A DNA stretch of 57,133 nucleotides from Myxococcota bacterium (GCA_023150835.1 JAKLKB010000001.1:124001-181133); one strand, 5' to 3'; positions 1-57,133 are shown, numbered from the stretch's first letter. Notes: generated by a model from the sequence alone, not told the origin. Made by a program: numbers and translations.

Positions 1-317
1 GTCTTCAAGCACAAGGTTCAGCGCGCATCACAGCTCGCCAAATCGAAGCAGCGCGTATCGCGATCAATCGCCATATCCGTCGTAGTGGGAAGATGTGGAT
101 TCGCATTTTTCCTGATCGCTCTGTGACTAAAAAGCCTGCAGAAACACGGATGGGAAAAGGTAAAGGGAACCCTGAATTGTGGGTTGCTGTCGTGAAACCC
201 GGTCGTGTTATGTACGAATTGGAAGGTGTCTCCGAGGATTTGGCGCGTGAAGCGTTGACCCTTGCGGCTGCCAAGCTCCCCATCCCGACCAAAGTGATTG
301 TACGGGAGGAGTTTTAA
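1..317 (+). CDS. rplP: 50S ribosomal protein L16, 5'-truncated by window edge
   Basis: Frame open from base 3: [13 protein letters not shown]...MWIRIFPD...[12 protein letters not shown]; lies before L29. Confidence 0.97.
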
Positions 318-320
318 ATC

Positions 321-530
321 ATGTCCGAACATATCCTAAAAACAGAAGAATTGCGCAATCGTACAGTTGACGAGTTATCCAAACAACTCGTCGAGTTGAA
401 ACAAGAACTGTTCAATTTGCGCTTCCAACATCACACAGGCCAGCTCGAAAACTTTCGTCGCATTGCCCATGTGAAACGAAATATTGCGCGCCTCAGCACG
501 ATCTTGCGTGAGCGTGCGCTCCACGCTTGA
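321..530 (+). CDS. rpmC: 50S ribosomal protein L29
   Basis: ELR...[14 protein letters not shown]...KRNIAR motif; GGAGG RBS; S10 operon order. Confidence 0.97.
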
Positions 531-629
531 GTCGGGCATCCGCCCAGCCCATCGCGTCTTCCTCCTATCCTTGAGCGCCCACCTCGCAAACGCACAAAAA
601 AAGCAATGCTTCTTGTGCAAAAATAACTC

Positions 630-659
630 TTGACAGCAGATCAAAGACTGCTGTATAAA
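630..659 (+). promoter_or_regulatory. Putative sigma70 promoter inside the S10 operon with overlapping palindrome
   Basis: TTGACA (630-635), 18-bp spacer, TATAAA (654-659); inverted repeat ACAGCAG-N8-CTGCTGT (633-654). Confidence 0.55.
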
Positions 660-820
660 ACGGCGCTCTTTAAGAGTCCGCTTGATCTTTTGATGCGTCT
701 TGGCACCTCACAAAGAACGGGTCCACGCAAAACAAGATCCTCCCCAATGTATGGTGCGCATTTCTACGGCAAGACTCGGCCTCTGAACCGAGCAAGCACT
801 GAAAAGCATAAGGTTTACCG

Positions 821-1084
821 ATGAGTGAGCAAAAGGGCAATCGCCGAACCCTAACTGGGATCGTTGTGAGCGACAAAATGGACAAGACGGTGGTGGTTGA
901 GGTCGAGCGCTTCGTTCAAAACCGCCAATTCAAGAAGTATACGACGCGCCGAAATCGTTATAAAGCGCACGATGAACAAAATCTTTGTCGTGTGGGTGAT
1001 CGTGTCATGATCGAAGAAACGCGCCCGATCAGCCGTGACAAGCGCTGGCGTGTTCAGCGGACGATTGAAAAGTCTCCCGAATAA
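821..1084 (+). CDS. rpsQ: 30S ribosomal protein S17
   Basis: [14 protein letters not shown]...AHDE...[11 protein letters not shown]. Confidence 0.97.
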
Positions 1085-1119
1085 GCGCCGTTGGCGCGTT
1101 TCGGCGCAGGAGGAGTTCC

Positions 1120-1488
1120 ATGATTCAGATGCAAACCGCGCTCGAGGTCGCAGACAACTCTGGCGCCAAAAAAGTGATGTGCATCAAGGTGTTGGGTGGT
1201 TCAAGAAGACGCTACGCTTCGATCGGTGATGTGATCGTTGTTTCCGTCAAAGAAGCTCTGCCCAACTCAAAAGTAAAAAAAGGTGACGTTCACAAGGCTG
1301 TGGTCGTTCGTACCCGCAAAGAACTTGGACGTCCAGATGGTTCGTACATCCGCTTTGATGAAAATTCAGCGGTGTTGTTGAACAACCAAAATGAGCCGAT
1401 CGGTACGCGTATCTTTGGACCCGTAGCCCGTGAATTGCGCGCAAAACAATTCATGAAGATCGTCTCCTTGGCTCCGGAGGTACTCTAA
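1120..1488 (+). CDS. rplN: 50S ribosomal protein L14
   Basis: [16 protein letters not shown]...[12 protein letters not shown]...SLAPEVL. Confidence 0.99.
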
Positions 1489-1859
1489 TGGCTGCCAAGA
1501 TCCGTAAAGGCGATCTCGTCGAAGTGATTGCGGGTGCATACAAAGACACTCGTGGTCGTGTGATCCGTGTGCAATCTAGTAAAAACCGCGTGTGGGTTGA
1601 AAAGATAAATATCATCAAACGCCACAAGCGCGGCGTGACGGGCCAATCGGAAAGTGAGATCCTGCGTAAGGAAGCCCCGATCGACATCAGCAACGTGATG
1701 ATCGTGGACCCCAAAACCAACGAACCCACCCGTGTCGGTTTTAAATTGGTCTTTGATATCTCTGACGAAGAGCGGCAGCGTCTCGAAGCTGCGGGTACTC
1801 CAGTCAAGCCCTTGAAAAAAGTCCGCTACGCCAAAAAAAGTGGCGAGATCTTGGATTGA
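1488..1859 (+). CDS. rplX: 50S ribosomal protein L24
   Basis: KIRKGDLVEVIAG (KOW), KEAPIDISNV, PTRVGF; coupled to rplN by a TAATG overlap. Confidence 0.96.
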   Translation: MAAKIRKGDLVEVIAGAYKDTRGRVIRVQSSKNRVWVEKINIIKRHKRGVTGQSESEILRKEAPIDISNVMIVDPKTNEPTRVGFKLVFDISDEERQRLEAAGTPVKPLKKVRYAKKSGEILD

Positions 1860-1983
1860 CGCTTCCCGTAAAAGCCGACAGACCACTCTTTTCACGCACG
1901 CAAACTGTGATGCGTCTTTGAGTCGTCTTCGTACCGTGTTCTTTTGATGATTGGACCGGTAATAGAAAGAAACAGGTGACGGT

Positions 1984-2535
1984 ATGGCGAGAGCAATTCC
2001 TCTCAAAGAAAAATATGAAAACGAAGTCGTCGGCGCGCTGATGCGGGAGTTTGGCTACAAAAACCGTATGCAGGTTCCGCAGATCGAAAAAGTAGTGATC
2101 AACATCGGTCTTGGCGAAGCTGTCCAAAACCCGAAAGTGGTGGACGCTGCTCTCCAAGATCTCGAAATTATCGCAGGCCAAAAACCCATCGTGACGCGCG
2201 CCCGCCTTTCTATCGCAGGCTTCAAATTGCGCGAAGGGATGCGTATCGGTTGTTGTGTCACCCTACGCAAACAACGTATGTACGAATTTCTGGAGCGATT
2301 GATGAACGTCGCTCTTCCACGCGTACGTGACTTTCGCGGCATCTCTCAAAAAGCTTTTGATGGAAAAGGCAACTATTCTCTGGGGATCCGTGAACAAATT
2401 ATTTTTCCAGAAATCGACTACGACAAGATCGACAAGATCCGCGGTATGAATATCACGATCGTGACCTCCGCACAAAGCGATGACGAGGGCCGTGCTCTGC
2501 TGAAGCACCTTGGGATGCCTTTCCGCCGCGCTTAA
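1984..2535 (+). CDS. rplE: 50S ribosomal protein L5
   Basis: [32 protein letters not shown]. Confidence 0.99.
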
Positions 2536-2640
2536 ACGATCTGCCCTGTGTTTTGGGCGTTGGAACTGACTGTGTACCCCTTTGCTGTATCTCCCGCCCT
2601 CAGGGTCGGTTGAGCGTTATGAAGAATGAGGAGTGCTCCC

Positions 2641-3042
2641 ATGGCTGCGATCTCTGATCCGATCGCCGATATGCTGACGCGGATCCGCAACGCGATCCTC
2701 GCAAAACATCAGCAAGTGACGATTCCTTTATCAAAAATTAAACTCCGTATCGCGGAGATCCTTCAAGAAGAAGGCTACATCGAGGACTTCTCGGTGCAAG
2801 AACAACCCCCCCAAGATGTCCTGACCATCCAACTGCGCTACAAACGCCGTAACGAATCCTCTATCCAAGGTCTTCGTCGGATCAGCCGTCCTGGACGACG
2901 CGTGTATGCAGACACTCGCACTCTTCCTCGCGTTCGTTCGGGCCTTGGAATCGCCATCCTCTCCACTTCCAGCGGGCTGATGAGCGACAAAAAAGCACGC
3001 GAAACCAACGTTGGTGGCGAAGTTCTTTGTTACGTCTGGTAG
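2641..3042 (+). CDS. rpsH: 30S ribosomal protein S8
   Basis: DPIADMLTRIRNA...SRPGRRVY...GGEVLCYVW; ATG 2641 after GAGGAG. Confidence 0.98.
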   Translation: MAAISDPIADMLTRIRNAILAKHQQVTIPLSKIKLRIAEILQEEGYIEDFSVQEQPPQDVLTIQLRYKRRNESSIQGLRRISRPGRRVYADTRTLPRVRSGLGIAILSTSSGLMSDKKARETNVGGEVLCYVW

Positions 3043-3106
3043 TTTCCAGTCATCGCTAACCAGCGACGAGGCTATTCCTCGCGCTAGATCAAAAAGGGCA
3101 AGTGCC

Positions 3107-3688
3107 ATGAGCCGCATAGGCAAACTGCCGATCCGTGTTCCCGCCAACGTAAACGTCAAGATCGAAAATCAAAACATCACGATCAAAGGACCGCGCGGCG
3201 AACTCAGCCAATCCTTTCGAAACGATATCCATGTCGCTTTCGAAGAAAACCAGATCGTCCTCACCCGAAAAGACGACGAACGTACGACCCGTGCTTTCCA
3301 TGGCCTCTACCGAGCACTTTTTGCCAATATGGTCACGGGTGTGACGCAAGGCTTCGTTAAAAGCCTTGAATTGGTTGGTGTCGGATACCGTGCTGCCATT
3401 GAAAAAGTCAATGGTGCGGATTGCATCGTCTTCAAAAAAGGCGAACTTGGCTATAGCCATCCCATCCAATTTCCTATCCCTGATGGAATCAAGGCCGAAG
3501 TCCAAGATCGTATCAAGATCATCTTGAAAGGCAACGACAAAGGCCAGCTCGGTCAAGTCGCCGCTACTCTTCGTGAATTGCGCCCCCCTGACGCTTACAA
3601 AGGCAAAGGGATCCGCTACACCGGCGAACAAGTTCGCACAAAAGTCGGAAAAACAGGTGGTAAAGGCGGCAAAGGCGGCAAAAAGTAA
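3107..3688 (+). CDS. rplF: 50S ribosomal protein L6
   Basis: MSRIGKLPI...GVGYRA...RPPDAYKGKGIRY. Confidence 0.98.
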   Translation: MSRIGKLPIRVPANVNVKIENQNITIKGPRGELSQSFRNDIHVAFEENQIVLTRKDDERTTRAFHGLYRALFANMVTGVTQGFVKSLELVGVGYRAAIEKVNGADCIVFKKGELGYSHPIQFPIPDGIKAEVQDRIKIILKGNDKGQLGQVAATLRELRPPDAYKGKGIRYTGEQVRTKVGKTGGKGGKGGKK

Positions 3689-3765
3689 TTTTTCGTTGAC
3701 GAATTTTCTTCGACGTGTTATCTGCCCCCCTCATTGATCCCGAGGTGTGCTCTAAGGAGGCTAGG

Positions 3766-4134
3766 ATGGGCAAGACCAATCCAAAACTGCAGGCGCGTTT
3801 ACGTCGTAAGCGACGCATCCGTGCGACGATCTCGGGTACTCCTGAGCGCCCCCGCCTGACAGTCTTTCGTAGCAGCAAGTTTATCTATGCACAAATCATC
3901 GATGACCAAGCCGGGCATACCCTTGCCTCGGTTTCGGACCAATCGCCACAACTCCGCGAAGATCTCAAATCCTTAAAAAAGAAGGAACGCGCTGCACGTG
4001 TAGGCCAACTGCTCGCTGAGCGTTGTAAAGAACTTGGCATCACTTCTGTTGTCTTCGACCGCAATGGTTACATTTACCACGGTCGTGTTCAAGCTCTCGC
4101 AGACGGCGCCCGTGAAGGCGGTCTGGAATTCTAG
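3766..4134 (+). CDS. rplR: 50S ribosomal protein L18
   Basis: [41 protein letters not shown]. Confidence 0.98.
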
Positions 4135-4143
4135 GAGGATCAT

Positions 4144-4662
4144 GTGGCCACGTTGAATCGCGAGCAAATGGAACAGCTCAACCCCGAAGACCTGAAAGAG
4201 CGGGTTGTCATGATCAACCGCACTGCGAAAGTTGTAAAAGGCGGTCGCCGCTTTTCTTTCAACGCGCTTGTCGTGGTTGGTAATAACGAAGGTTGCGTTG
4301 GCAGCGGGCTTGGAAAAGCCAACGAAGTTCCCGAAGCCATCCGAAAAGGCAGTGATCGTGCAAAACGCGAACTCATCGCCGTTCCCGTAATGAACGAAAC
4401 CATCCCCCATGAAGTCATCGGCCATTTTGGCGCAGCACGCGTCCTTTTGCGCCCTGCTTCTTCTGGTACGGGCGTTATCGCGGGTGGTGCTGTTCGCGCT
4501 GTCCTTGAATCTGCTGGTATCAAAAACATCTTGACTAAGTGTCTCGGAACAACCAACCCACACAACGTCGTAAAAGCTACGCTCAACGCTCTTGAGCAGC
4601 TACGCTCGCCCGAAGATACGGCGCAAATGCGTGGTAAAGCGCTTGACGAGATCCAGCGCTAA
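4144..4662 (+). CDS. rpsE: 30S ribosomal protein S5
   Basis: [34 protein letters not shown]. Confidence 0.98.
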
Positions 4663-4677
4663 GAGGAGACCGGACCT

Positions 4678-4860
4678 ATGGCAAAAAAACTTCAAATCAC
4701 TCAAGTTCGCAGCGTGATCGGTCGCCCACTACGACAACGTTCCACTTTGCGCAGCCTCGGGTTGCGCAAAATCGGCCACAGTGTCGAGATCAACGATACG
4801 CCAGAAACGCGCGGCATGGTTCGCGCTGTCGAGCACCTTGTCGAGTGGAAGGAACGATAA
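4678..4860 (+). CDS. rpmD: 50S ribosomal protein L30
   Basis: [11 protein letters not shown]...LGLRKI...TP..RGM. Confidence 0.96.
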
Positions 4861-4861
4861 A

Positions 4862-5329
4862 ATGTCTGACAAGATGCTGTCGCGCCTGCAACCCCCAAAA
4901 GGCGCAGTAAAAAAGAAAAAGCGCGTGGGTCGTGGCCCCGGTTCCGGCCTCGGTAAAACAGCTGGCCGCGGCCATAAAGGCCAACACGCTCGCGCTGGAG
5001 CAGGACCTCACCCCCGATTTGAAGGGGGCCAAATGCCTCTCCAACGTCGCCTCCCCAAACGTGGCTTTACCAACCTCTTTCGCCAAGAATACCACGTCGT
5101 TAACGTGCGTGACCTTCAAACGTTTTCTGCTGGTTCTATTGTCGACGTCGAGACTCTCGCTCAACGCGGCCTCGCTCCTTTGAATCTCAATAACGCAGGC
5201 GTCAAAGTTCTTGGGGATGGTGAAATTAACGTCGCGCTGACTGTTCGTGCGCATCGCTTCTCGGCTGCTGCCCGTGAAAAAATCGAGGCCGCAGGCGGAA
5301 CCGTCGAGGTAATCGAAAGTGCTCAGTAA
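4862..5329 (+). CDS. rplO: 50S ribosomal protein L15
   Basis: [37 protein letters not shown]. Confidence 0.98.
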
Positions 5330-6635
5330 CTTCGCAAACATCACGCGCGTCCCCGAACTTCGGCGTCGCATCCTTTTTACTCTCGGTATGCTCGCGGTCT
5401 ACCGCGTCGGGGTATTTATTACTATCCCGGGCGTAAACCGTGAAAAAATGATGCGAATGGTCGGCGGCGGTGGCGGCGGAAGAGGCGGTCTACTCGGCCT
5501 ATTTAACATGTTCACGGGCGGCGCTCTCGAACGGATGTCGATCTTTGCGTTGGGCATCATGCCCTACATTAGTGCCTCGATCATCATCCAACTCTTGCAA
5601 GTCGTTGTCCCCACGTTGACTCGTCTTTCTAAAGAAGGCGAGGTCGGACGACAAAAAATCAACCAATACACACGCTACGGCACCATCCTGCTGAGCATCG
5701 TGCAAGGGATCGGGATCGGCTTCTGGCTTCGCAGCCAAAGCGTCACCATCCCCGGATTGGTGGTTTATGCCGACTTCATGTTTATTTTCATGACTGTGTT
5801 GACCCTGACGTGTGGTGCTGTTTTCTTGATGTGGCTCGGTGAGAAAATGACCGAACATGGCATCGGAAATGGGATCAGCCTCCTGATTTATGCGGGTATT
5901 GTCGCAGCTTTCCCTTCGGCTATCGCCTCAACTGTCGATATGTTCTCCGAAAAGCTCGTCGAACTTCTTCTCCTCGTTGCCTTTATGATCCTTGTTGTTG
6001 GTGTGATCGTCTTTTTTGAACGCGCACATCGACGTATCCCTGTCCAATACGCCAAGCGCGTCATCGGAAACCAAGTCACAGGCGGTCAAGCCTCACACCT
6101 ACCCCTCAAAGTCAATACTGCCGGTGTGATCCCCCCGATCTTTGCATCGTCGGTCTTGATGTTCCCTGCTACCGTTTCCCAGTGGCTCCCTATCCTCAAG
6201 CCCGTTTCCGATAACTTGCGCTTTGATGGCCTTCTCTATAACAGCATTTATGTCGCTCTCACCGTCTTCTTTGCTTACTTTTATACTGCCGTCACATTTA
6301 ACCCGACCGACGTCGCAGACAATATCAAGAAAAACGGCGGCTATATCCCCGGATATCGCCCCGGAAAACAAACTGCTGAGTATATCGACTTTGTGCTTTC
6401 CCGAATCACCTTTGCGGGAGCCGTCTATCTCTCGGCTGTTTGCGTGTTGCCCAACATCTTGATCGCAAAGTACGGCGTTCCCTTTTATTTTGGAGGGACA
6501 TCTTTGCTGATCGTTGTCGGTGTTGCCCTTGATACCGCACAACAGATCGAGTCGCACCTGATCACTCGCCATTATGAAGGTCTGACCGGGTCTCGTGGTA
6601 CAAAAATTCGCGGTCGAAACAGTTCTACCGCTTGA
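5319..6635 (+). CDS. secY: Preprotein translocase subunit SecY
   Basis: [41 protein letters not shown]; about 10 hydrophobic segments. Confidence 0.99.
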
Positions 6636-6820
6636 CGATCTCAACGTGATCGTGTACCTCAAACCAACCTGAGAGAACCCTCCCACAGGAAAAAGTCACG
6701 AAATAGAGGGAAAAGTCGAAACACTCCATCCCTCACCCTCTACAACACGGGCCAAAACCGCAATCTCGGTGAAGGCCCTCCTTCCCAAGGCAAACGTACT
6801 TGGGTCTCACGGGCTAAACA

Positions 6821-6934
6821 ATGAAAGTTCGAGCTTCTGTGAAAAAAATCTGCGATAAATGCAAGGTCGTCAAACGACGTGGCGTCGTTCGAGTGATCTG
6901 CGATAACCCCAAGCATAAACAGCGTCAGGGCTAA
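6821..6934 (+). CDS. rpmJ: 50S ribosomal protein L36, Zn-binding (C+) form; too short for the ORF track
   Basis: Manual translation [37 protein letters not shown]. Confidence 0.97.
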
Positions 6935-6946
6935 GGGAGAAAGAGC

Positions 6947-7312
6947 ATGGCACGCATCGCTGGTATCGACCTGCCGCGCAACAAACGCATCGATATCGCC
7001 TTGACTTACCTTTATGGGGTCGGGCCTCACACCGCCAACAAAATCTTGGAAAAAGCGGACGTCCCCGCTTCCACGCGCACCTATCAGTTGAGCGAAGGTG
7101 AAGTCCAACGTATCCGTAAGGTTATCGAGCAAGAGCACAAAGTAGAAGGGGATCTCCGACGTGAGATCTCTATGAACATCAAGCGCCTTATGGACATCGG
7201 ATGCTATCGGGGACTTCGTCACCGACGTGGCCTTCCTGTTCGCGGCCAACGTACCAAAACCAACGCGCGGACCCGTAAAGGCCCCCGCCGTAACATGATG
7301 CGCAAGCGCTAA
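6947..7312 (+). CDS. rpsM: 30S ribosomal protein S13
   Basis: [10 protein letters not shown]...[26 protein letters not shown]. Confidence 0.99.
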
Positions 7313-7333
7313 TTCACCCGATAGGATACGACG

Positions 7334-7729
7334 ATGGCGAAACCAAAACGAGCCAAAAGCGGACGCAAAAAAGTTAAAAAGAATATCCCTGTTGGCGTCG
7401 CGCATATCCAATCCACTTTCAACAACACCATCGTGACCATCTCCGACCCCTCCGGAAATGTTCTCACATGGTCAAGCGCTGGTGAGCGCGGCTTTAAAGG
7501 CTCCCGCAAAAGCACGCCTTATGCTGCACAGCAAGCCGCCGAAGATGCCTCGCGCAAAGCCAAAGAACATGGCATGAAAAGCCTCTCCGTACACGTCAAA
7601 GGTCCCGGATCTGGCCGAGAAGCCGCCTTGCGCTCTCTCGCTGCTTCTGGATTAAAGATCTCCTTGATCCGCGACGTCACGCCGATCCCACACAACGGCT
7701 GCCGACCTCCCAAACGTCGCCGCGTCTGA
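7334..7729 (+). CDS. rpsK: 30S ribosomal protein S11
   Basis: [38 protein letters not shown]. Confidence 0.99.
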
Positions 7730-7812
7730 ATGTCGCGCTTGGTGCGTGATATCTCTCTCCTTGTGAGAGAGTCCCTTGGATCTTCTTGCAAAAACCCTTT
7801 GCTGTTGCATCC

Positions 7813-7851
7813 AACCCGCCATCACTCTTCGATGAAAGAGGGCGGGTTTTT
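7813..7851 (+). terminator. Putative intrinsic terminator between rpsK and rpoA
   Basis: AACCCGCC...GGCGGGTT stem with inner CTCTT/AAGAG pairing, followed by a T-run. Confidence 0.65.
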
Positions 7852-7991
7852 GTTCATCCTCCCGCGTGTCTCTTCAGTATCGTGATGCGCGTGTGTTGGT
7901 AGCCGTTATCGGGCATCTTAATCTCGTTGGGGGGTCCTCTTACTCGTCGTAGGACCGCCCCCTTGCCCATGAGCCGATGGAGTGATTGCCT

Positions 7992-9020
7992 ATGTATAGA
8001 TTTTGGCGTGAGCTGATCAGCCCCAAAAGCCTACAGGTCGATCAGGATTCCCTTAGTGATACGTACGGCAAGTTCGTTGCGGAACCCCTCGAACGTGGTT
8101 TTGGGGTCACGCTTGGAAACTCCCTGCGTCGTGTTTTGCTCTCCTCTATCCAAGGTGCTGCGATCTCTGCTGCAAAAATCGAGGGCGCGCACCACGAATT
8201 TCAAACCCTTCCCGGTGTTCTTGAAGACGTCACAGATATCCTCTTAAATCTAAAAGAAGTTGTCTTGAAGTTTGACGACTACAAACCTGATGTTCGCAAG
8301 CTTCGTGTTGATGTCAAAGGAAAACCCGGGGAAAAGGTGATCGTCAGAGCGCGTGATATCCAAACTCCTCCTGATATCGCGATCCTCAATCCCGACCAAC
8401 ACATCGCAACTTTGATGGAAGATGCTCGACTTCAAGCCGAGTTTACCGCCCACAGCGGACGCGGTTATGTCCCCGCTGAACGCAAACAGTGGGGCGAACT
8501 CCCTGTCGGCACCATCGGCGTAGATGCCATCTTCTCCCCCATCAAAAAAGTGAACTATCTCGTCACCAACGCACGTGTTGGTCAGGTGACTGACTACGAT
8601 AAACTCACCATCGAAGTCTTTACCAACGGCTCCGTTCGGCCCGATGACGCCGTCGCTTTCGCCGCAAAGATTTTGCGTGAGCAACTCTCGATCTTCTTGA
8701 ATTTTGAAGATATCGACGATGCGCCTGATGCCGAGGTCTCCGAAGAAGAGCAAAAACTCAACGAGAACTTGCTGAAAACTGTCGATGAACTCGAACTCTC
8801 TGTTCGATCCGCGAACTGTCTCTCCAACGCAAACATCCGTTATATTGGCGAACTTGTTCAACGCTCCGAACAGGAGATGCTCAACACCAAAAACTTCGGC
8901 CGCAAATCGCTCAAAGAAATCCGCGATGTCTTGGCCGAAATGGGCCTCAGCCTCGGAATGAAGTTGGATAGTTGGCCCCCGAAAGATCTGAAAGAAAAAG
9001 AACGCAAAAACAACGCCTGA
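7992..9020 (+). CDS. rpoA: RNA polymerase alpha subunit
   Basis: [40 protein letters not shown]. Confidence 0.99.
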
Positions 9021-9238
9021 TCTTCGCGTTTCTTCGCGGGCTGTGTAGAACTTTGCCACCCTCACAGCCCTCGCTTCATAACGCCACTAAGAACATCCGC
9101 GTTTGTGCTGCAAGAAAAACCATCGCCCCCTGCTTTTGCATTTCTTGTACGCTTCTTCTCTTTCGTTCGCTTGACCTGTCTGAAAACAGGATCCATGCAA
9201 AGAAAAACACGGACGCATAACCATACGAGGACACAATT

Positions 9239-9682
9239 ATGAGACACCGCAAGGATGGCCGTCGGCTCGGGCGTAACAGCAGCCATCGCCGCGCGATGAT
9301 GCGCAACTTGGTCACTTCTTTCCTTGAGCACGGAAAGATCACCACCACCGAAGCTCGCGCCAAAGAACTTCGCCGCGAAGCCGAAAAAATGATCACGCTC
9401 GGAAAACGAGCCCTTCGCTCTTCTTTCCCTGCCGAGCTTCCAGACGAAGAATACCAGCAAAAATACTTGCACCTTTTCCGTCAGGCGCTGTCTTTTCTCC
9501 AAGACAAAGACGTCGCTCGCAAAGTGTTCAACGAGTACGCTCCCGTTTTCGCTCAACGCCCCGGAGGATACACACGCATCCTCAAGCTCGATGCTCGTCA
9601 AGGCGATAACGCGCCTGTCGCTCTCATCGAATTGGTTCACCTTTACGATAAAACCGACAAACCGACCAAAACCGCCCAATAA
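9239..9682 (+). CDS. rplQ: 50S ribosomal protein L17
   Basis: [43 protein letters not shown]. Confidence 0.98.
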
Positions 9683-10238
9683 TCCCTCCCTTCGTTCCGC
9701 TCCCATTACCCCTTCTTTCGTTCCGCTCCTGTTACAAACAGGTTTCGGGACGTTCCACACAAAGCACCAGTCCAGCTCCCATTACCCCTCCTTCCTTCCA
9801 CTCCTACTGCCTCTCCTGTCTTCTTTCTCTTGCTGCTCCACAAGGCAAAGGCCGATCGCCTTTATCGTCGACAGAGCCTTCTGTCCTCTTTTTATCTCGT
9901 ACGATCTTCGAGAGATATGCGCCCGAAACTTCGCCCCAATCCGTTGTGATTGTCCTCTTTTTTGACAGCCTTGGGGCGCTTCCCCTGCGCACGTCGATCA
10001 CATCACGTATGGATCTCGTATAACGCCTCCCCAAGCTGCCCGTTTGCTTTTTCTCGGTCTGTTTCCTCCTTGCTCACGTCGATCATAAAGTGGTATAAAC
10101 ACCCCCGCTTCTTCGCTCCTGTTGCTTCTTGCCTTGATTGTGCTTTTTGAGTTCCACAGGGGCTTCTTTCCCATCACTTTTGGGGCGTAGTTTCTTCTTC
10201 AGAAGCTCGCACCGAACCAACACTCGGGCGGTTACATC

Positions 10239-11327
10239 ATGGACTTGTTTGTCTTGCCCATCTTTCGGAGACTTCGCTCTTTTTTACTGTGCCTGTGCGC
10301 CATCACGTTTCCTTCGGCGCTTTGTGCGCAAACCTCTCGTCCTCACGCCCTCAAAAAAACAAATCCGACCGATACGTCGCCTTCTTCCCTGACACACCGC
10401 CCTGCAACTTCTCGACCCACAACCTCTTCCCGTACGAAATTCTCCTCCACTTCGCAGCCTGTCACTGCCCCCGATATCGCGGCCCTTCTTCGCCGCGAGC
10501 TGCGGTATGACCTTCAAGCCGCTGCTTTTTTCCGCCCTTTGCCTTTTGCTCTTCCTCTCGAACCGTCCCATTTGACCTATACAAGGGCATTTATGATCGC
10601 CTCTTCCATGAAGCTGACCAAACAAGATCGAGACCTGCTCGCTTATCTTGAAAGACAAGCCCTGCGTGAATGGCAAGAAGGAACCATGCAGCGCAGCGAA
10701 GTTCGATACCGTATGCACCGCCATCTTCGTTTCTATGGACTCCCAAAATACCGACTGTTAGGCTTTTTGCGACTCAAACAACTCGAAGAAGCCCTTGAAC
10801 GCTTTCTTGCCCGAGGCGGCTCTCTGCTCAAACGGCCCCCCACCCACTCTCCCTCGTTTGCACAAACCCTCGAACTGGCCCGATATGCCGACAATTTCCC
10901 CACCCTTTTCTCGCGCCTCGGAGTCTCCGTAAGCGCCAAACAACTCTCCCCAGAGCAGCGTTATTGGATGCGTACTTTGTTCTTGGCGCGCTGGGCCAAT
11001 CAAGTGGTCGGTGTCTTCCCGCTACCCGTCTTAATGGGCGGGCCGATCTATGCAGACTATACACGCGCTCGCTTGATCTTTTCTGCTTCGGTTGAACGCC
11101 GGCTTTGGGCGGCTCGCGAACTCTTGAACATCGATCCCACCCTTGATTCCGCTCGAATCGTTGTCTGGTTGTGGATACAACTCGGCCAACCCCACACCGC
11201 TTTGCGTTATCTCCGAGAAACACTGCGCAAAGAACCGAACTACCGAAGCGCACAACAACTACTGCTCCTAATTACCCAAGAACCCCTGTTTTCTCCCCTT
11301 CCCCCCATCCCCCCCAAAAAACCTTGA
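10239..11327 (+). CDS. Hypothetical exported protein; Ser/Thr/Pro linker, C-terminal TPR-like helices
   Basis: 362-aa ORF with signal-like N-terminus; C-terminal LGQ...AL.YL...L..EP....A pattern resembles TPR. Confidence 0.6.
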   Translation: MDLFVLPIFRRLRSFLLCLCAITFPSALCAQTSRPHALKKTNPTDTSPSSLTHRPATSRPTTSSRTKFSSTSQPVTAPDIAALLRRELRYDLQAAAFFRPLPFALPLEPSHLTYTRAFMIASSMKLTKQDRDLLAYLERQALREWQEGTMQRSEVRYRMHRHLRFYGLPKYRLLGFLRLKQLEEALERFLARGGSLLKRPPTHSPSFAQTLELARYADNFPTLFSRLGVSVSAKQLSPEQRYWMRTLFLARWANQVVGVFPLPVLMGGPIYADYTRARLIFSASVERRLWAARELLNIDPTLDSARIVVWLWIQLGQPHTALRYLRETLRKEPNYRSAQQLLLLITQEPLFSPLPPIPPKKP

Positions 11328-11435
11328 GCGACTTGCCGATCTTGCACAGGCTCCCCTTCTGGGGCTAAGATGCCCTTCGCCGTTTGTACACGTCGGCCCC
11401 TTCGTCTTGTTTCACTTGTCGGGAGATGCGCCTTC

Positions 11436-13901
11436 ATGGATGGTTGTTTGCGACGGATCTTGGCTCTTCTTGTTCTTGGGCTGCTTCTTTCTTTCCCTTT
11501 GCCGGCCAACGCGGACGAACGCGTCAACCCCATCGAAGGGACCATCGACACAGGATCGGCTTATCCCCTTCTCACCAACGAGATCCCCGGTATGGTGATC
11601 GTTCTGACTCACCAACAGATCCAAGCACGCGGATACCGCTCGGTCTACGAGATATTGCGCGATCTGCCCGGTTTTTCTACTCGTGGCGGCTTTGGTCAAG
11701 GCTGGGTCAACTTGATCATGGACGGCGAACAGTCCCAAAACAACGAGAAGTTTATGCTCTTTGTGGATGGTGTTCTCGAACAAGATCTTTGGCGGCGCTC
11801 GATCTGGCTTTCTTACCAATACTCCACCTATTTCATTAAAAATATCACCGTATTCTACGGACCCGCCGCCACCCGCTTTGGTGCAAACGCCGTCTCTGGG
11901 GTCGTTTTTATCGATACCAAAAAAGCAGAAGATCTCGCCGATGGATACGGTGATCTCTCCTTTACCAAAGATATCCGCACCAATATGTGGGCTCTCGATC
12001 TCATGCTTGGCCACAGCTACAACAAGCGCAGCAACAAAAACCTCGCCAAAAACTTGTTCTCTTGGTACGTACGCGGTCGCCTTTATCTCAGCGACGCACG
12101 CGATGATGGCGCAAATCAACGATGGAGTCTCGATAACCCCGATATCCGAGGCTTTTTAGATCAACGCGCCGCACAATACCGACTCGATTATCAACGCGCC
12201 TTTCCTAGCTCCGAACAAAACAAGATCGATCAAGAAGTTGCAAACTACCGAAAACGCCTTGATTCGGCTTTTCGAGACGACCCCGCCAACAGCGGGCTGT
12301 ATGCCAATCCGACATACTCTGATCGAAATCAGACCTTTGTCGGGGAAGCAGGCTTGCGCTTTGACAACTGGTTCTTGCGCTTCTTTTTGTGGAGCATGGA
12401 CACAGGCGAAGGACTCCGTTATCCCGCCTACTTGCGCCAAGCCAACACCACATGGACTGTCCGCAACCTCGCCGTCTCGTTGCACCACCTCAAAAGCGAA
12501 CTCTGGTCTTCTGGCGTCGGTGAAAAGGCCCAAGTCATCTATCTCAATTTGAACTTGATCTACCGAAGACACGAGATCCCCACTTCTTCTTCTCGGGTGT
12601 TTTTTGACGGGCAACAACGCGTTTTTGTCAATCCCGAAAAACCTTGCACCGACCCCACCGGCAACAACCAGATCCCTTGCACTTGGACGGAGTTTGCTTG
12701 GCAGCCCCGCTATCACTACGTGATCTCGCAGTCATTCCAAGCACAACCCAAACTGGATTTTCAACTGCTCAACAGCCGCCTGCGTATGTCCGTTGGTTTT
12801 GATACCGCGATCGAACACATCCAAGGGGCCTACGTGATCTCTGATCGTCCCGATCCCGATCGCTTTGCCGCCGCCGTTCCCACAAGTACAGGCGCAGGAA
12901 ACCATTTTGAACACATCCGCTTTAGCGCCTTTTTACAAGCTGACGTCAACATCGTTAACTGGCTCAGCGCAAGCGTCGGTGTGCGCTCCGATTGGGATTG
13001 GGCGCGTGGCGATCTGGATATCGTTCCCAACTGCTATCGGCCTCTTTCCCCTTGCTATCGTTTCAGCGCACCGCTCGTCGGTCGGGCCTCTTTGATCGGA
13101 AAGTTTGGTGAATCTCTTCAGGCCCGCCTTTCCTATGGCTACGCCTTCCTCTCGCCCTCCAACTGGCAACTTTATGGCTCCAACGTCGCTCGTGCCCTCG
13201 ATGCTCGCGACCTCTTGCCGCAAGACAAGCACTCCGTTGAACTCAACGTCTACGCAGGACTTTTTTCAAAGTGGTATTTTACCGTCAGCGTCTTCCATCA
13301 CTGGCTTAACAACGTGGACGCCCTGATCTTTGTCCCCTTCCGACAAAATGAAGTCCGAAATATCAATATCGGAAATCAAATGACGCTCGGAGGCCGCCTC
13401 TACACCGTCTTAAAACTTGTGCCTTGGATGGATATCTCTGCTGCCCTTGCCGTTCTTTTCCCACGTCTTGATGTCCAAGGACTCCGCAGCGGTGCCGAAA
13501 ATCCCATCCTCCTTCAAGATATCCCCCTCCTTCAAGGCTCCCTGATCTTCGATTTCCGCTCTCACTCGCACGACCTCTCTCACTTCTTCGGAAGTATACG
13601 CCTCAACGTCCAGTCCACACGGCAAAACACGGGCTTCGATCAGGCCGAAAATGGCGAGATTACCGTCCAACGTGGCCCTCAAATCGATCCTTATTTTGTC
13701 CTTCACCTCTCCGCAGGCTACCTCTGGCGACCCCCCGAAAATTGGCCCATCAAAAAGCTCTCTCTCTCCGCTACCGCCGAAAATATCCTCAACTGGAACT
13801 ACAACGATATCGGATACCGTAGCGCACGAGAACCCAACTTTAGCTCTCTTGTCCCTATGCCCGGAATCAACGGATTTTTTAATCTCTCCGTCGGCTTTTA
13901 G
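11436..13901 (+). CDS. TonB-dependent outer-membrane receptor
   Basis: Signal peptide ending ANA; plug motifs (ILRDLPG; IKNITVFYGPAATRFGANAVSGVV); amphipathic beta strands; terminal Phe. Confidence 0.88.
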   Translation: MDGCLRRILALLVLGLLLSFPLPANADERVNPIEGTIDTGSAYPLLTNEIPGMVIVLTHQQIQARGYRSVYEILRDLPGFSTRGGFGQGWVNLIMDGEQSQNNEKFMLFVDGVLEQDLWRRSIWLSYQYSTYFIKNITVFYGPAATRFGANAVSGVVFIDTKKAEDLADGYGDLSFTKDIRTNMWALDLMLGHSYNKRSNKNLAKNLFSWYVRGRLYLSDARDDGANQRWSLDNPDIRGFLDQRAAQYRLDYQRAFPSSEQNKIDQEVANYRKRLDSAFRDDPANSGLYANPTYSDRNQTFVGEAGLRFDNWFLRFFLWSMDTGEGLRYPAYLRQANTTWTVRNLAVSLHHLKSELWSSGVGEKAQVIYLNLNLIYRRHEIPTSSSRVFFDGQQRVFVNPEKPCTDPTGNNQIPCTWTEFAWQPRYHYVISQSFQAQPKLDFQLLNSRLRMSVGFDTAIEHIQGAYVISDRPDPDRFAAAVPTSTGAGNHFEHIRFSAFLQADVNIVNWLSASVGVRSDWDWARGDLDIVPNCYRPLSPCYRFSAPLVGRASLIGKFGESLQARLSYGYAFLSPSNWQLYGSNVARALDARDLLPQDKHSVELNVYAGLFSKWYFTVSVFHHWLNNVDALIFVPFRQNEVRNINIGNQMTLGGRLYTVLKLVPWMDISAALAVLFPRLDVQGLRSGAENPILLQDIPLLQGSLIFDFRSHSHDLSHFFGSIRLNVQSTRQNTGFDQAENGEITVQRGPQIDPYFVLHLSAGYLWRPPENWPIKKLSLSATAENILNWNYNDIGYRSAREPNFSSLVPMPGINGFFNLSVGF

Positions 13902-13954
13902 CCCTTCCCTCCAAACGATCCCTCACCCAAAAAAACATCCCCCATCAAGGCTGC

Positions 13955-14419
13955 TCATCTCGAACGATCGGGCCTTGTACCGAGAACAACGTTGGGCGCG
14001 CCTTCGGCCTCCAGCCAAGAACGCACCCGCTCCACAAGATCGCCTTGAAGGATGATCATCGCGTCCTCCGCTCGTGCTCCGCATCCAATGGCTTTTCGCA
14101 TCTTTTGCGCGAGCGCTGCAAGAGAATCAGGCGGGGCTTCAATGCCACTCACGGTTGTGACGGTTTTTCCGCCGTGTCCTTTGCGTTCGTGCCGCACCAC
14201 GATCGAACGGCAACGCTGAAGAGGCGGAGGTTGCGCTTGTTTCGCAGCAGATGGAGACGGAGAAAGTGTCGGCTGTGGCGAGGCAGCAGGCATAGAGGGT
14301 TCCGAAGGGTTCGATGGAGCCGATGTTACGGCTTTTCGTAGCACATCGCCCAACGAAAGCCCAAAACTTGGAGATTCGTTTACGGTCGTCTTTGCAGGAT
14401 TCGATGATTTTTTTGCCAT
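13955..14419 (-). CDS. yciH: SUI1/eIF1-family translation factor (YciH) with Pro-rich N-extension
   Basis: RHERKGHGGKTVTTVSG...K..GCG...IILQGD. Confidence 0.88.
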   Translation of the reverse strand: MAKKSSNPAKTTVNESPSFGLSLGDVLRKAVTSAPSNPSEPSMPAASPQPTLSPSPSAAKQAQPPPLQRCRSIVVRHERKGHGGKTVTTVSGIEAPPDSLAALAQKMRKAIGCGARAEDAMIILQGDLVERVRSWLEAEGAPNVVLGTRPDRSR

Positions 14420-14487
14420 GATGGTGTCTTGTTTTTTTGCATCAAGAGGGAAAAACGTTTTTTTGCGTCGAAGTGGAAAACCACCTA

Positions 14488-16578
14488 CTAGCGGCCCAAA
14501 AAGAAGAAAGCACTCAAGGCGATCAAAATGCCCGCGATCCCCAACAGCAAGATCATCTTCGTTTTGAGGGCTTGGGCTTGAGCATCCGACAGCGCCGATG
14601 GATGGCTTTCTTGATCAGGCTCCGACGCTGCGCGGGTTGTTTGAGAAGCCTTTCGCGATTCTACCGAAGCCATCGGCGTTGCAGACAAACCAACCAAAGG
14701 CCCGGGTTGTTGCGCAATGATGGGGTTTTCATCGGTGTTTTCATTCGTCCACGCAGCAGCGGGAGATTTGTCCGCAGAAGGCTGAGACCACGCAGCAGCG
14801 GGAGATTTGTCCGAAGAAGGCTGTGGCCACGCAGCAGCGGGGGATTTCTCCAATGAAGGCTGTGACCACGCAGCAGCGGGGGATTTCTCCAATGAAGGCT
14901 GAGACCACGCAGCAGCGGGAGATTTGTCCGAAGAAGGCTGTGGCCACGCAGCAGCGGGAGTTTGTGCTGAGGATTGTTGTAACCACGCAGCAGCGGGGGA
15001 TTTCTCCGAAGAGGACTGTAACCACGCAGCAACGGGGGTTGCGATGGTGTCGTTTTGATCACCTTCGTCGAGATAGAGCAACGGCGAGTCTTCGGCTGGA
15101 GAGACCTGCGAGGATGGCTTGGAAAAGGGCGGTGGTGGCGGTTCTTTGGGCGACGGAGGCGATGTTGCAGAGAGAGCGGCTGTCGCAGAAAAAACGGGCT
15201 TGTTTCCCGAAGGGCTAGGGGGCGGGAGGGGTGGTGTTTTTTTGGCGGACGGCGGGTGCGGTGGAGCAGGAGCTTTGGGTAAAGATGGAGCAGGAGCTTT
15301 GGGTAAAGATGGAGCAGGAGCTTTGGGTAAAGATGGAGCAGGAGCTTTGGGTAAAGATGGAGCAGGAGCTTTGGGCGGAGATGGGCGGGGTTGGGCCGCG
15401 TTCGACAATCCAGCTTTGGAGGAACGCATGGTAGGAAGGCCCAATTGAGAGGGCATCGGTTGAAGTGCTTGATCGATTAAGGACGCCCCAAGGGTGTCTA
15501 GATCGTCGGGGAGTTCGATCTCACCGAATTCATGGGTTAAGTCGAGGGTTTCACCATGTGGGTTGGCGATGGTTGGATCGCGCTGCAACTCGCGCAGTAG
15601 ATGGTAGAGCATATCCCCAAGGACAAGCACGTCAGAAGGCCGCTGGTTGGGGTCAGGCTGCAAGCATGCTGTCACGATATCGCGCAACCCTCCCACAAGG
15701 AGGTTATCGTCGGCGGCTTGCTCCAATCCGGGGGGATATTCCCAATCGCGCAACGCGAGGTCTTCGAACGTTTTTGTCTCAAACGGCGGATAACCCGTGA
15801 TCATCATAAACATGATCACGCCGAGCGAGTAGATATCCGCCCGATGATCGAGCTTTGCAGCGACTTCTCGATCGTAGCTTTGTGTCGCATGAGAGTACCC
15901 CACCTGCTCAGGAGCGAGAAAGTCCAGATGCCCAAAAGCCAAGTGATCACCCGTTTGAAACAGTTTGCGGCGGCTGTAGAGGTTGCGTGCGATCCCAAAG
16001 TCGATCAACTTGACGAAGTCATCGCTCCCATCAAAGCGCACAATAAAGATGTTGTCTGCGTTTAAGTCCCGATGCACCACCCCAAGACCGTGCGCAACGC
16101 CGATCCCTTCGTTGATTTGAGCCATCAGCTTTAATGCGCGGATCGGGTCCATCGGTTGGCCCCATCCGTCGATCTGGGACAACGGTTGGCCATCAAGGAA
16201 TTCCATCGGATAATACAGGCCAATGCGCGGATCTTCTGCAAAATGATCGTACACACGCACAACATGTTTGCTGCGGCTCGATGCTTTTTCGAGAAGCGTA
16301 AATTCCCGCTCAATCCGTGCGCGTTCTTCTTCGCGAGCCTCGGTCGGATCGAGCTTTCGCATCTCTTCAAGTGCTTGCGCCCAACGGCTGATCTTGATGA
16401 CGCACAAAGTTCCGTCGTCTCGCTTGATGGCGCGATAGATCAAACCCATCCCGCCAGCCCCCAACTCTCCGAGTAGTTCGTAGCGTTCGTGAAGGATCAA
16501 TCCTGCGTACGGATCTTGTCCGCAATCACAAGAGGAGCGAAGATCGGATAGATTTTTTTTGCATCGCACGCACTTCAA
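14488..16578 (-). CDS. Membrane-anchored Hanks-type Ser/Thr kinase with N-terminal zinc ribbon, long Pro-rich repeat region and C-terminal TM helix
   Basis: TTG start after AAGGAG; CxxC..CxC; LGAGGMG, VIK, HRDLNADN, DFG, APE, DIYSLG; hydrophobic C-terminus. Confidence 0.9.
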   Translation of the reverse strand: MKCVRCKKNLSDLRSSCDCGQDPYAGLILHERYELLGELGAGGMGLIYRAIKRDDGTLCVIKISRWAQALEEMRKLDPTEAREEERARIEREFTLLEKASSRSKHVVRVYDHFAEDPRIGLYYPMEFLDGQPLSQIDGWGQPMDPIRALKLMAQINEGIGVAHGLGVVHRDLNADNIFIVRFDGSDDFVKLIDFGIARNLYSRRKLFQTGDHLAFGHLDFLAPEQVGYSHATQSYDREVAAKLDHRADIYSLGVIMFMMITGYPPFETKTFEDLALRDWEYPPGLEQAADDNLLVGGLRDIVTACLQPDPNQRPSDVLVLGDMLYHLLRELQRDPTIANPHGETLDLTHEFGEIELPDDLDTLGASLIDQALQPMPSQLGLPTMRSSKAGLSNAAQPRPSPPKAPAPSLPKAPAPSLPKAPAPSLPKAPAPSLPKAPAPPHPPSAKKTPPLPPPSPSGNKPVFSATAALSATSPPSPKEPPPPPFSKPSSQVSPAEDSPLLYLDEGDQNDTIATPVAAWLQSSSEKSPAAAWLQQSSAQTPAAAWPQPSSDKSPAAAWSQPSLEKSPAAAWSQPSLEKSPAAAWPQPSSDKSPAAAWSQPSADKSPAAAWTNENTDENPIIAQQPGPLVGLSATPMASVESRKASQTTRAASEPDQESHPSALSDAQAQALKTKMILLLGIAGILIALSAFFFLGR
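14745..15035 (-). repeat. Coding tandem repeat, about 7 x 39 bp (SPAAAW-x-QPS-x-D/EK) in the kinase
   Basis: Repeated CCACGCAGCAGCGGG core. Confidence 0.9.
15262..15376 (-). repeat. Coding tandem repeat, 4-5 x 24 bp (APAPSLPK) in the kinase
   Basis: GGAGCAGGAGCTTTGGGTAAAGAT repeated. Confidence 0.9.
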
Positions 16579-16779
16579 ATTCTGGCTCCTTCGTCTGGGG
16601 GGCCGAGAGTCTCTTGCATTGTCCGTCTCTTGATACGCATCTGCGGTCTTTGACGCAAGGGGCCATCCCTCCAACCCAATGCACCCACAACGCACGTGGT
16701 GAGATCGCTCACTCTCCCCCATCTATCGGAAGACAGCGACCTATCGTACTGCTCGGGATATCGGTCGCGGATATCGCGC

Positions 16780-17646
16780 TTAATCTCCCCAATCTGTCGG
16801 AAGATAGCGTCTGCGCTCTGCGCCTTGAGAAAAGCGTTGTTCTTGGTAGGCGGGGCAGTGTTGTTTGTAGTCGCAAAAACGACAAGCAGGAGAAAGCCGA
16901 GGGACAAACTCTGTACAGGCTTCGATCTCTTCGATGCGTTGGATCAAAGAGCGCTCCAAGGCTGCGAGTGCGTGCTGTGGAAGCGTCGGGTTGAGTTCGC
17001 GCTGGCTTGCAAGATAAAACCACAAGACCTCGATGTGATGAGCGTCTACAAATGTATGTTGAACGGCAAGCTGATACACGCCGGGTTGGATATCGCTTTG
17101 GAGCTTGTGATAGGAGGGGACATACTTGGCTGTTTTGTAATCGTGGATGATATACGTCCCGTCGATATGGCGCGACAATCGGTCGAGTTTGCCGCGCATT
17201 CGGTAGATCCTCTGCTCTCCTTGGAGGGTGATCTGAAACTTCCATTCGAGTCCGATCAGAGCGATCTCGGGCGTGTGGAACGGATAGAAATACGTGTAAT
17301 AACGGCGCAGGCATTTTTCACCAAATCGGCGGTGCCACTCCCGACCATTCGGGCTTTGGGACATCTCGATCTGGTTGCTCCACAAAAGCTCCCATTGACG
17401 CCAATAATAGCCCAACAGGTCGCTGATCGAGGGCAGTTGCCCCGCATCAAGCAGCTTATGGAGATGTTCTAAGGCATCATGCACACGACAACCCACGTAG
17501 GATTCGATGTGTTGCGTCTCCGTCTTGATGCGGTCGATGTGCTGGAATTGGTAGCGCTTGGGGCAAAGCTCATAGAGCTTGAGCTGTGATACAGAATACA
17601 CGCGCTCGGCTGTTGCGAGGGAAGGTGAGAATGGGGGCGTTTGCAA
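16780..17646 (-). CDS. RecB-like PD-(D/E)xK nuclease with Fe-S-staple Cys pattern
   Basis: S.SQL..Y..CPKRY; G..VH..LE; GKLDRL; DYKT; Q...Y; C-terminal CRFC.....C. Confidence 0.85.
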   Translation of the reverse strand: MQTPPFSPSLATAERVYSVSQLKLYELCPKRYQFQHIDRIKTETQHIESYVGCRVHDALEHLHKLLDAGQLPSISDLLGYYWRQWELLWSNQIEMSQSPNGREWHRRFGEKCLRRYYTYFYPFHTPEIALIGLEWKFQITLQGEQRIYRMRGKLDRLSRHIDGTYIIHDYKTAKYVPSYHKLQSDIQPGVYQLAVQHTFVDAHHIEVLWFYLASQRELNPTLPQHALAALERSLIQRIEEIEACTEFVPRLSPACRFCDYKQHCPAYQEQRFSQGAERRRYLPTDWGD

Positions 17647-17937
17647 GGCGATCTCCTCATTTTTCCTCAGCCTACGCCATCCAACCCCACGCTGTCAATT
17701 GCGAATCTTCTCGCTGCGGTCGCCCTTTGTGGAGCCGTCTTTTTGAGTATAGAGGTCTGCGCAAACACCGAGGCGGGCGTTGTAGTGAGCCTACATGTGT
17801 TGCGACCGTGTACAATTTGGGGCGGCTCTCAGGTAGAGCGGTAGCGTGTAGCGTCTTGCTTTCGCTTGTGAATGCGCCTAGTATGCCTGTATTGCTGCCC
17901 GTAGCCATAGGGCTCAAGCCCAGAGGAGTATCGATCG

Positions 17938-18585
17938 ATGAACCAACGCAAGTCTTTTCAGCGTATCTTGTCCTTGTTTGTCTTGTGTGGCGTGCTTTTT
18001 CCGTTGTTGACTGCTGCGCAGTGTTTGCAAAATGCCAATATCCCTTTCCCGATCAAACGCGACTTTGAATTCACGGTGGATATCGACCAAGCCGCCGCAC
18101 AAAGCCTCGGCAAAAGCGGAGTGCAAAAAACTCCCGAAGGCAAGATCCCACAAGGCGCACCCGATGTCCCCGTTCCTGTCGACATCGAACAACTGGTCGA
18201 TATCTCGGATGACCTCAACGTGCAAAAGTACGGAAGCGCCCTCAAGCACGTCAAAGTCAACTCTGTCAAGGTGACGGCCCTCGAAAACACCGTCAATGTG
18301 GCCCTTCCTGCACTCACCTTGAAGATGTCCGAGAAAGACAAATCCAACGAGCAAGAAGTCGGTAGCCTGCGCTCGATCAATCCGGGGGAAACAGGCGCGA
18401 TCGACGATATGATCAAAACCGAAGCCCAAAAAGACGCCGCAGGCCGCTACATCGTCAAGTTCGCGTTCAACATCAAAGCCCTCTCCCAATACGTCCTCAA
18501 AGCAGGGATGGAAGTCCCCAAAGGCAAGATCAAACTCAAGATCTCGATCGACGTTGTGCTTTCCCTCAATCCCTTCTCCAAATAA
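17938..18585 (+). CDS. Putative lipoprotein, paralog of 20582-21247
   Basis: GAGGAG RBS; basic then hydrophobic leader ending LTAAQC; beta-rich mature region. Confidence 0.75.
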   Translation: MNQRKSFQRILSLFVLCGVLFPLLTAAQCLQNANIPFPIKRDFEFTVDIDQAAAQSLGKSGVQKTPEGKIPQGAPDVPVPVDIEQLVDISDDLNVQKYGSALKHVKVNSVKVTALENTVNVALPALTLKMSEKDKSNEQEVGSLRSINPGETGAIDDMIKTEAQKDAAGRYIVKFAFNIKALSQYVLKAGMEVPKGKIKLKISIDVVLSLNPFSK

Positions 18586-18595
18586 GCGCGACACA

Positions 18596-20290
18596 GTGGA
18601 CAGAAAAAAACCTTCTCGATGGAGCACCTGTTGCGCACAAGTGGCTGCGTTTGTCCGCAAAGAAGGGCTGTTTTTTACGGGGGATCGCGTTTTGGTCGGT
18701 GTTTCGGGGGGGATCGATTCGGTCTTTTTATGGGAAGTGCTTTGTGCTCTCGGTGAGACCTTGGGGATCGAAGAGATCATCGCGGTGTACGTCGATCATG
18801 GCTTGCGCCCCGACCAAACACAGGCAGAGGCTGCTTGGGTGCGCGCATTGGCCGCCCGATCCGGGCGGATGGCGATCGCCGCAGCGTTGGAGCTTTCGGT
18901 GCAAGGGGCCTCACTTCAAGAACGCGCACGCGAGGCTCGGTTGGCGTGTTTGGAGCGCCTCGCCACCGAACACCATTGCACACGCATCGCACTCGGCCAC
19001 CATCGCGACGATCAAGCCGAAACGTTGTTGCAGCGCTTTTTGCGCGGTACGGGGCCTCGTGGATTGGCCGGGATCTGGCCGATCCGTGATCGATGGGTGC
19101 GCCCGCTCTTGTGCCTCTCTCGCTCCGAGATCCAAGCTGTTTTCGACGAGCAGTCTTGGACATGGTGTGAAGATCCAACCAACCTCAAAACAGATTATCA
19201 ACGCAATCAGATCCGTCACTTACTGCTTCCGTTGCTTGAACACACCTATAATCCACAGTTGCGAACGCATCTTGCGCATCTTGCATGGCGCACTCGGCAA
19301 GACGAGGTGTTTTTTGCCGAACAGATCGAGTCTCTGTGGAAAGCGCCTTTGTGTGTGGCAAGCGGAGGGATCCTTTGTTTGTCGTTGGCCTCCCTACGGC
19401 CTCTTGCGCCATCCTTGCTGTGGCGCTGTTTGCAACGGGCGATCTGGGAGGTGTACGAGGCAACCCTCCCCGAAGAACAGATCGAACATCTCGCTTTGAT
19501 CGTCGCAGGACAACACGAAGCAAAGAAAGCCTCGCTGCCTGCGCCTTTTTGCGTGATCCGTACCTTCGCGTCTTTGTGGTTCCTACCCCCCCACGCCTTT
19601 CCATCACAGGATGAAACCACGCAGCGCATCGAGATCTCTAAAATGTCCATCCCATCGCAGGTTCGTACGCCTTGGGGTGGGCTTTTTTTGAGCGATGCGA
19701 GTGAGCCGTTTTGTGGGGCTTTGCCCCATACCCCACAAGGGAGCGCGGCTCCCTTGACCCCGTATTGGCGGAACGAGCAAAGGTTTTTCCACCCAACAGC
19801 ACTGCCGCTTGAAGCATCGCGAACACGGGATCTTTCTCTACCACATGAGTCTTCTCCCTGCAAACAGCAGGCGAGTTCTGAGCGACTGCAGGCGGATTCT
19901 CAGCCAAAACAGGTGGATTGCGAAGGATGGTCTGTGCTGATCCCTCGTTTGGAGTTCGGCGATCGGGGAGCGTGCCTTCGGACCCGTCGTGTCGGCGATA
20001 TCGTTCGTTTGAAGGCGGGGCATCGCTCGCTCAAGCGCTGGTTGGTTGATCAACACGTCCCTGTTTTTTTGCGTGATATCTGGCCTGTTCTTGCGTACGA
20101 GCAGAGCGTCGTCTGGTTGCCGAGCATCGCGCAGCCGCTGGAGACGGAGAGTCAGCCCTGCCTTCGGTTGACTTTGCAGCCCGCCCCTTGGCTGGTTTCG
20201 TTGCAGCATCTTTTCTTTGCAGAAGAAGAGCGGCAGATTGTCGAGTTCTGTTGGCCGTCTTTGTCAGACGTTCGCCCGAAGATGTTGTAG
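18596..20290 (+). CDS. tilS: tRNA(Ile)-lysidine synthetase
   Basis: PP-loop SGGIDS, VDHGLR, HHRDDQAET, RPLL, EDPTN, RNQIR; C-terminal TilS_C-like LK...VP...R...P; start approximate. Confidence 0.93.
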   Translation: MDRKKPSRWSTCCAQVAAFVRKEGLFFTGDRVLVGVSGGIDSVFLWEVLCALGETLGIEEIIAVYVDHGLRPDQTQAEAAWVRALAARSGRMAIAAALELSVQGASLQERAREARLACLERLATEHHCTRIALGHHRDDQAETLLQRFLRGTGPRGLAGIWPIRDRWVRPLLCLSRSEIQAVFDEQSWTWCEDPTNLKTDYQRNQIRHLLLPLLEHTYNPQLRTHLAHLAWRTRQDEVFFAEQIESLWKAPLCVASGGILCLSLASLRPLAPSLLWRCLQRAIWEVYEATLPEEQIEHLALIVAGQHEAKKASLPAPFCVIRTFASLWFLPPHAFPSQDETTQRIEISKMSIPSQVRTPWGGLFLSDASEPFCGALPHTPQGSAAPLTPYWRNEQRFFHPTALPLEASRTRDLSLPHESSPCKQQASSERLQADSQPKQVDCEGWSVLIPRLEFGDRGACLRTRRVGDIVRLKAGHRSLKRWLVDQHVPVFLRDIWPVLAYEQSVVWLPSIAQPLETESQPCLRLTLQPAPWLVSLQHLFFAEEERQIVEFCWPSLSDVRPKML

Positions 20291-20312
20291 AGCGTCGTTT
20301 GGGTCGATGCCC

Positions 20313-20558
20313 TCGGTGGTATCGTGGTTTGGGATGTAGGTTTGATCGCTTCGGTGGCATCGTGGTTTGGGATGTAGGTTTGATCGCTTCGGTGGCATCG
20401 TGATTTGGGATGTAGGTTTGATCGCTTCGGTGGCATCGTGGTTTGGGAGCTTGATATGATCGCTTCGGTGGTATCGTGGTTTGGGATGTAGGTTTGATCG
20501 CTTCGGTGGCATCGTGGTTTGGGATGTAGGTTTGATCGCTTCGGTGGTATCGTGGTTT
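20313..20558. repeat. Intergenic tandem repeat, about 6.5 x 38 bp
   Basis: TCGGTGG(T/C)ATCGTGGTTTGGGATGTAGGTTTGATCGCT at 20313, 20351, ... 20541. Confidence 0.95.
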
Positions 20559-20581
20559 CGGTGGATGGAAGGAAAAAGCAG

Positions 20582-21247
20582 ATGGAAATGGGTCGGACAG
20601 CAAAGCGTCGTCATCGAGATGGGCTGCGCGGGATCTTGTTTTTTGGAGCGTTGTTGTGGGCGGGTTTGAGCGGGATGATCTGCGACCGAGCATCGGACGT
20701 TGCAGTGCGCGTGAAAAAGGACTTTCTCTTTCAGATGCGCCCCGAAGATGCCCTGTCTGCGGCGGGGATCAAAGATCAAAACGGGAAGGTTCCTGACGGA
20801 CTGCCACAACGCGAGTTTTTGTTGCGCATCAACAGCGATCTGGATCTGACCACCAACACGGAGTTCCAACAATACAAAGATCGTGTCAAGGCCATCCACA
20901 TCAACCGCGTTTGGATGACGATTCAGGCCAATACATCGCCCGTTACAATGAACCAAGGCGAAGTCGCGATGGCTCCCAAAAGTGAGGCGGGAACCGTTCG
21001 AGAACAGGACTTTGCAAACGGTCTGGTGGCTTCGACGCCTGTGATTAAGGCGGGAGATGCGGATGTTCGTGTGCCGTTGTTGTGGAACGCGGGTGGGGTG
21101 GAGACGGCGTTGAAGTTGATCCGTCAGTATCGTTTTGCGGTGCGTTATTCGTCCGCGTTTCAAGTCGAACCCGGGATGCCTTATCCTGTGGGGGAGATCC
21201 AAGTTCGGCTTGAATTTGAACTGACCTTTGTGGTCAGCATCCTGTGA
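20582..21247 (+). CDS. Putative lipoprotein, paralog of 17938-18585
   Basis: Hydrophobic leader ending LSGMIC; shares motifs with the upstream paralog. Confidence 0.72.
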   Translation: MEMGRTAKRRHRDGLRGILFFGALLWAGLSGMICDRASDVAVRVKKDFLFQMRPEDALSAAGIKDQNGKVPDGLPQREFLLRINSDLDLTTNTEFQQYKDRVKAIHINRVWMTIQANTSPVTMNQGEVAMAPKSEAGTVREQDFANGLVASTPVIKAGDADVRVPLLWNAGGVETALKLIRQYRFAVRYSSAFQVEPGMPYPVGEIQVRLEFELTFVVSIL

Positions 21248-21254
21248 AACCTAT

Positions 21255-21283
21255 TTGACCGACCGCAAGTCACACACTACTAT
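21255..21283 (+). promoter_or_regulatory. Putative sigma70 promoter for the ftsH-folP-cdaA cluster
   Basis: TTGACC, 17 bp, TACTAT. Confidence 0.6.
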
Positions 21284-21547
21284 TCACTGCGATCAAGCGT
21301 CGGTTGTGTGCCGACTTGCATCTAAAATGTGGTGACCGTTGTGTTTGCTGCACAGATAGCGCGCTTGCTTTTACGCGCCACGCAAACGAGGTTGGGTCGC
21401 CTACACGGGCCGAAGTCCTCGGTCGGTTTTCCTCTTCCACACAAGACCACCACGCTGTGCGGGAGTTGCGCGAAAGCCTCGGCTGACGGCCCTCTATCGT
21501 CGCATCGTTCGGGCCGATCATCGAACAAGCCAAGAAGGAGTATGAGA

Positions 21548-23530
21548 TTGAAACAACCACATCGCACCTTGTTGCTGTGGGCTTTGCTGATTCTTATTTT
21601 CGTCAGCATTTACCAGATCTTTAAGCCTGCCAGCGGAGCCAAGCCGATCCCCTTTAGCGAGTTTATGAAAGAGGTGGAAAAGGGGAACATCCAAGAAGTC
21701 ACCGTTCGAGGCCAAGTCTACGAAGGCCAATTCAAAGCCAAAGATGTCAAAAAGCCCGAACCTCTCGAAGCCAAGAACCACCGTTCCGATCGATTCCGAA
21801 CGGTCGGAGTGGTGGGCGAAAAGCTCAATGACTTTTTGCTCAAACACGGTGTGACAGTCCATTACAAGCCTGTCGAGCAAAACTCTTTTTGGCAGCAGAT
21901 CGTGATCTCGTGGCTTCCGATCATTTTTCTGATCGTGGTGTTTGTGTTGTTTATGCGGCAGCTCCAAAGTGGCGGTGGCAAGGCCATGTCCTTTGGAAAG
22001 AGCCGCGCCAAGCTGTTGAGCGATCACCACAACAAAGTGACCTTTGATGATGTGGCAGGTGTGGACGAAGCCAAAGACGAACTCGAAGAAGTCGTTCAAT
22101 TCCTGAAAGACCCCAAGAAGTTTACTCGATTGGGTGGGCGCATCCCGAAAGGTGTTTTGTTGATGGGATCACCCGGGACAGGGAAAACGCTGTTGGCGCG
22201 TGCTGTTGCAGGTGAAGCAGGAGTTCCTTTCTTTAGTATCTCAGGTTCGGACTTTGTGGAGATGTTTGTGGGGGTCGGCGCAAGCCGTGTCCGTGATCTT
22301 TTTGAACAAGGCAAGAGAAATGCACCTTGCATTATCTTTATCGACGAGATCGATGCGGTAGGTCGCCATCGTGGAGCGGGCCTTGGCGGAGGACACGACG
22401 AACGCGAGCAAACCCTCAACCAATTGCTCGTGGAGATGGACGGTTTTGAATCCAACGAAGGCGTGATCTTGATCGCCGCCACCAACCGCCCCGATGTCCT
22501 CGATCCCGCCCTTCAACGCCCGGGACGCTTTGACCGACGGGTGGTGGTGCCTCTGCCCGATCTGAATGGCCGCGAACAGATCTTGCGCGTCCACACACGC
22601 CGTTCGCCGCTTGCGGACGATGTGAATATCCATGTGATCGCACGCGGAACCCCCGGATTCTCGGGCGCAGATCTCGAAAACCTTGTGAACGAATCCGCGT
22701 TGGTGGCGGCGCGTCGAGGCAAAGATCGCGTCTACATGACTCACTTTGAAGAATCCAAAGACAAAGTGATGATGGGCCGTGAGCGCCGTTCGATGATCTT
22801 GAGCGAAGAAGAAAAGCGCCGAACAGCGGTCCATGAGGCCGGGCACGCTTTGGTTGGCAAACTGCTCAAGCACACCGATCCCGTTCACAAAGTGACCGTG
22901 ATCCCGCGTGGTCGGGCGCTTGGCGTGACAATGACCCTTCCTGTCGAAGAACGCAAAGACGTCTACCGCGAATACCTCGAAGACATGATCGCCTTTATGA
23001 TGGGCGGACGCGCTGCCGACGAAGTCCTCTACGGTCAAAAAACCGCTGGAGCTTCCGACGATATCAACCGCGCCACCAATATGGCGCGCAAGATGGTTTG
23101 CGAGTGGGGGATGTCCGAAAAACTTGGCCCGCTGGCTTTTGGACAAAAAGAAGAACAGATCTTTTTGGGCCGCGAGATCGCACGACATCGCGATTATTCC
23201 GAAGCTACCGCGATCGATATCGACAGAGAAGTCCATGATATCGTGGTGGCCAACTACGATCGCGCTAAAAAGCTACTTTCCGAAAACGTCGAGATCTTGC
23301 GCTCGATCGCAGATCTGCTCGTGGAGCGCGAAGTGATCAACAGCGATGATCTCGATCGCTTGATTCAAGGCGGCAAACCGTCTGATCCGCCCCAAACCCC
23401 GCCGACCAAGGAAAGCGGAGCCTCTTTTGTGGCCACCACAGAAAACAAAGAAGAGAAAAAAGGCTCCTTCCTTGATGTCGAAAAACTCTTTGGCGATAAC
23501 GAACCCACCCAAGACCCCTCCAAAAGCTAA
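21548..23530 (+). CDS. ftsH: ATP-dependent zinc metalloprotease FtsH
   Basis: 2 TM helices; [45 protein letters not shown] start 7 nt after AAGGAG. Confidence 0.98.
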
Positions 23531-23581
23531 ACGCCCACCCGTCAGTACCCCCCACGCACAACCCTTTGTGGATTCGTTCAC

Positions 23582-24844
23582 ATGTCCATCCGTTGGAGCC
23601 TCAATACACAACCCTTTGCGGATCCGTCCGGTTGGCCCGAACATTACGAAGACGGCCTTGATCCACAAATCTGGTCTACCCTCGCAGGGATCGGCCCGAT
23701 GCGCTTGGTGCGTATCGACGCTCTCTCTCTCGAACAGGCTCGTTGCTTGGTCGATATCTACACGCAAAAGCTCCAAGGCATCGCTCAGATCGCCATCCAT
23801 ACGCATCATCCAATGGCTTCGCTCGCTCTCGGTACGCGCCCGCTAACGGCCCCGCAAGAGATCGAGTCCGTAGGATGCGTGTATTTGGATGGTGATCCTG
23901 TGCGACTGGCCCGATTGATCGAAGTATTGAACGATGACCCCTCGATGGCCTCTGTGTATCGCGAGTTGGCGGCGTGGTGGGACAAGGTGCGGTGTCTTCC
24001 CTCTCCTTGGCGCATCCGAGGTTCTGTGCTGGATTGGACGAATGCACCTGTGCTGATGGGTATCGTCAACGTCACCCCCGATTCTTTCTCCGATGGGGGC
24101 CGTTATCTGGGAGTTTCGGCAGCGATCGAGCATGGGCTACGGTTGGTCGAAGAAGGCGCGGCGATCTTGGATATCGGAGGGGAATCCACGAGGCCGGGTG
24201 CTGCAGCGGTTTGTGCATCGGAAGAGATCGATCGCGTTTTACCTGTGATCGAAGGACTACGAAAACACAGCGCGATCCCTCTTTCCATCGACACCTACAA
24301 ATCTGCGGTGGCACACGAAGCTTTGGCGTGTGGGGCCGATATCGTCAACGATATAAGTGGCTTGCGTTTTGATCCCACACTTGCAACGGAAGTGGCCGTA
24401 GCAGGGGCCTTTTTGATCTTGATGCACAGCCGCCATACCCCCAAAAATATGCAACAAGCACCGCATTACGAGGTGTTGTGGTCTGAGATCGGTTCGGAGC
24501 TATCGGTTGGCCTAGAGCAAGCCGTCTGTGCGGGCGTTGCGTTCGAGCAGATCGCGATCGACCCCGGGATCGGCTTTGGCAAGCGCCCCCAAGACAATCT
24601 GCGTATCCTTCGGGAGTTCGCCGCTTTGCGAAGTTTTGGCCTACCGATCTTGATCGGTGCTTCGCGCAAGTCTTTCTTGGGGAATTTGCTTGGCGGTGCT
24701 GCTCCGACAGAACGCTTGGAAGGCTCGCTGGCAGCCGCTGCTGCGGCGTTTCAGTCGGGTGCCCAGATCTTGCGTGTTCATGATGTGGCGGAAACCAGAA
24801 AGCTGCTGCGCGTCCTTTCTGCGATCGGGCTACCTTCTTCGTGA
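23582..24844 (+). CDS. folP: Dihydropteroate synthase with N-terminal extension
   Basis: MGIVNVTPDSFSDGG, DIGGESTRPG, SIDT, DPGIGFGK, SRKSF, RVHDV. Confidence 0.96.
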   Translation: MSIRWSLNTQPFADPSGWPEHYEDGLDPQIWSTLAGIGPMRLVRIDALSLEQARCLVDIYTQKLQGIAQIAIHTHHPMASLALGTRPLTAPQEIESVGCVYLDGDPVRLARLIEVLNDDPSMASVYRELAAWWDKVRCLPSPWRIRGSVLDWTNAPVLMGIVNVTPDSFSDGGRYLGVSAAIEHGLRLVEEGAAILDIGGESTRPGAAAVCASEEIDRVLPVIEGLRKHSAIPLSIDTYKSAVAHEALACGADIVNDISGLRFDPTLATEVAVAGAFLILMHSRHTPKNMQQAPHYEVLWSEIGSELSVGLEQAVCAGVAFEQIAIDPGIGFGKRPQDNLRILREFAALRSFGLPILIGASRKSFLGNLLGGAAPTERLEGSLAAAAAAFQSGAQILRVHDVAETRKLLRVLSAIGLPSS

Positions 24845-25070
24845 AGATCAAACATCCCTGAAAAGAAACATCTTTTGGCTTATGTCGTCTGTGAAATCGC
24901 AGGATATCACAACAAAGAGGCTTGCGTTGTGCGCTGAGGTTCGGTTCAATGGACGCGATGTGCCTCTTTGGTGGGACATCCCCCCTCGCAATTCTTACGG
25001 GTCTCAGTAGATGCGTTGTGATCGTGCTTTCTACACGCTCGCAAGCTTCTCGAACGCAAAGATTTTTTCC

Positions 25071-27047
25071 ATGAAAGAATGGTTGTTACAATTCACCACA
25101 AACTCGGGCCTGACCTTGGCTTGGCCGGACCGTTTTTTTTGGGTGGCGTTGTTTGATATCCTCCTTGTGTACTACTTGCTGTATCGGGGCCTTTTGCTGC
25201 TGAAAGGCACAAAAGCGGTTCGGATGTTGCTTGGCCTGCTGTTGGTGGTCGCGTCCTACTTTGTCTCCCGCCAGTTCGGGATGCAGACCTTTTCTTTCAT
25301 CCTCGATCAATTCTTTAACTCGTTTATCTTGGTGATCTTGATCATCTTCCAAGACGATCTGCGCCGAGGTCTGAGCCGTGTGGGAATTAACCCCTTTCAA
25401 CGAGGAGCTCGCCTTTCCGAAGAAGAGATGGCCGGGCTCGATGAGATGGTCAAAGCGGTCAACGTCCTCTCGACCAAAAAAGTCGGGGCCTTGATCGTGA
25501 TCGAACGCGCTGCGGATATCCGCGATCACGTCCAAGAAGGAACCCCGATCGATGCGGTGATCTCCGAAGAATTGTTATTTAGCCTGTTTCTTCCGTATTC
25601 TCCGCTGCATGACGGCGCAGCGGTGCTTCATCAGGGCCGAATCGTGCGCGCTGGTTGCTTTTTGCCTCTCACGCAAAATCCCGAGATCTCTAAACACCTC
25701 GGCACGCGACATCGCGCCGCCATCGGCCTCACCGAATCTACCGATGCTTTGGTGGTCGTCGTCTCCGAAACTGACGGAAAGATATCTCTTTGCCGCGACG
25801 GAAAGATCTCCCGAGGTCTCGATCCTTCGGCTCTTTACAACGAAGTTCTTGCTGCTCTTTGGCCTCGTGCTCCCCAACTCCTCGAACAAAAATCGCTTTC
25901 TCCTGAAGCCAAAGCCGCCGAGAAAAAGCCTGCCGAGAAAAAATCGGCGGACAAAAAGCCCGCTGATCCGCCAAAGATCCCCATCACCACTCGCGTTGAA
26001 CCCTTCAAAGATGTCGAGACGCAAAGCGCCTTGCCCACAACTCCCCCGACCGCTTCGGCCCCCAACCCCAACAACAGCAACACCCGCCTCAAGCCCTTTA
26101 AGCCCAAGCAAGAGACCAAAAAGTCTTTTCAAAGCGAGATCCGCACCACCACCAGCGATAGCGGTAAACACACCGATACGCGGTTGAAGCCGTTGATGAT
26201 CACCGAAACCGTCTGGAACGCTCGCAACGAAGACGAAAAAGACTCGAATCTTGATGCCTCTCGTCTCGATGAGCCTAAGCGATCAACCGAAAGCCCCGTC
26301 CCTCGCCAAGAAGACCGTAGCTCGGACAAGTCCGATCGAGCCTCCGACCCGTCCAAGCCGACTCCGCCCCAGCAAGCCAGCGAACCCCCCAAACCAGCCG
26401 CTCCCAAGCAGATCGTTGTGAAGCGCATCGATATGGAGGACGCCATCGACGGCGAAGACCGCATCGACTTTAACGCCCCCACCAAGGAATCCCCAAAAAC
26501 AGCACAGCCCTCCGCGCCCGAACCCGCAAAAGATCCCGCAAAAGCACAACAGAACGAAAAACCCCCGCCAAAACACTCGGGTTCCTTCTCTTCATTTAAA
26601 GAACCCTCCAAATCCTTTGTCAACCGCCCTACGGAGGAATCGAAACCGTTCAAAACCACCGATTCTTCCGCTCCTTCGGCGCAAGAGCCGAAGAACGCAA
26701 AAGAAGCGCAAGAGCCGAAGAACGCAAAAGAAGCGCAGCCCTCTGCTCCACCTGTCACTGAATCAAAGTCCCCAAACACAACCGATGCCCCGACTCCCAC
26801 CCCACAGACGATAATCTCGAAGGGAACGCGATCAGAACAGCAAAGGTCTTCGGAAGCACCCGATCTGTCGAATGTTCCAACGGTGATGCTGGGCAAGATC
26901 CCACAAACGGTGGACAGCGATCCCGAATTCGACCACGATCTGCCTCGCTCGCCTTATTCTTCGGCGATCTTGCCCAACCCAAGGGCCGCAAATACGCCTG
27001 TCCCTTCAGGAGAAAAAGCGCCGCCTGACCCGGATGCTTCGGCCTGA
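25071..27047 (+). CDS. cdaA: Membrane diadenylate cyclase CdaA with ~390-aa low-complexity C-terminal tail
   Basis: 3 N-terminal TM helices, IFQDDLRRGL, catalytic LHDGA and GTRHRAA motifs, VSE..G.IS; sits before cdaR-glmM. Confidence 0.93.
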   Translation: MKEWLLQFTTNSGLTLAWPDRFFWVALFDILLVYYLLYRGLLLLKGTKAVRMLLGLLLVVASYFVSRQFGMQTFSFILDQFFNSFILVILIIFQDDLRRGLSRVGINPFQRGARLSEEEMAGLDEMVKAVNVLSTKKVGALIVIERAADIRDHVQEGTPIDAVISEELLFSLFLPYSPLHDGAAVLHQGRIVRAGCFLPLTQNPEISKHLGTRHRAAIGLTESTDALVVVVSETDGKISLCRDGKISRGLDPSALYNEVLAALWPRAPQLLEQKSLSPEAKAAEKKPAEKKSADKKPADPPKIPITTRVEPFKDVETQSALPTTPPTASAPNPNNSNTRLKPFKPKQETKKSFQSEIRTTTSDSGKHTDTRLKPLMITETVWNARNEDEKDSNLDASRLDEPKRSTESPVPRQEDRSSDKSDRASDPSKPTPPQQASEPPKPAAPKQIVVKRIDMEDAIDGEDRIDFNAPTKESPKTAQPSAPEPAKDPAKAQQNEKPPPKHSGSFSSFKEPSKSFVNRPTEESKPFKTTDSSAPSAQEPKNAKEAQEPKNAKEAQPSAPPVTESKSPNTTDAPTPTPQTIISKGTRSEQQRSSEAPDLSNVPTVMLGKIPQTVDSDPEFDHDLPRSPYSSAILPNPRAANTPVPSGEKAPPDPDASA

Positions 27048-27065
27048 GATCTCGGAGGTTTTTGG

Positions 27066-28220
27066 ATGTTGTCTTGGTTGCGCGCTGCGTTGTTTGAGAA
27101 TCTTGGACTCAAACTGTTTGCGTTCTTTTTGTCGGTGGTTTTGTTTCGCTACGTCAAAGGCGAGCAAGACCGCGTTTCGACAGTCGAAGTCAAAGTGCTC
27201 TATAAGCTGCCTAAGAATCTGGTGATGGTCTCCGAAGCAGTCTCCATCCTCAAGGTGACGCTGCGTGGACCCGAAACCAAGCTGCGTGGTGTCGATGCCC
27301 ACTCGCTGTCCTACACCTTCCAATTGAAGAATGTTTCGCCCGGTCCCACACAATACCAGCTTTATGTCGAACAGTTGCGCCCGCTGTTTCCTCCCGAAGT
27401 CCAAGTCATCCGTTTAAGTCCGTCCATCCTGAACTTTGAACTGGACAAAGTCGCCAAAAGCACGCTCCCTGTGCGCGTGCAGATCCAAGGCATCATGCCG
27501 CTCGGCTACAAGCTGTTGCCTCCTGTGAATGCCTTTCCCCTTGAAGTCCCGATCGAAGGCCCCGATAGCATTGTCAAAACGATTCGCCATGTCCCGACTC
27601 GTCCCCTCGATATCTCTGGGATCACCCAAGATACCGTGCGCGAGCTTTTGCTCGAAACCCCCGGACGTTATGTGCAGTTTTTGGGAGTTCCCAAAGTGCG
27701 CGTCAAACTCCGCGTTCATCGGGTCTTGGATAAAAAAAGGTTCGCTCGGCTGCCGATCAAGCTTCTCGGATTTCCTGTCCCTGCGCAAACACAAGTCTCT
27801 CTCTCGCAAGAAACTGCGGATGTAACGTTGTTTGGCCCGCTCTCCCAACTTCATCCCCTCCAAGCCAAAGATGTGATCGTCGAAGCCGATGCCACTCCAT
27901 TCTCCACCAAAGGTGCAGGCACCTACGATGTGCCCTTGCGCGTGCGCTTTGCGGCTCCTGATCTGAAAGTCGTCTCTCCTCCCACTCCCACAACAGTTCA
28001 AATCACCGTCAAGATCTCGGCTGCTCCTCCCGCTCCCCATGCCCCCCCTCAAAGAAGAGAAGAGGCCCCCCCAGAACGTCGCGCAGAACCGACAAAGACC
28101 CGCAAAAAGCCGAAAACCCGCAAAAAGCCGAAAACCCGCAAAAAGCCGAAAACCCGCAAAAAATTGCCCCCATCCGATGGGAAAAGTGCAAAGAGCGAAG
28201 ACAAAGAAGACAACGAATAG
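27066..28220 (+). CDS. cdaR: CdaR/YbbR-domain regulator
   Basis: N...KL.A..L TM anchor, repeated V.L.GP YbbR-like motifs, position between cdaA and glmM. Confidence 0.85.
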   Translation: MLSWLRAALFENLGLKLFAFFLSVVLFRYVKGEQDRVSTVEVKVLYKLPKNLVMVSEAVSILKVTLRGPETKLRGVDAHSLSYTFQLKNVSPGPTQYQLYVEQLRPLFPPEVQVIRLSPSILNFELDKVAKSTLPVRVQIQGIMPLGYKLLPPVNAFPLEVPIEGPDSIVKTIRHVPTRPLDISGITQDTVRELLLETPGRYVQFLGVPKVRVKLRVHRVLDKKRFARLPIKLLGFPVPAQTQVSLSQETADVTLFGPLSQLHPLQAKDVIVEADATPFSTKGAGTYDVPLRVRFAAPDLKVVSPPTPTTVQITVKISAAPPAPHAPPQRREEAPPERRAEPTKTRKKPKTRKKPKTRKKPKTRKKLPPSDGKSAKSEDKEDNE

Positions 28221-28239
28221 CACGAAGGAAGACAGCGAG

Positions 28240-29607
28240 ATGGGCGCACAAAAGCAATTTTTTGGAACGGATGGTATTCGAGGTGTCGTGAATCAGCCAC
28301 CGATGACAACGACGATAGCGCATGCTGCGGGAGTTGCGTTGGTCGAGTGGTTGCGGTCGTGCAAGGCTCCGTTGCGGGTGGTGATCGGTCGAGATACCCG
28401 TCGTTCGGGGCCGATGCTTGAAGCTGCATTTGCCGCAGGAGCCGCTGCGATGGGGGCGGAGATCTCGTTGGTTGGAGTTTTGCCAACGCCTGCCGTAGCG
28501 TGGTTGACGTGCGCCGAAGGCGCAGGGGCCGGGGTGATGATCTCGGCTTCACACAATCCTTATCAAGACAATGGGATCAAGATCTTCGATGCACAGGGGC
28601 ACAAGCTCTCTGATGAAGCCGAGATCCGCCTTGAATCCGCGATGCAGCGCGTGTTGACGGGGGAGATGATCTTTCCAAACGCCGAATCCATCGGAGAAAT
28701 CCGCGCCGAGCAAGGAGCTTCGGAGCGTTTTGTGACACATCTGCGATCGGCATGGACGCTTGGTCGTCGATTGAGCGGGGTGCGCGTGGTGGTCGATGCG
28801 GCCAATGGAGCGGCCTTTTGGGTTGGACCTGCTTTGTTTGAGGCTCTTGGAGCTGAGGTGGTCGCACTACATGATCAACCAAATGGGCGCAATATCAACG
28901 AGGGTTGTGGGTCACTTGCGCCGCACATCCTCCGAGACGCTGTGCGCTTGCATCGTGCGCAAGTCGGTCTGGCGCTAGACGGAGACGCAGACCGTTTGAT
29001 CGTCGTGGATGAAACAGGGGCCGTTTTGGATGGCGATCATCTGATGATGATGGCGGCGATCCATCTTTCGCGGCGCGGTGCTTTGGGCGGAGAGGTCTTG
29101 GTCACGACGGTGATGAGCAATCTCGGTCTCGAACGTGCGCTGAAAAAACACGGTATCCGTATGGAACGCACTCCCGTTGGGGATCGCTACGTCAGCGAAC
29201 GGATGCGCGCTTTGGGCGCAACGCTCGGCGGAGAACAATCGGGGCATCTGATCTTTTCGGAGTATTCGACTACAGGAGACGGGCTGCTTGCTGCTCTTCA
29301 GATCCTTGCGTTGATGATCTCCGAAGATCGGCCTCTTTCGTCTCTTGCCGCAGAACTTGAGCCGTTCCCTCAGATCTTGCGAAACTTTCCTGTGCGCGAG
29401 AAACGACCTTGGCAAGATATCCCTGCTTTGCGCCTTGCTGTCGCTTCCGCAGAAGCCGAACTCGGCGCAGAGGGGCGGGTCTTGATCCGCTACTCAGGCA
29501 CAGAAAACAAGCTGCGGATCATGGTCGAAGGCCCGTCGTGGGACTTGATCGAACGCCTCGTCGACAAACTCCAACAAGCTTTCGAAACCGAACTGGGCCT
29601 CGCTTAG
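28240..29607 (+). CDS. glmM: Phosphoglucosamine mutase
   Basis: [34 protein letters not shown]. Confidence 0.97.
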
Positions 29608-29677
29608 AGAAGTCGAGCTACAAAAACAAGTTCTGTGTATTTTTCTCAAACCACAAAAACAAGGGCATTCTCCGATC

Positions 29678-30520
29678 ATGCGGGCTTATCTGGATCTTTT
29701 GACGCATCTGCTTGAGCGCGGTGAAGACCGCGAAGATCGAACGGGTGTTGGAACTCGCGGTGTCTTCGGTTATCAGATGCGCTTTGACCTTGCACGAGGC
29801 TTTCCTTTGCTCACCACCAAAAAGCTGTTTGTGCGCGGTATCATTGCAGAGTTGCTGTGGTTTTTGCGCGGAGATACCGATGCTTCGTGGTTGCAAGCGC
29901 AAGGTGTTCGGATCTGGGATCCTTGGGCCACCGCCGAAGAATGTGCGCGATTTGGTCGGGATGCTGGAGATCTTGGCCCGATCTATGGCCACCAATGGCG
30001 AAACTTTGGTGCCACTCTCCAGCCCGACGGTCGTTACGCATCGGATGGTATCGATCAGATCCTTCGGGTGATCGAGGAGATCCGACGCTCGCCTTCTTCG
30101 CGCCGTTTGATCGTCTCGGCGTGGAATCCCCGTGAAGTCGATCAAGTGACGCTGCCCCCTTGCCATACGCTGTTTCAATTCTATGTCAGCCGTAGTCGTC
30201 TGAGCTGTCAGTTGTACCAACGCTCCGCCGATGTTTTTTTGGGGGTTCCCTTCAATATCGCCAGTTATGCGCTGTTGACGATGTTGATCGCGCAATGTTG
30301 CGATCTGACTGCGGGTGAATTGGTTCACACCTTCGGGGATGTTCATCTCTACCGCAACCATCTCGATCTCGCTCGTCTCCAATGTTCTCGTGTGCCTCGT
30401 GTTTTGCCCACCCTGCATATCAACCCACAAAAACACGATATCTTGTCTTTTGTCCCCGAAGACTTTCGCATCGAAGGCTACGATCCTCACCCTCATATCG
30501 CCGCAGAAGTCGCTGTTTGA
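29678..30520 (+). CDS. thyA: Thymidylate synthase
   Basis: [33 protein letters not shown]. Confidence 0.98.
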
Positions 30521-30673
30521 CGACCATGACCGACGAGCCGATCCCGTGAGTTGATCCCATACCCCCGCAGAGGTCGCTGTTTGATGACAAAGACCTACGA
30601 GCCGATCCCTCATACCCCCGCAGAGGTCGCTGTTTGATGACAAAGACCTACGAGCCGATCCCTCATACCCCCG
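30493..30673 (+). repeat. Triplicated thyA-end/folA-start junction (53-bp unit)
   Basis: CCGCAGA(A/G)GTCGCTGTTTGA at 30501, 30565, 30618. Confidence 0.9.
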
Positions 30674-31200
30674 ATCCATCGCGTTTCCCATCCGAATCGA
30701 TCTTGCCGCCGTTGGCTGTGATCGTCGCCATGACCGTTGAGGGCGTGATCGGCTACTCAGGAGGTATGCCTTGGCACGAACCTGCCGATCTACGGTACTT
30801 TCGACAGCGAACCCTCGGCCATGCCATCTTGATGGGCCGCGTCACCTACGAATCGATCGGACGGCCCTTGCCCGATCGGCGAAATCTGATCCTCTCTCAA
30901 CGCTCCGACTTACACGCTCGTGGGTGCGAGGTCTTCGCAGATCTTGCAACGGCCCTCGTGGCCGCAAGAACCGAAGATCCATGCCCCGTCGTGATCGGTG
31001 GCGCGAAGCTCTACGCGGCAACTCTCCCGCTTGCTACACGCTTATACGTCACAGAGATCGGCTGCGCGGTACACGGAGACACATTCTTTCCACCGATCGA
31101 GGCTTCTTCTTGGTGCGAGATCGAATGCTTTGAGGCCCAAGGACAAGCCGGTCCCTTGCGCTTTTTGACTTTGGCGCGTACACATCCCGCACCATCCTGA
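30637..31200 (+). CDS. folA: Dihydrofolate reductase
   Basis: IVAM...VIG....MPW..PADL.YF, MGR.TYESI.RPLP.R.N, VIGG..LY, GDTFFP. Confidence 0.95.
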   Translation: MTKTYEPIPHTPDPSRFPSESILPPLAVIVAMTVEGVIGYSGGMPWHEPADLRYFRQRTLGHAILMGRVTYESIGRPLPDRRNLILSQRSDLHARGCEVFADLATALVAARTEDPCPVVIGGAKLYAATLPLATRLYVTEIGCAVHGDTFFPPIEASSWCEIECFEAQGQAGPLRFLTLARTHPAPS

Positions 31201-31249
31201 TATCGTGCCTTCTTCTCCCACCGACAGCCCCGAGCGCATGGAGGTTTTT

Positions 31250-33940
31250 GTGAATCCTCATTACCTTGAACGATTCTTTTCTCCCCGATCCATCGCCGTG
31301 ATCGGCGCAAGCGAACGCGAGGGTTCCGTCGGACGGCAGATCTTATCCAATCTGTTGCAAGCCCCCTTTCAAGGGGCGCTTTATCCTGTCAACCCACGAT
31401 ACAAACAAGTACTTGGCTTGCGTTGTGTCCCTGAACTCAAGGATATCGGTGCGCAAGTGGACTTGGTGATCGTGGTGACGCCCGCCAAGACCCTGCCAAG
31501 CTTGATACGCGCTTGTGGTGAACAGGAGATCCGCCACGCTTTGGTGATCTCCGCAGGCTTCAGCGAGACAGGCAGCGCTGGGCAACATCTCCAAACACAG
31601 ATGCTCGAAGAAGCCCGTCGTGTGGGAGTGCGCTTGATGGGGCCCAACTGCCTTGGGATGATGCGCCCGATCCTCGGCTTGAATGCCACCTTTAGCAAAG
31701 GCATCGCAAAGGTCGGTCATCAGGCGCTGATCTCGCAATCTGGTGCGCTGTGTACCTCGATCTTGGATTGGGCCGAAGAACGGGACGTTGGATTCTCAAC
31801 CGTTGTTTCGCTCGGTGACTTGGCCGATATCGGCTTTGGTGAAGTTCTTGAGTATGTGGCTTTGGATCCCGATACACATAGCATCTTGTTGTATATCGAA
31901 GGCGTGCGACATCCTCGGCGCTTTATGAGCGGTTTACGGATGGCTGCGCGTCTCAAACCTGTGATCGTGATCAAGGCAGGCCGTCATCAGCAAGGCGCAC
32001 AAGCCGCACGTTCTCACACGGGTTCGCTCGTCGGGATGGATGATGTCTTTGATGCCGCATTGGAACGGGCAGGCGCTGTGCGCGTCTTTAGTATCGATCA
32101 GCTTTTTTCTACCGCGCAGCTTTTGGCCAGCGGCCACCGCGTCAAAGGTGGGCGACTGGCGATCCTCACCAACGGCGGTGGTCCCGGTGTGATGGTCGCC
32201 GATCGCGCCGTCGATCTCGGTGTGGCGTTGGCGTCATTGTCCCCCGAAACCATGCAAAAGCTCGATGCTGTGCTTCCTGCGCATTGGTCCCACAACAACC
32301 CCGTCGATATCTTGGGCGATGCAGCCCCCGAAGCCTATCGCGCCGCTGTCTCCGCTTGTATCCAAGACGAACAAGTCGATGGCCTCTTGGCGATGCTCTC
32401 TCCACAAGCCATGACCGCCCCTTTGGAAGCCGCTCAGGCTGTCATCGATGCCGTTGCCGATCAGAAAAAGCCCGTCTTGACAAGCTGGATGGGCGGGGTC
32501 CAAGTCGCCGATGCCCGTGCGCTCTTTGCTTCCCACCACATCCCGCACTTTTCAAGTCCAGAGACCGCCGTCGAAGCCTTTTCCTTTTTGGCCCGTTATC
32601 ATCAAAACCAAGCCTCTCTTTTGCAAACGCCCGGGCCGCTCTCCGACGAACGCCCCCCCGATATCCAAGGCGCACGTCTGATCCTCGAAGGCGTCCTTGC
32701 TTCGGGGCGTACCCTGCTCAACCAACTGGAATCCAAAGCGCTGTTGCGTGCTTTTCACATCCCTACCGCCCATGCCATCGAAACCCACAGCGCCCACGAA
32801 GCCCTTGTCGCTGCCGAAACCCTCGGATTCCCCGTCGCCATGAAGATCCAGTCCAACGATATCTCCCACAAAACCGATGTGGGCGGCGTTCGACTCGGTA
32901 TCCGCGACGCCCCCCAAGTCCGCAGCGCTTACGGTGAGATGATCTCCGAAGTCCAAACGCGCCGACCCAACGCCACGATCGCAGGGGTACTTGTCGAAAA
33001 AATGATATCTTCCCCCACCAGCCGCGAAGTCATGGTCGGTGTCGTCCGCGATCAAGTCTTTGGACCCGCCATCAGCTTCGGTCTCGGCGGCGTCTACGTC
33101 GAAGTCTTGCGCGATCGCGCTATCGCTCTGCCCCCTCTCAACGCCTTTTTGATACAACGCATGATCCAACGCACCCGCGCTGCCAAACTCCTCGAACCTT
33201 TCCGCCACTTGCCCGCTGTCCACACCGCCGCTCTCGAAAATGTCCTCCTGCGCGTCTCCGAGATGGTCTGCGAACTCCCATGGATCGTCGAAATGGATAT
33301 CAACCCCCTGCTCGTTGATGACAACGGAGCCGTCGCTCTCGACGCTCGGATCGCCATCGAACACCTTTCTTCTGCATCCCGTCCCTACGCCCACATGGCC
33401 CTCCATCCTTATCCCGCTCACCTCGTCTCCCAATGGCAACTCTCCGATGGTACCGATGTGACGATCCGACCCATCCGCCCCGAAGATGCCCTGATCGAAC
33501 TGGAATTCGTGCGCGGCCTCTCTCCCGCCTCCCGCTATTTCCGCTTCATGCACGCACTCCAAGATCTCAGCACCCAAGAACTTGTGCGCTTTACGCAACT
33601 CGATTATGACCGTGAGATCGCCTTGATCGCGGTGATCGAATCCCCAAGCGGAAAACCCCTAGAGATCGCCGTCGCTCGTTATGCCACCCTTGCTGACGGC
33701 AAAAACTGCGAATTCGCTGTCGTTGTCGCCGACGCTTGGCAAGGAAAAGGTCTCGGTAGCCGCTTGATGCGCGAACTGATCCATGCCGCACGCCTTCGCG
33801 GTCTCTCCGAGATGTACGGCGATATCCTCTCCGAAAATCGCAGCATGATCGAACTCGTCCGATCCTTGGGCTTTTCCTGTCGCACTCACCCCGAAGATCC
33901 CACCCTCCAACGTGCAACACTTTCGCTGCTTGACGATTAA
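31250..33940 (+). CDS. Pat/YfiQ-type protein lysine acetyltransferase (acyl-CoA synthetase-like, ATP-grasp and GNAT domains)
   Basis: PRSIAVIGAS, GPNCLG, SQSGA, SHTG, TNGGG, HKTDVGGV, DINPL, IRPIRPED, WQGKGLG; GTG start after GGAGG. Confidence 0.93.
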   Translation: MNPHYLERFFSPRSIAVIGASEREGSVGRQILSNLLQAPFQGALYPVNPRYKQVLGLRCVPELKDIGAQVDLVIVVTPAKTLPSLIRACGEQEIRHALVISAGFSETGSAGQHLQTQMLEEARRVGVRLMGPNCLGMMRPILGLNATFSKGIAKVGHQALISQSGALCTSILDWAEERDVGFSTVVSLGDLADIGFGEVLEYVALDPDTHSILLYIEGVRHPRRFMSGLRMAARLKPVIVIKAGRHQQGAQAARSHTGSLVGMDDVFDAALERAGAVRVFSIDQLFSTAQLLASGHRVKGGRLAILTNGGGPGVMVADRAVDLGVALASLSPETMQKLDAVLPAHWSHNNPVDILGDAAPEAYRAAVSACIQDEQVDGLLAMLSPQAMTAPLEAAQAVIDAVADQKKPVLTSWMGGVQVADARALFASHHIPHFSSPETAVEAFSFLARYHQNQASLLQTPGPLSDERPPDIQGARLILEGVLASGRTLLNQLESKALLRAFHIPTAHAIETHSAHEALVAAETLGFPVAMKIQSNDISHKTDVGGVRLGIRDAPQVRSAYGEMISEVQTRRPNATIAGVLVEKMISSPTSREVMVGVVRDQVFGPAISFGLGGVYVEVLRDRAIALPPLNAFLIQRMIQRTRAAKLLEPFRHLPAVHTAALENVLLRVSEMVCELPWIVEMDINPLLVDDNGAVALDARIAIEHLSSASRPYAHMALHPYPAHLVSQWQLSDGTDVTIRPIRPEDALIELEFVRGLSPASRYFRFMHALQDLSTQELVRFTQLDYDREIALIAVIESPSGKPLEIAVARYATLADGKNCEFAVVVADAWQGKGLGSRLMRELIHAARLRGLSEMYGDILSENRSMIELVRSLGFSCRTHPEDPTLQRATLSLLDD

Positions 33941-33989
33941 CCCCACCAAAGAAGAGTCCACGGAAAACACAGAAGGCACGGAAAACACG

Positions 33990-34178
33990 GTCGAAGGGGT
34001 CGAAGAGGTCGAAGAGGTCGAAGAGGCCGAAGAGGTCGAAGAGGTCGAAGAGGTCGAAGAGGTCGAAGAGGTCGAAGAGGCCGAAGAGGTCGAAGAGGTC
34101 GAAGAGGTCGAAGAGGCCGAAGGGGTCGAAGAGGTCGAAGAGGTCGAAGAGGTCGAAGAGGTCGAAGAGGTCGAAGAG
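33990..34178. repeat. 21 x 9-bp minisatellite (G(T/C)CGAAGAG)
   Basis: Direct reading; 21 units counted from the (VEE)n translation. Confidence 0.97.
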
Positions 34179-34203
34179 GTAGGCACGCAAAGGAGTATCG
34201 GAG

Positions 34204-35538
34204 ATGTGGGGATGGATGGCTATGCAAGATCCGTTGGCGCAGCAGCGGGAGTTTTTGCCGGTGATGCGATCGATCTTTGAGTACTTTGGGGTGGGAGGGC
34301 TGTCGCGGTTTTTGTTGCAGTTGTTGACGTTGGTGTTTGCGCTGTTGATGGCGTGGTTGGTCGATCTGTTTTCGCGGCGTTGGTTGGTGCGAGGGATTCA
34401 TGCTGTGGTCAAACGCACCGAGACCAAGTGGGATGATGCGTTGATGGAGCATCACGTCTTTGAGCGGCTATCGCATCTTGCGCCAGCGTTGGTGCTTTGG
34501 GGGGCCTCTCAAGTGATCTTTCCTTCGGGAACATGGGGAAGATCGCTGCTTCAACATGTGGCGGTGTCGATCATTATTCTCGTGGTGGTGTGGGCGCTCG
34601 AAGGGGCGGTCGATGCGTTTTTGGGGATCTTTCGGGCGATGGAAGGGATGCGCTACAAGCCGCTCGAAAGCTATGGGCAAGTGATCAAGCTGTTGTTGGG
34701 GACTGTGGCCGCCGTGTTGATCGTGGCGGAGTTTTTGGAGCGTTCGCCTTGGGCCTTGCTTGGGGGGTTGGGAGCGTTTACAGCGGTGCTGATCTTGGTG
34801 TTTCGCGATAGCATCCTCGGCTTTGTGGCAAGCGTGCAGATCAGCACGCTCGATCTGGTCCGAGAAGGCGATTGGATCGAGATGCCCAAGTACGAAGCCG
34901 ACGGCAGTGTGATCCGCTTTTCCTTGACCACCGTTCACGTCCAAAACTGGGACAAGACCATCACCACCATCCCCACGTATGCCCTTACTGCCGAGTCTTT
35001 CAAAAACTGGCGCGGGATGTTTGACTCGGGGGTCCGCCGTATCAAACGCGCCGTATCGATCGATATCAACAGCATCCGTTTTCTCGATGAGGCGCTGCTT
35101 GCAGATCTTCAAAAGATCCAACTCTTGCAGCCTTACCTCGACAAACGCCTTGCCGAGATCAGCCGTTGGAATGCCGAACATCACATCGAATCAAACTCGC
35201 CAGCCAATGGCCGACGCCTGACCAATGTCGGGACATTTCGCGCTTACCTCGAAGCCTACATGGAGCAACACCCCAAGATCGATACCCAGATGACCTTTTT
35301 GATCCGCCAAATGCCTCCCTCCGCAAATGGCCTTCCCATCGAGATCTATGTCTTTACCCGCGAGCAAAGCTGGGTTCCCTACGAGAAACTGATCGCCGAT
35401 ATCTTTGACCATCTTTTCGCCATCCTTCCGCTGTTCGATCTGCGCGCCTTTCAAGCCCCAAACGGAGCCGATGTTCGCGCTCTGCTCCATCCGCCTGCCC
35501 CTCCCGCTCCCCGCCTTCTTCTCGATGAAGATCTCTGA
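34204..35538 (+). CDS. Small-conductance mechanosensitive channel (MscS, YbdG/MscM-like)
   Basis: LGA..AVL.LVFRDSILGFVASVQ, GDWIEMP...ADG, VQNWDKTITTIPTY, RRIKR, GLPIEIYVF. Confidence 0.93.
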   Translation: MWGWMAMQDPLAQQREFLPVMRSIFEYFGVGGLSRFLLQLLTLVFALLMAWLVDLFSRRWLVRGIHAVVKRTETKWDDALMEHHVFERLSHLAPALVLWGASQVIFPSGTWGRSLLQHVAVSIIILVVVWALEGAVDAFLGIFRAMEGMRYKPLESYGQVIKLLLGTVAAVLIVAEFLERSPWALLGGLGAFTAVLILVFRDSILGFVASVQISTLDLVREGDWIEMPKYEADGSVIRFSLTTVHVQNWDKTITTIPTYALTAESFKNWRGMFDSGVRRIKRAVSIDINSIRFLDEALLADLQKIQLLQPYLDKRLAEISRWNAEHHIESNSPANGRRLTNVGTFRAYLEAYMEQHPKIDTQMTFLIRQMPPSANGLPIEIYVFTREQSWVPYEKLIADIFDHLFAILPLFDLRAFQAPNGADVRALLHPPAPPAPRLLLDEDL

Positions 35539-35581
35539 GTGAGCCTCCGCACGGGATAAATCTCGGCGGCTTCCTGGGTTA

Positions 35582-35672
35582 TACGATATCCGAGTGATGC
35601 ACACAGCCAAGGAGAATACGTAGACGCCCGATTACTGGGCATCCACAGGGGGCTAACACTCGGATACATCGT
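35582..35672 (+). mobile_element. Truncated, rearranged copy of the MITE-like element
   Basis: Left ~73 bp nearly identical to the copy at 35677, then an inverted left end (CACTCGGATAC). Confidence 0.7.
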
Positions 35673-35676
35673 GTCA

Positions 35677-35790
35677 TACGATATCCGAGTGATGCACACA
35701 GCAAAGGAGAATACGTAGACGCCCGATTACTGGGCATCCACAGGGGGCTGCCCCTACCTCTTTACGATAACGCAATGGGCGGCTCTCGTA
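35677..35790 (+). mobile_element. MITE-like element (~113 bp) with internal REP hairpin, copy 1
   Basis: Ends TACGATATCCG / CGGCTCTCGTA; internal GGGCA.CCACAGGGGGCTGCCCCTAC. Confidence 0.75.
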
Positions 35791-35808
35791 TCTGAGAGCA
35801 TCCGCCTT

Positions 35809-35861
35809 CTTCTCCTCCTCGCCTCTGCGACAGCAGGGAGAGGGGGGCGGGGGGTGAGGGT
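35809..35861. repeat. GC-rich REP-like element (GGGAGAGGGG...GGGGGTGAGGG type)
   Basis: CTCCTC...GGGAGAGGGGGGCGGGGGGTGAGGGT between convergent genes. Confidence 0.45.
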
Positions 35862-35897
35862 CACGCGAGATCTGCCCCTGTCATATACCCCCGTTGT

Positions 35898-36719
35898 TTA
35901 GGGGGTTATGGGCGTTGGGGTGGGAACAGAGGGAGACGTGTTGGGGGTTGCGAGGGTGAGCGTGCGTTGCAGGCCGCGCAAGGTTTGTGCGACGGCTTCC
36001 GCTTTTTTGGGGGTTCCCGCCGCAGTGTACGCAGCAGGAAGCATGACGCGCAGATACGACCAACCTTCTTCCAAAAGGCTTTCGAGGGCCAACAACTTCT
36101 TTTCGAGCAAGCTGGTGGAACTTTTGGGATCTTTGGCCGCCTTTTCGGTCTCTCCGATCAGGGTACCCAGCTCAATTACTTGATGGATCTTGGCCTCATC
36201 AAGATGGAGACGGGCGTCTGTGTGCATCTTTTGGATCGGTCCAAGAACCGACCACACCGTCAACAGCTTGGGACCCATCGTTCGAAAATCCCCGCCGAGA
36301 TCGTCGAAGCCCCGACCTTCGCGGATCTGATCGGCCTCCGTCGAAGAGATCAGACCGATCTTTTCCATCAGATCGAGGTTGTGCATCACTGCCGGGCGTA
36401 ATGAAAAGGCTTCTTGTCCCAAGGCGCTGCGCGGCGACACGGCTGTCGGTGTGCGGTCGTAGTCGCTCGACACGTACAGCCACGCACGCACCAACCAAGG
36501 CATCTCTTCTAGCCAAGAAGAAAGCGTGGCTTGTACGGACGGCGCGAACGCAGCCCGTATCGTATCCTTGTCTTGGTTGAAATCGTCCAGTCGTTTTTGG
36601 AGTGTGGGTGCCAATGTTTCGGCGTCGATGCCAAGACGTTTGGCAGGGAGCGTTTGGAGGGCATCCAGTCGTGGTTGAACGCGCTGGAGGGCTTCGAGAC
36701 CTGATTTTTTTGTATCCAT
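35898..36719 (-). CDS. Hypothetical alpha-helical protein
   Basis: 273-aa ORF, ATG after GGAG, natural composition, Pro/Thr tail; no motif recognised. Confidence 0.7.
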   Translation of the reverse strand: MDTKKSGLEALQRVQPRLDALQTLPAKRLGIDAETLAPTLQKRLDDFNQDKDTIRAAFAPSVQATLSSWLEEMPWLVRAWLYVSSDYDRTPTAVSPRSALGQEAFSLRPAVMHNLDLMEKIGLISSTEADQIREGRGFDDLGGDFRTMGPKLLTVWSVLGPIQKMHTDARLHLDEAKIHQVIELGTLIGETEKAAKDPKSSTSLLEKKLLALESLLEEGWSYLRVMLPAAYTAAGTPKKAEAVAQTLRGLQRTLTLATPNTSPSVPTPTPITP

Positions 36720-36983
36720 CGCATCTCCGATGACAAAGGGTGGTTTGCACAAGCCTTTGACCGTGTTCTCGCTGCTGCTTGTGCGCAAAGCAACGTTGGG
36801 TAGGTTGTCGGTGAAATCCTTTTCGATGGGGTGCTACAACTCGGAACGTTTAACAACAGTTTTTTTCTTTTGGCAAGGCTCTTTGATCCAGCCATACTTT
36901 TTTTAGAAAAAATCTTCTTTTTTTAAGACAGTGAAGTCGAATCAGAGAAAAAGTCTTTTGGTCGATCAACGCTCGGCTCGTCT

Positions 36984-37200
36984 GAGCAGAAAGGCGATGC
37001 GCAGGATCGATGGTCGAGGTGGGGTGAGCAGAAAGGCGATGCGCAGGATCGATGGTCGAGGTGGGGCGAGCAGAAAGGCGATGCGCAGGATCGATGATCG
37101 GGGTGGGGCGAGCAGAAAGGCGATGCGCAGGATCGATGGTCGAGGTGGGGCGAGCAGAAAGGCGATGTGCAGGATCGATGATCGAGGCGGGGCGAGCAGA
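36984..37200. repeat. Intergenic tandem repeat, 5 x 42 bp
   Basis: GAGCAGAAAGGCGATGCGCAGGATCGATG(G/A)TCG(A/G)GGTGGGG(T/C). Confidence 0.95.
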
Positions 37201-37403
37201 CCATCCAACGCAGTCCACAAACCCCATGACCATCGCGTGAGTCCGATCGCTGTTGGAAGCGCGAGGGGGATATCTTTTGGGAGAAGGTTGTGATAATTCT
37301 GGAGCGTACTCACACAAGGGAAGAAGGACGAGGACGGAAACAGCACAAGGTCGGTGGATGGGAAGCGCTGTCTTTGTGGTGCGCAAAGAGGGAGGAGCGG
37401 AAG

Positions 37404-37730
37404 ATGGAACAACCCGTTGGGAATGCTTGTATTACGCGGATATTGGGGCAGGTCAAGCAGCGATTGTTGGGATGCAGCTTTGATGGTGCGATGGATCCGT
37501 ATGCAGCCGAAGTGATCCGTGAGATCGAACAGTTGTTGCCTGTGTTGTTGCGATGCGAAGAAGTGCGGCGTGTGCGGACGTTGCTGGAACGAGAAGCGGT
37601 CTACTCGTTGCGGATCTTGTTTGCGCCGACGGGACCGTTGCAGGAGCTATCGCTGGATCATGGATGGGGAGATGCGCTGCTGCCGCTGTTGAAAGAGGCG
37701 GAGGCATGGGCTGATCAGATCGCGTTGTAG
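37404..37730 (+). CDS. Small hypothetical protein (LFAPTG.LQE.S...GW motif)
   Basis: GGAGGAG RBS; 108-aa ORF. Confidence 0.65.
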   Translation: MEQPVGNACITRILGQVKQRLLGCSFDGAMDPYAAEVIREIEQLLPVLLRCEEVRRVRTLLEREAVYSLRILFAPTGPLQELSLDHGWGDALLPLLKEAEAWADQIAL

Positions 37731-37740
37731 TCCTATCGTA

Positions 37741-38604
37741 TCAAAGGAGACGTTGTTTTTGGGTGGTGAGGTAGTCTTTCATACGGGTGGCGGGGGAGTG
37801 GAGGACTTTTTCGATATCGTGGGAGACGGCTTCGGCCCAACCATTGGCTTTGATCTGTTCGAGGTCGAGCATGTATTGGATCATCCATTCGGGGAGATGG
37901 TTGGCGCGCATGCCTCCTGCGAATTGTTCGGGAGCGAGGTTGATATAACGGATCTCACGACCAAGGATCTCGCTGAGGATACGGGCGACGTCGTGTTCGC
38001 TGAGTGCTTCAGGGCCTGTGAGGACGTAGGTTTGGCCCCTGTGGGCGGAAGGTTGCAAGAGGGCTGTGCAAGCGACCCGGGCGATATCAAAGGCGCTAAC
38101 ATAGGAGATCTTGCCGTTGCCAGCGGCTCCATAGAAGGCGTTATCGCGTTGGATACTTCCACCTGTGTAGTTGAGCACGTTGTCTTGGAAAAAGGTGGGG
38201 GCAAGGATCGTCCATGCGATACCGCTGTCTTTGAGCAAGGCATCGCATGTGCCGTGATAGCGGCCCGGCCCGATACCGTTGGGATCGGCTCCGACGACGG
38301 AAAGACGGACGATGTGTTGGATGCCGTTGCGTTTGGCCGCCTCAAGGGCGAGTTGGGTGTAGGGGACAGGATCTTCGACAAAAGGGGTGAGCAAAAACAG
38401 GGTGTGCGCGCCTTTCATGGCGCTATCGAGGGTGGCGGGCTGCTCGTAATCAAGGGCAACGACTTCGGCTCCGCGTGCTGCGATGTCGGCGGATTTTGCG
38501 GGGTTTCGGACGCCAACGCGCAGGTCTGCGTGCGCGTCAAGGAGTTGGTGAAGGACTTGGCTTCCGATGGTTCCTGTTGCACCTGTCAATAAGATCTTGC
38601 TCAT
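37741..38604 (-). CDS. NmrA-like/atypical SDR NAD(P)-binding oxidoreductase
   Basis: ILLTGATGTIGS Rossmann motif; SGI.WT.L.P.FF; DIA; Y.LTGPE. Confidence 0.9.
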   Translation of the reverse strand: MSKILLTGATGTIGSQVLHQLLDAHADLRVGVRNPAKSADIAARGAEVVALDYEQPATLDSAMKGAHTLFLLTPFVEDPVPYTQLALEAAKRNGIQHIVRLSVVGADPNGIGPGRYHGTCDALLKDSGIAWTILAPTFFQDNVLNYTGGSIQRDNAFYGAAGNGKISYVSAFDIARVACTALLQPSAHRGQTYVLTGPEALSEHDVARILSEILGREIRYINLAPEQFAGGMRANHLPEWMIQYMLDLEQIKANGWAEAVSHDIEKVLHSPATRMKDYLTTQKQRLL

Positions 38605-38798
38605 GGGTTTCCCTTTTTTTGGGTTGGGCCTGCCGACAAAGCGTCTGTTTGCGCAGGCGGTGGATCAGGCTGTTTGGCGATCTTGTTTCTTACTTGATGA
38701 TCTACACACAAACCATTATGATTTCAAATGATTCTTTTTTATCGCAACATAAGTAGAAATGATATTGAAATGCGAAGAGAACGCAAGGAGCGAGGGCG

Positions 38799-39743
38799 AT
38801 GGAGATAGATCTGGCGAAGATCGATCTGAATTTGTTGGTGGCGTTGGATGTGTTGTTGGAGGAGAGGAGCGTATCGAGGGCGGCGGGTCGGTTGTTTGTG
38901 ACGCAACCAGCGATGAGCCAGACGCTACGGCGTTTGCGAGGGTTGTTTGGAGATGCGCTGTTGGTGCGGGTGAAAGGGGGGATGGAGATGACGCCGCGAG
39001 CGTTGCACTTGCAAGGGCCGTTGCGATCGGCGCTTCGGCAGGTGCGGAGGGCGATCGAAGGGGAGGCTGCGTTTGTGCCGAAGGAGTCGAGGGTACACAT
39101 TCGGATCACGGCGTTGGATTATGTGATGTCGGCCTTGATACCGTCTTTTTTGCGTGTATTGCAACAAGAAGCACCGCAGGTCAATGTGACGGTGTTGTCG
39201 ATGAAGCCGCAGTATGCGCCGATGGCGTTGGAAGAAGGAGAGGTAGATTTGGCGTTGGGCGTGCTTCCGAGGCTGCCTTCGCACCTTGGATCGTGCTTGT
39301 TGTACACGGAAGAGTTTTTGAGCATGGTATCCGTCAAACACCCGCTGTTGGGGGGTGAGATCACGGTTGAGCGTTTTATTGGGTATCCGCACGTGTTGGT
39401 GAGCACGACGGGGGAAGGTGAAGGTGCGGTGGATCGGGCGTTACAGGAGCAAGGGAAGTCTCGTCGGGTGGGGGTGCGGATACCGTCTTTTTTGGCGGTT
39501 GCGCCCGTCTTGCAGGGGACAGAACTGGTTGCAACGATGCCTGCGCAAGTAGTGTTGCAGATGGCGCAGTATTATCCGCTGTTTGTGTTTCACCCACCGT
39601 TGGTCTTGCCGTCGTTTCGGGTGGAGATGGCGTGGCCGATGCGGTTGGCGGAAGCCCCAGAGCATCGTTGGGTGCGCCAACAGATCGTGTCGTTGGTGCG
39701 CGGGACGCTGTTATCGATGGATCCGAACCATCGGGGAGATTGA
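38799..39743 (+). CDS. LysR-family regulator (NodD/LeuO-like), divergent from the oxidoreductase
   Basis: DLNLLVALDVLLEERSVSRAA.RL.VTQPAMSQ.L.RLR..FGD.L. Confidence 0.95.
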   Translation: MEIDLAKIDLNLLVALDVLLEERSVSRAAGRLFVTQPAMSQTLRRLRGLFGDALLVRVKGGMEMTPRALHLQGPLRSALRQVRRAIEGEAAFVPKESRVHIRITALDYVMSALIPSFLRVLQQEAPQVNVTVLSMKPQYAPMALEEGEVDLALGVLPRLPSHLGSCLLYTEEFLSMVSVKHPLLGGEITVERFIGYPHVLVSTTGEGEGAVDRALQEQGKSRRVGVRIPSFLAVAPVLQGTELVATMPAQVVLQMAQYYPLFVFHPPLVLPSFRVEMAWPMRLAEAPEHRWVRQQIVSLVRGTLLSMDPNHRGD

Positions 39744-39952
39744 GCGGGGGAGAGCATCGAGCGGAGGGCAGACAGAAGTGTGTGGATGGCTTGGGGAGCG
39801 AAGGCGGCGGATGTCGCGGAAAATCTGCTTGCTTTGGTGGAGGATCTCCTTTAGCCTTGCGAAACAACGGGTCGATCGCGTTGTTGTGATGGGCCTTTTG
39901 TGTTTTTTCGTGATACCCCAAAACAAAGCCCCCTTACGGTTGGAGGTTCCCC

Positions 39953-40372
39953 ATGAATCTGAGTCGTGGTGCGCGTGGTGAAGCCGTTTCTGTGTTGCAA
40001 GAAGCCTTGGTGCGTGCAGGTTATGATATCGATGTGGATGGGATCTTTGGTGGTGGGACCGAAGCAGCGGTGTTTGATTTTCAAGAGAATGCGGGTTTGG
40101 TGGTGGATGGCATCGTGGGGCCGAATACATGGGCCGCTTTGGGGGTGAGCTGGGATGATGAACCCGCAGTGCGCTTGTTGGGTCTCGGTGCGCAAGGCGA
40201 CGATGTGGTGGATCTGCAAAATGCCCTTGTGCGCGCAGGGTACGACATCGATGTGGATGGGATCTTTGGTCAGGGGACTTTGCAAGCTGTGTGTGACTTC
40301 CAAAGCAATGCAGGTTTGACGGTGGATGGCATCGTCGGGCCGAATACATGGGCCGCCTTGGACGCCGTTTGA
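39953..40372 (+). CDS. Protein made only of two peptidoglycan-binding (PG_binding_1-type) domains
   Basis: 2 x G..G..V..LQ.AL...GY...VDG.FG..T..AV..FQ...GL.VDGIVGPNTW. Confidence 0.9.
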   Translation: MNLSRGARGEAVSVLQEALVRAGYDIDVDGIFGGGTEAAVFDFQENAGLVVDGIVGPNTWAALGVSWDDEPAVRLLGLGAQGDDVVDLQNALVRAGYDIDVDGIFGQGTLQAVCDFQSNAGLTVDGIVGPNTWAALDAV

Positions 40373-40427
40373 GCTTCGAGAGTCCTTGAGCCTCTGCGTA
40401 CCGAGCCTTGCGTGCTGCTTGCGTACA

Positions 40428-40590
40428 TCTGCCCACATCCATCCGCCTGTATCCGTTGCGTCTGCCCGCATCCATCCGCCCACATCCGTCTGCCTGTATC
40501 CGTTGCGTCTGCCCGCATCCATCCGCCCACATCCGTCTGCCCGCATCCATCCATCTGCCCGCATCCATCCATCTGCCCACATCCGTCCAT
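40428..40590. repeat. Compound tandem repeat of GCCC(A/G)CATCC(A/G)TC(C/T) units
   Basis: Direct reading; includes a duplicated GCCTGTATCCGTTGCGTCT block. Confidence 0.85.
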
Positions 40591-40614
40591 CGGGCTACGA
40601 CGCTTGCGTCATGT

Positions 40615-40689
40615 GATCTTGATCACGCAGATCGCGATCATGTGATCGTGATCAACGTGATCGTGATCACGCTGATCGGGGCGTGGATC
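40615..40689. repeat. Cluster of 10 GATC sites in 75 bp
   Basis: GATC at 40615, 40621, 40630, 40636, 40644, 40650, 40659, 40665, 40674, 40686. Confidence 0.9.
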
Positions 40690-41035
40690 ACAGGGCAACA
40701 CAGCGCGTATTTCAAAATTTGATTTTGACCGATAGCACTTGTTTATAACAAGGGGGGGCTGCGGAATCCCCCGAAGGAGCGTCGATTTGGAGATCGGGAA
40801 AGTGAACGAATGAATTTGTACAAAAGGCAATGCTTTTCAAGCATATAAAAGTTTTTTGTAGACATGCAAATTTTCGCTGTATTCTCCGCAATGATCTAAG
40901 CGCTTTGGCGCGGGCATAGAGAAAAGAAACGTCTAGGGTCCAAACTTGCGCTTTCCGTTATCGAGCCCACCCCAAGCACCGCTGGATCGTTTGTTGATTG
41001 AATTTTTTGCTTTGCGCGAAAGGACCCCCCCTGAA

Positions 41036-41659
41036 ATGAGCCGAAACACCAACGGATCGTCTTCTCTGTATTCTTTTTCCATCCCGATGACAGCGCTTCA
41101 TCAGAGCGCGAACGTGATCACCTTCATCTCCACCGACGGAAACAAGAGCCTATTCACCAACCGCCCCTTCAAAGCTGGCCAAGTCATCGACGTGTTGCCC
41201 CGTGTGTCCGAGCAAGACTATCCCACCCGCTACACCGTGCAAACGGGCCCGAATCAGCACATCGATATCGGCGAAGTTTGGGCGTGTGGCAATCACTCTT
41301 GCGCACCCACCATGCTGTTCGATATGCGTCGGATGCTGGTGACCGCAACGCGTGATCTCAAAGCCGGCGAAGAACTGACCTTCTTCTACCCCTCGACCGA
41401 ATGGGATATGGCAGAGCCCTTCGTTTGTCATTGCCATTCATCCGAATGCTTGCAACACATCGCAGGCGCTCGTTATATCCCGACCTCCGTCCTCGAAGGC
41501 TACTTCCTCAACGATCACATCGCCGCCTTGGTGACCGAGCGCGACGCACAAAACGACACCGCCGAAACCCACGAAGAACAACACACCAACGGCATCTCCA
41601 ACGGCACATCGAACGGAAACGGTCACGCCGAACACCACCATCGGATCAACGGAAAATAA
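41036..41659 (+). CDS. SET-domain (with post-SET) protein-lysine methyltransferase-like protein
   Basis: NHSC.P, RDL.AGEELTFFY, post-SET CxC...C (CHCHSSEC); start uncertain. Confidence 0.85.
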   Translation: MSRNTNGSSSLYSFSIPMTALHQSANVITFISTDGNKSLFTNRPFKAGQVIDVLPRVSEQDYPTRYTVQTGPNQHIDIGEVWACGNHSCAPTMLFDMRRMLVTATRDLKAGEELTFFYPSTEWDMAEPFVCHCHSSECLQHIAGARYIPTSVLEGYFLNDHIAALVTERDAQNDTAETHEEQHTNGISNGTSNGNGHAEHHHRINGK

Positions 41660-41841
41660 GTCCACGGAAAACACGGAAGACGACCAACGGGAGTCTCACG
41701 CTTCGTAAAACACGGAACACAGGGGGGAAGAGGAACACAGGGGGGAAGAGGAAAACACGGAAAGAAGAGGAACACTCGGGGGCGGGTCGGATGGGGGGCG
41801 GGCAGCGTTAACGATACGGAAAATTGGCGAGTTTCGTCTTG

Positions 41842-41955
41842 TACGAAATCCGCTCGTTGTGTGATCGTAAAGAGGTAGGGGCAGCCCCCCGTGGCTGCCC
41901 AATCATAGGGCGTCTACGCACTCTCCTTTGCTGTGTACATCACTCGGATATAGTC
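41842..41955 (-). mobile_element. MITE-like element, copy 2 (reverse orientation)
   Basis: TACGAAATCCG...GTAGGGGCAGCCCCCCGTGGCTGCCC...CACTCGGATAT. Confidence 0.75.
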
Positions 41956-43389
41956 TTATTCGATACAGCCGTTGTATTCGAGAGTGAACATGCGCTCGGC
42001 GTGGAAGCAGACGTTGTAGAGGGGGAGACCTTTGGCGAGGTGGTGGAGGGTGGTGAAGAGTTGGGACTGAGCGAGGTCTTGGATCTCTTGGAGGAAAGCG
42101 TCGTGGTGTTGTTCTTGGAGGGGTAGGAGTTTGGGTTGCCGGAGCATAAAGAGGCCGGATTGTTTGCGAGCGTAGGCGGAGACTTGGGGGTGGTTGACGA
42201 ACATCTGGCTATTTCCGCAGGCGGGGGAGACGAGGGGTAGTTTGCTGAAGGGTTCGACGTCATCGGTGACGTGGACGTTCATGATGGCGCCTTCGTCGTG
42301 GCGCCCGCCAAGGATGATAAATTCGAGATCGGTGACGCCGCTCCATCGGAGGTGATGGAAGGCGCGGAGGAAGTGTTCGACGAGTTCGCGTCGGATGCCG
42401 TATTCTTCGCCGTGAAGCATCATGAGTCGGATATGTCCGCATCCGATGTGCGGGGGTTGGAGGAGATGTTCGAGGATGGCTTCGCGGAGTTCGGGGGGAG
42501 GACTGGCGAAGTAAGCGCGCCAATCTTCGGCGCGTTGGAGTTGTGGGACTTGTGTTGCGAGGCGGGGATCTTGTCGGATGCTGCGGATCATGGCGTTTGC
42601 GCAATCGATATCGGAGTGCATATAGAAGCGGCCAAAGGAGTCGACGTAGTTTTGGAGAAGTTGGGGGAGGTGGTTGAGATCGATGTGTTGTTGGGTGACA
42701 CGCTCGACCGCAGCGAGGGCAAGGAGGAAGTCGCCAGCGTCGCCACCGGGGACACCGATGACACCCTTTTCATCGCGTCCATCGACACAAGAGCGTTTGC
42801 CGTGGCTGAGGAGGGCTGCGAGGCGGATCCAGCGGATATTTGCGGGATCGCCGAGGTGGGTTTCGACATCGCGGCCATCAAGGTGTTGTCCGGCTTTGGT
42901 GGTGTTTTGGAGCTTTACGTAATCTTCGAGGCCGATATCGGGGGTATCGAGGGAGAAGAGGCGTTTGAGGACGCGGGTGTGTCGGCTGACAAGGTATCCC
43001 ATACGCTTCCACTCTTGCATACCGCCGTACATGGCGGCGACAAACTTCATGCCGAGCATCTCAAGGTAGAGCGCGGCTTTTCCTGCGCGATTTCCGTGAT
43101 TGGAGACAAGGATGATGGCGGTATCGGAGGGATAGGCTTGTGCGAGCAGGGGAAGATCAGCAGGACGAACGCGGACGATGCCGGGGATATGGCCCAAAAA
43201 GCCGAGCAGTTCGTTGTCATCGCGCAAGTCGAACAGGCGGACGCTGCGGCCTTGTTCGGCGACGAATTCGGGGGTTTGGGTGGGGATGCCCGAGGCGGAA
43301 CGTTTGAGATTGACGTTCCAGTTGATCTGAAGGAGGCGTCGGGCAGGATCGATTTGTAGGTTTAGGATCTGTGGGGCGTCATGGTGCAT
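41956..43389 (-). CDS. Rhodanese-like domain fused to a putative carbonic anhydrase domain (zeta/beta-like metal site)
   Basis: N-terminal DLR...E...GHIPG, S..GNRA, GGM..W; C-terminal CVDGR, PGGDAG, MHSD, HIGCGH, GRHDE; GGAGG RBS. Confidence 0.7.
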   Translation of the reverse strand: MHHDAPQILNLQIDPARRLLQINWNVNLKRSASGIPTQTPEFVAEQGRSVRLFDLRDDNELLGFLGHIPGIVRVRPADLPLLAQAYPSDTAIILVSNHGNRAGKAALYLEMLGMKFVAAMYGGMQEWKRMGYLVSRHTRVLKRLFSLDTPDIGLEDYVKLQNTTKAGQHLDGRDVETHLGDPANIRWIRLAALLSHGKRSCVDGRDEKGVIGVPGGDAGDFLLALAAVERVTQQHIDLNHLPQLLQNYVDSFGRFYMHSDIDCANAMIRSIRQDPRLATQVPQLQRAEDWRAYFASPPPELREAILEHLLQPPHIGCGHIRLMMLHGEEYGIRRELVEHFLRAFHHLRWSGVTDLEFIILGGRHDEGAIMNVHVTDDVEPFSKLPLVSPACGNSQMFVNHPQVSAYARKQSGLFMLRQPKLLPLQEQHHDAFLQEIQDLAQSQLFTTLHHLAKGLPLYNVCFHAERMFTLEYNGCIE

Positions 43390-43455
43390 GCGAATCCTCC
43401 CGTCAAGGCGGGTGTGGGTTGATGTTTGGGTGTATCAAGAAGTTAACGTTTGTGC

Positions 43456-43552
43456 GTATCGAGGATAAGGAGCGTAGAGGATTTAATGTTCGGGTGTATC
43501 GAGGATGAGAAGTGTAGAGGATTTAATGTTCGGGTGCATCGAGGACAAGGAG
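43456..43552. repeat. Tandem 40-bp duplication covering the dabB 3' end
   Basis: (GT/GC)ATCGAGGA at 43456, 43496, 43536. Confidence 0.85.
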
Positions 43553-44950
43553 TTCGTGTTTGAGCGAGTGGAGGGCGGGGTCGACAAGTTCGGGTTTGGG
43601 GGATTCGGTGGAGGGGAGGTTGGGCGAGTCGGCGGGTGTGGGGGAGATGGTTTGGAGCAAGTGTTCGTCCCATTGGTTGAGGCGGCGAGAGAACTTGAGG
43701 AGGGGGTTGACGAGGACGCGATCGAAGAAGGCTTCGAGGAGTGCGCGTTCGATGGCGACGAAGTAGAGCCAGCGTTGGAGGCGTTTTGGCAAGCGTTGCC
43801 AGAAGAAAAGGCCGGGGCTTTGGTAGGCTCCGCCATAGAGGGAAGTGATCTCGTGGTGGGTGTGAAGGGCGGAAGGGACTTTGAGGAACTGGTAAGAGCG
43901 CAAGAGTGCGTGGCTAAAGAGGTGGATTTGGGCGAGGGTGATCCATCCGAGGCCGATCTCGATCAGCATAAACCCGAGTTGAACGATGGTGGCGTCTGCA
44001 AGGGAGTTTTTGGCGTCGGTTTGGATCTGACCAAAGAGCGTGCCGAGGATAACGCTGATCGTGCCGAGAACGATCAAGAGGGGAAGGATGCCGGGGGTGG
44101 CTTGGAGCAGGGGAAACATGCGAAGCAACAGGAAGATGCCAAGGTGTGTGGAGAGCGCGCCATAGAAGACAGCGCTGGAGGGAGTGGGGCCTTCCATCGC
44201 ACGAGGTAGCCAGTTGATAAAGGGGAACAAACTGGCTTTGACGACGGCAGCGAGGACAAGAAGAAGGCACAAGAAGAAAGCGATGGAGATCACAGAGCCG
44301 CTTTGAAGGAGGATGCGGAGATTGTCTGGGGTGAGGACGTGTTGGAAGTGGGTGGTTTTGAGGGTGGTGTGAAGCCACAAACCGACGGTCAGAAGGGCGA
44401 GATCGCCGAGTCGGTAGATAAAGAAGATGTAGAGTCCGTTGTCGACGGGGCCTTTGCGCTCGTAGAAAAAGGTGACGAGCAAGACGGAGCTAATGCCCAA
44501 GCACTCCCACCCAACCCACAAAAGGTCGAGACATCCGGCAGTGATGGCGATCTGTAGGCCAAAGGCAGCAAGGTGAAGCAAGATGAAAAAGCGGAGGAAG
44601 CCTTCTTCGCGGTGCAGATAGGAAAAGGCGAAGCGGCCGACAAGACCGACGAGAACGCCCGCAAAGAGCAGATAAAGCAAGGCGAGGCGATCAAGCATCA
44701 AGACGACATCGATACGGTAGGTTTTGAAGAGTCCGTAGGACCAGAACAAGGCGTCAGGATACGAAAGGGTAGCGATGAACAGGAAAAGGATCAGGCCGAC
44801 GTTGAAGACAAAATAAGTGCTGCTCATCTGCTTGACCCATCTTTCAGGAAGATGGAGGCGAAACAACAAGCCGAGGCCGAGTCCGAGGGTGATCGCAAGA
44901 GGAAGAAAAAGCAAGATGAGAAGGGCAAGTTCGATGGTTTGTTTGAGCAT
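43523..44950 (-). CDS. dabB: DabB/MpsA-like NuoL-family proton-conducting membrane subunit
   Basis: LMLDRL, SYLHREEG..RFF, GWE.LGISS.LL..F, YRLGD, KAS.FPF..WLP.AMEGPTPSSA, D.K..L; directly downstream of the DUF2309 gene. Confidence 0.85.
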   Translation of the reverse strand: MLKQTIELALLILLFLPLAITLGLGLGLLFRLHLPERWVKQMSSTYFVFNVGLILFLFIATLSYPDALFWSYGLFKTYRIDVVLMLDRLALLYLLFAGVLVGLVGRFAFSYLHREEGFLRFFILLHLAAFGLQIAITAGCLDLLWVGWECLGISSVLLVTFFYERKGPVDNGLYIFFIYRLGDLALLTVGLWLHTTLKTTHFQHVLTPDNLRILLQSGSVISIAFFLCLLLVLAAVVKASLFPFINWLPRAMEGPTPSSAVFYGALSTHLGIFLLLRMFPLLQATPGILPLLIVLGTISVILGTLFGQIQTDAKNSLADATIVQLGFMLIEIGLGWITLAQIHLFSHALLRSYQFLKVPSALHTHHEITSLYGGAYQSPGLFFWQRLPKRLQRWLYFVAIERALLEAFFDRVLVNPLLKFSRRLNQWDEHLLQTISPTPADSPNLPSTESPKPELVDPALHSLKHELLVLDAPEH

Positions 44951-44955
44951 GGTGA

Positions 44956-47900
44956 TCAGGCTCCTTCCGTCGGATGGGCCGAGGGCGCGGTCGAAGAAGA
45001 AGAAGTAGAGGACGACGAGAGAGAAGAAGGCGAGAGAGAAGAAGGCGAAGAGGAAGCCGAGAGGTCGCGATGTTGGGGACAGTCTTGGCAGGCTTCGGGG
45101 TCGTGAGGGTGGGGTTCACCGATGGAGGCGAGGATACGGGCAGGGAGGAGGTGGCCGCGTTTGCCACGATACCAAACGCTGGACTCGACAGCTTTTTTGA
45201 GCGGCAAAGCGGGGGGAGTCCAAGGGAGGGCCTGTTGTGCTTCCCAGAAGAAGAACTGGCGGGAGTCAGGATCGATCAGTGCGACGCGCAACCATTGGTG
45301 GTCGATAAGTTTTTTGACGTAAGGTAGGTTGGCGAGGACGCGCTCAAAGCGTGCGGGGCTTTGTTCGACGATCATCAAGAGGCGGACAGGTTCGTGGATC
45401 TCGACCATCTGCCAAGGGAGTCCGGCTTGAAGGTCGCTGAGGTTGCCGTTGATCACGCCGATGTATCCGGAGATATTGTGCGGGAGTTTGGTGCCTGCGC
45501 CATAGAAGGAGTTGTTGACGTAGGAGAAGAAGTATTCGAGGTTGATGCCGGCACAGACGGGGACAACGGCGTTCAGGATGGAGGTCAGCGTTTTGATCTC
45601 GTGATCTTGAGAGGGGTTGTAGGAGACGAGGAAGGCACGACGATCGAGATAGAGGTTGCGGGTGAGGTCTCTTCGTCCGACGATGCAAAGGGCGTTGGTA
45701 GCGTGTCCACATTCGGGTCGGGGTTCGGAGATATCACTGGCGCGTTCTTCGACGTGTTCGAGGGCTTCGGCAGGGCTGAGATGGAGGGGGAAAGACTCGA
45801 AGCGTCGGCATCGTTCGTGGGCATTGCGACGGCGGGCTTCGTCGAGGATGGCGCGGATCTCTTGGAAGCGTTGTTGGTGAGAAGGGGGGAGCTTGTCGAG
45901 TTCGTAGTATTCGATGGAGTCTGCGGTGGTATCGTGCATACAGCCGACAAACCAAGTATCATCGGGGATATCGATCAGGGCTTGATTGCGGAGGGATTGG
46001 CGGATGGAAGGGGTGTTGAGGGTGGCGGCAAAGATACGGGCGTTGGGGCCGCCTTGTGCGCCGCCACAAGCGCCGCAGTCGTAGGCGGCTTTGTGGGGGT
46101 TGTTGCGACTGCTTGATCCGTGTCCTGTGACAAAGATCAACGGAGCGAAGTTGGAGGTGAGTCCCATGATGCGCAGGATCGATTGAACGCGGGCCAAGAG
46201 TTCGTCGTGGGTGAAGCCTTCGGCATCGGTGGCATCGGTGGCATCGGTGGCATCGGTGGCATCGGTGGCATCGGGCTTGAGGATGGTCATCTCGGTTTGG
46301 ATGGTGGGCAGGAAGCCCGTTTTGAAGCGTTGTTCGACCTCTTTGGCTTTTCGGGGGGCAAGGATGCGCAAGAGCATCGGGATGAAGTTGAGCAGTCCGA
46401 TCACAAGGGTCCAAAAGAATCCGCGAAGGGGCATCCGGCTATTGACAAAGCTTTGTCGTCGGAACCATCCGAGCAGTCGGCGTTTGCGGAAAAGCTCTTC
46501 GAGAGGTTGATGTTGTTTTTCGGGGTGGGGTTGGGGTCGTTCGCCGACTTTGTTTTTGGGGAAAAGGACAGGAGGGCAAAGAGACCGATAGTAGGGGTCT
46601 TGGAGTCCTTTGTATTTCATATCGATGCCAAAGAATCCGGCGACTCCGAAGGTTTCGCAACGCGGGTCGATCTCTTCGAGGTGACGGCGAAAGGACTCTT
46701 CGCGGTCGTCGATGCAGCAGGCGATCTGAAAGGAAGGTCGGTCTTTTTTGGGGGGTAGGCGATCATTTTGGGCGATGTTTTCGTGCAGGCCGTCGAGGGC
46801 GCGTTGGTAGTAGTTTCGTTCGTAAGCGAGGTGCCAGATCCATGCGCGCTGGGTTTCGTCGAAGGAAGCGATATCGCGGTTGATTTGTTGGAGATGTTCG
46901 TGGGGGGCGTGGGCGAATTCGTCGGCGGAGATGCCGGCGTAGAGGCAGCATTGGAAGAGGTAGTAGGAATCGGCGAGGATATCACGTGGAGGCGTGGGAA
47001 GGAGAGCGCGGACGTCTTTCCAAGGTTTGGCCATCCAAGCACAGGTGGGTCGTTCGATGATCTCGTCGGACCAAGCGGCCCATTCAGCGGAGATCTGGAG
47101 GGCGATGGCTTGGAGTAGAGAAGGGGTTTCTTCGGGCCGGACAAGATAATCGGGCCGTTGTTCGAGCATACGGATCATGCCCATCCAGCCGCGCAAAGAG
47201 AAGATCACAGAAGAGAGATACGTTTCGTGATCTTCGGGGGCGACTTGGAGTTTTTGGAGAGCGATGGCGATGATCTTTTCGGGTGTATAGGACTTTTCGA
47301 GCGCGTTTCGGAGCGCGGAAACGAGCGTTTCAAGCCAGCGTTCCATCGGGGTGAGGGCGCGGTCGTAGATCGCAACGAACGTGCGCAGGATGCCTTCTTC
47401 GCGATCGGGCATGGGCTGAAATGACATACCTTGATCGCAGAAGCGAGAGAGAAAGCGCAGAAGGATGGGGTGTGTTTTGTTGTCGAGATCTTCGCCTTCT
47501 TGGGCCAACAAGACATCGCGGTGTCGGTGAAAAGGAGAGGTGGGTGTGGGCAACAGCGTGTGGTGACGGCTCCATTTGAGGCAACGAAGCCAGAGTGCGG
47601 TGAGTGTGAATTGTTCGGTGTCTTCATAGACCCATGCGTCGAGTTCTTCGGTGGTTTTGGGAGAGAGTTGGTAGTAGGCTTGGAGCAAGTGTTGGGCGAG
47701 GTCGGGTTGGGATTCAGCGGTGAGGTATTCGATGCGTTCTTGGAGGGAGCCTTGGCGAGCAAAGTGATTCCAGCGGGTCTGAAAACGCTCGATGTGTCGC
47801 TGTTTGAGTTCAAGGGGAAGGCGTAGAGGAAAGCGCAGGAGTTCGCCTTGTTCGAGCAGTCGCCAAGAAAGCGCGCCAAGAGAGGGGGGTTGAAGTCCGT

Positions 47901-48570
47901 GTTGCAAGATCAAACGCTTCCAAAGTGTCGGCGTGTTGAGATAGGCGGATATCCCGATGGGAAGGTCTGTTTGAGCGGGGGAGAGTTGAAGGATGGCGTC
48001 GATATCGTCGAGCGTGATCCGCCCTGTTTGAAGATCTGCGAAGTAGTCCGCTTCTTTTCGCAAAGAGTGGGTTTCAAAGGAGCGGTTGGCCCGTTGGATG
48101 GCTTCTTGGAAAGTGAAATCCTCGAAGGCGTGCAGTGTATTGTGGTGGATAAAATAATCCAGCGGATGTTGTGAGGGGAGATAATGGCCGAGTTCTTCGA
48201 CCAGTTCGAGCAGATGATTCGTGGTTTCTTCGCTCGGTTCGGTGCTTTGCGAGACGGAGGAGTGAGCAGGTGGCGCATCGGCGGATTGTGAGATCGTTGG
48301 TTGTGAAGGCGATGTATCGGTGCTTTGCGGGGTTGTTGGCTGTGAAGGCGGTGTATCGGTGCTTTGTGAGGTCGTTGGCTGTAAAGGCGGTGTATCGGTG
48401 ATTTGTGAGGTTGTTGGCTGTGAAGGCGGTGTATCGGTGCTTTGTGATGTCGTTGGCTGTGAAGGCGGTGTATCGGTGCTTTGCGACGTAGCGGTTTGTG
48501 GTGTTGAATCGTGCGTCTTTGAGAGGCCGATGTTTTCGGGGGTTGGGTGAAGATTTTTGGGTTCGGTCAT
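44956..48570 (-). CDS. dabA: DabA/MpsB (DUF2309/UPF0753) inorganic-carbon transporter subunit
   Basis: LPSQ.PL..FIHHNTL.AF, CCIDDREESFRRHLE, T.GVAGFFG, CPP, GHGS...NNP..AAYDCGACGG, H.TT, RPE, RR.FL.SY, INLEY.FS, GLP.Q....HEP.RL. Confidence 0.95.
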   Translation of the reverse strand: MTEPKNLHPTPENIGLSKTHDSTPQTATSQSTDTPPSQPTTSQSTDTPPSQPTTSQITDTPPLQPTTSQSTDTPPSQPTTPQSTDTSPSQPTISQSADAPPAHSSVSQSTEPSEETTNHLLELVEELGHYLPSQHPLDYFIHHNTLHAFEDFTFQEAIQRANRSFETHSLRKEADYFADLQTGRITLDDIDAILQLSPAQTDLPIGISAYLNTPTLWKRLILQHGLQPPSLGALSWRLLEQGELLRFPLRLPLELKQRHIERFQTRWNHFARQGSLQERIEYLTAESQPDLAQHLLQAYYQLSPKTTEELDAWVYEDTEQFTLTALWLRCLKWSRHHTLLPTPTSPFHRHRDVLLAQEGEDLDNKTHPILLRFLSRFCDQGMSFQPMPDREEGILRTFVAIYDRALTPMERWLETLVSALRNALEKSYTPEKIIAIALQKLQVAPEDHETYLSSVIFSLRGWMGMIRMLEQRPDYLVRPEETPSLLQAIALQISAEWAAWSDEIIERPTCAWMAKPWKDVRALLPTPPRDILADSYYLFQCCLYAGISADEFAHAPHEHLQQINRDIASFDETQRAWIWHLAYERNYYQRALDGLHENIAQNDRLPPKKDRPSFQIACCIDDREESFRRHLEEIDPRCETFGVAGFFGIDMKYKGLQDPYYRSLCPPVLFPKNKVGERPQPHPEKQHQPLEELFRKRRLLGWFRRQSFVNSRMPLRGFFWTLVIGLLNFIPMLLRILAPRKAKEVEQRFKTGFLPTIQTEMTILKPDATDATDATDATDATDAEGFTHDELLARVQSILRIMGLTSNFAPLIFVTGHGSSSRNNPHKAAYDCGACGGAQGGPNARIFAATLNTPSIRQSLRNQALIDIPDDTWFVGCMHDTTADSIEYYELDKLPPSHQQRFQEIRAILDEARRRNAHERCRRFESFPLHLSPAEALEHVEERASDISEPRPECGHATNALCIVGRRDLTRNLYLDRRAFLVSYNPSQDHEIKTLTSILNAVVPVCAGINLEYFFSYVNNSFYGAGTKLPHNISGYIGVINGNLSDLQAGLPWQMVEIHEPVRLLMIVEQSPARFERVLANLPYVKKLIDHQWLRVALIDPDSRQFFFWEAQQALPWTPPALPLKKAVESSVWYRGKRGHLLPARILASIGEPHPHDPEACQDCPQHRDLSASSSPSSLSPSSLSSSSTSSSSTAPSAHPTEGA

Positions 48571-48612
48571 GTTTCACCTAGGGGGTTGTAAGGCGGTTGG
48601 TGCAAGAGGAGA

Positions 48613-49995
48613 TTAAGAAAAGCGGAAGAAGACGTAAGGGACAAAGCCGTTGATGACGATGATCAAGACGAAGCCGAGGAAAGCGAGGTATTCGCGGGGC
48701 TTGAGCGAGATATCGAAGTGAGGCAGGTAGGCGACAGGGCCGAGAAAGACGCGGGAGAAACAGCGGAACATCACCCATGCGTTGAGGCCGATGACGACGA
48801 GGGAAGCAAAGCCTTGGACGGCGTCGTGATTAAAGCGAGTTTGGAGGACGAGTTCTTCTGCGATATAGCCGATGGTTCCGGGGAAGCCGAGAGCGGTGAG
48901 TACGAGCAAGAAGAAAAAGGCGGCGAGGCTAGGGAGTCGGCGTGCGAGTCCTTGGTGTTGGGTGATGCGAGTGACATCAAGGCGGGCTTCGGCAAGCCAG
49001 AGAACGCCGAGCACACCGCCAAAAACGACGGTGACCATCGCAAGTTCGATGGTGCTGTGATGGAGGTGGCTGCGGTTGGGAGTAAGGAAAAGCGTCATCC
49101 CAAGGGAAAGAAAGGAGAGGTATTGGTAGAGGGCAAGGGAGCGCAGGGTGTTTTGGGTGAGGGAGATCAGGGAGAAGTAAAAGGCGTTGAGCAAAAAGAC
49201 GATGAGCAAGACTTCACGGAGAGGTTGGAGCAGATGGAGCAAGTAGAGACTGCCGAAGAAAAGGGTGGAACCAAGCAGGGCGTGGCTAAAGAGATAGGCC
49301 ATGAGTGCGCTGTATCGGGCTTTTTGAAAGAGCAGCAAAGAAGGGAGATGCAGGGGAGCCAAACCGATCTGAAAAAACAGCGCAAGAGCAAAGAGCAGCG
49401 AGGTGAGAAAGCTGATCTTGGTGTGCGGAAGGAGGAGATAAAGTTCGTGGAGGGAAAAGAGAGAGGGTTGGTCTTTGAGAGGGAGATCGGCGTAGAGGGA
49501 AGCAAAGGCAGCGACGAGCAGAAGGATTTTGGTGGATTGAAAGAAGAGGAAAAAACTGGTTTGACGGGGTGTTGCGTGACGGACGCGGAGTTCCAAGTAG
49601 AAAGGGAGGATCAGCAAAAGAAGCGAGACAAAGAAGGTCAGAAGATGGGCGGACAAGAGCAGGAGAGAGAGGGCGAAGTGGACGAGGAAGATCAGGGTCA
49701 CTTTTTGGACGTAGTACAGGTTGGAGGGGCACAACAGCACCAGAAGGAGGAACAAGAAAGAGAAGAAGCAAAGCAAGAGAGCTTGGTAGGGTGCGCTGGC
49801 GATGCCAAGGCTCGGCCAAGCGCTGAAGGAGTCGGGAGATTTGGAGAGCAGGAGGATCAAGGCGAGGAGCCAAGCGGTGGTTGCGGCAAAGTGGGCGATA
49901 AAGCGCGGGAAGGTGCGTCCCCAAGAAGAGAGATGCAGCGCGGCGATCGCGAGCAAGGGAGTTAGTAGGATCAAGATCAGTTTCCAAGCCATCAT
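48613..49995 (-). CDS. Second, NuoM/MrpD-like membrane subunit (degenerate)
   Basis: Many TM helices; G..PLH; GLARRLP.L...F....L..LGFPGT.GY.AE; F..VF.G; EY. Confidence 0.8.
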   Translation of the reverse strand: MMAWKLILILLTPLLAIAALHLSSWGRTFPRFIAHFAATTAWLLALILLLSKSPDSFSAWPSLGIASAPYQALLLCFFSFLFLLLVLLCPSNLYYVQKVTLIFLVHFALSLLLLSAHLLTFFVSLLLLILPFYLELRVRHATPRQTSFFLFFQSTKILLLVAAFASLYADLPLKDQPSLFSLHELYLLLPHTKISFLTSLLFALALFFQIGLAPLHLPSLLLFQKARYSALMAYLFSHALLGSTLFFGSLYLLHLLQPLREVLLIVFLLNAFYFSLISLTQNTLRSLALYQYLSFLSLGMTLFLTPNRSHLHHSTIELAMVTVVFGGVLGVLWLAEARLDVTRITQHQGLARRLPSLAAFFFLLVLTALGFPGTIGYIAEELVLQTRFNHDAVQGFASLVVIGLNAWVMFRCFSRVFLGPVAYLPHFDISLKPREYLAFLGFVLIIVINGFVPYVFFRFS

Positions 49996-50168
49996 CAAAA
50001 ATACTCTCGGAATGAACGGCAAAAAACCCACCGCAAGGGATCCCGTTGTTTTGTGAGGGGAGGCGGTAAAGTTGTTTGCGTAGTGGTGTGAGTGAAGCTA
50101 TCGGACGTCCGAAGAGATGCGCGAGGTGCAGGGTGGATCTTTTTGACCAGCGGTGTGTATGCGCGAGA

Positions 50169-50867
50169 TTAGGGGCGTTGCAACTCGGGTAAGCGCAGTC
50201 CGATTAGCAGAAAAAGAGCCGACGAAAGGGCAAACGATTTGTAGCCGTAGAGAGGGAAAAGCCACGTTGCCAAAGCAGAACCTGCGACAAAAAAGATCAT
50301 CGTATCCAAGCGGATCGCGTTTTTGTTTTTCTCCACAGGGTCGCCTGTCAACAAGATGCGCGCAGAACCTATTCCCAGATCGGTGAGTGGGCCCGTCAGA
50401 TGCGTTGTGCGCACCACCGCTTTTGTGTACAGCGTGATGATGGCGTTTTGCGCGCCGCTACAAGCCGCGAGGATCGCCACAGGGAAAAAGTGGGACCATT
50501 GCTCGACTTTGCCACCAAATCGCCCAAACAAGGCGCTTTCTCCACCGATCATCACAAGCATCACCAGCAGCGCGAGGATCGAAAAACAAAAGCCATGTGC
50601 AGAGGCTTGGGTGGGTTGTTGTTTTTCGATAAAAAGCGCACTCAAAAAAGCGCCGACAAAAAAGAACACAAGGATCACCAAGAAAAACAGCACTTGGATC
50701 CATGCTTGTTTGGCGAGTTGCTGGCCAAAAAAGGAAAAGGCACCCGTCACATGCACAATCAGCGATTGCACCGCGAGAAACCCGCCGATATTGAGGTAGC
50801 CTGCTTGGAACGCCAACAAGATCCAAACCAGTCGATCCGTTGGGCGATAAGGAAATTCGGGGTGCAT
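50169..50867 (-). CDS. DUF1275/YoaK-family membrane protein
   Basis: LAF.AGY.N..GF, HVTG, F..GA..S, G.QNA, VRTTHLTG.LTDLG; GAGGAG RBS. Confidence 0.85.
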   Translation of the reverse strand: MHPEFPYRPTDRLVWILLAFQAGYLNIGGFLAVQSLIVHVTGAFSFFGQQLAKQAWIQVLFFLVILVFFFVGAFLSALFIEKQQPTQASAHGFCFSILALLVMLVMIGGESALFGRFGGKVEQWSHFFPVAILAACSGAQNAIITLYTKAVVRTTHLTGPLTDLGIGSARILLTGDPVEKNKNAIRLDTMIFFVAGSALATWLFPLYGYKSFALSSALFLLIGLRLPELQRP

Positions 50868-51251
50868 CCAGTCTCCTCGGCGATGGAAAAGCACGGCAAA
50901 CCACGATGGTTGCGGCATATTTAACAGAGAGCAACGCAGGGGTACACGTATGGCTTTGAAGTGAGTGGAGGGAGCGGGCCATCCATGCAACGCGCTCACT
51001 TTTGCAGGGGCTTTTGTCGTTTGTCAAGGAATTTGATACATATGTGCATACGTTCGCATCTTTGTATTGTGCAGAGCAAAGAGCAGAAACGCGCTTGACG
51101 GTGGAGGGGCGAAAAGGCGCTGGGGGAGAGAGGTGGGGAAGTGCGGAGGGTGAGGAAGCGCGCTTGACGGTGGAGAGGTCGCGGGATAGGCTGTGGGTGT
51201 GGATTGTTGATTGGTGAGGACAACAAGGCATTCCCGAGGGAGGAGCCGAAG

Positions 51252-52781
51252 ATGCGACAACTGCGACGGATGGTTTTGTGTAGTGTGGTGTGTTGGGCGT
51301 TGTGGGGAATGAGTGGGCGGGCGAGTGCGGAGTGTATCGAACTGAAAAACGATACGTTTCAAGAAAATGCGCCGCAAGTGACGGCGGTGCGTTCTTTTTG
51401 TATCTCCGAGTTTTTTGGTTCGATTTTTGTGGCTCCCAAGGATATCACGTTGCAAAAAGTGCGGATGTTGGTGTCAGGGGACGGTAAGACGCCGATGTTG
51501 ATGACGCCGATCAAGGTTTTGATCTTCAAAGAGAAAGCACCGGATAGTGCGACTCCGATGGAGCCTGCCTTGAGTGGAGAAGAAGAGTACGGGATCAACA
51601 ACACGCAGCTTACGCCGCAATGGATCGAGGTGAAGACAAGCGCTTATACCTTTAAGGCGGGGGAGCGTTTTCGGGTGACGTTTGCGCACGACAACATTGA
51701 TTGCGAGAACATCAATACCACCAAGCCCTATTGTGCGGGATATTGCGAGTGGTGGGGGGCGACGGTGGACAAGGGGCCGATTAAAGAAAACACGAACGTG
51801 GTGCTCGGCAAGATGTTTGATTGCCAAGGTGGACTTCCCGATCGCAAGTGGCGTTTTTGGAAAGATCTTCCTGAGGCGTGTCGCCCGACGGGGAATTTGA
51901 TCTTGCGAGCGTATGTGTACGATGGCAACGGAAGGGATTGCAACGCGACTCCGCAAAGTTGCGTTCCTGCATCGACACAGGCGTGTACTTGTACGGATGG
52001 GAAAACGGGAAGCCAAACTTGCGCAGCCAACGGCGTTTGGGGGAATTGCACGTGTGGAACGCCCCAAAGCTGTACACCGAATGCGACGGAGCCGTGTACC
52101 TGTACGGATGGGAAAAGTGGTCAGCGCACCTGTGGAAGTGCCGGTCAATGGGGTTCTTGCGTGTGTGCTTCGGGTTGTACGACAGGGGCGACGCAGCCGT
52201 GTGTTTGTGTGGGCGGAAAAAGCGGTACGCAGACTTGCGAAGCGGGCGGAAAGTGGGCTGTTTGTGTGTGTAAAGGTGCGAGCGTTTGTGCGCCCGGGGC
52301 GACACAGGCTTGTACATGCACAACGGGAACCACAGGGGCACAGACGTGTAACACCGAAGGATCGGCGTGGTTAGAATGCAAGTGCGTCTCTGCCCAAGAA
52401 CCCAAGGTCACACGGATCACCCCTGAAAAAGGGTTGAACAGTCAAAACACCGATGTCACGGTGATCGGGGAAAACTTTGTTGAGGGGGCCAAGGTGTACA
52501 TCGGAACTGCCGCAGCGTTGGAGGTTTCTGTGCTTGGACCGAAGTCGATCGCGGCCAAAGTACCCGCAGCGATCAAGCCGGGCTTGTACGATGTGGTGGT
52601 CGAAAATCCGGGCGGAAAGAGTGGGCGTTTGGACAAGGCTTTTTCGGTCGAAGCGGCAGGTTGTGGTTGTTCGCAGATGTCGGGGCGAGAAGGGATGCCG
52701 TTGGAGTTGGTGTTTTTTGTGTGGATGTTGTGGTGGCTGCTGCGTCGTCGTTCGAGCGAGTGGTTTGAGGGCCGAAGATAG
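51252..52781 (+). CDS. Secreted Cys-rich repeat protein with IPT/TIG domain and MYXO-CTERM-like sorting signal
   Basis: Signal peptide; 4 x C.PG.T..C.C..G..G..TC...G.W..C.C; P.V..I.P..G......VTV.GENF; GCGC + TM + RRR. Confidence 0.85.
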   Translation: MRQLRRMVLCSVVCWALWGMSGRASAECIELKNDTFQENAPQVTAVRSFCISEFFGSIFVAPKDITLQKVRMLVSGDGKTPMLMTPIKVLIFKEKAPDSATPMEPALSGEEEYGINNTQLTPQWIEVKTSAYTFKAGERFRVTFAHDNIDCENINTTKPYCAGYCEWWGATVDKGPIKENTNVVLGKMFDCQGGLPDRKWRFWKDLPEACRPTGNLILRAYVYDGNGRDCNATPQSCVPASTQACTCTDGKTGSQTCAANGVWGNCTCGTPQSCTPNATEPCTCTDGKSGQRTCGSAGQWGSCVCASGCTTGATQPCVCVGGKSGTQTCEAGGKWAVCVCKGASVCAPGATQACTCTTGTTGAQTCNTEGSAWLECKCVSAQEPKVTRITPEKGLNSQNTDVTVIGENFVEGAKVYIGTAAALEVSVLGPKSIAAKVPAAIKPGLYDVVVENPGGKSGRLDKAFSVEAAGCGCSQMSGREGMPLELVFFVWMLWWLLRRRSSEWFEGRR

Positions 52782-52913
52782 GCGAGGGAGCTTGTTGGAT
52801 GGGGGGGTTGCGGGGGTGTCTTGCGTGTGGTAGGGGGGGGCGTGCATATTTCTGGTGCGGGGTTGGGGCAAACACAAGCAAGCGTTTTGGCGTACGGGCC
52901 GAGGAGCAGAAAG

Positions 52914-53804
52914 ATGGCGAAGATCCATGTAAAAGGCGTTCCGTTGGATATGGGCGCAGGGCGTCGGGGAGTGGATATGGGCGTGAGCGCGATCCGTTTG
53001 GCGGGTTTGCGGGAGACGCTGTTGCGGTTGGGGCATAACGTGATCGATGATGGAAACGTCGAAGTTCCCGTGGTGGAGACCTTAGAGCGAGCGTCTTCGT
53101 TGCCGTATATCGAGGCGATCGCTGCGTCATGCAAGCAGGTGTATCATTGGTTTCGGCAGTTGCCGTCCGATGCGTTTGCGGTGGTGTTGGGGGGGGATCA
53201 CTCGATCGCGATGGGCTCGGTGGCAGGGGCCGCACATCACGGTCGTTTGGGGGTGATCTGGGTGGATGCCCACACGGACATCAACACACCCGATACCAGC
53301 CCAAGCGGAAACATTCATGGGATGCCGTTGTCGCATCTTTTGGGGGTGGGCGATCCACGTTTGTTGGATATTTGGGGAGGAGGAGCGGTGATCGATCCTG
53401 CGGATATCGTGTACATCGGCATTCGAAGCGTGGACATGAAAGAGCGCGGTTTGGTCAAGGAACACGGGATCTTGACGTACACGATGAAGGATATCGACAT
53501 GGAAGGGCTGGCGTCCGTCGCCAAGCAAACGATTGCATATCTTCAGCGACGTGGAGTGAGTCGTGTGCATGTGTCCTTTGATGCGGATGTGTTGGATCCG
53601 ACCTTGGCTCCGGGGGTTGGGACGCCTGAACCCGGTGGGCTGACCTATCGCGAAGCCCATCTGTTGATGGAGCTTTTGTGCGACGCCAAGATCGCCACAA
53701 GTCTCGATATCGTCGAAGTCAATCCGATCCTCGATAACGCCAACAAAACAGCGCAGATCATGGTGGATATGACTTCGAGCTTGCTTGGCAAAGCAATCTT
53801 GTGA
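52914..53804 (+). CDS. rocF: Arginase
   Basis: GAGRRGVDMG, LGGDHS, DAHTDIN, SGNIHGMP, SFDADVLDP, GGLTYRE, EVNP. Confidence 0.95.
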   Translation: MAKIHVKGVPLDMGAGRRGVDMGVSAIRLAGLRETLLRLGHNVIDDGNVEVPVVETLERASSLPYIEAIAASCKQVYHWFRQLPSDAFAVVLGGDHSIAMGSVAGAAHHGRLGVIWVDAHTDINTPDTSPSGNIHGMPLSHLLGVGDPRLLDIWGGGAVIDPADIVYIGIRSVDMKERGLVKEHGILTYTMKDIDMEGLASVAKQTIAYLQRRGVSRVHVSFDADVLDPTLAPGVGTPEPGGLTYREAHLLMELLCDAKIATSLDIVEVNPILDNANKTAQIMVDMTSSLLGKAIL

Positions 53805-53820
53805 GGGAACGTTCGTATTC

Positions 53821-53932
53821 TACGATATCTGAGTGGTGTGTGATCGAAGGAGAGTGCGTAGGCACCCTGTGGTTGGGCAGTCACGGGGGGCTGCCCCTAC
53901 GTTTGACGATCACTCTATGGGCGGATTTCGTA
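53821..53932 (+). mobile_element. MITE-like element, copy 3; overlaps the mvaA 3' end
   Basis: TACGATATCTGAG...GGGCAGTCACGGGGGGCTGCCCCTAC...CGGATTTCGTA. Confidence 0.75.
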
Positions 53933-55258
53933 TTCTGGGGCTTTGCGGATCTCTTGGAGGATCGAGCGAGCGATATCGTGAGAGAAGCGCCCGCCGCGTT
54001 GGGCCATGCGTTGGGCGACGAGATCGATCTCGTTGCCGATGGCTCCGATCTCTGCGGCGATGTTGCGGCTGTGTAGACGCATGTGACCTTGTTGGATGCC
54101 TTCGTTGGCGAGAGCGCGTAGGGCCGCGAGGTTTTGGGCCAATCCGATGGCTGCGGCGATCTGTGCAAGTTCTTGGGCGGTGGATATCTGCATGATCTGG
54201 AGGGCGGCTTTGGCGGTGGGATGGACGCGGATCACGCCGCCGACCACGCCAACGGCCATCGGTAGGGTGATCTCACCATGCAGCGCCCCTTCTCGAACGC
54301 GCCAACGCGAAAGGGCGGTGTATCGGCCTTGTTGCGATGCGTAGGCATGTGCGCCCGCTTCGACGGCGCGGTAATCTTGGCCTGTGGCGACAAGCACAGC
54401 ATCGATACCGTTCATGATGCCCTTGTTGTGTGTGGCTGCGCGGTAGGGATCGCGTTCGGCAAAGATCGAGGCTTCTTGGACACCGTAGGCGATGGCTTGG
54501 CCTTCTTCGGGGGGTTGGTTGGGTTTGCAAAAAGCGGCGAAAGGAACGTTGCCTCGGACTGTGACAAGGCGCTTGTCGGCAAGGTTGCTGAGGATGCGCA
54601 GCCGCGCCCGTCCTCCCGAGATCTGCGCCATTCGAGGAGCGATGCCTTCGCACATGGTGTTGACGGCATTTGCGCCCATCGCATCGCGGACGTCGACGAT
54701 CAAGTGAACGATCAGCATCGGGCCGAGCGGATCGTCTTGTTCGAGCGGATCAAGGCGGCGGAGTTCGATCGCACGGGGGCCACCGCCGACTTCGACAAGA
54801 CGGGGATCAAGGCTGGCGGCTTGGGCGAGCAGTTCGTCTTGGTGTTCGCGCAAAAGAGCGATGGCGCGGTCCATATCGGGGATATCGCATAGCTGCACTT
54901 GGCCGATCATCAGAGGGGGAGTGCTTTCGGCGTGGAGGCCGCCGCCCGCCCGCAGCAGCTTGGCAGCGTGGGAGGCTGCGGCCACGACGGAGGCTTCTTC
55001 GATGGCCATGGGGACGAGGTGATCGCGGCCATTGAGTTGGAGGTTGAGGCAGACGCCGAGAGGCTGGTTCATCAGGCCGATGACGTTTTCGACCATCTGC
55101 TCGGCTTTTTCGATGGGGAGAGGATGCTCACCCCACAAGCTTTCTTGGGTGAGCGCGTCTAGCCCGAGGTGTTCGGCAAGTTGAGCGCGCCGCTGTTCGA
55201 GGGAGTGCTTGTAAAAAGCAGGGAGGGTGCTGGGGGTGTGGGGGGGATTCTTAGGCAT
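53915..55258 (-). CDS. mvaA: Class II HMG-CoA reductase
   Basis: ENVIG, PMAIEEASVVAAAS, DAMGAN, RILSNL, RAATHNKG.MNG, GIQQGHMRLH. Confidence 0.95.
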   Translation of the reverse strand: MPKNPPHTPSTLPAFYKHSLEQRRAQLAEHLGLDALTQESLWGEHPLPIEKAEQMVENVIGLMNQPLGVCLNLQLNGRDHLVPMAIEEASVVAAASHAAKLLRAGGGLHAESTPPLMIGQVQLCDIPDMDRAIALLREHQDELLAQAASLDPRLVEVGGGPRAIELRRLDPLEQDDPLGPMLIVHLIVDVRDAMGANAVNTMCEGIAPRMAQISGGRARLRILSNLADKRLVTVRGNVPFAAFCKPNQPPEEGQAIAYGVQEASIFAERDPYRAATHNKGIMNGIDAVLVATGQDYRAVEAGAHAYASQQGRYTALSRWRVREGALHGEITLPMAVGVVGGVIRVHPTAKAALQIMQISTAQELAQIAAAIGLAQNLAALRALANEGIQQGHMRLHSRNIAAEIGAIGNEIDLVAQRMAQRGGRFSHDIARSILQEIRKAPEYEIRP

Positions 55259-56291
55259 GGTGTCTCCCGATCGGCAAGAGGCGCACCTTCCGCAGTGCGG
55301 CGATATCGGATGCGCCGGTACAAAAACACAAGACTTTGAGTTCGTGGATCAGCTCACGCAAAAAGGATTCGAGGGCATCTTCGCTTTGGGTGGCGGCTTG
55401 CAGGACGGGTTGTGCAAGGGCCACGACATCGGCCCCAAGAGCGAGGGCGACCGCGATATCCATGCCTGTGCGTATCCCTCCTGAGCCGATCACGAGGCGC
55501 GTGGGAAAGTGTTTGCGGCAGTGCAAGATCGACTCAGCGGTGGGGGTTCCAAAAGCACGCAATCGTTGCCCGAGGACGGCAGAGGTACTTTGTGCGGGGG
55601 CGCGGTAGGCTTCGACACGCGCCCAAGACGTTCCGCCAACGCCCGATGCTTCGATGCCTGCGAGGGGCAGGCGCGCTAATTTCTCAGCGGTGCGTTCGGA
55701 GATCCCCGACCCCACTTCTTTGGCGACGCAAGGGACACCGATGGCTTGGATGGCCTCGTGCATCTTTCTCCACAGGCCGCGAAATTGGGTGTCGCCTTCG
55801 GGCTGGATCGCCTCTTGGAGCGGATTGAGGTGGAAAAACAAAGCATCCGCCTCGGTGGACTGGACGATCTGTTGGAGTTCGGGTAGTCCGACGCCCAAAC
55901 CAAGCTGGACAGCCCCGATGTTTCCGAGAAGTAGCGGTAGTTCTGGCGCTGTTTTCCGAACAGCAAAGGTGTCGGCCAGTGTGGGATCTTTGAGCATCGC
56001 ACGTTGCGAACCAAGGCCCATCCCAAGTCCAAGGCGCTCTGCCACCCGAGCGATCCGATGATTGATCTCTCCCGCCCAAGGACTGCCGCCTGTCATCGAG
56101 CCGATCAGCAGCGGAGCTTGCAAACGTCGCCCAAGGATCTCCACGCTCAAATCGACCTCTTCGAGATCGATCTCAGGCAGCGCGTCGTATTCGAGCCGAA
56201 AACCTCCAAGGCCCGTACTGACTTCTGTTCCGACTTCTTCTTCTAGGCAGATCCGCAAGTGATCGTCTTTGCGTTGTTGGATCTGGCTCAT
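55251..56291 (-). CDS. fni: Type 2 (FMN) isopentenyl-diphosphate isomerase
   Basis: RK.DH, MTGG, GSQR, HLNPLQE..QPEGD, KEVG.G, GGTSW, SGGIR.G.D. Confidence 0.95.
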   Translation of the reverse strand: MSQIQQRKDDHLRICLEEEVGTEVSTGLGGFRLEYDALPEIDLEEVDLSVEILGRRLQAPLLIGSMTGGSPWAGEINHRIARVAERLGLGMGLGSQRAMLKDPTLADTFAVRKTAPELPLLLGNIGAVQLGLGVGLPELQQIVQSTEADALFFHLNPLQEAIQPEGDTQFRGLWRKMHEAIQAIGVPCVAKEVGSGISERTAEKLARLPLAGIEASGVGGTSWARVEAYRAPAQSTSAVLGQRLRAFGTPTAESILHCRKHFPTRLVIGSGGIRTGMDIAVALALGADVVALAQPVLQAATQSEDALESFLRELIHELKVLCFCTGASDIAALRKVRLLPIGRHHA

Positions 56292-56312
56292 GCTCAACTC
56301 CTTCTTGCCTCG

Positions 56313-56425
56313 TACGATATCCGAGTGATGTGTGATCGAAGGGGCGTGCCCAGACGCCCTGTTTTTGGGCAGCCACAGGGGGCTGCCCCTACCTCTTTAC
56401 GATCACGCAACGAGCGGATCTCGTA
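56313..56425 (+). mobile_element. MITE-like element, copy 4; just upstream of the fni RBS
   Basis: TACGATATCCG...GGGCAGCCACAGGGGGCTGCCCCTAC...CGGATCTCGTA. Confidence 0.78.
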
Positions 56426-56501
56426 TCACCCAATAAAAATCCACGATGGGATGATCCACCGTAGAAATTCGGTTCGTTTGCGGGATCTCGCAAAGATGCG
56501 T

Positions 56502-56802
56502 CTTGGCAAAAGTGCAGTTTTCTACATTTTTGCCAAGGTGGTTTCGAGAAAAGTGCAGTTTTCTACACTTTTGCCAAGGAGGTTTCGAGAAAAGTGCAGT
56601 TTTCTACACTTTTGCCAAGGAGGTTCCGAGAAAAGCCCAGTTTTCTACATTTTTGCCAAGGAGGTTTCGAGAAAAGTGCAGTTTTCTACACTTTTGCCAA
56701 GGAGGTTCCGAGAAAAATGCAGTTTTCTACATTTTTGCCAAGGAGGTTCCGAGAAAAATGCAGTTTTCTACATTTTTGCCAAGGAGGATTCGAGAAAAGC
56801 CC
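56502..56802. repeat. About 7 x 41-bp tandem array of imperfect palindromes
   Basis: GAGAAAA(G/A)TGCAGTTTTCTACA(C/T)TTTTGCCAAGGAGGTT(T/C)C. Confidence 0.95.
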
Positions 56803-56814
56803 ATGTTCGGGCGT

Positions 56815-56838
56815 GAGCGGTTCGCGAACCGCCCCTAC
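56815..56838 (-). repeat. Stand-alone GTAG-type REP hairpin
   Basis: Reverse complement GTAGGGGCGGTTCGCGAACCGCTC. Confidence 0.65.
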
Positions 56839-56879
56839 AACGTTCTGATATCTCAGGGTTTCCCTTTTCAACTGCGTCA

Positions 56880-56991
56880 TACGATATCCGAGTGATCTAT
56901 GATCGAAGGACAGCGCCCAGACGTTTTATCCTTGGGCAGCCACAGGGGGCTGCCCCTACGTTTTACGATAACTCAACGGGCGGATTTCGTA
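56880..56991 (+). mobile_element. MITE-like element, copy 5
   Basis: TACGATATCCG...GGGCAGCCACAGGGGGCTGCCCCTAC...CGGATTTCGTA. Confidence 0.78.
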
Positions 56992-57102
56992 TAAGAGGGT
57001 GTTTGCGAAACTCGCTACATGACAGTTGAAGAAAACAACGAAAACTCGAGGGGTTCATTCAAAACAGATAGCGATGAAGAGGTCAGCGACGCAACAGAGC
57101 GA

Positions 57103-57128
57103 GGGCAGGCACGGGGGCCTGCCCCTAC
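57103..57128 (-). repeat. GTAG-type REP hairpin near the window end
   Basis: GGGCAGGCACGGGGGCCTGCCCCTAC. Confidence 0.65.
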
Positions 57129-57133
57129 CTCTT

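Follow-up and report, generated by a model that had tools for sequence, protein, structure and literature searches.

The window, i.e. the whole stretch of 57,133 nucleotides of Myxococcota DNA that was analysed, contains five co-oriented ORFs on the minus strand. In gene order they encode a DUF1275 protein (50169-50999; 276 amino acids from a GTG), a NuoM-like protein referred to below as the third subunit (48613-50031; 472 amino acids from GTG 50031), the predicted catalytic, β-carbonic anhydrase (CA)-like subunit DabA (44956-48570; 1204 amino acids), the short, NuoL-like proton-path subunit DabB (43523-44950; 475 amino acids), and a rhodanese/CA-like fusion protein, RhdX (41956-43389; 477 amino acids). 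The intergenic gaps measure 173, 42, 5 and 133 nt. This layout agrees with the sequence-only reading, which had described five minus-strand genes with gaps of 5-173 bp, and the gene order which it gave is borne out by the ORF and Pfam calls. The DUF1275 gene has start options at GTG 50999 and at in-frame ATG codons 50918 and 50867; the last of these is where that reading had set the end of the cluster. In database records (P0125) the NuoM-like gene begins at ATG 49995, resulting in a protein of 460 amino acids. The Pfam families that had been proposed for a search (PF10070, PF00361, PF06912 and PF00581) were all matched, but the CA half of the fusion protein is invisible to Pfam.

Expression was evaluated with unstranded metatranscriptome contigs, all of which derive from a single sample of a single study. 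The contigs cross all four junctions of the five genes, which is in line with the proposed co-expression, and end upstream of the DUF1275 gene; a contig over two genes is not proof of one transcript, and the 133- and 173-nt gaps could house internal promoters. Contigs covering positions 41922-46251 bridge rhdX, dabB and dabA with 0 differences from the window. Those covering 48454-50971 bridge dabA, the NuoM-like gene and the DUF1275 gene; with 64-65 differences from the window, they stem from a strain variant. Contig cover stops at 50971, and depth is 0-5 across 50926-52128. A candidate promoter or operator may lie directly upstream of the DUF1275 gene (50972..51090, minus strand). This block is nearly identical in the genus-mate G001 and includes a TTGACA hexamer (51027-51022) and the 8-bp palindrome ACATATGT (51045-51038). 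A σ70 consensus scan did not reveal a site in 50972..51090.

DabA is the only DabA of the genome and matched PF10070 with an E-value of 3.8e-226 (753.5 bits, cut-off 25), profile positions 1-747 being covered. The Zn-site motifs noticed by the sequence-only reading (CCIDD, GHG, CGAC) are indeed kept: CCIDDR, GHG and CGAC align to the matching positions of solved DabA2 (9rd0_A), and the residues of the site are thereby assigned to C619, D621, R623, H817 and C832, whose role as Zn ligands follows the DAB papers. The hydropathy scan revealed one single hydrophobic segment in DabA (residues 715-740), which would fit the membrane 'elbow'. The N-terminus consists of 13-amino acid tandem repeats, and the tail is rich in Ser. 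DabB matched PF00361 (1.9e-40) and PF00662 (3.5e-06), ranked closest to the NuoL models of NCBIfam, and matched NuoL/NdhF chains as well as DabB2 (9rd0_B; 2.5e-23). Its proton-path residues E149 and K238 are invariant in 7/7 related DabB sequences (A4 alignment), and its hydrophobic segments stop near residue 345, where a conserved soluble tail follows. A PF10070 score above the cut-off, a β-CA-like Zn site and, 5 nt away, the gene for a NuoL-like subunit with proton-path residues identify the two proteins as a DAB-type pair, as had been claimed. The normal NuoL/M/N genes of the genome are located on a separate contig (C23).

The third subunit matched PF00361 at 1.1e-06 (28.6 bits, cut-off 21.5), ranked closest to NuoM models of NCBIfam and contains about ten hydrophobic stretches according to the hydropathy scan. 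Compared with Paracoccus NuoM (8qby_M), the Glu of TM5 is replaced by Leu and the Lys of TM7 by Gln, and the Lys of TM8 is lost. All three residues are kept by the genome's own NuoM, by P0129 and by the L116 and L122 proteins. Among eight sequences of the third-subunit family, the TM5 Glu is absent from all (one showing a gap), as is the TM8 Lys, while Arg (four sequences), Gln (three, including the genus of the window) or Met (one) takes the place of the TM7 Lys. The third subunit retains the Glu of TM12 as well as the PGT/GF motif, and the relatives, mostly with Arg at the TM7 position, have in addition a family-specific ELR motif.

Conservation was assessed in 16 other DabA loci drawn from a sample of 401 genomes. 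In five of them (L099, L123, L124, L125 and L128) a short DabB is directly followed by a full-length, degenerate NuoM-like protein, and the family HMM of the third subunit matched the gene after dabB with E-values of 1e-133 to 1e-184. The position of this gene differs: in the window it precedes dabA, and at the other five loci it comes after dabB. The third subunit also resembles its counterpart in genome G003 (29% identity, E 3e-16). In a quick tree, DabA of the window falls into a clade of eight members (SH-aLRT 100) together with these five loci, L127 and L129, and does not group with loci that possess a small ORF between dabB and dabA. Two such Pfam-less ORFs, which may encode DabC, were matched by the HMM of the long third subunit (L119, 2.1e-10; L121, 1.8e-07), in both cases over the C-terminal half of the HMM. 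The idea that a second antiporter-like subunit belongs with DabAB thus gained support, as such a subunit recurs in other lineages next to related pairs of DabA and DabB.

The same does not hold for the five genes as a unit. Neither a DUF1275 gene (0/16) nor a rhodanese-CA-like gene (0/16) was present beside DabA at the other loci, and the neighbourhood survey found the five-gene order in one genus-mate only. In that genome (G001) the order is split over contigs C127 and C496, with the DUF1275 gene upstream of the NuoM-like gene on C127, whereas genus-mate G002 (64% complete) has the fusion gene alone. Of 80 genomic loci that carry a fusion-family gene, 79 have no gene for DabA, DabB, a NuoM-like protein or DUF1275 within 10 kb, and a conserved neighbour did not emerge from the 80 loci either. 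By this distribution, dabA, dabB and the NuoM-like gene form the conserved core, and the DUF1275 and fusion genes are local additions rather than conserved parts of the pump. The DUF1275 protein is a clear member of the DUF1275/YoaK family (PF06912, 7.8e-28, 98.1 bits, cut-off 25.4) with about five hydrophobic segments in the hydropathy scan. We know of no transport function for DUF1275 proteins, and we found no basis for the suggestion that it is an anion transporter; five of the 16 other DabA loci have an adjoining SulP gene instead.

The fusion protein is soluble, and the hydropathy scan did not detect a hydrophobic segment in it. Residues 49-129 matched rhodanese family PF00581 at 7.3e-10, and the best match of this domain, both by profile (E 3.8e-21) and in a fold search (Z 15.7), is the persulfide dioxygenase-rhodanese fusion BpPRF (5VE3/5VE4; matched as 5ve3). 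Unlike in BpPRF, the partner domain is unrelated and the catalytic loop Cys is replaced by S96, a Ser conserved in at least 90% of the family. The domain thus has the rhodanese fold but not its catalytic Cys, which makes sulfur transfer by it unlikely.

The C-terminal domain (residues ~170-477) was recognized as CA-like by structure prediction and fold search only. Structure models of the protein reached pLDDT values of 91.3 and 90.2. The one solved fold that matched is CDCA1, the cadmium/zinc ζ-CA of Thalassiosira weissflogii (3UK8, 3BOB, 7BEZ): chain 3uk8_A scored Z 11.7 with the whole model; with the domain model it reached Z 10.4 (next best 4.9; rmsd 3.2, 174/214 residues aligned) and was the sole chain with Z of at least 5 among 48,161. 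In Foldseek, E-values were weak (0.02-0.85), but target TM-scores of 0.54-0.59 stood out. C201-V-D203-G-R205, H258 and C317-G318 are invariant in alignments of 34 and of 32 fusion-family sequences, and so are H319, H364 and H400. These residues follow the order C473-V-D475, H525, C535-G536 given for CDCA1-R3 in the accessible text of PMC8217695. A metal site formed by C201, H258 and C317 with a D203/R205 dyad, comparable to the Asp/Arg dyad of CDCA1, is therefore proposed from the alignment. Unlike CDCA1, the domain is joined to a rhodanese-homology domain, shows an identity of merely 16-17%, carries a helical insert of ~50-60 residues between the putative His ligand and the second Cys, and belongs to a bacterial, mostly myxococcotal family without a Pfam or profile match. 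CA families of Pfam matched neither the 34 family members (E up to 10) nor 16 further members, and NCBIfam did not yield a CA match for the fusion protein. Assignment to the β-class was rejected (PF00484 in 0/34 members; hhalign probability of 2% with the β-CA of G003); the single PF00484 gene of the genome sits on another contig. The sequence-only reading, which had seen a CA-like domain in the last gene, is thus upheld at the level of a ζ-CA fold. The domain family is large. In Myxococcota-like bacteria it is combined with the dead rhodanese, in other bacteria it occurs as a stand-alone protein of ~300 amino acids, and in the glaucophyte alga Cyanophora as two to four tandem repeats, reminiscent of the repeats of CDCA1.

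Among known systems the locus is closest in composition to DAB1 of Thermocrinis albus and Halothiobacillus neapolitanus, described in the accessible text of a preprint (bioRxiv 10.64898/2026.05.01.722082) as a heterotrimer of DabA, DabB and DabC, the last being a half-size, NuoM-like protein with hydrophobic replacements that is needed in vivo. The earlier view that DAB complexes usually have one membrane subunit is thereby outdated. Shared with DAB1, as far as described there, are a PF10070 DabA with β-CA-like Zn site and membrane elbow, a NuoL-like DabB with a proton path, and a NuoM-like subunit whose proton-path residues are exchanged for non-ionisable ones. [quoted passage not shown] We therefore regard it as a probable long-form analogue of DabC; given the likeness to the published heterotrimer, the extra subunit varies an already known theme. 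DabB is also shorter (475 amino acids) than DabB1 (559) and DabB2 (551; lengths from the accessible text of the 2018 preprint), and coupling may thus differ from that in the solved complexes. DAB2 of H. neapolitanus (PDB 9RD0; Nat Commun 2026, PMC13144422, accessible text) resembles the system in all aligned Zn-site residues and in its DabB2. Unlike the locus studied here, DAB2 and MpsAB of Staphylococcus aureus consist of two subunits, with neither an extra NuoM-like subunit nor a shortened DabB.

Taken together, the product of the locus is probably a vectorial carbonic anhydrase of the DAB family with three subunits, of a type that is not yet in print. DabA would hydrate CO2 at a buried, β-CA-like zinc site (C619, H817, C832, D621/R623) and would be coupled by its membrane-inserting elbow to the short DabB, which may supply the proton-motive drive via its kept proton-path Glu and Lys. 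The NuoM-like protein is predicted to dock beside DabB as a third subunit with a structural or allosteric function, likened to that of the half-size DabC in DAB1. We infer that the three proteins assemble physically, and the direction and the ion of coupling as well as the physiological role are predicted in the same manner. The bicarbonate produced might serve carboxylases or pH control rather than a carboxysome: no RuBisCO or carboxysome gene was found in the window, and PF00016 (RuBisCO) was not matched in the whole genome (93% complete), so that the earlier statement on RuBisCO extends from the window to the genome. Heterotrophs also have DAB homologues, which are thought to feed bicarbonate to carboxylases (PMC13144422 and the 2018 preprint, accessible text). 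The host had been called a myxobacterium; NCBI labels close relatives in this way, and the genome set searched here places the lineage in a phylum of six genomes.

The full length of the NuoM-like protein and its ten or so hydrophobic stretches would also suit a working second ion channel that translocates two ions per cycle or another ion, e.g. Na+. The kept TM12 Glu and PGT/GF motif, along with the TM7 Arg and ELR motif of relatives, point the same way and leave an ion-handling role possible, and an MpsAB homologue was proposed as a Na+/bicarbonate symporter (PMC13144422, accessible text). We nevertheless consider a second channel very unlikely, as all eight family members have lost the Glu of TM5 and the Lys of TM8 and the TM7 position is Gln in this genus; moreover, DabC, in which residues are replaced in a like manner, was described to be without a water chain in the accessible text of the DAB1 preprint.

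RNA contigs of similar depths that bridge every junction and end just outside, together with the order retained in G001, would suit a single machine built from the products of all five genes, to which the CA-like enzyme and DUF1275 contribute as working parts, e.g. as a cytosolic CA under regulation and as an anion path. Related DAB clusters likewise have adjacent extras, i.e. SulP at the five loci mentioned and a cytosolic β-CA at 2/16 (L099, L124), so that a CA beside a DAB pump is a recurring theme. Against this stand the absence of both genes from the other DabA loci, the unlinked loci of the fusion family including that in G002, and the lack of a known transport function for DUF1275, and integration of all five products thus seems unlikely. 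It is doubtful, too, that the fusion protein is no CA at all but a COS/CS2 hydrolase or other thiol/metal enzyme that lies beside the pump by chance. Its sole structural match, CDCA1, also hydrolyses CS2 (PMC8217695, accessible text), the partner domain has a sulfur-handling fold, and elsewhere the family is unlinked to DAB genes; yet the rhodanese loop has Ser for the catalytic Cys, the CVD motif and Asp/Arg dyad are equally suited to CO2 hydration, the algal tandem forms recall the CDCA1 repeats of a CO2-concentrating organism, and expression of the gene goes along with that of the pump genes here. A catalytic function of the fusion protein is predicted from its fold and candidate site.

The three-subunit pump remains our preferred reading. 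As a more speculative extension, which we rate as improbable, the C-terminal domain would found a large, unannotated branch of ζ-type CAs, and this genus would have recruited it to a DAB operon, where it would assist the pump as a cytosolic partner under regulation. If true, such a partner might produce CO2 at the membrane, with bicarbonate or COS/CS2 as the source, or might serve as a gated release valve, and the coexistence of a soluble CA with a vectorial CO2 pump would thereby be explained.

The five minus-strand genes of the locus were delimited by ORF listing and Pfam searches, which bore out the gene order and the gaps of 5-173 nt claimed in the sequence-only reading. They encode a DUF1275 protein of the PF06912 family (50169-50999; Pfam 7.8e-28), a NuoM-like protein with a weak PF00361 match (48613-50031; 1.1e-06, 28.6 bits), DabA (44956-48570; 3.8e-226 to the DabA Pfam family), DabB with a strong PF00361 match (1.9e-40) and a NuoL-type N-terminal domain (43523-44950), and a fusion protein of 477 aa with a rhodanese domain at residues 49-129 (41956-43389; 7.3e-10). 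The intergenic gaps are 173, 42, 5 and 133 nt when the start of the NuoM-like gene is taken at the ATG at position 49995, where protein record P0125 also starts. NCBIfam ranking assigned the strong PF00361 protein to NuoL and the weak one to NuoM. Over the minus-strand genes the plus strand shows a strong, sustained GC skew of about +0.3 (36000-56000; G+C about 55%), so the coding strands are C-rich. Elsewhere in the window, genes for a c-di-AMP synthase (DAC domain), a YbbR protein and a phosphoglucosamine-mutase-like protein lie in a row (25011-29607), and an HMG-CoA reductase gene adjoins an FMN-dependent dehydrogenase-like gene (53915-56297), a pair that may belong to the mevalonate pathway.

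Alignment of DabA to the solved DabA2 (9rd0_A) placed the CxDxR, GHG and CGAC residues at C619, D621, R623, H817 and C832, in agreement with the earlier claim that the Zn-site motifs are intact. A hydropathy scan detected a single hydrophobic stretch (residues 715-740), which coincides with the position of the membrane-inserting elbow of published DAB structures. The gene also contains three in-frame tandem repeats: (i) a 39-nt unit present 5.1 times, encoding N-terminal 13-aa repeats of the TSQSTDTPPSQPT type (48286-48483); (ii) a 9-nt unit present 5.9 times, encoding Asp-Ala-Thr repeats after the elbow (46222-46274); and (iii) a 15-nt unit in the Ser-rich C-terminal tail (45016-45063).

The NuoM-like protein has few relatives: in a search of 5.8 billion proteins only four close ones were found, followed by ordinary NuoM-type proteins at 24-34% identity. 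Compared with Paracoccus NuoM (8qby_M), the genome's own NuoM and canonical NuoM-like proteins (alignment A3), it has Leu instead of the Glu of TM5 and Gln instead of the Lys of TM7, has lost the Lys of TM8 and has kept the Glu of TM12; the TM numbers follow the usual helix labels of complex I. An ordinary NuoL/M/N set is located on contig C23, separate from the two PF00361 genes at the DAB locus.

To our knowledge, DAB pumps are the simplest energy-driven carbonic anhydrases known, and their structures were first published only in 2026. In one account, DAB2 is the two-subunit form and the extra gene of DAB1 is termed a small hypothetical membrane protein (PMC13144422). A preprint describes DAB1 of Thermocrinis albus as a DabA-DabB-DabC heterotrimer, in which DabC has hydrophobic residues at the NuoM proton-path positions and no water chain, and reports that function in CA-free E. 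coli requires DabC (bioRxiv 10.64898/2026.05.01.722082). The extra NuoM-like subunit thus has, by analogy, a published counterpart in DabC. Since DabC is a degenerate NuoM-like protein and is required in DAB1, the arrangement in the window would be expected to work like DAB1. In contrast to DabC, the third subunit of the window is neither small nor Pfam-less, and at 559 and 551 aa, respectively, DabB1 and DabB2 are longer than the window's DabB. A description of a full-length third subunit was not found in the accessible parts of the DAB papers searched, a set from which Schmid et al. 2021 (PMC8570276, on DAC complexes) and the bioRxiv supplements are excepted.

The recurrence of this arrangement was assessed by a PF10070 search of 401 genomes, in which matches at E ≤1e-20 were obtained in 16 genomes, the window's own included. 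Fifteen loci from 13 genomes outside the window's family and the locus of G003, a member of another genus of the same family, made up a survey set of 16. A short DabB (441-477 aa) immediately followed by a full-length NuoM-like gene of the degenerate family (430-499 aa) was present at five of these (L099, L123, L124, L125, L128), so the second antiporter-like subunit that had been proposed as an addition to DabA-DabB recurs outside the window. Six loci consist of two genes only (L117, L118, L126, L127, L129, L130). Two carry a Pfam-less ORF between dabB and dabA (L119, L121), the product of which matched the C-terminal half of the third-subunit HMM (2.1e-10 and 1.8e-07, respectively), the pattern expected of DabC. 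The remaining three have three canonical PF00361 genes about 2.4 kb after DabA (L116, L120, L122); their products (489-490, 647-730 and 500-508 aa) keep the proton-path residues. In G003 a beta-CA, a SulP transporter, DabA, a DabB of 477 aa and a further PF00361 gene lie on one strand, and the product of the last shares 29% identity with the window's NuoM-like protein (E 3e-16).

Eight third subunits were aligned: five from the survey loci, two from database relatives and the window's own. The Glu of TM5 is missing in all eight (in one as a gap), as is the Lys of TM8, and at the TM7 position four have Arg, three Gln and one Met. The 17 DabA proteins were placed in a quick maximum-likelihood tree, where the window's DabA shares a clade of eight (SH-aLRT 100) with those of the five loci with a long third subunit and of L127 and L129. 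Judged from these sequence comparisons, the second antiporter-like gene is predicted to encode the third subunit of a DAB class that recurs, and we infer that the three subunits assemble physically. We read the locus as a DAB of three subunits, one of them a long NuoM-like protein that is proton-dead, with its genes in a rearranged order. A short DabB combined with a full-length NuoM-like partner that is proton-dead resembles a halfway form between the antiporter modules of complex I type and the minimal DabC of DAB1.

Conservation within the genus and RNA evidence were used to ask whether the five genes form one unit. In genus-mate G001, one contig (C127) carries DUF1275, a NuoM-like gene with 92% identity and the first part of DabA, and another (C496) the remainder of DabA, DabB and the fusion gene. 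A second genus-mate, 64% complete, has the fusion gene alone; neither DabA nor DUF1275 was found in that assembly. RNA contigs over region 40500-52500 came from four runs labelled as metatranscriptomic RNA-Seq, all of one sample and one study. A contig of 4,330 nt (41922-46251) matches the window with zero differences and bridges the fusion gene, DabB and DabA; with further contigs over 46245-48360, identity to the window extends over 41922-48360. After a break in the DabA repeats, contigs of 2.0-2.5 kb cover 48454-50971 and link DabA to the NuoM-like gene and on to DUF1275. Relative to the window these show 64-65 mismatches and an A inserted after 49996, and hence derive from a strain variant; the switch between identical and divergent contigs suggests a strain mosaic or a recombination boundary inside the cluster. 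RNA contigs break at both the 39-nt and the 9-nt repeat tracts of DabA. Contig depth of 0-5 from 50926 to 52128 provided an internal silent control for carry-over of DNA. As the contigs are unstranded, a single transcript cannot be proved from them. Taken together, co-expression of all five genes is probable in the window's genus.

A consensus scan of 40500-52000 yielded no sigma-70 promoter-like site, and no convincing intrinsic terminator was present in the intergenic gaps, the minus-strand matches in 41956-50999 being inside genes. Directly upstream of DUF1275, TTGACA is accompanied by the 8-bp palindrome ACATATGT (51038-51045) in a region nearly identical in G001; palindrome and TTGACA are kept in both genomes. 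Further upstream (51090-51190) two copies of the direct repeat CCACCGTCAAGCGCG are spaced by about 70 nt; G001 has one intact copy, and the second adjoins a 43-nt deletion. At the other end of the cluster, a SET-domain gene (40946-41659) is convergent with the fusion gene. Between the two (41703-41920), summed RNA contig depth reached 110-383 in the bin 41703-42103 in all four runs, compared with about 20-45 in adjacent bins, and many loose contig ends and one joint were seen at 41717-41917. This peak may reflect an abundant small RNA, repetitive sequence, or a conserved element common to other organisms.

The fusion family comprises 440 proteins of similar length (E ≤0.001 among 7,998 candidates scored), with named members in Polyangium, Sandaracinus, Nannocystis and Corallococcus, all annotated as rhodanese-like only. 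At 79 of 80 family loci no DabA, DabB, NuoM-like or DUF1275 gene was detected within 10 kb (tblastn 1e-5), the sole exception being G001. ORFs flanking two reference loci recurred at no more than nine of the 80, so the family is without a conserved neighbour; none common to it beyond one genus emerged from these reference-locus searches. The five genes are not conserved as one unit. Across lineages, co-conservation is limited to the three core genes, and DUF1275 and the fusion gene are probably genus-specific passengers co-expressed with them.

The rhodanese domain of the fusion protein most resembles the one in the persulfide dioxygenase fusion BpPRF, with Ser at the position of the catalytic Cys of the latter. 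For the C-terminal 300 residues, 34 members were compared with Pfam with E values of up to 10 allowed, and none gave a match. A profile search of PDB sequences with the CA-like domain matched none, only rhodanese chains being retrieved, and the ESM Atlas gave no usable match. Confident AlphaFold2 models were obtained for both the whole protein (pLDDT 91.3, pTM 0.88) and the domain (pLDDT 90.2, pTM 0.89). Among 48,161 PDB representatives, repeat 3 of the diatom cadmium carbonic anhydrase CDCA1 (3uk8_A) was the sole match to the domain model at Z ≥5 (Z 10.4, rmsd 3.2, 174 of 214 residues aligned, 16% identity; runner-up Z 4.9), and the whole-protein model scored Z 11.7. Foldseek E-values for CDCA1 were weak (0.02-0.04 for the whole model, 0.55-0.85 for the domain, for which nothing reached E ≤0.001), and only CDCA1 rows exceeded a target TM-score of 0.5; the match is based on VIA-align Z and TM-scores. 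We know of the zeta-CA fold only from diatoms.

In CDCA1 the metal ligands of repeat 3 are Cys473, His525 and Cys535, the metal-bound water is hydrogen-bonded by Asp475 and Gly536, the CO2 pocket is lined by Val474, and there is an Asp/Arg dyad like that of beta-CAs (PMC8217695). Invariant residues of the fusion family follow the same order (C201-V-D203-G-R205, H258, C317-G318), which makes C201, H258 and C317 candidate metal ligands; in contrast to CDCA1, a helical insert separates the candidate His from the second Cys. H319, H364 and H400 are likewise invariant. A hydropathy scan found no hydrophobic stretch in the fusion protein. A paralogous relationship to DabA or beta-CA was rejected because hhalign of the domain profile against both was non-significant. 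Of the soluble CA-like enzyme proposed for the cluster, the CA-like character is upheld by the modelled zeta-CA-type fold, and a conserved link to the pump is not, given the 79 loci without DAB genes.

Searched against 1.84 billion representatives, the domain profile retrieved 1,498 clusters at E ≤0.001 (370 at ≤1e-30). The family thus amounts to about 1,500 clusters at 50% identity, without annotation; none of 16 members scanned had a Pfam family on the domain. Besides rhodanese fusions it includes stand-alone proteins of about 300 aa and tandem proteins of two or four copies. The three tandem proteins checked are gene models of the glaucophyte Cyanophora paradoxa: P0141 (1888 aa) and P0142 (1877 aa) with four domain copies each, and P0266 (1039 aa) with two. 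One of them matched the profile with a probability of 99.9 and keeps the CxDGR, FYMHTD, GCGH and HP motifs. Cyanophora is an alga with a CO2-concentrating mechanism, and its tandem repeats parallel the three repeats of CDCA1; by this analogy a carbonic-anhydrase-type function becomes more likely, and the three proteins are candidates for unrecognised carbonic anhydrases of the glaucophyte. Hydrolysis of COS or CS2 is a live rival function, because CDCA1 also hydrolyses CS2 (PMC8217695). The zeta-CA-like domain family is a more novel by-product of the analysis than the pump locus.

One DabA and one beta-CA are encoded in the genome (7.56 Mb, 93% complete), the beta-CA on a contig other than that of the DAB locus. 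No match to the RuBisCO large subunit was found in it, which extends the absence noted for the window to the genome at this completeness. Only six genomes of the set searched represent the phylum of this lineage; close relatives appear in public records under the titles of Myxococcota or Myxococcales MAGs, and sequencing runs containing the stretch carry activated sludge or wastewater as their label.

The concern that a soluble carbonic anhydrase would short-circuit the pump proved real and wider than this locus, as genuine beta-CAs without a signal-like N-terminus lie beside the related DAB clusters L099 and L124. A periplasmic location of these enzymes was considered and dropped because their translations have no hydrophobic N-terminus. 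In a heterotroph the pump need not keep bicarbonate far from equilibrium, and a soluble carbonic anhydrase may thereby be tolerable; other candidate answers are differential regulation and a gating role of the dead rhodanese domain. SulP transporters are adjacent at five of the 16 DabA loci. The one following the three-subunit DAB genes of survey genome G312 (L124:13877-15859) carries a C-terminal P-II domain (PF00543, 2.3e-09), which may regulate the transporter from within, in a manner known from other transporters of bicarbonate.

The DAB class with a long third subunit offers a means of showing the role of that subunit, and the CA-like domain family supplies concrete candidates for missing carbonic anhydrases. 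With a soluble CA-like enzyme co-expressed with a CO2 pump, and beta-CAs beside related pumps, the question of a short-circuit becomes testable in a heterotroph.
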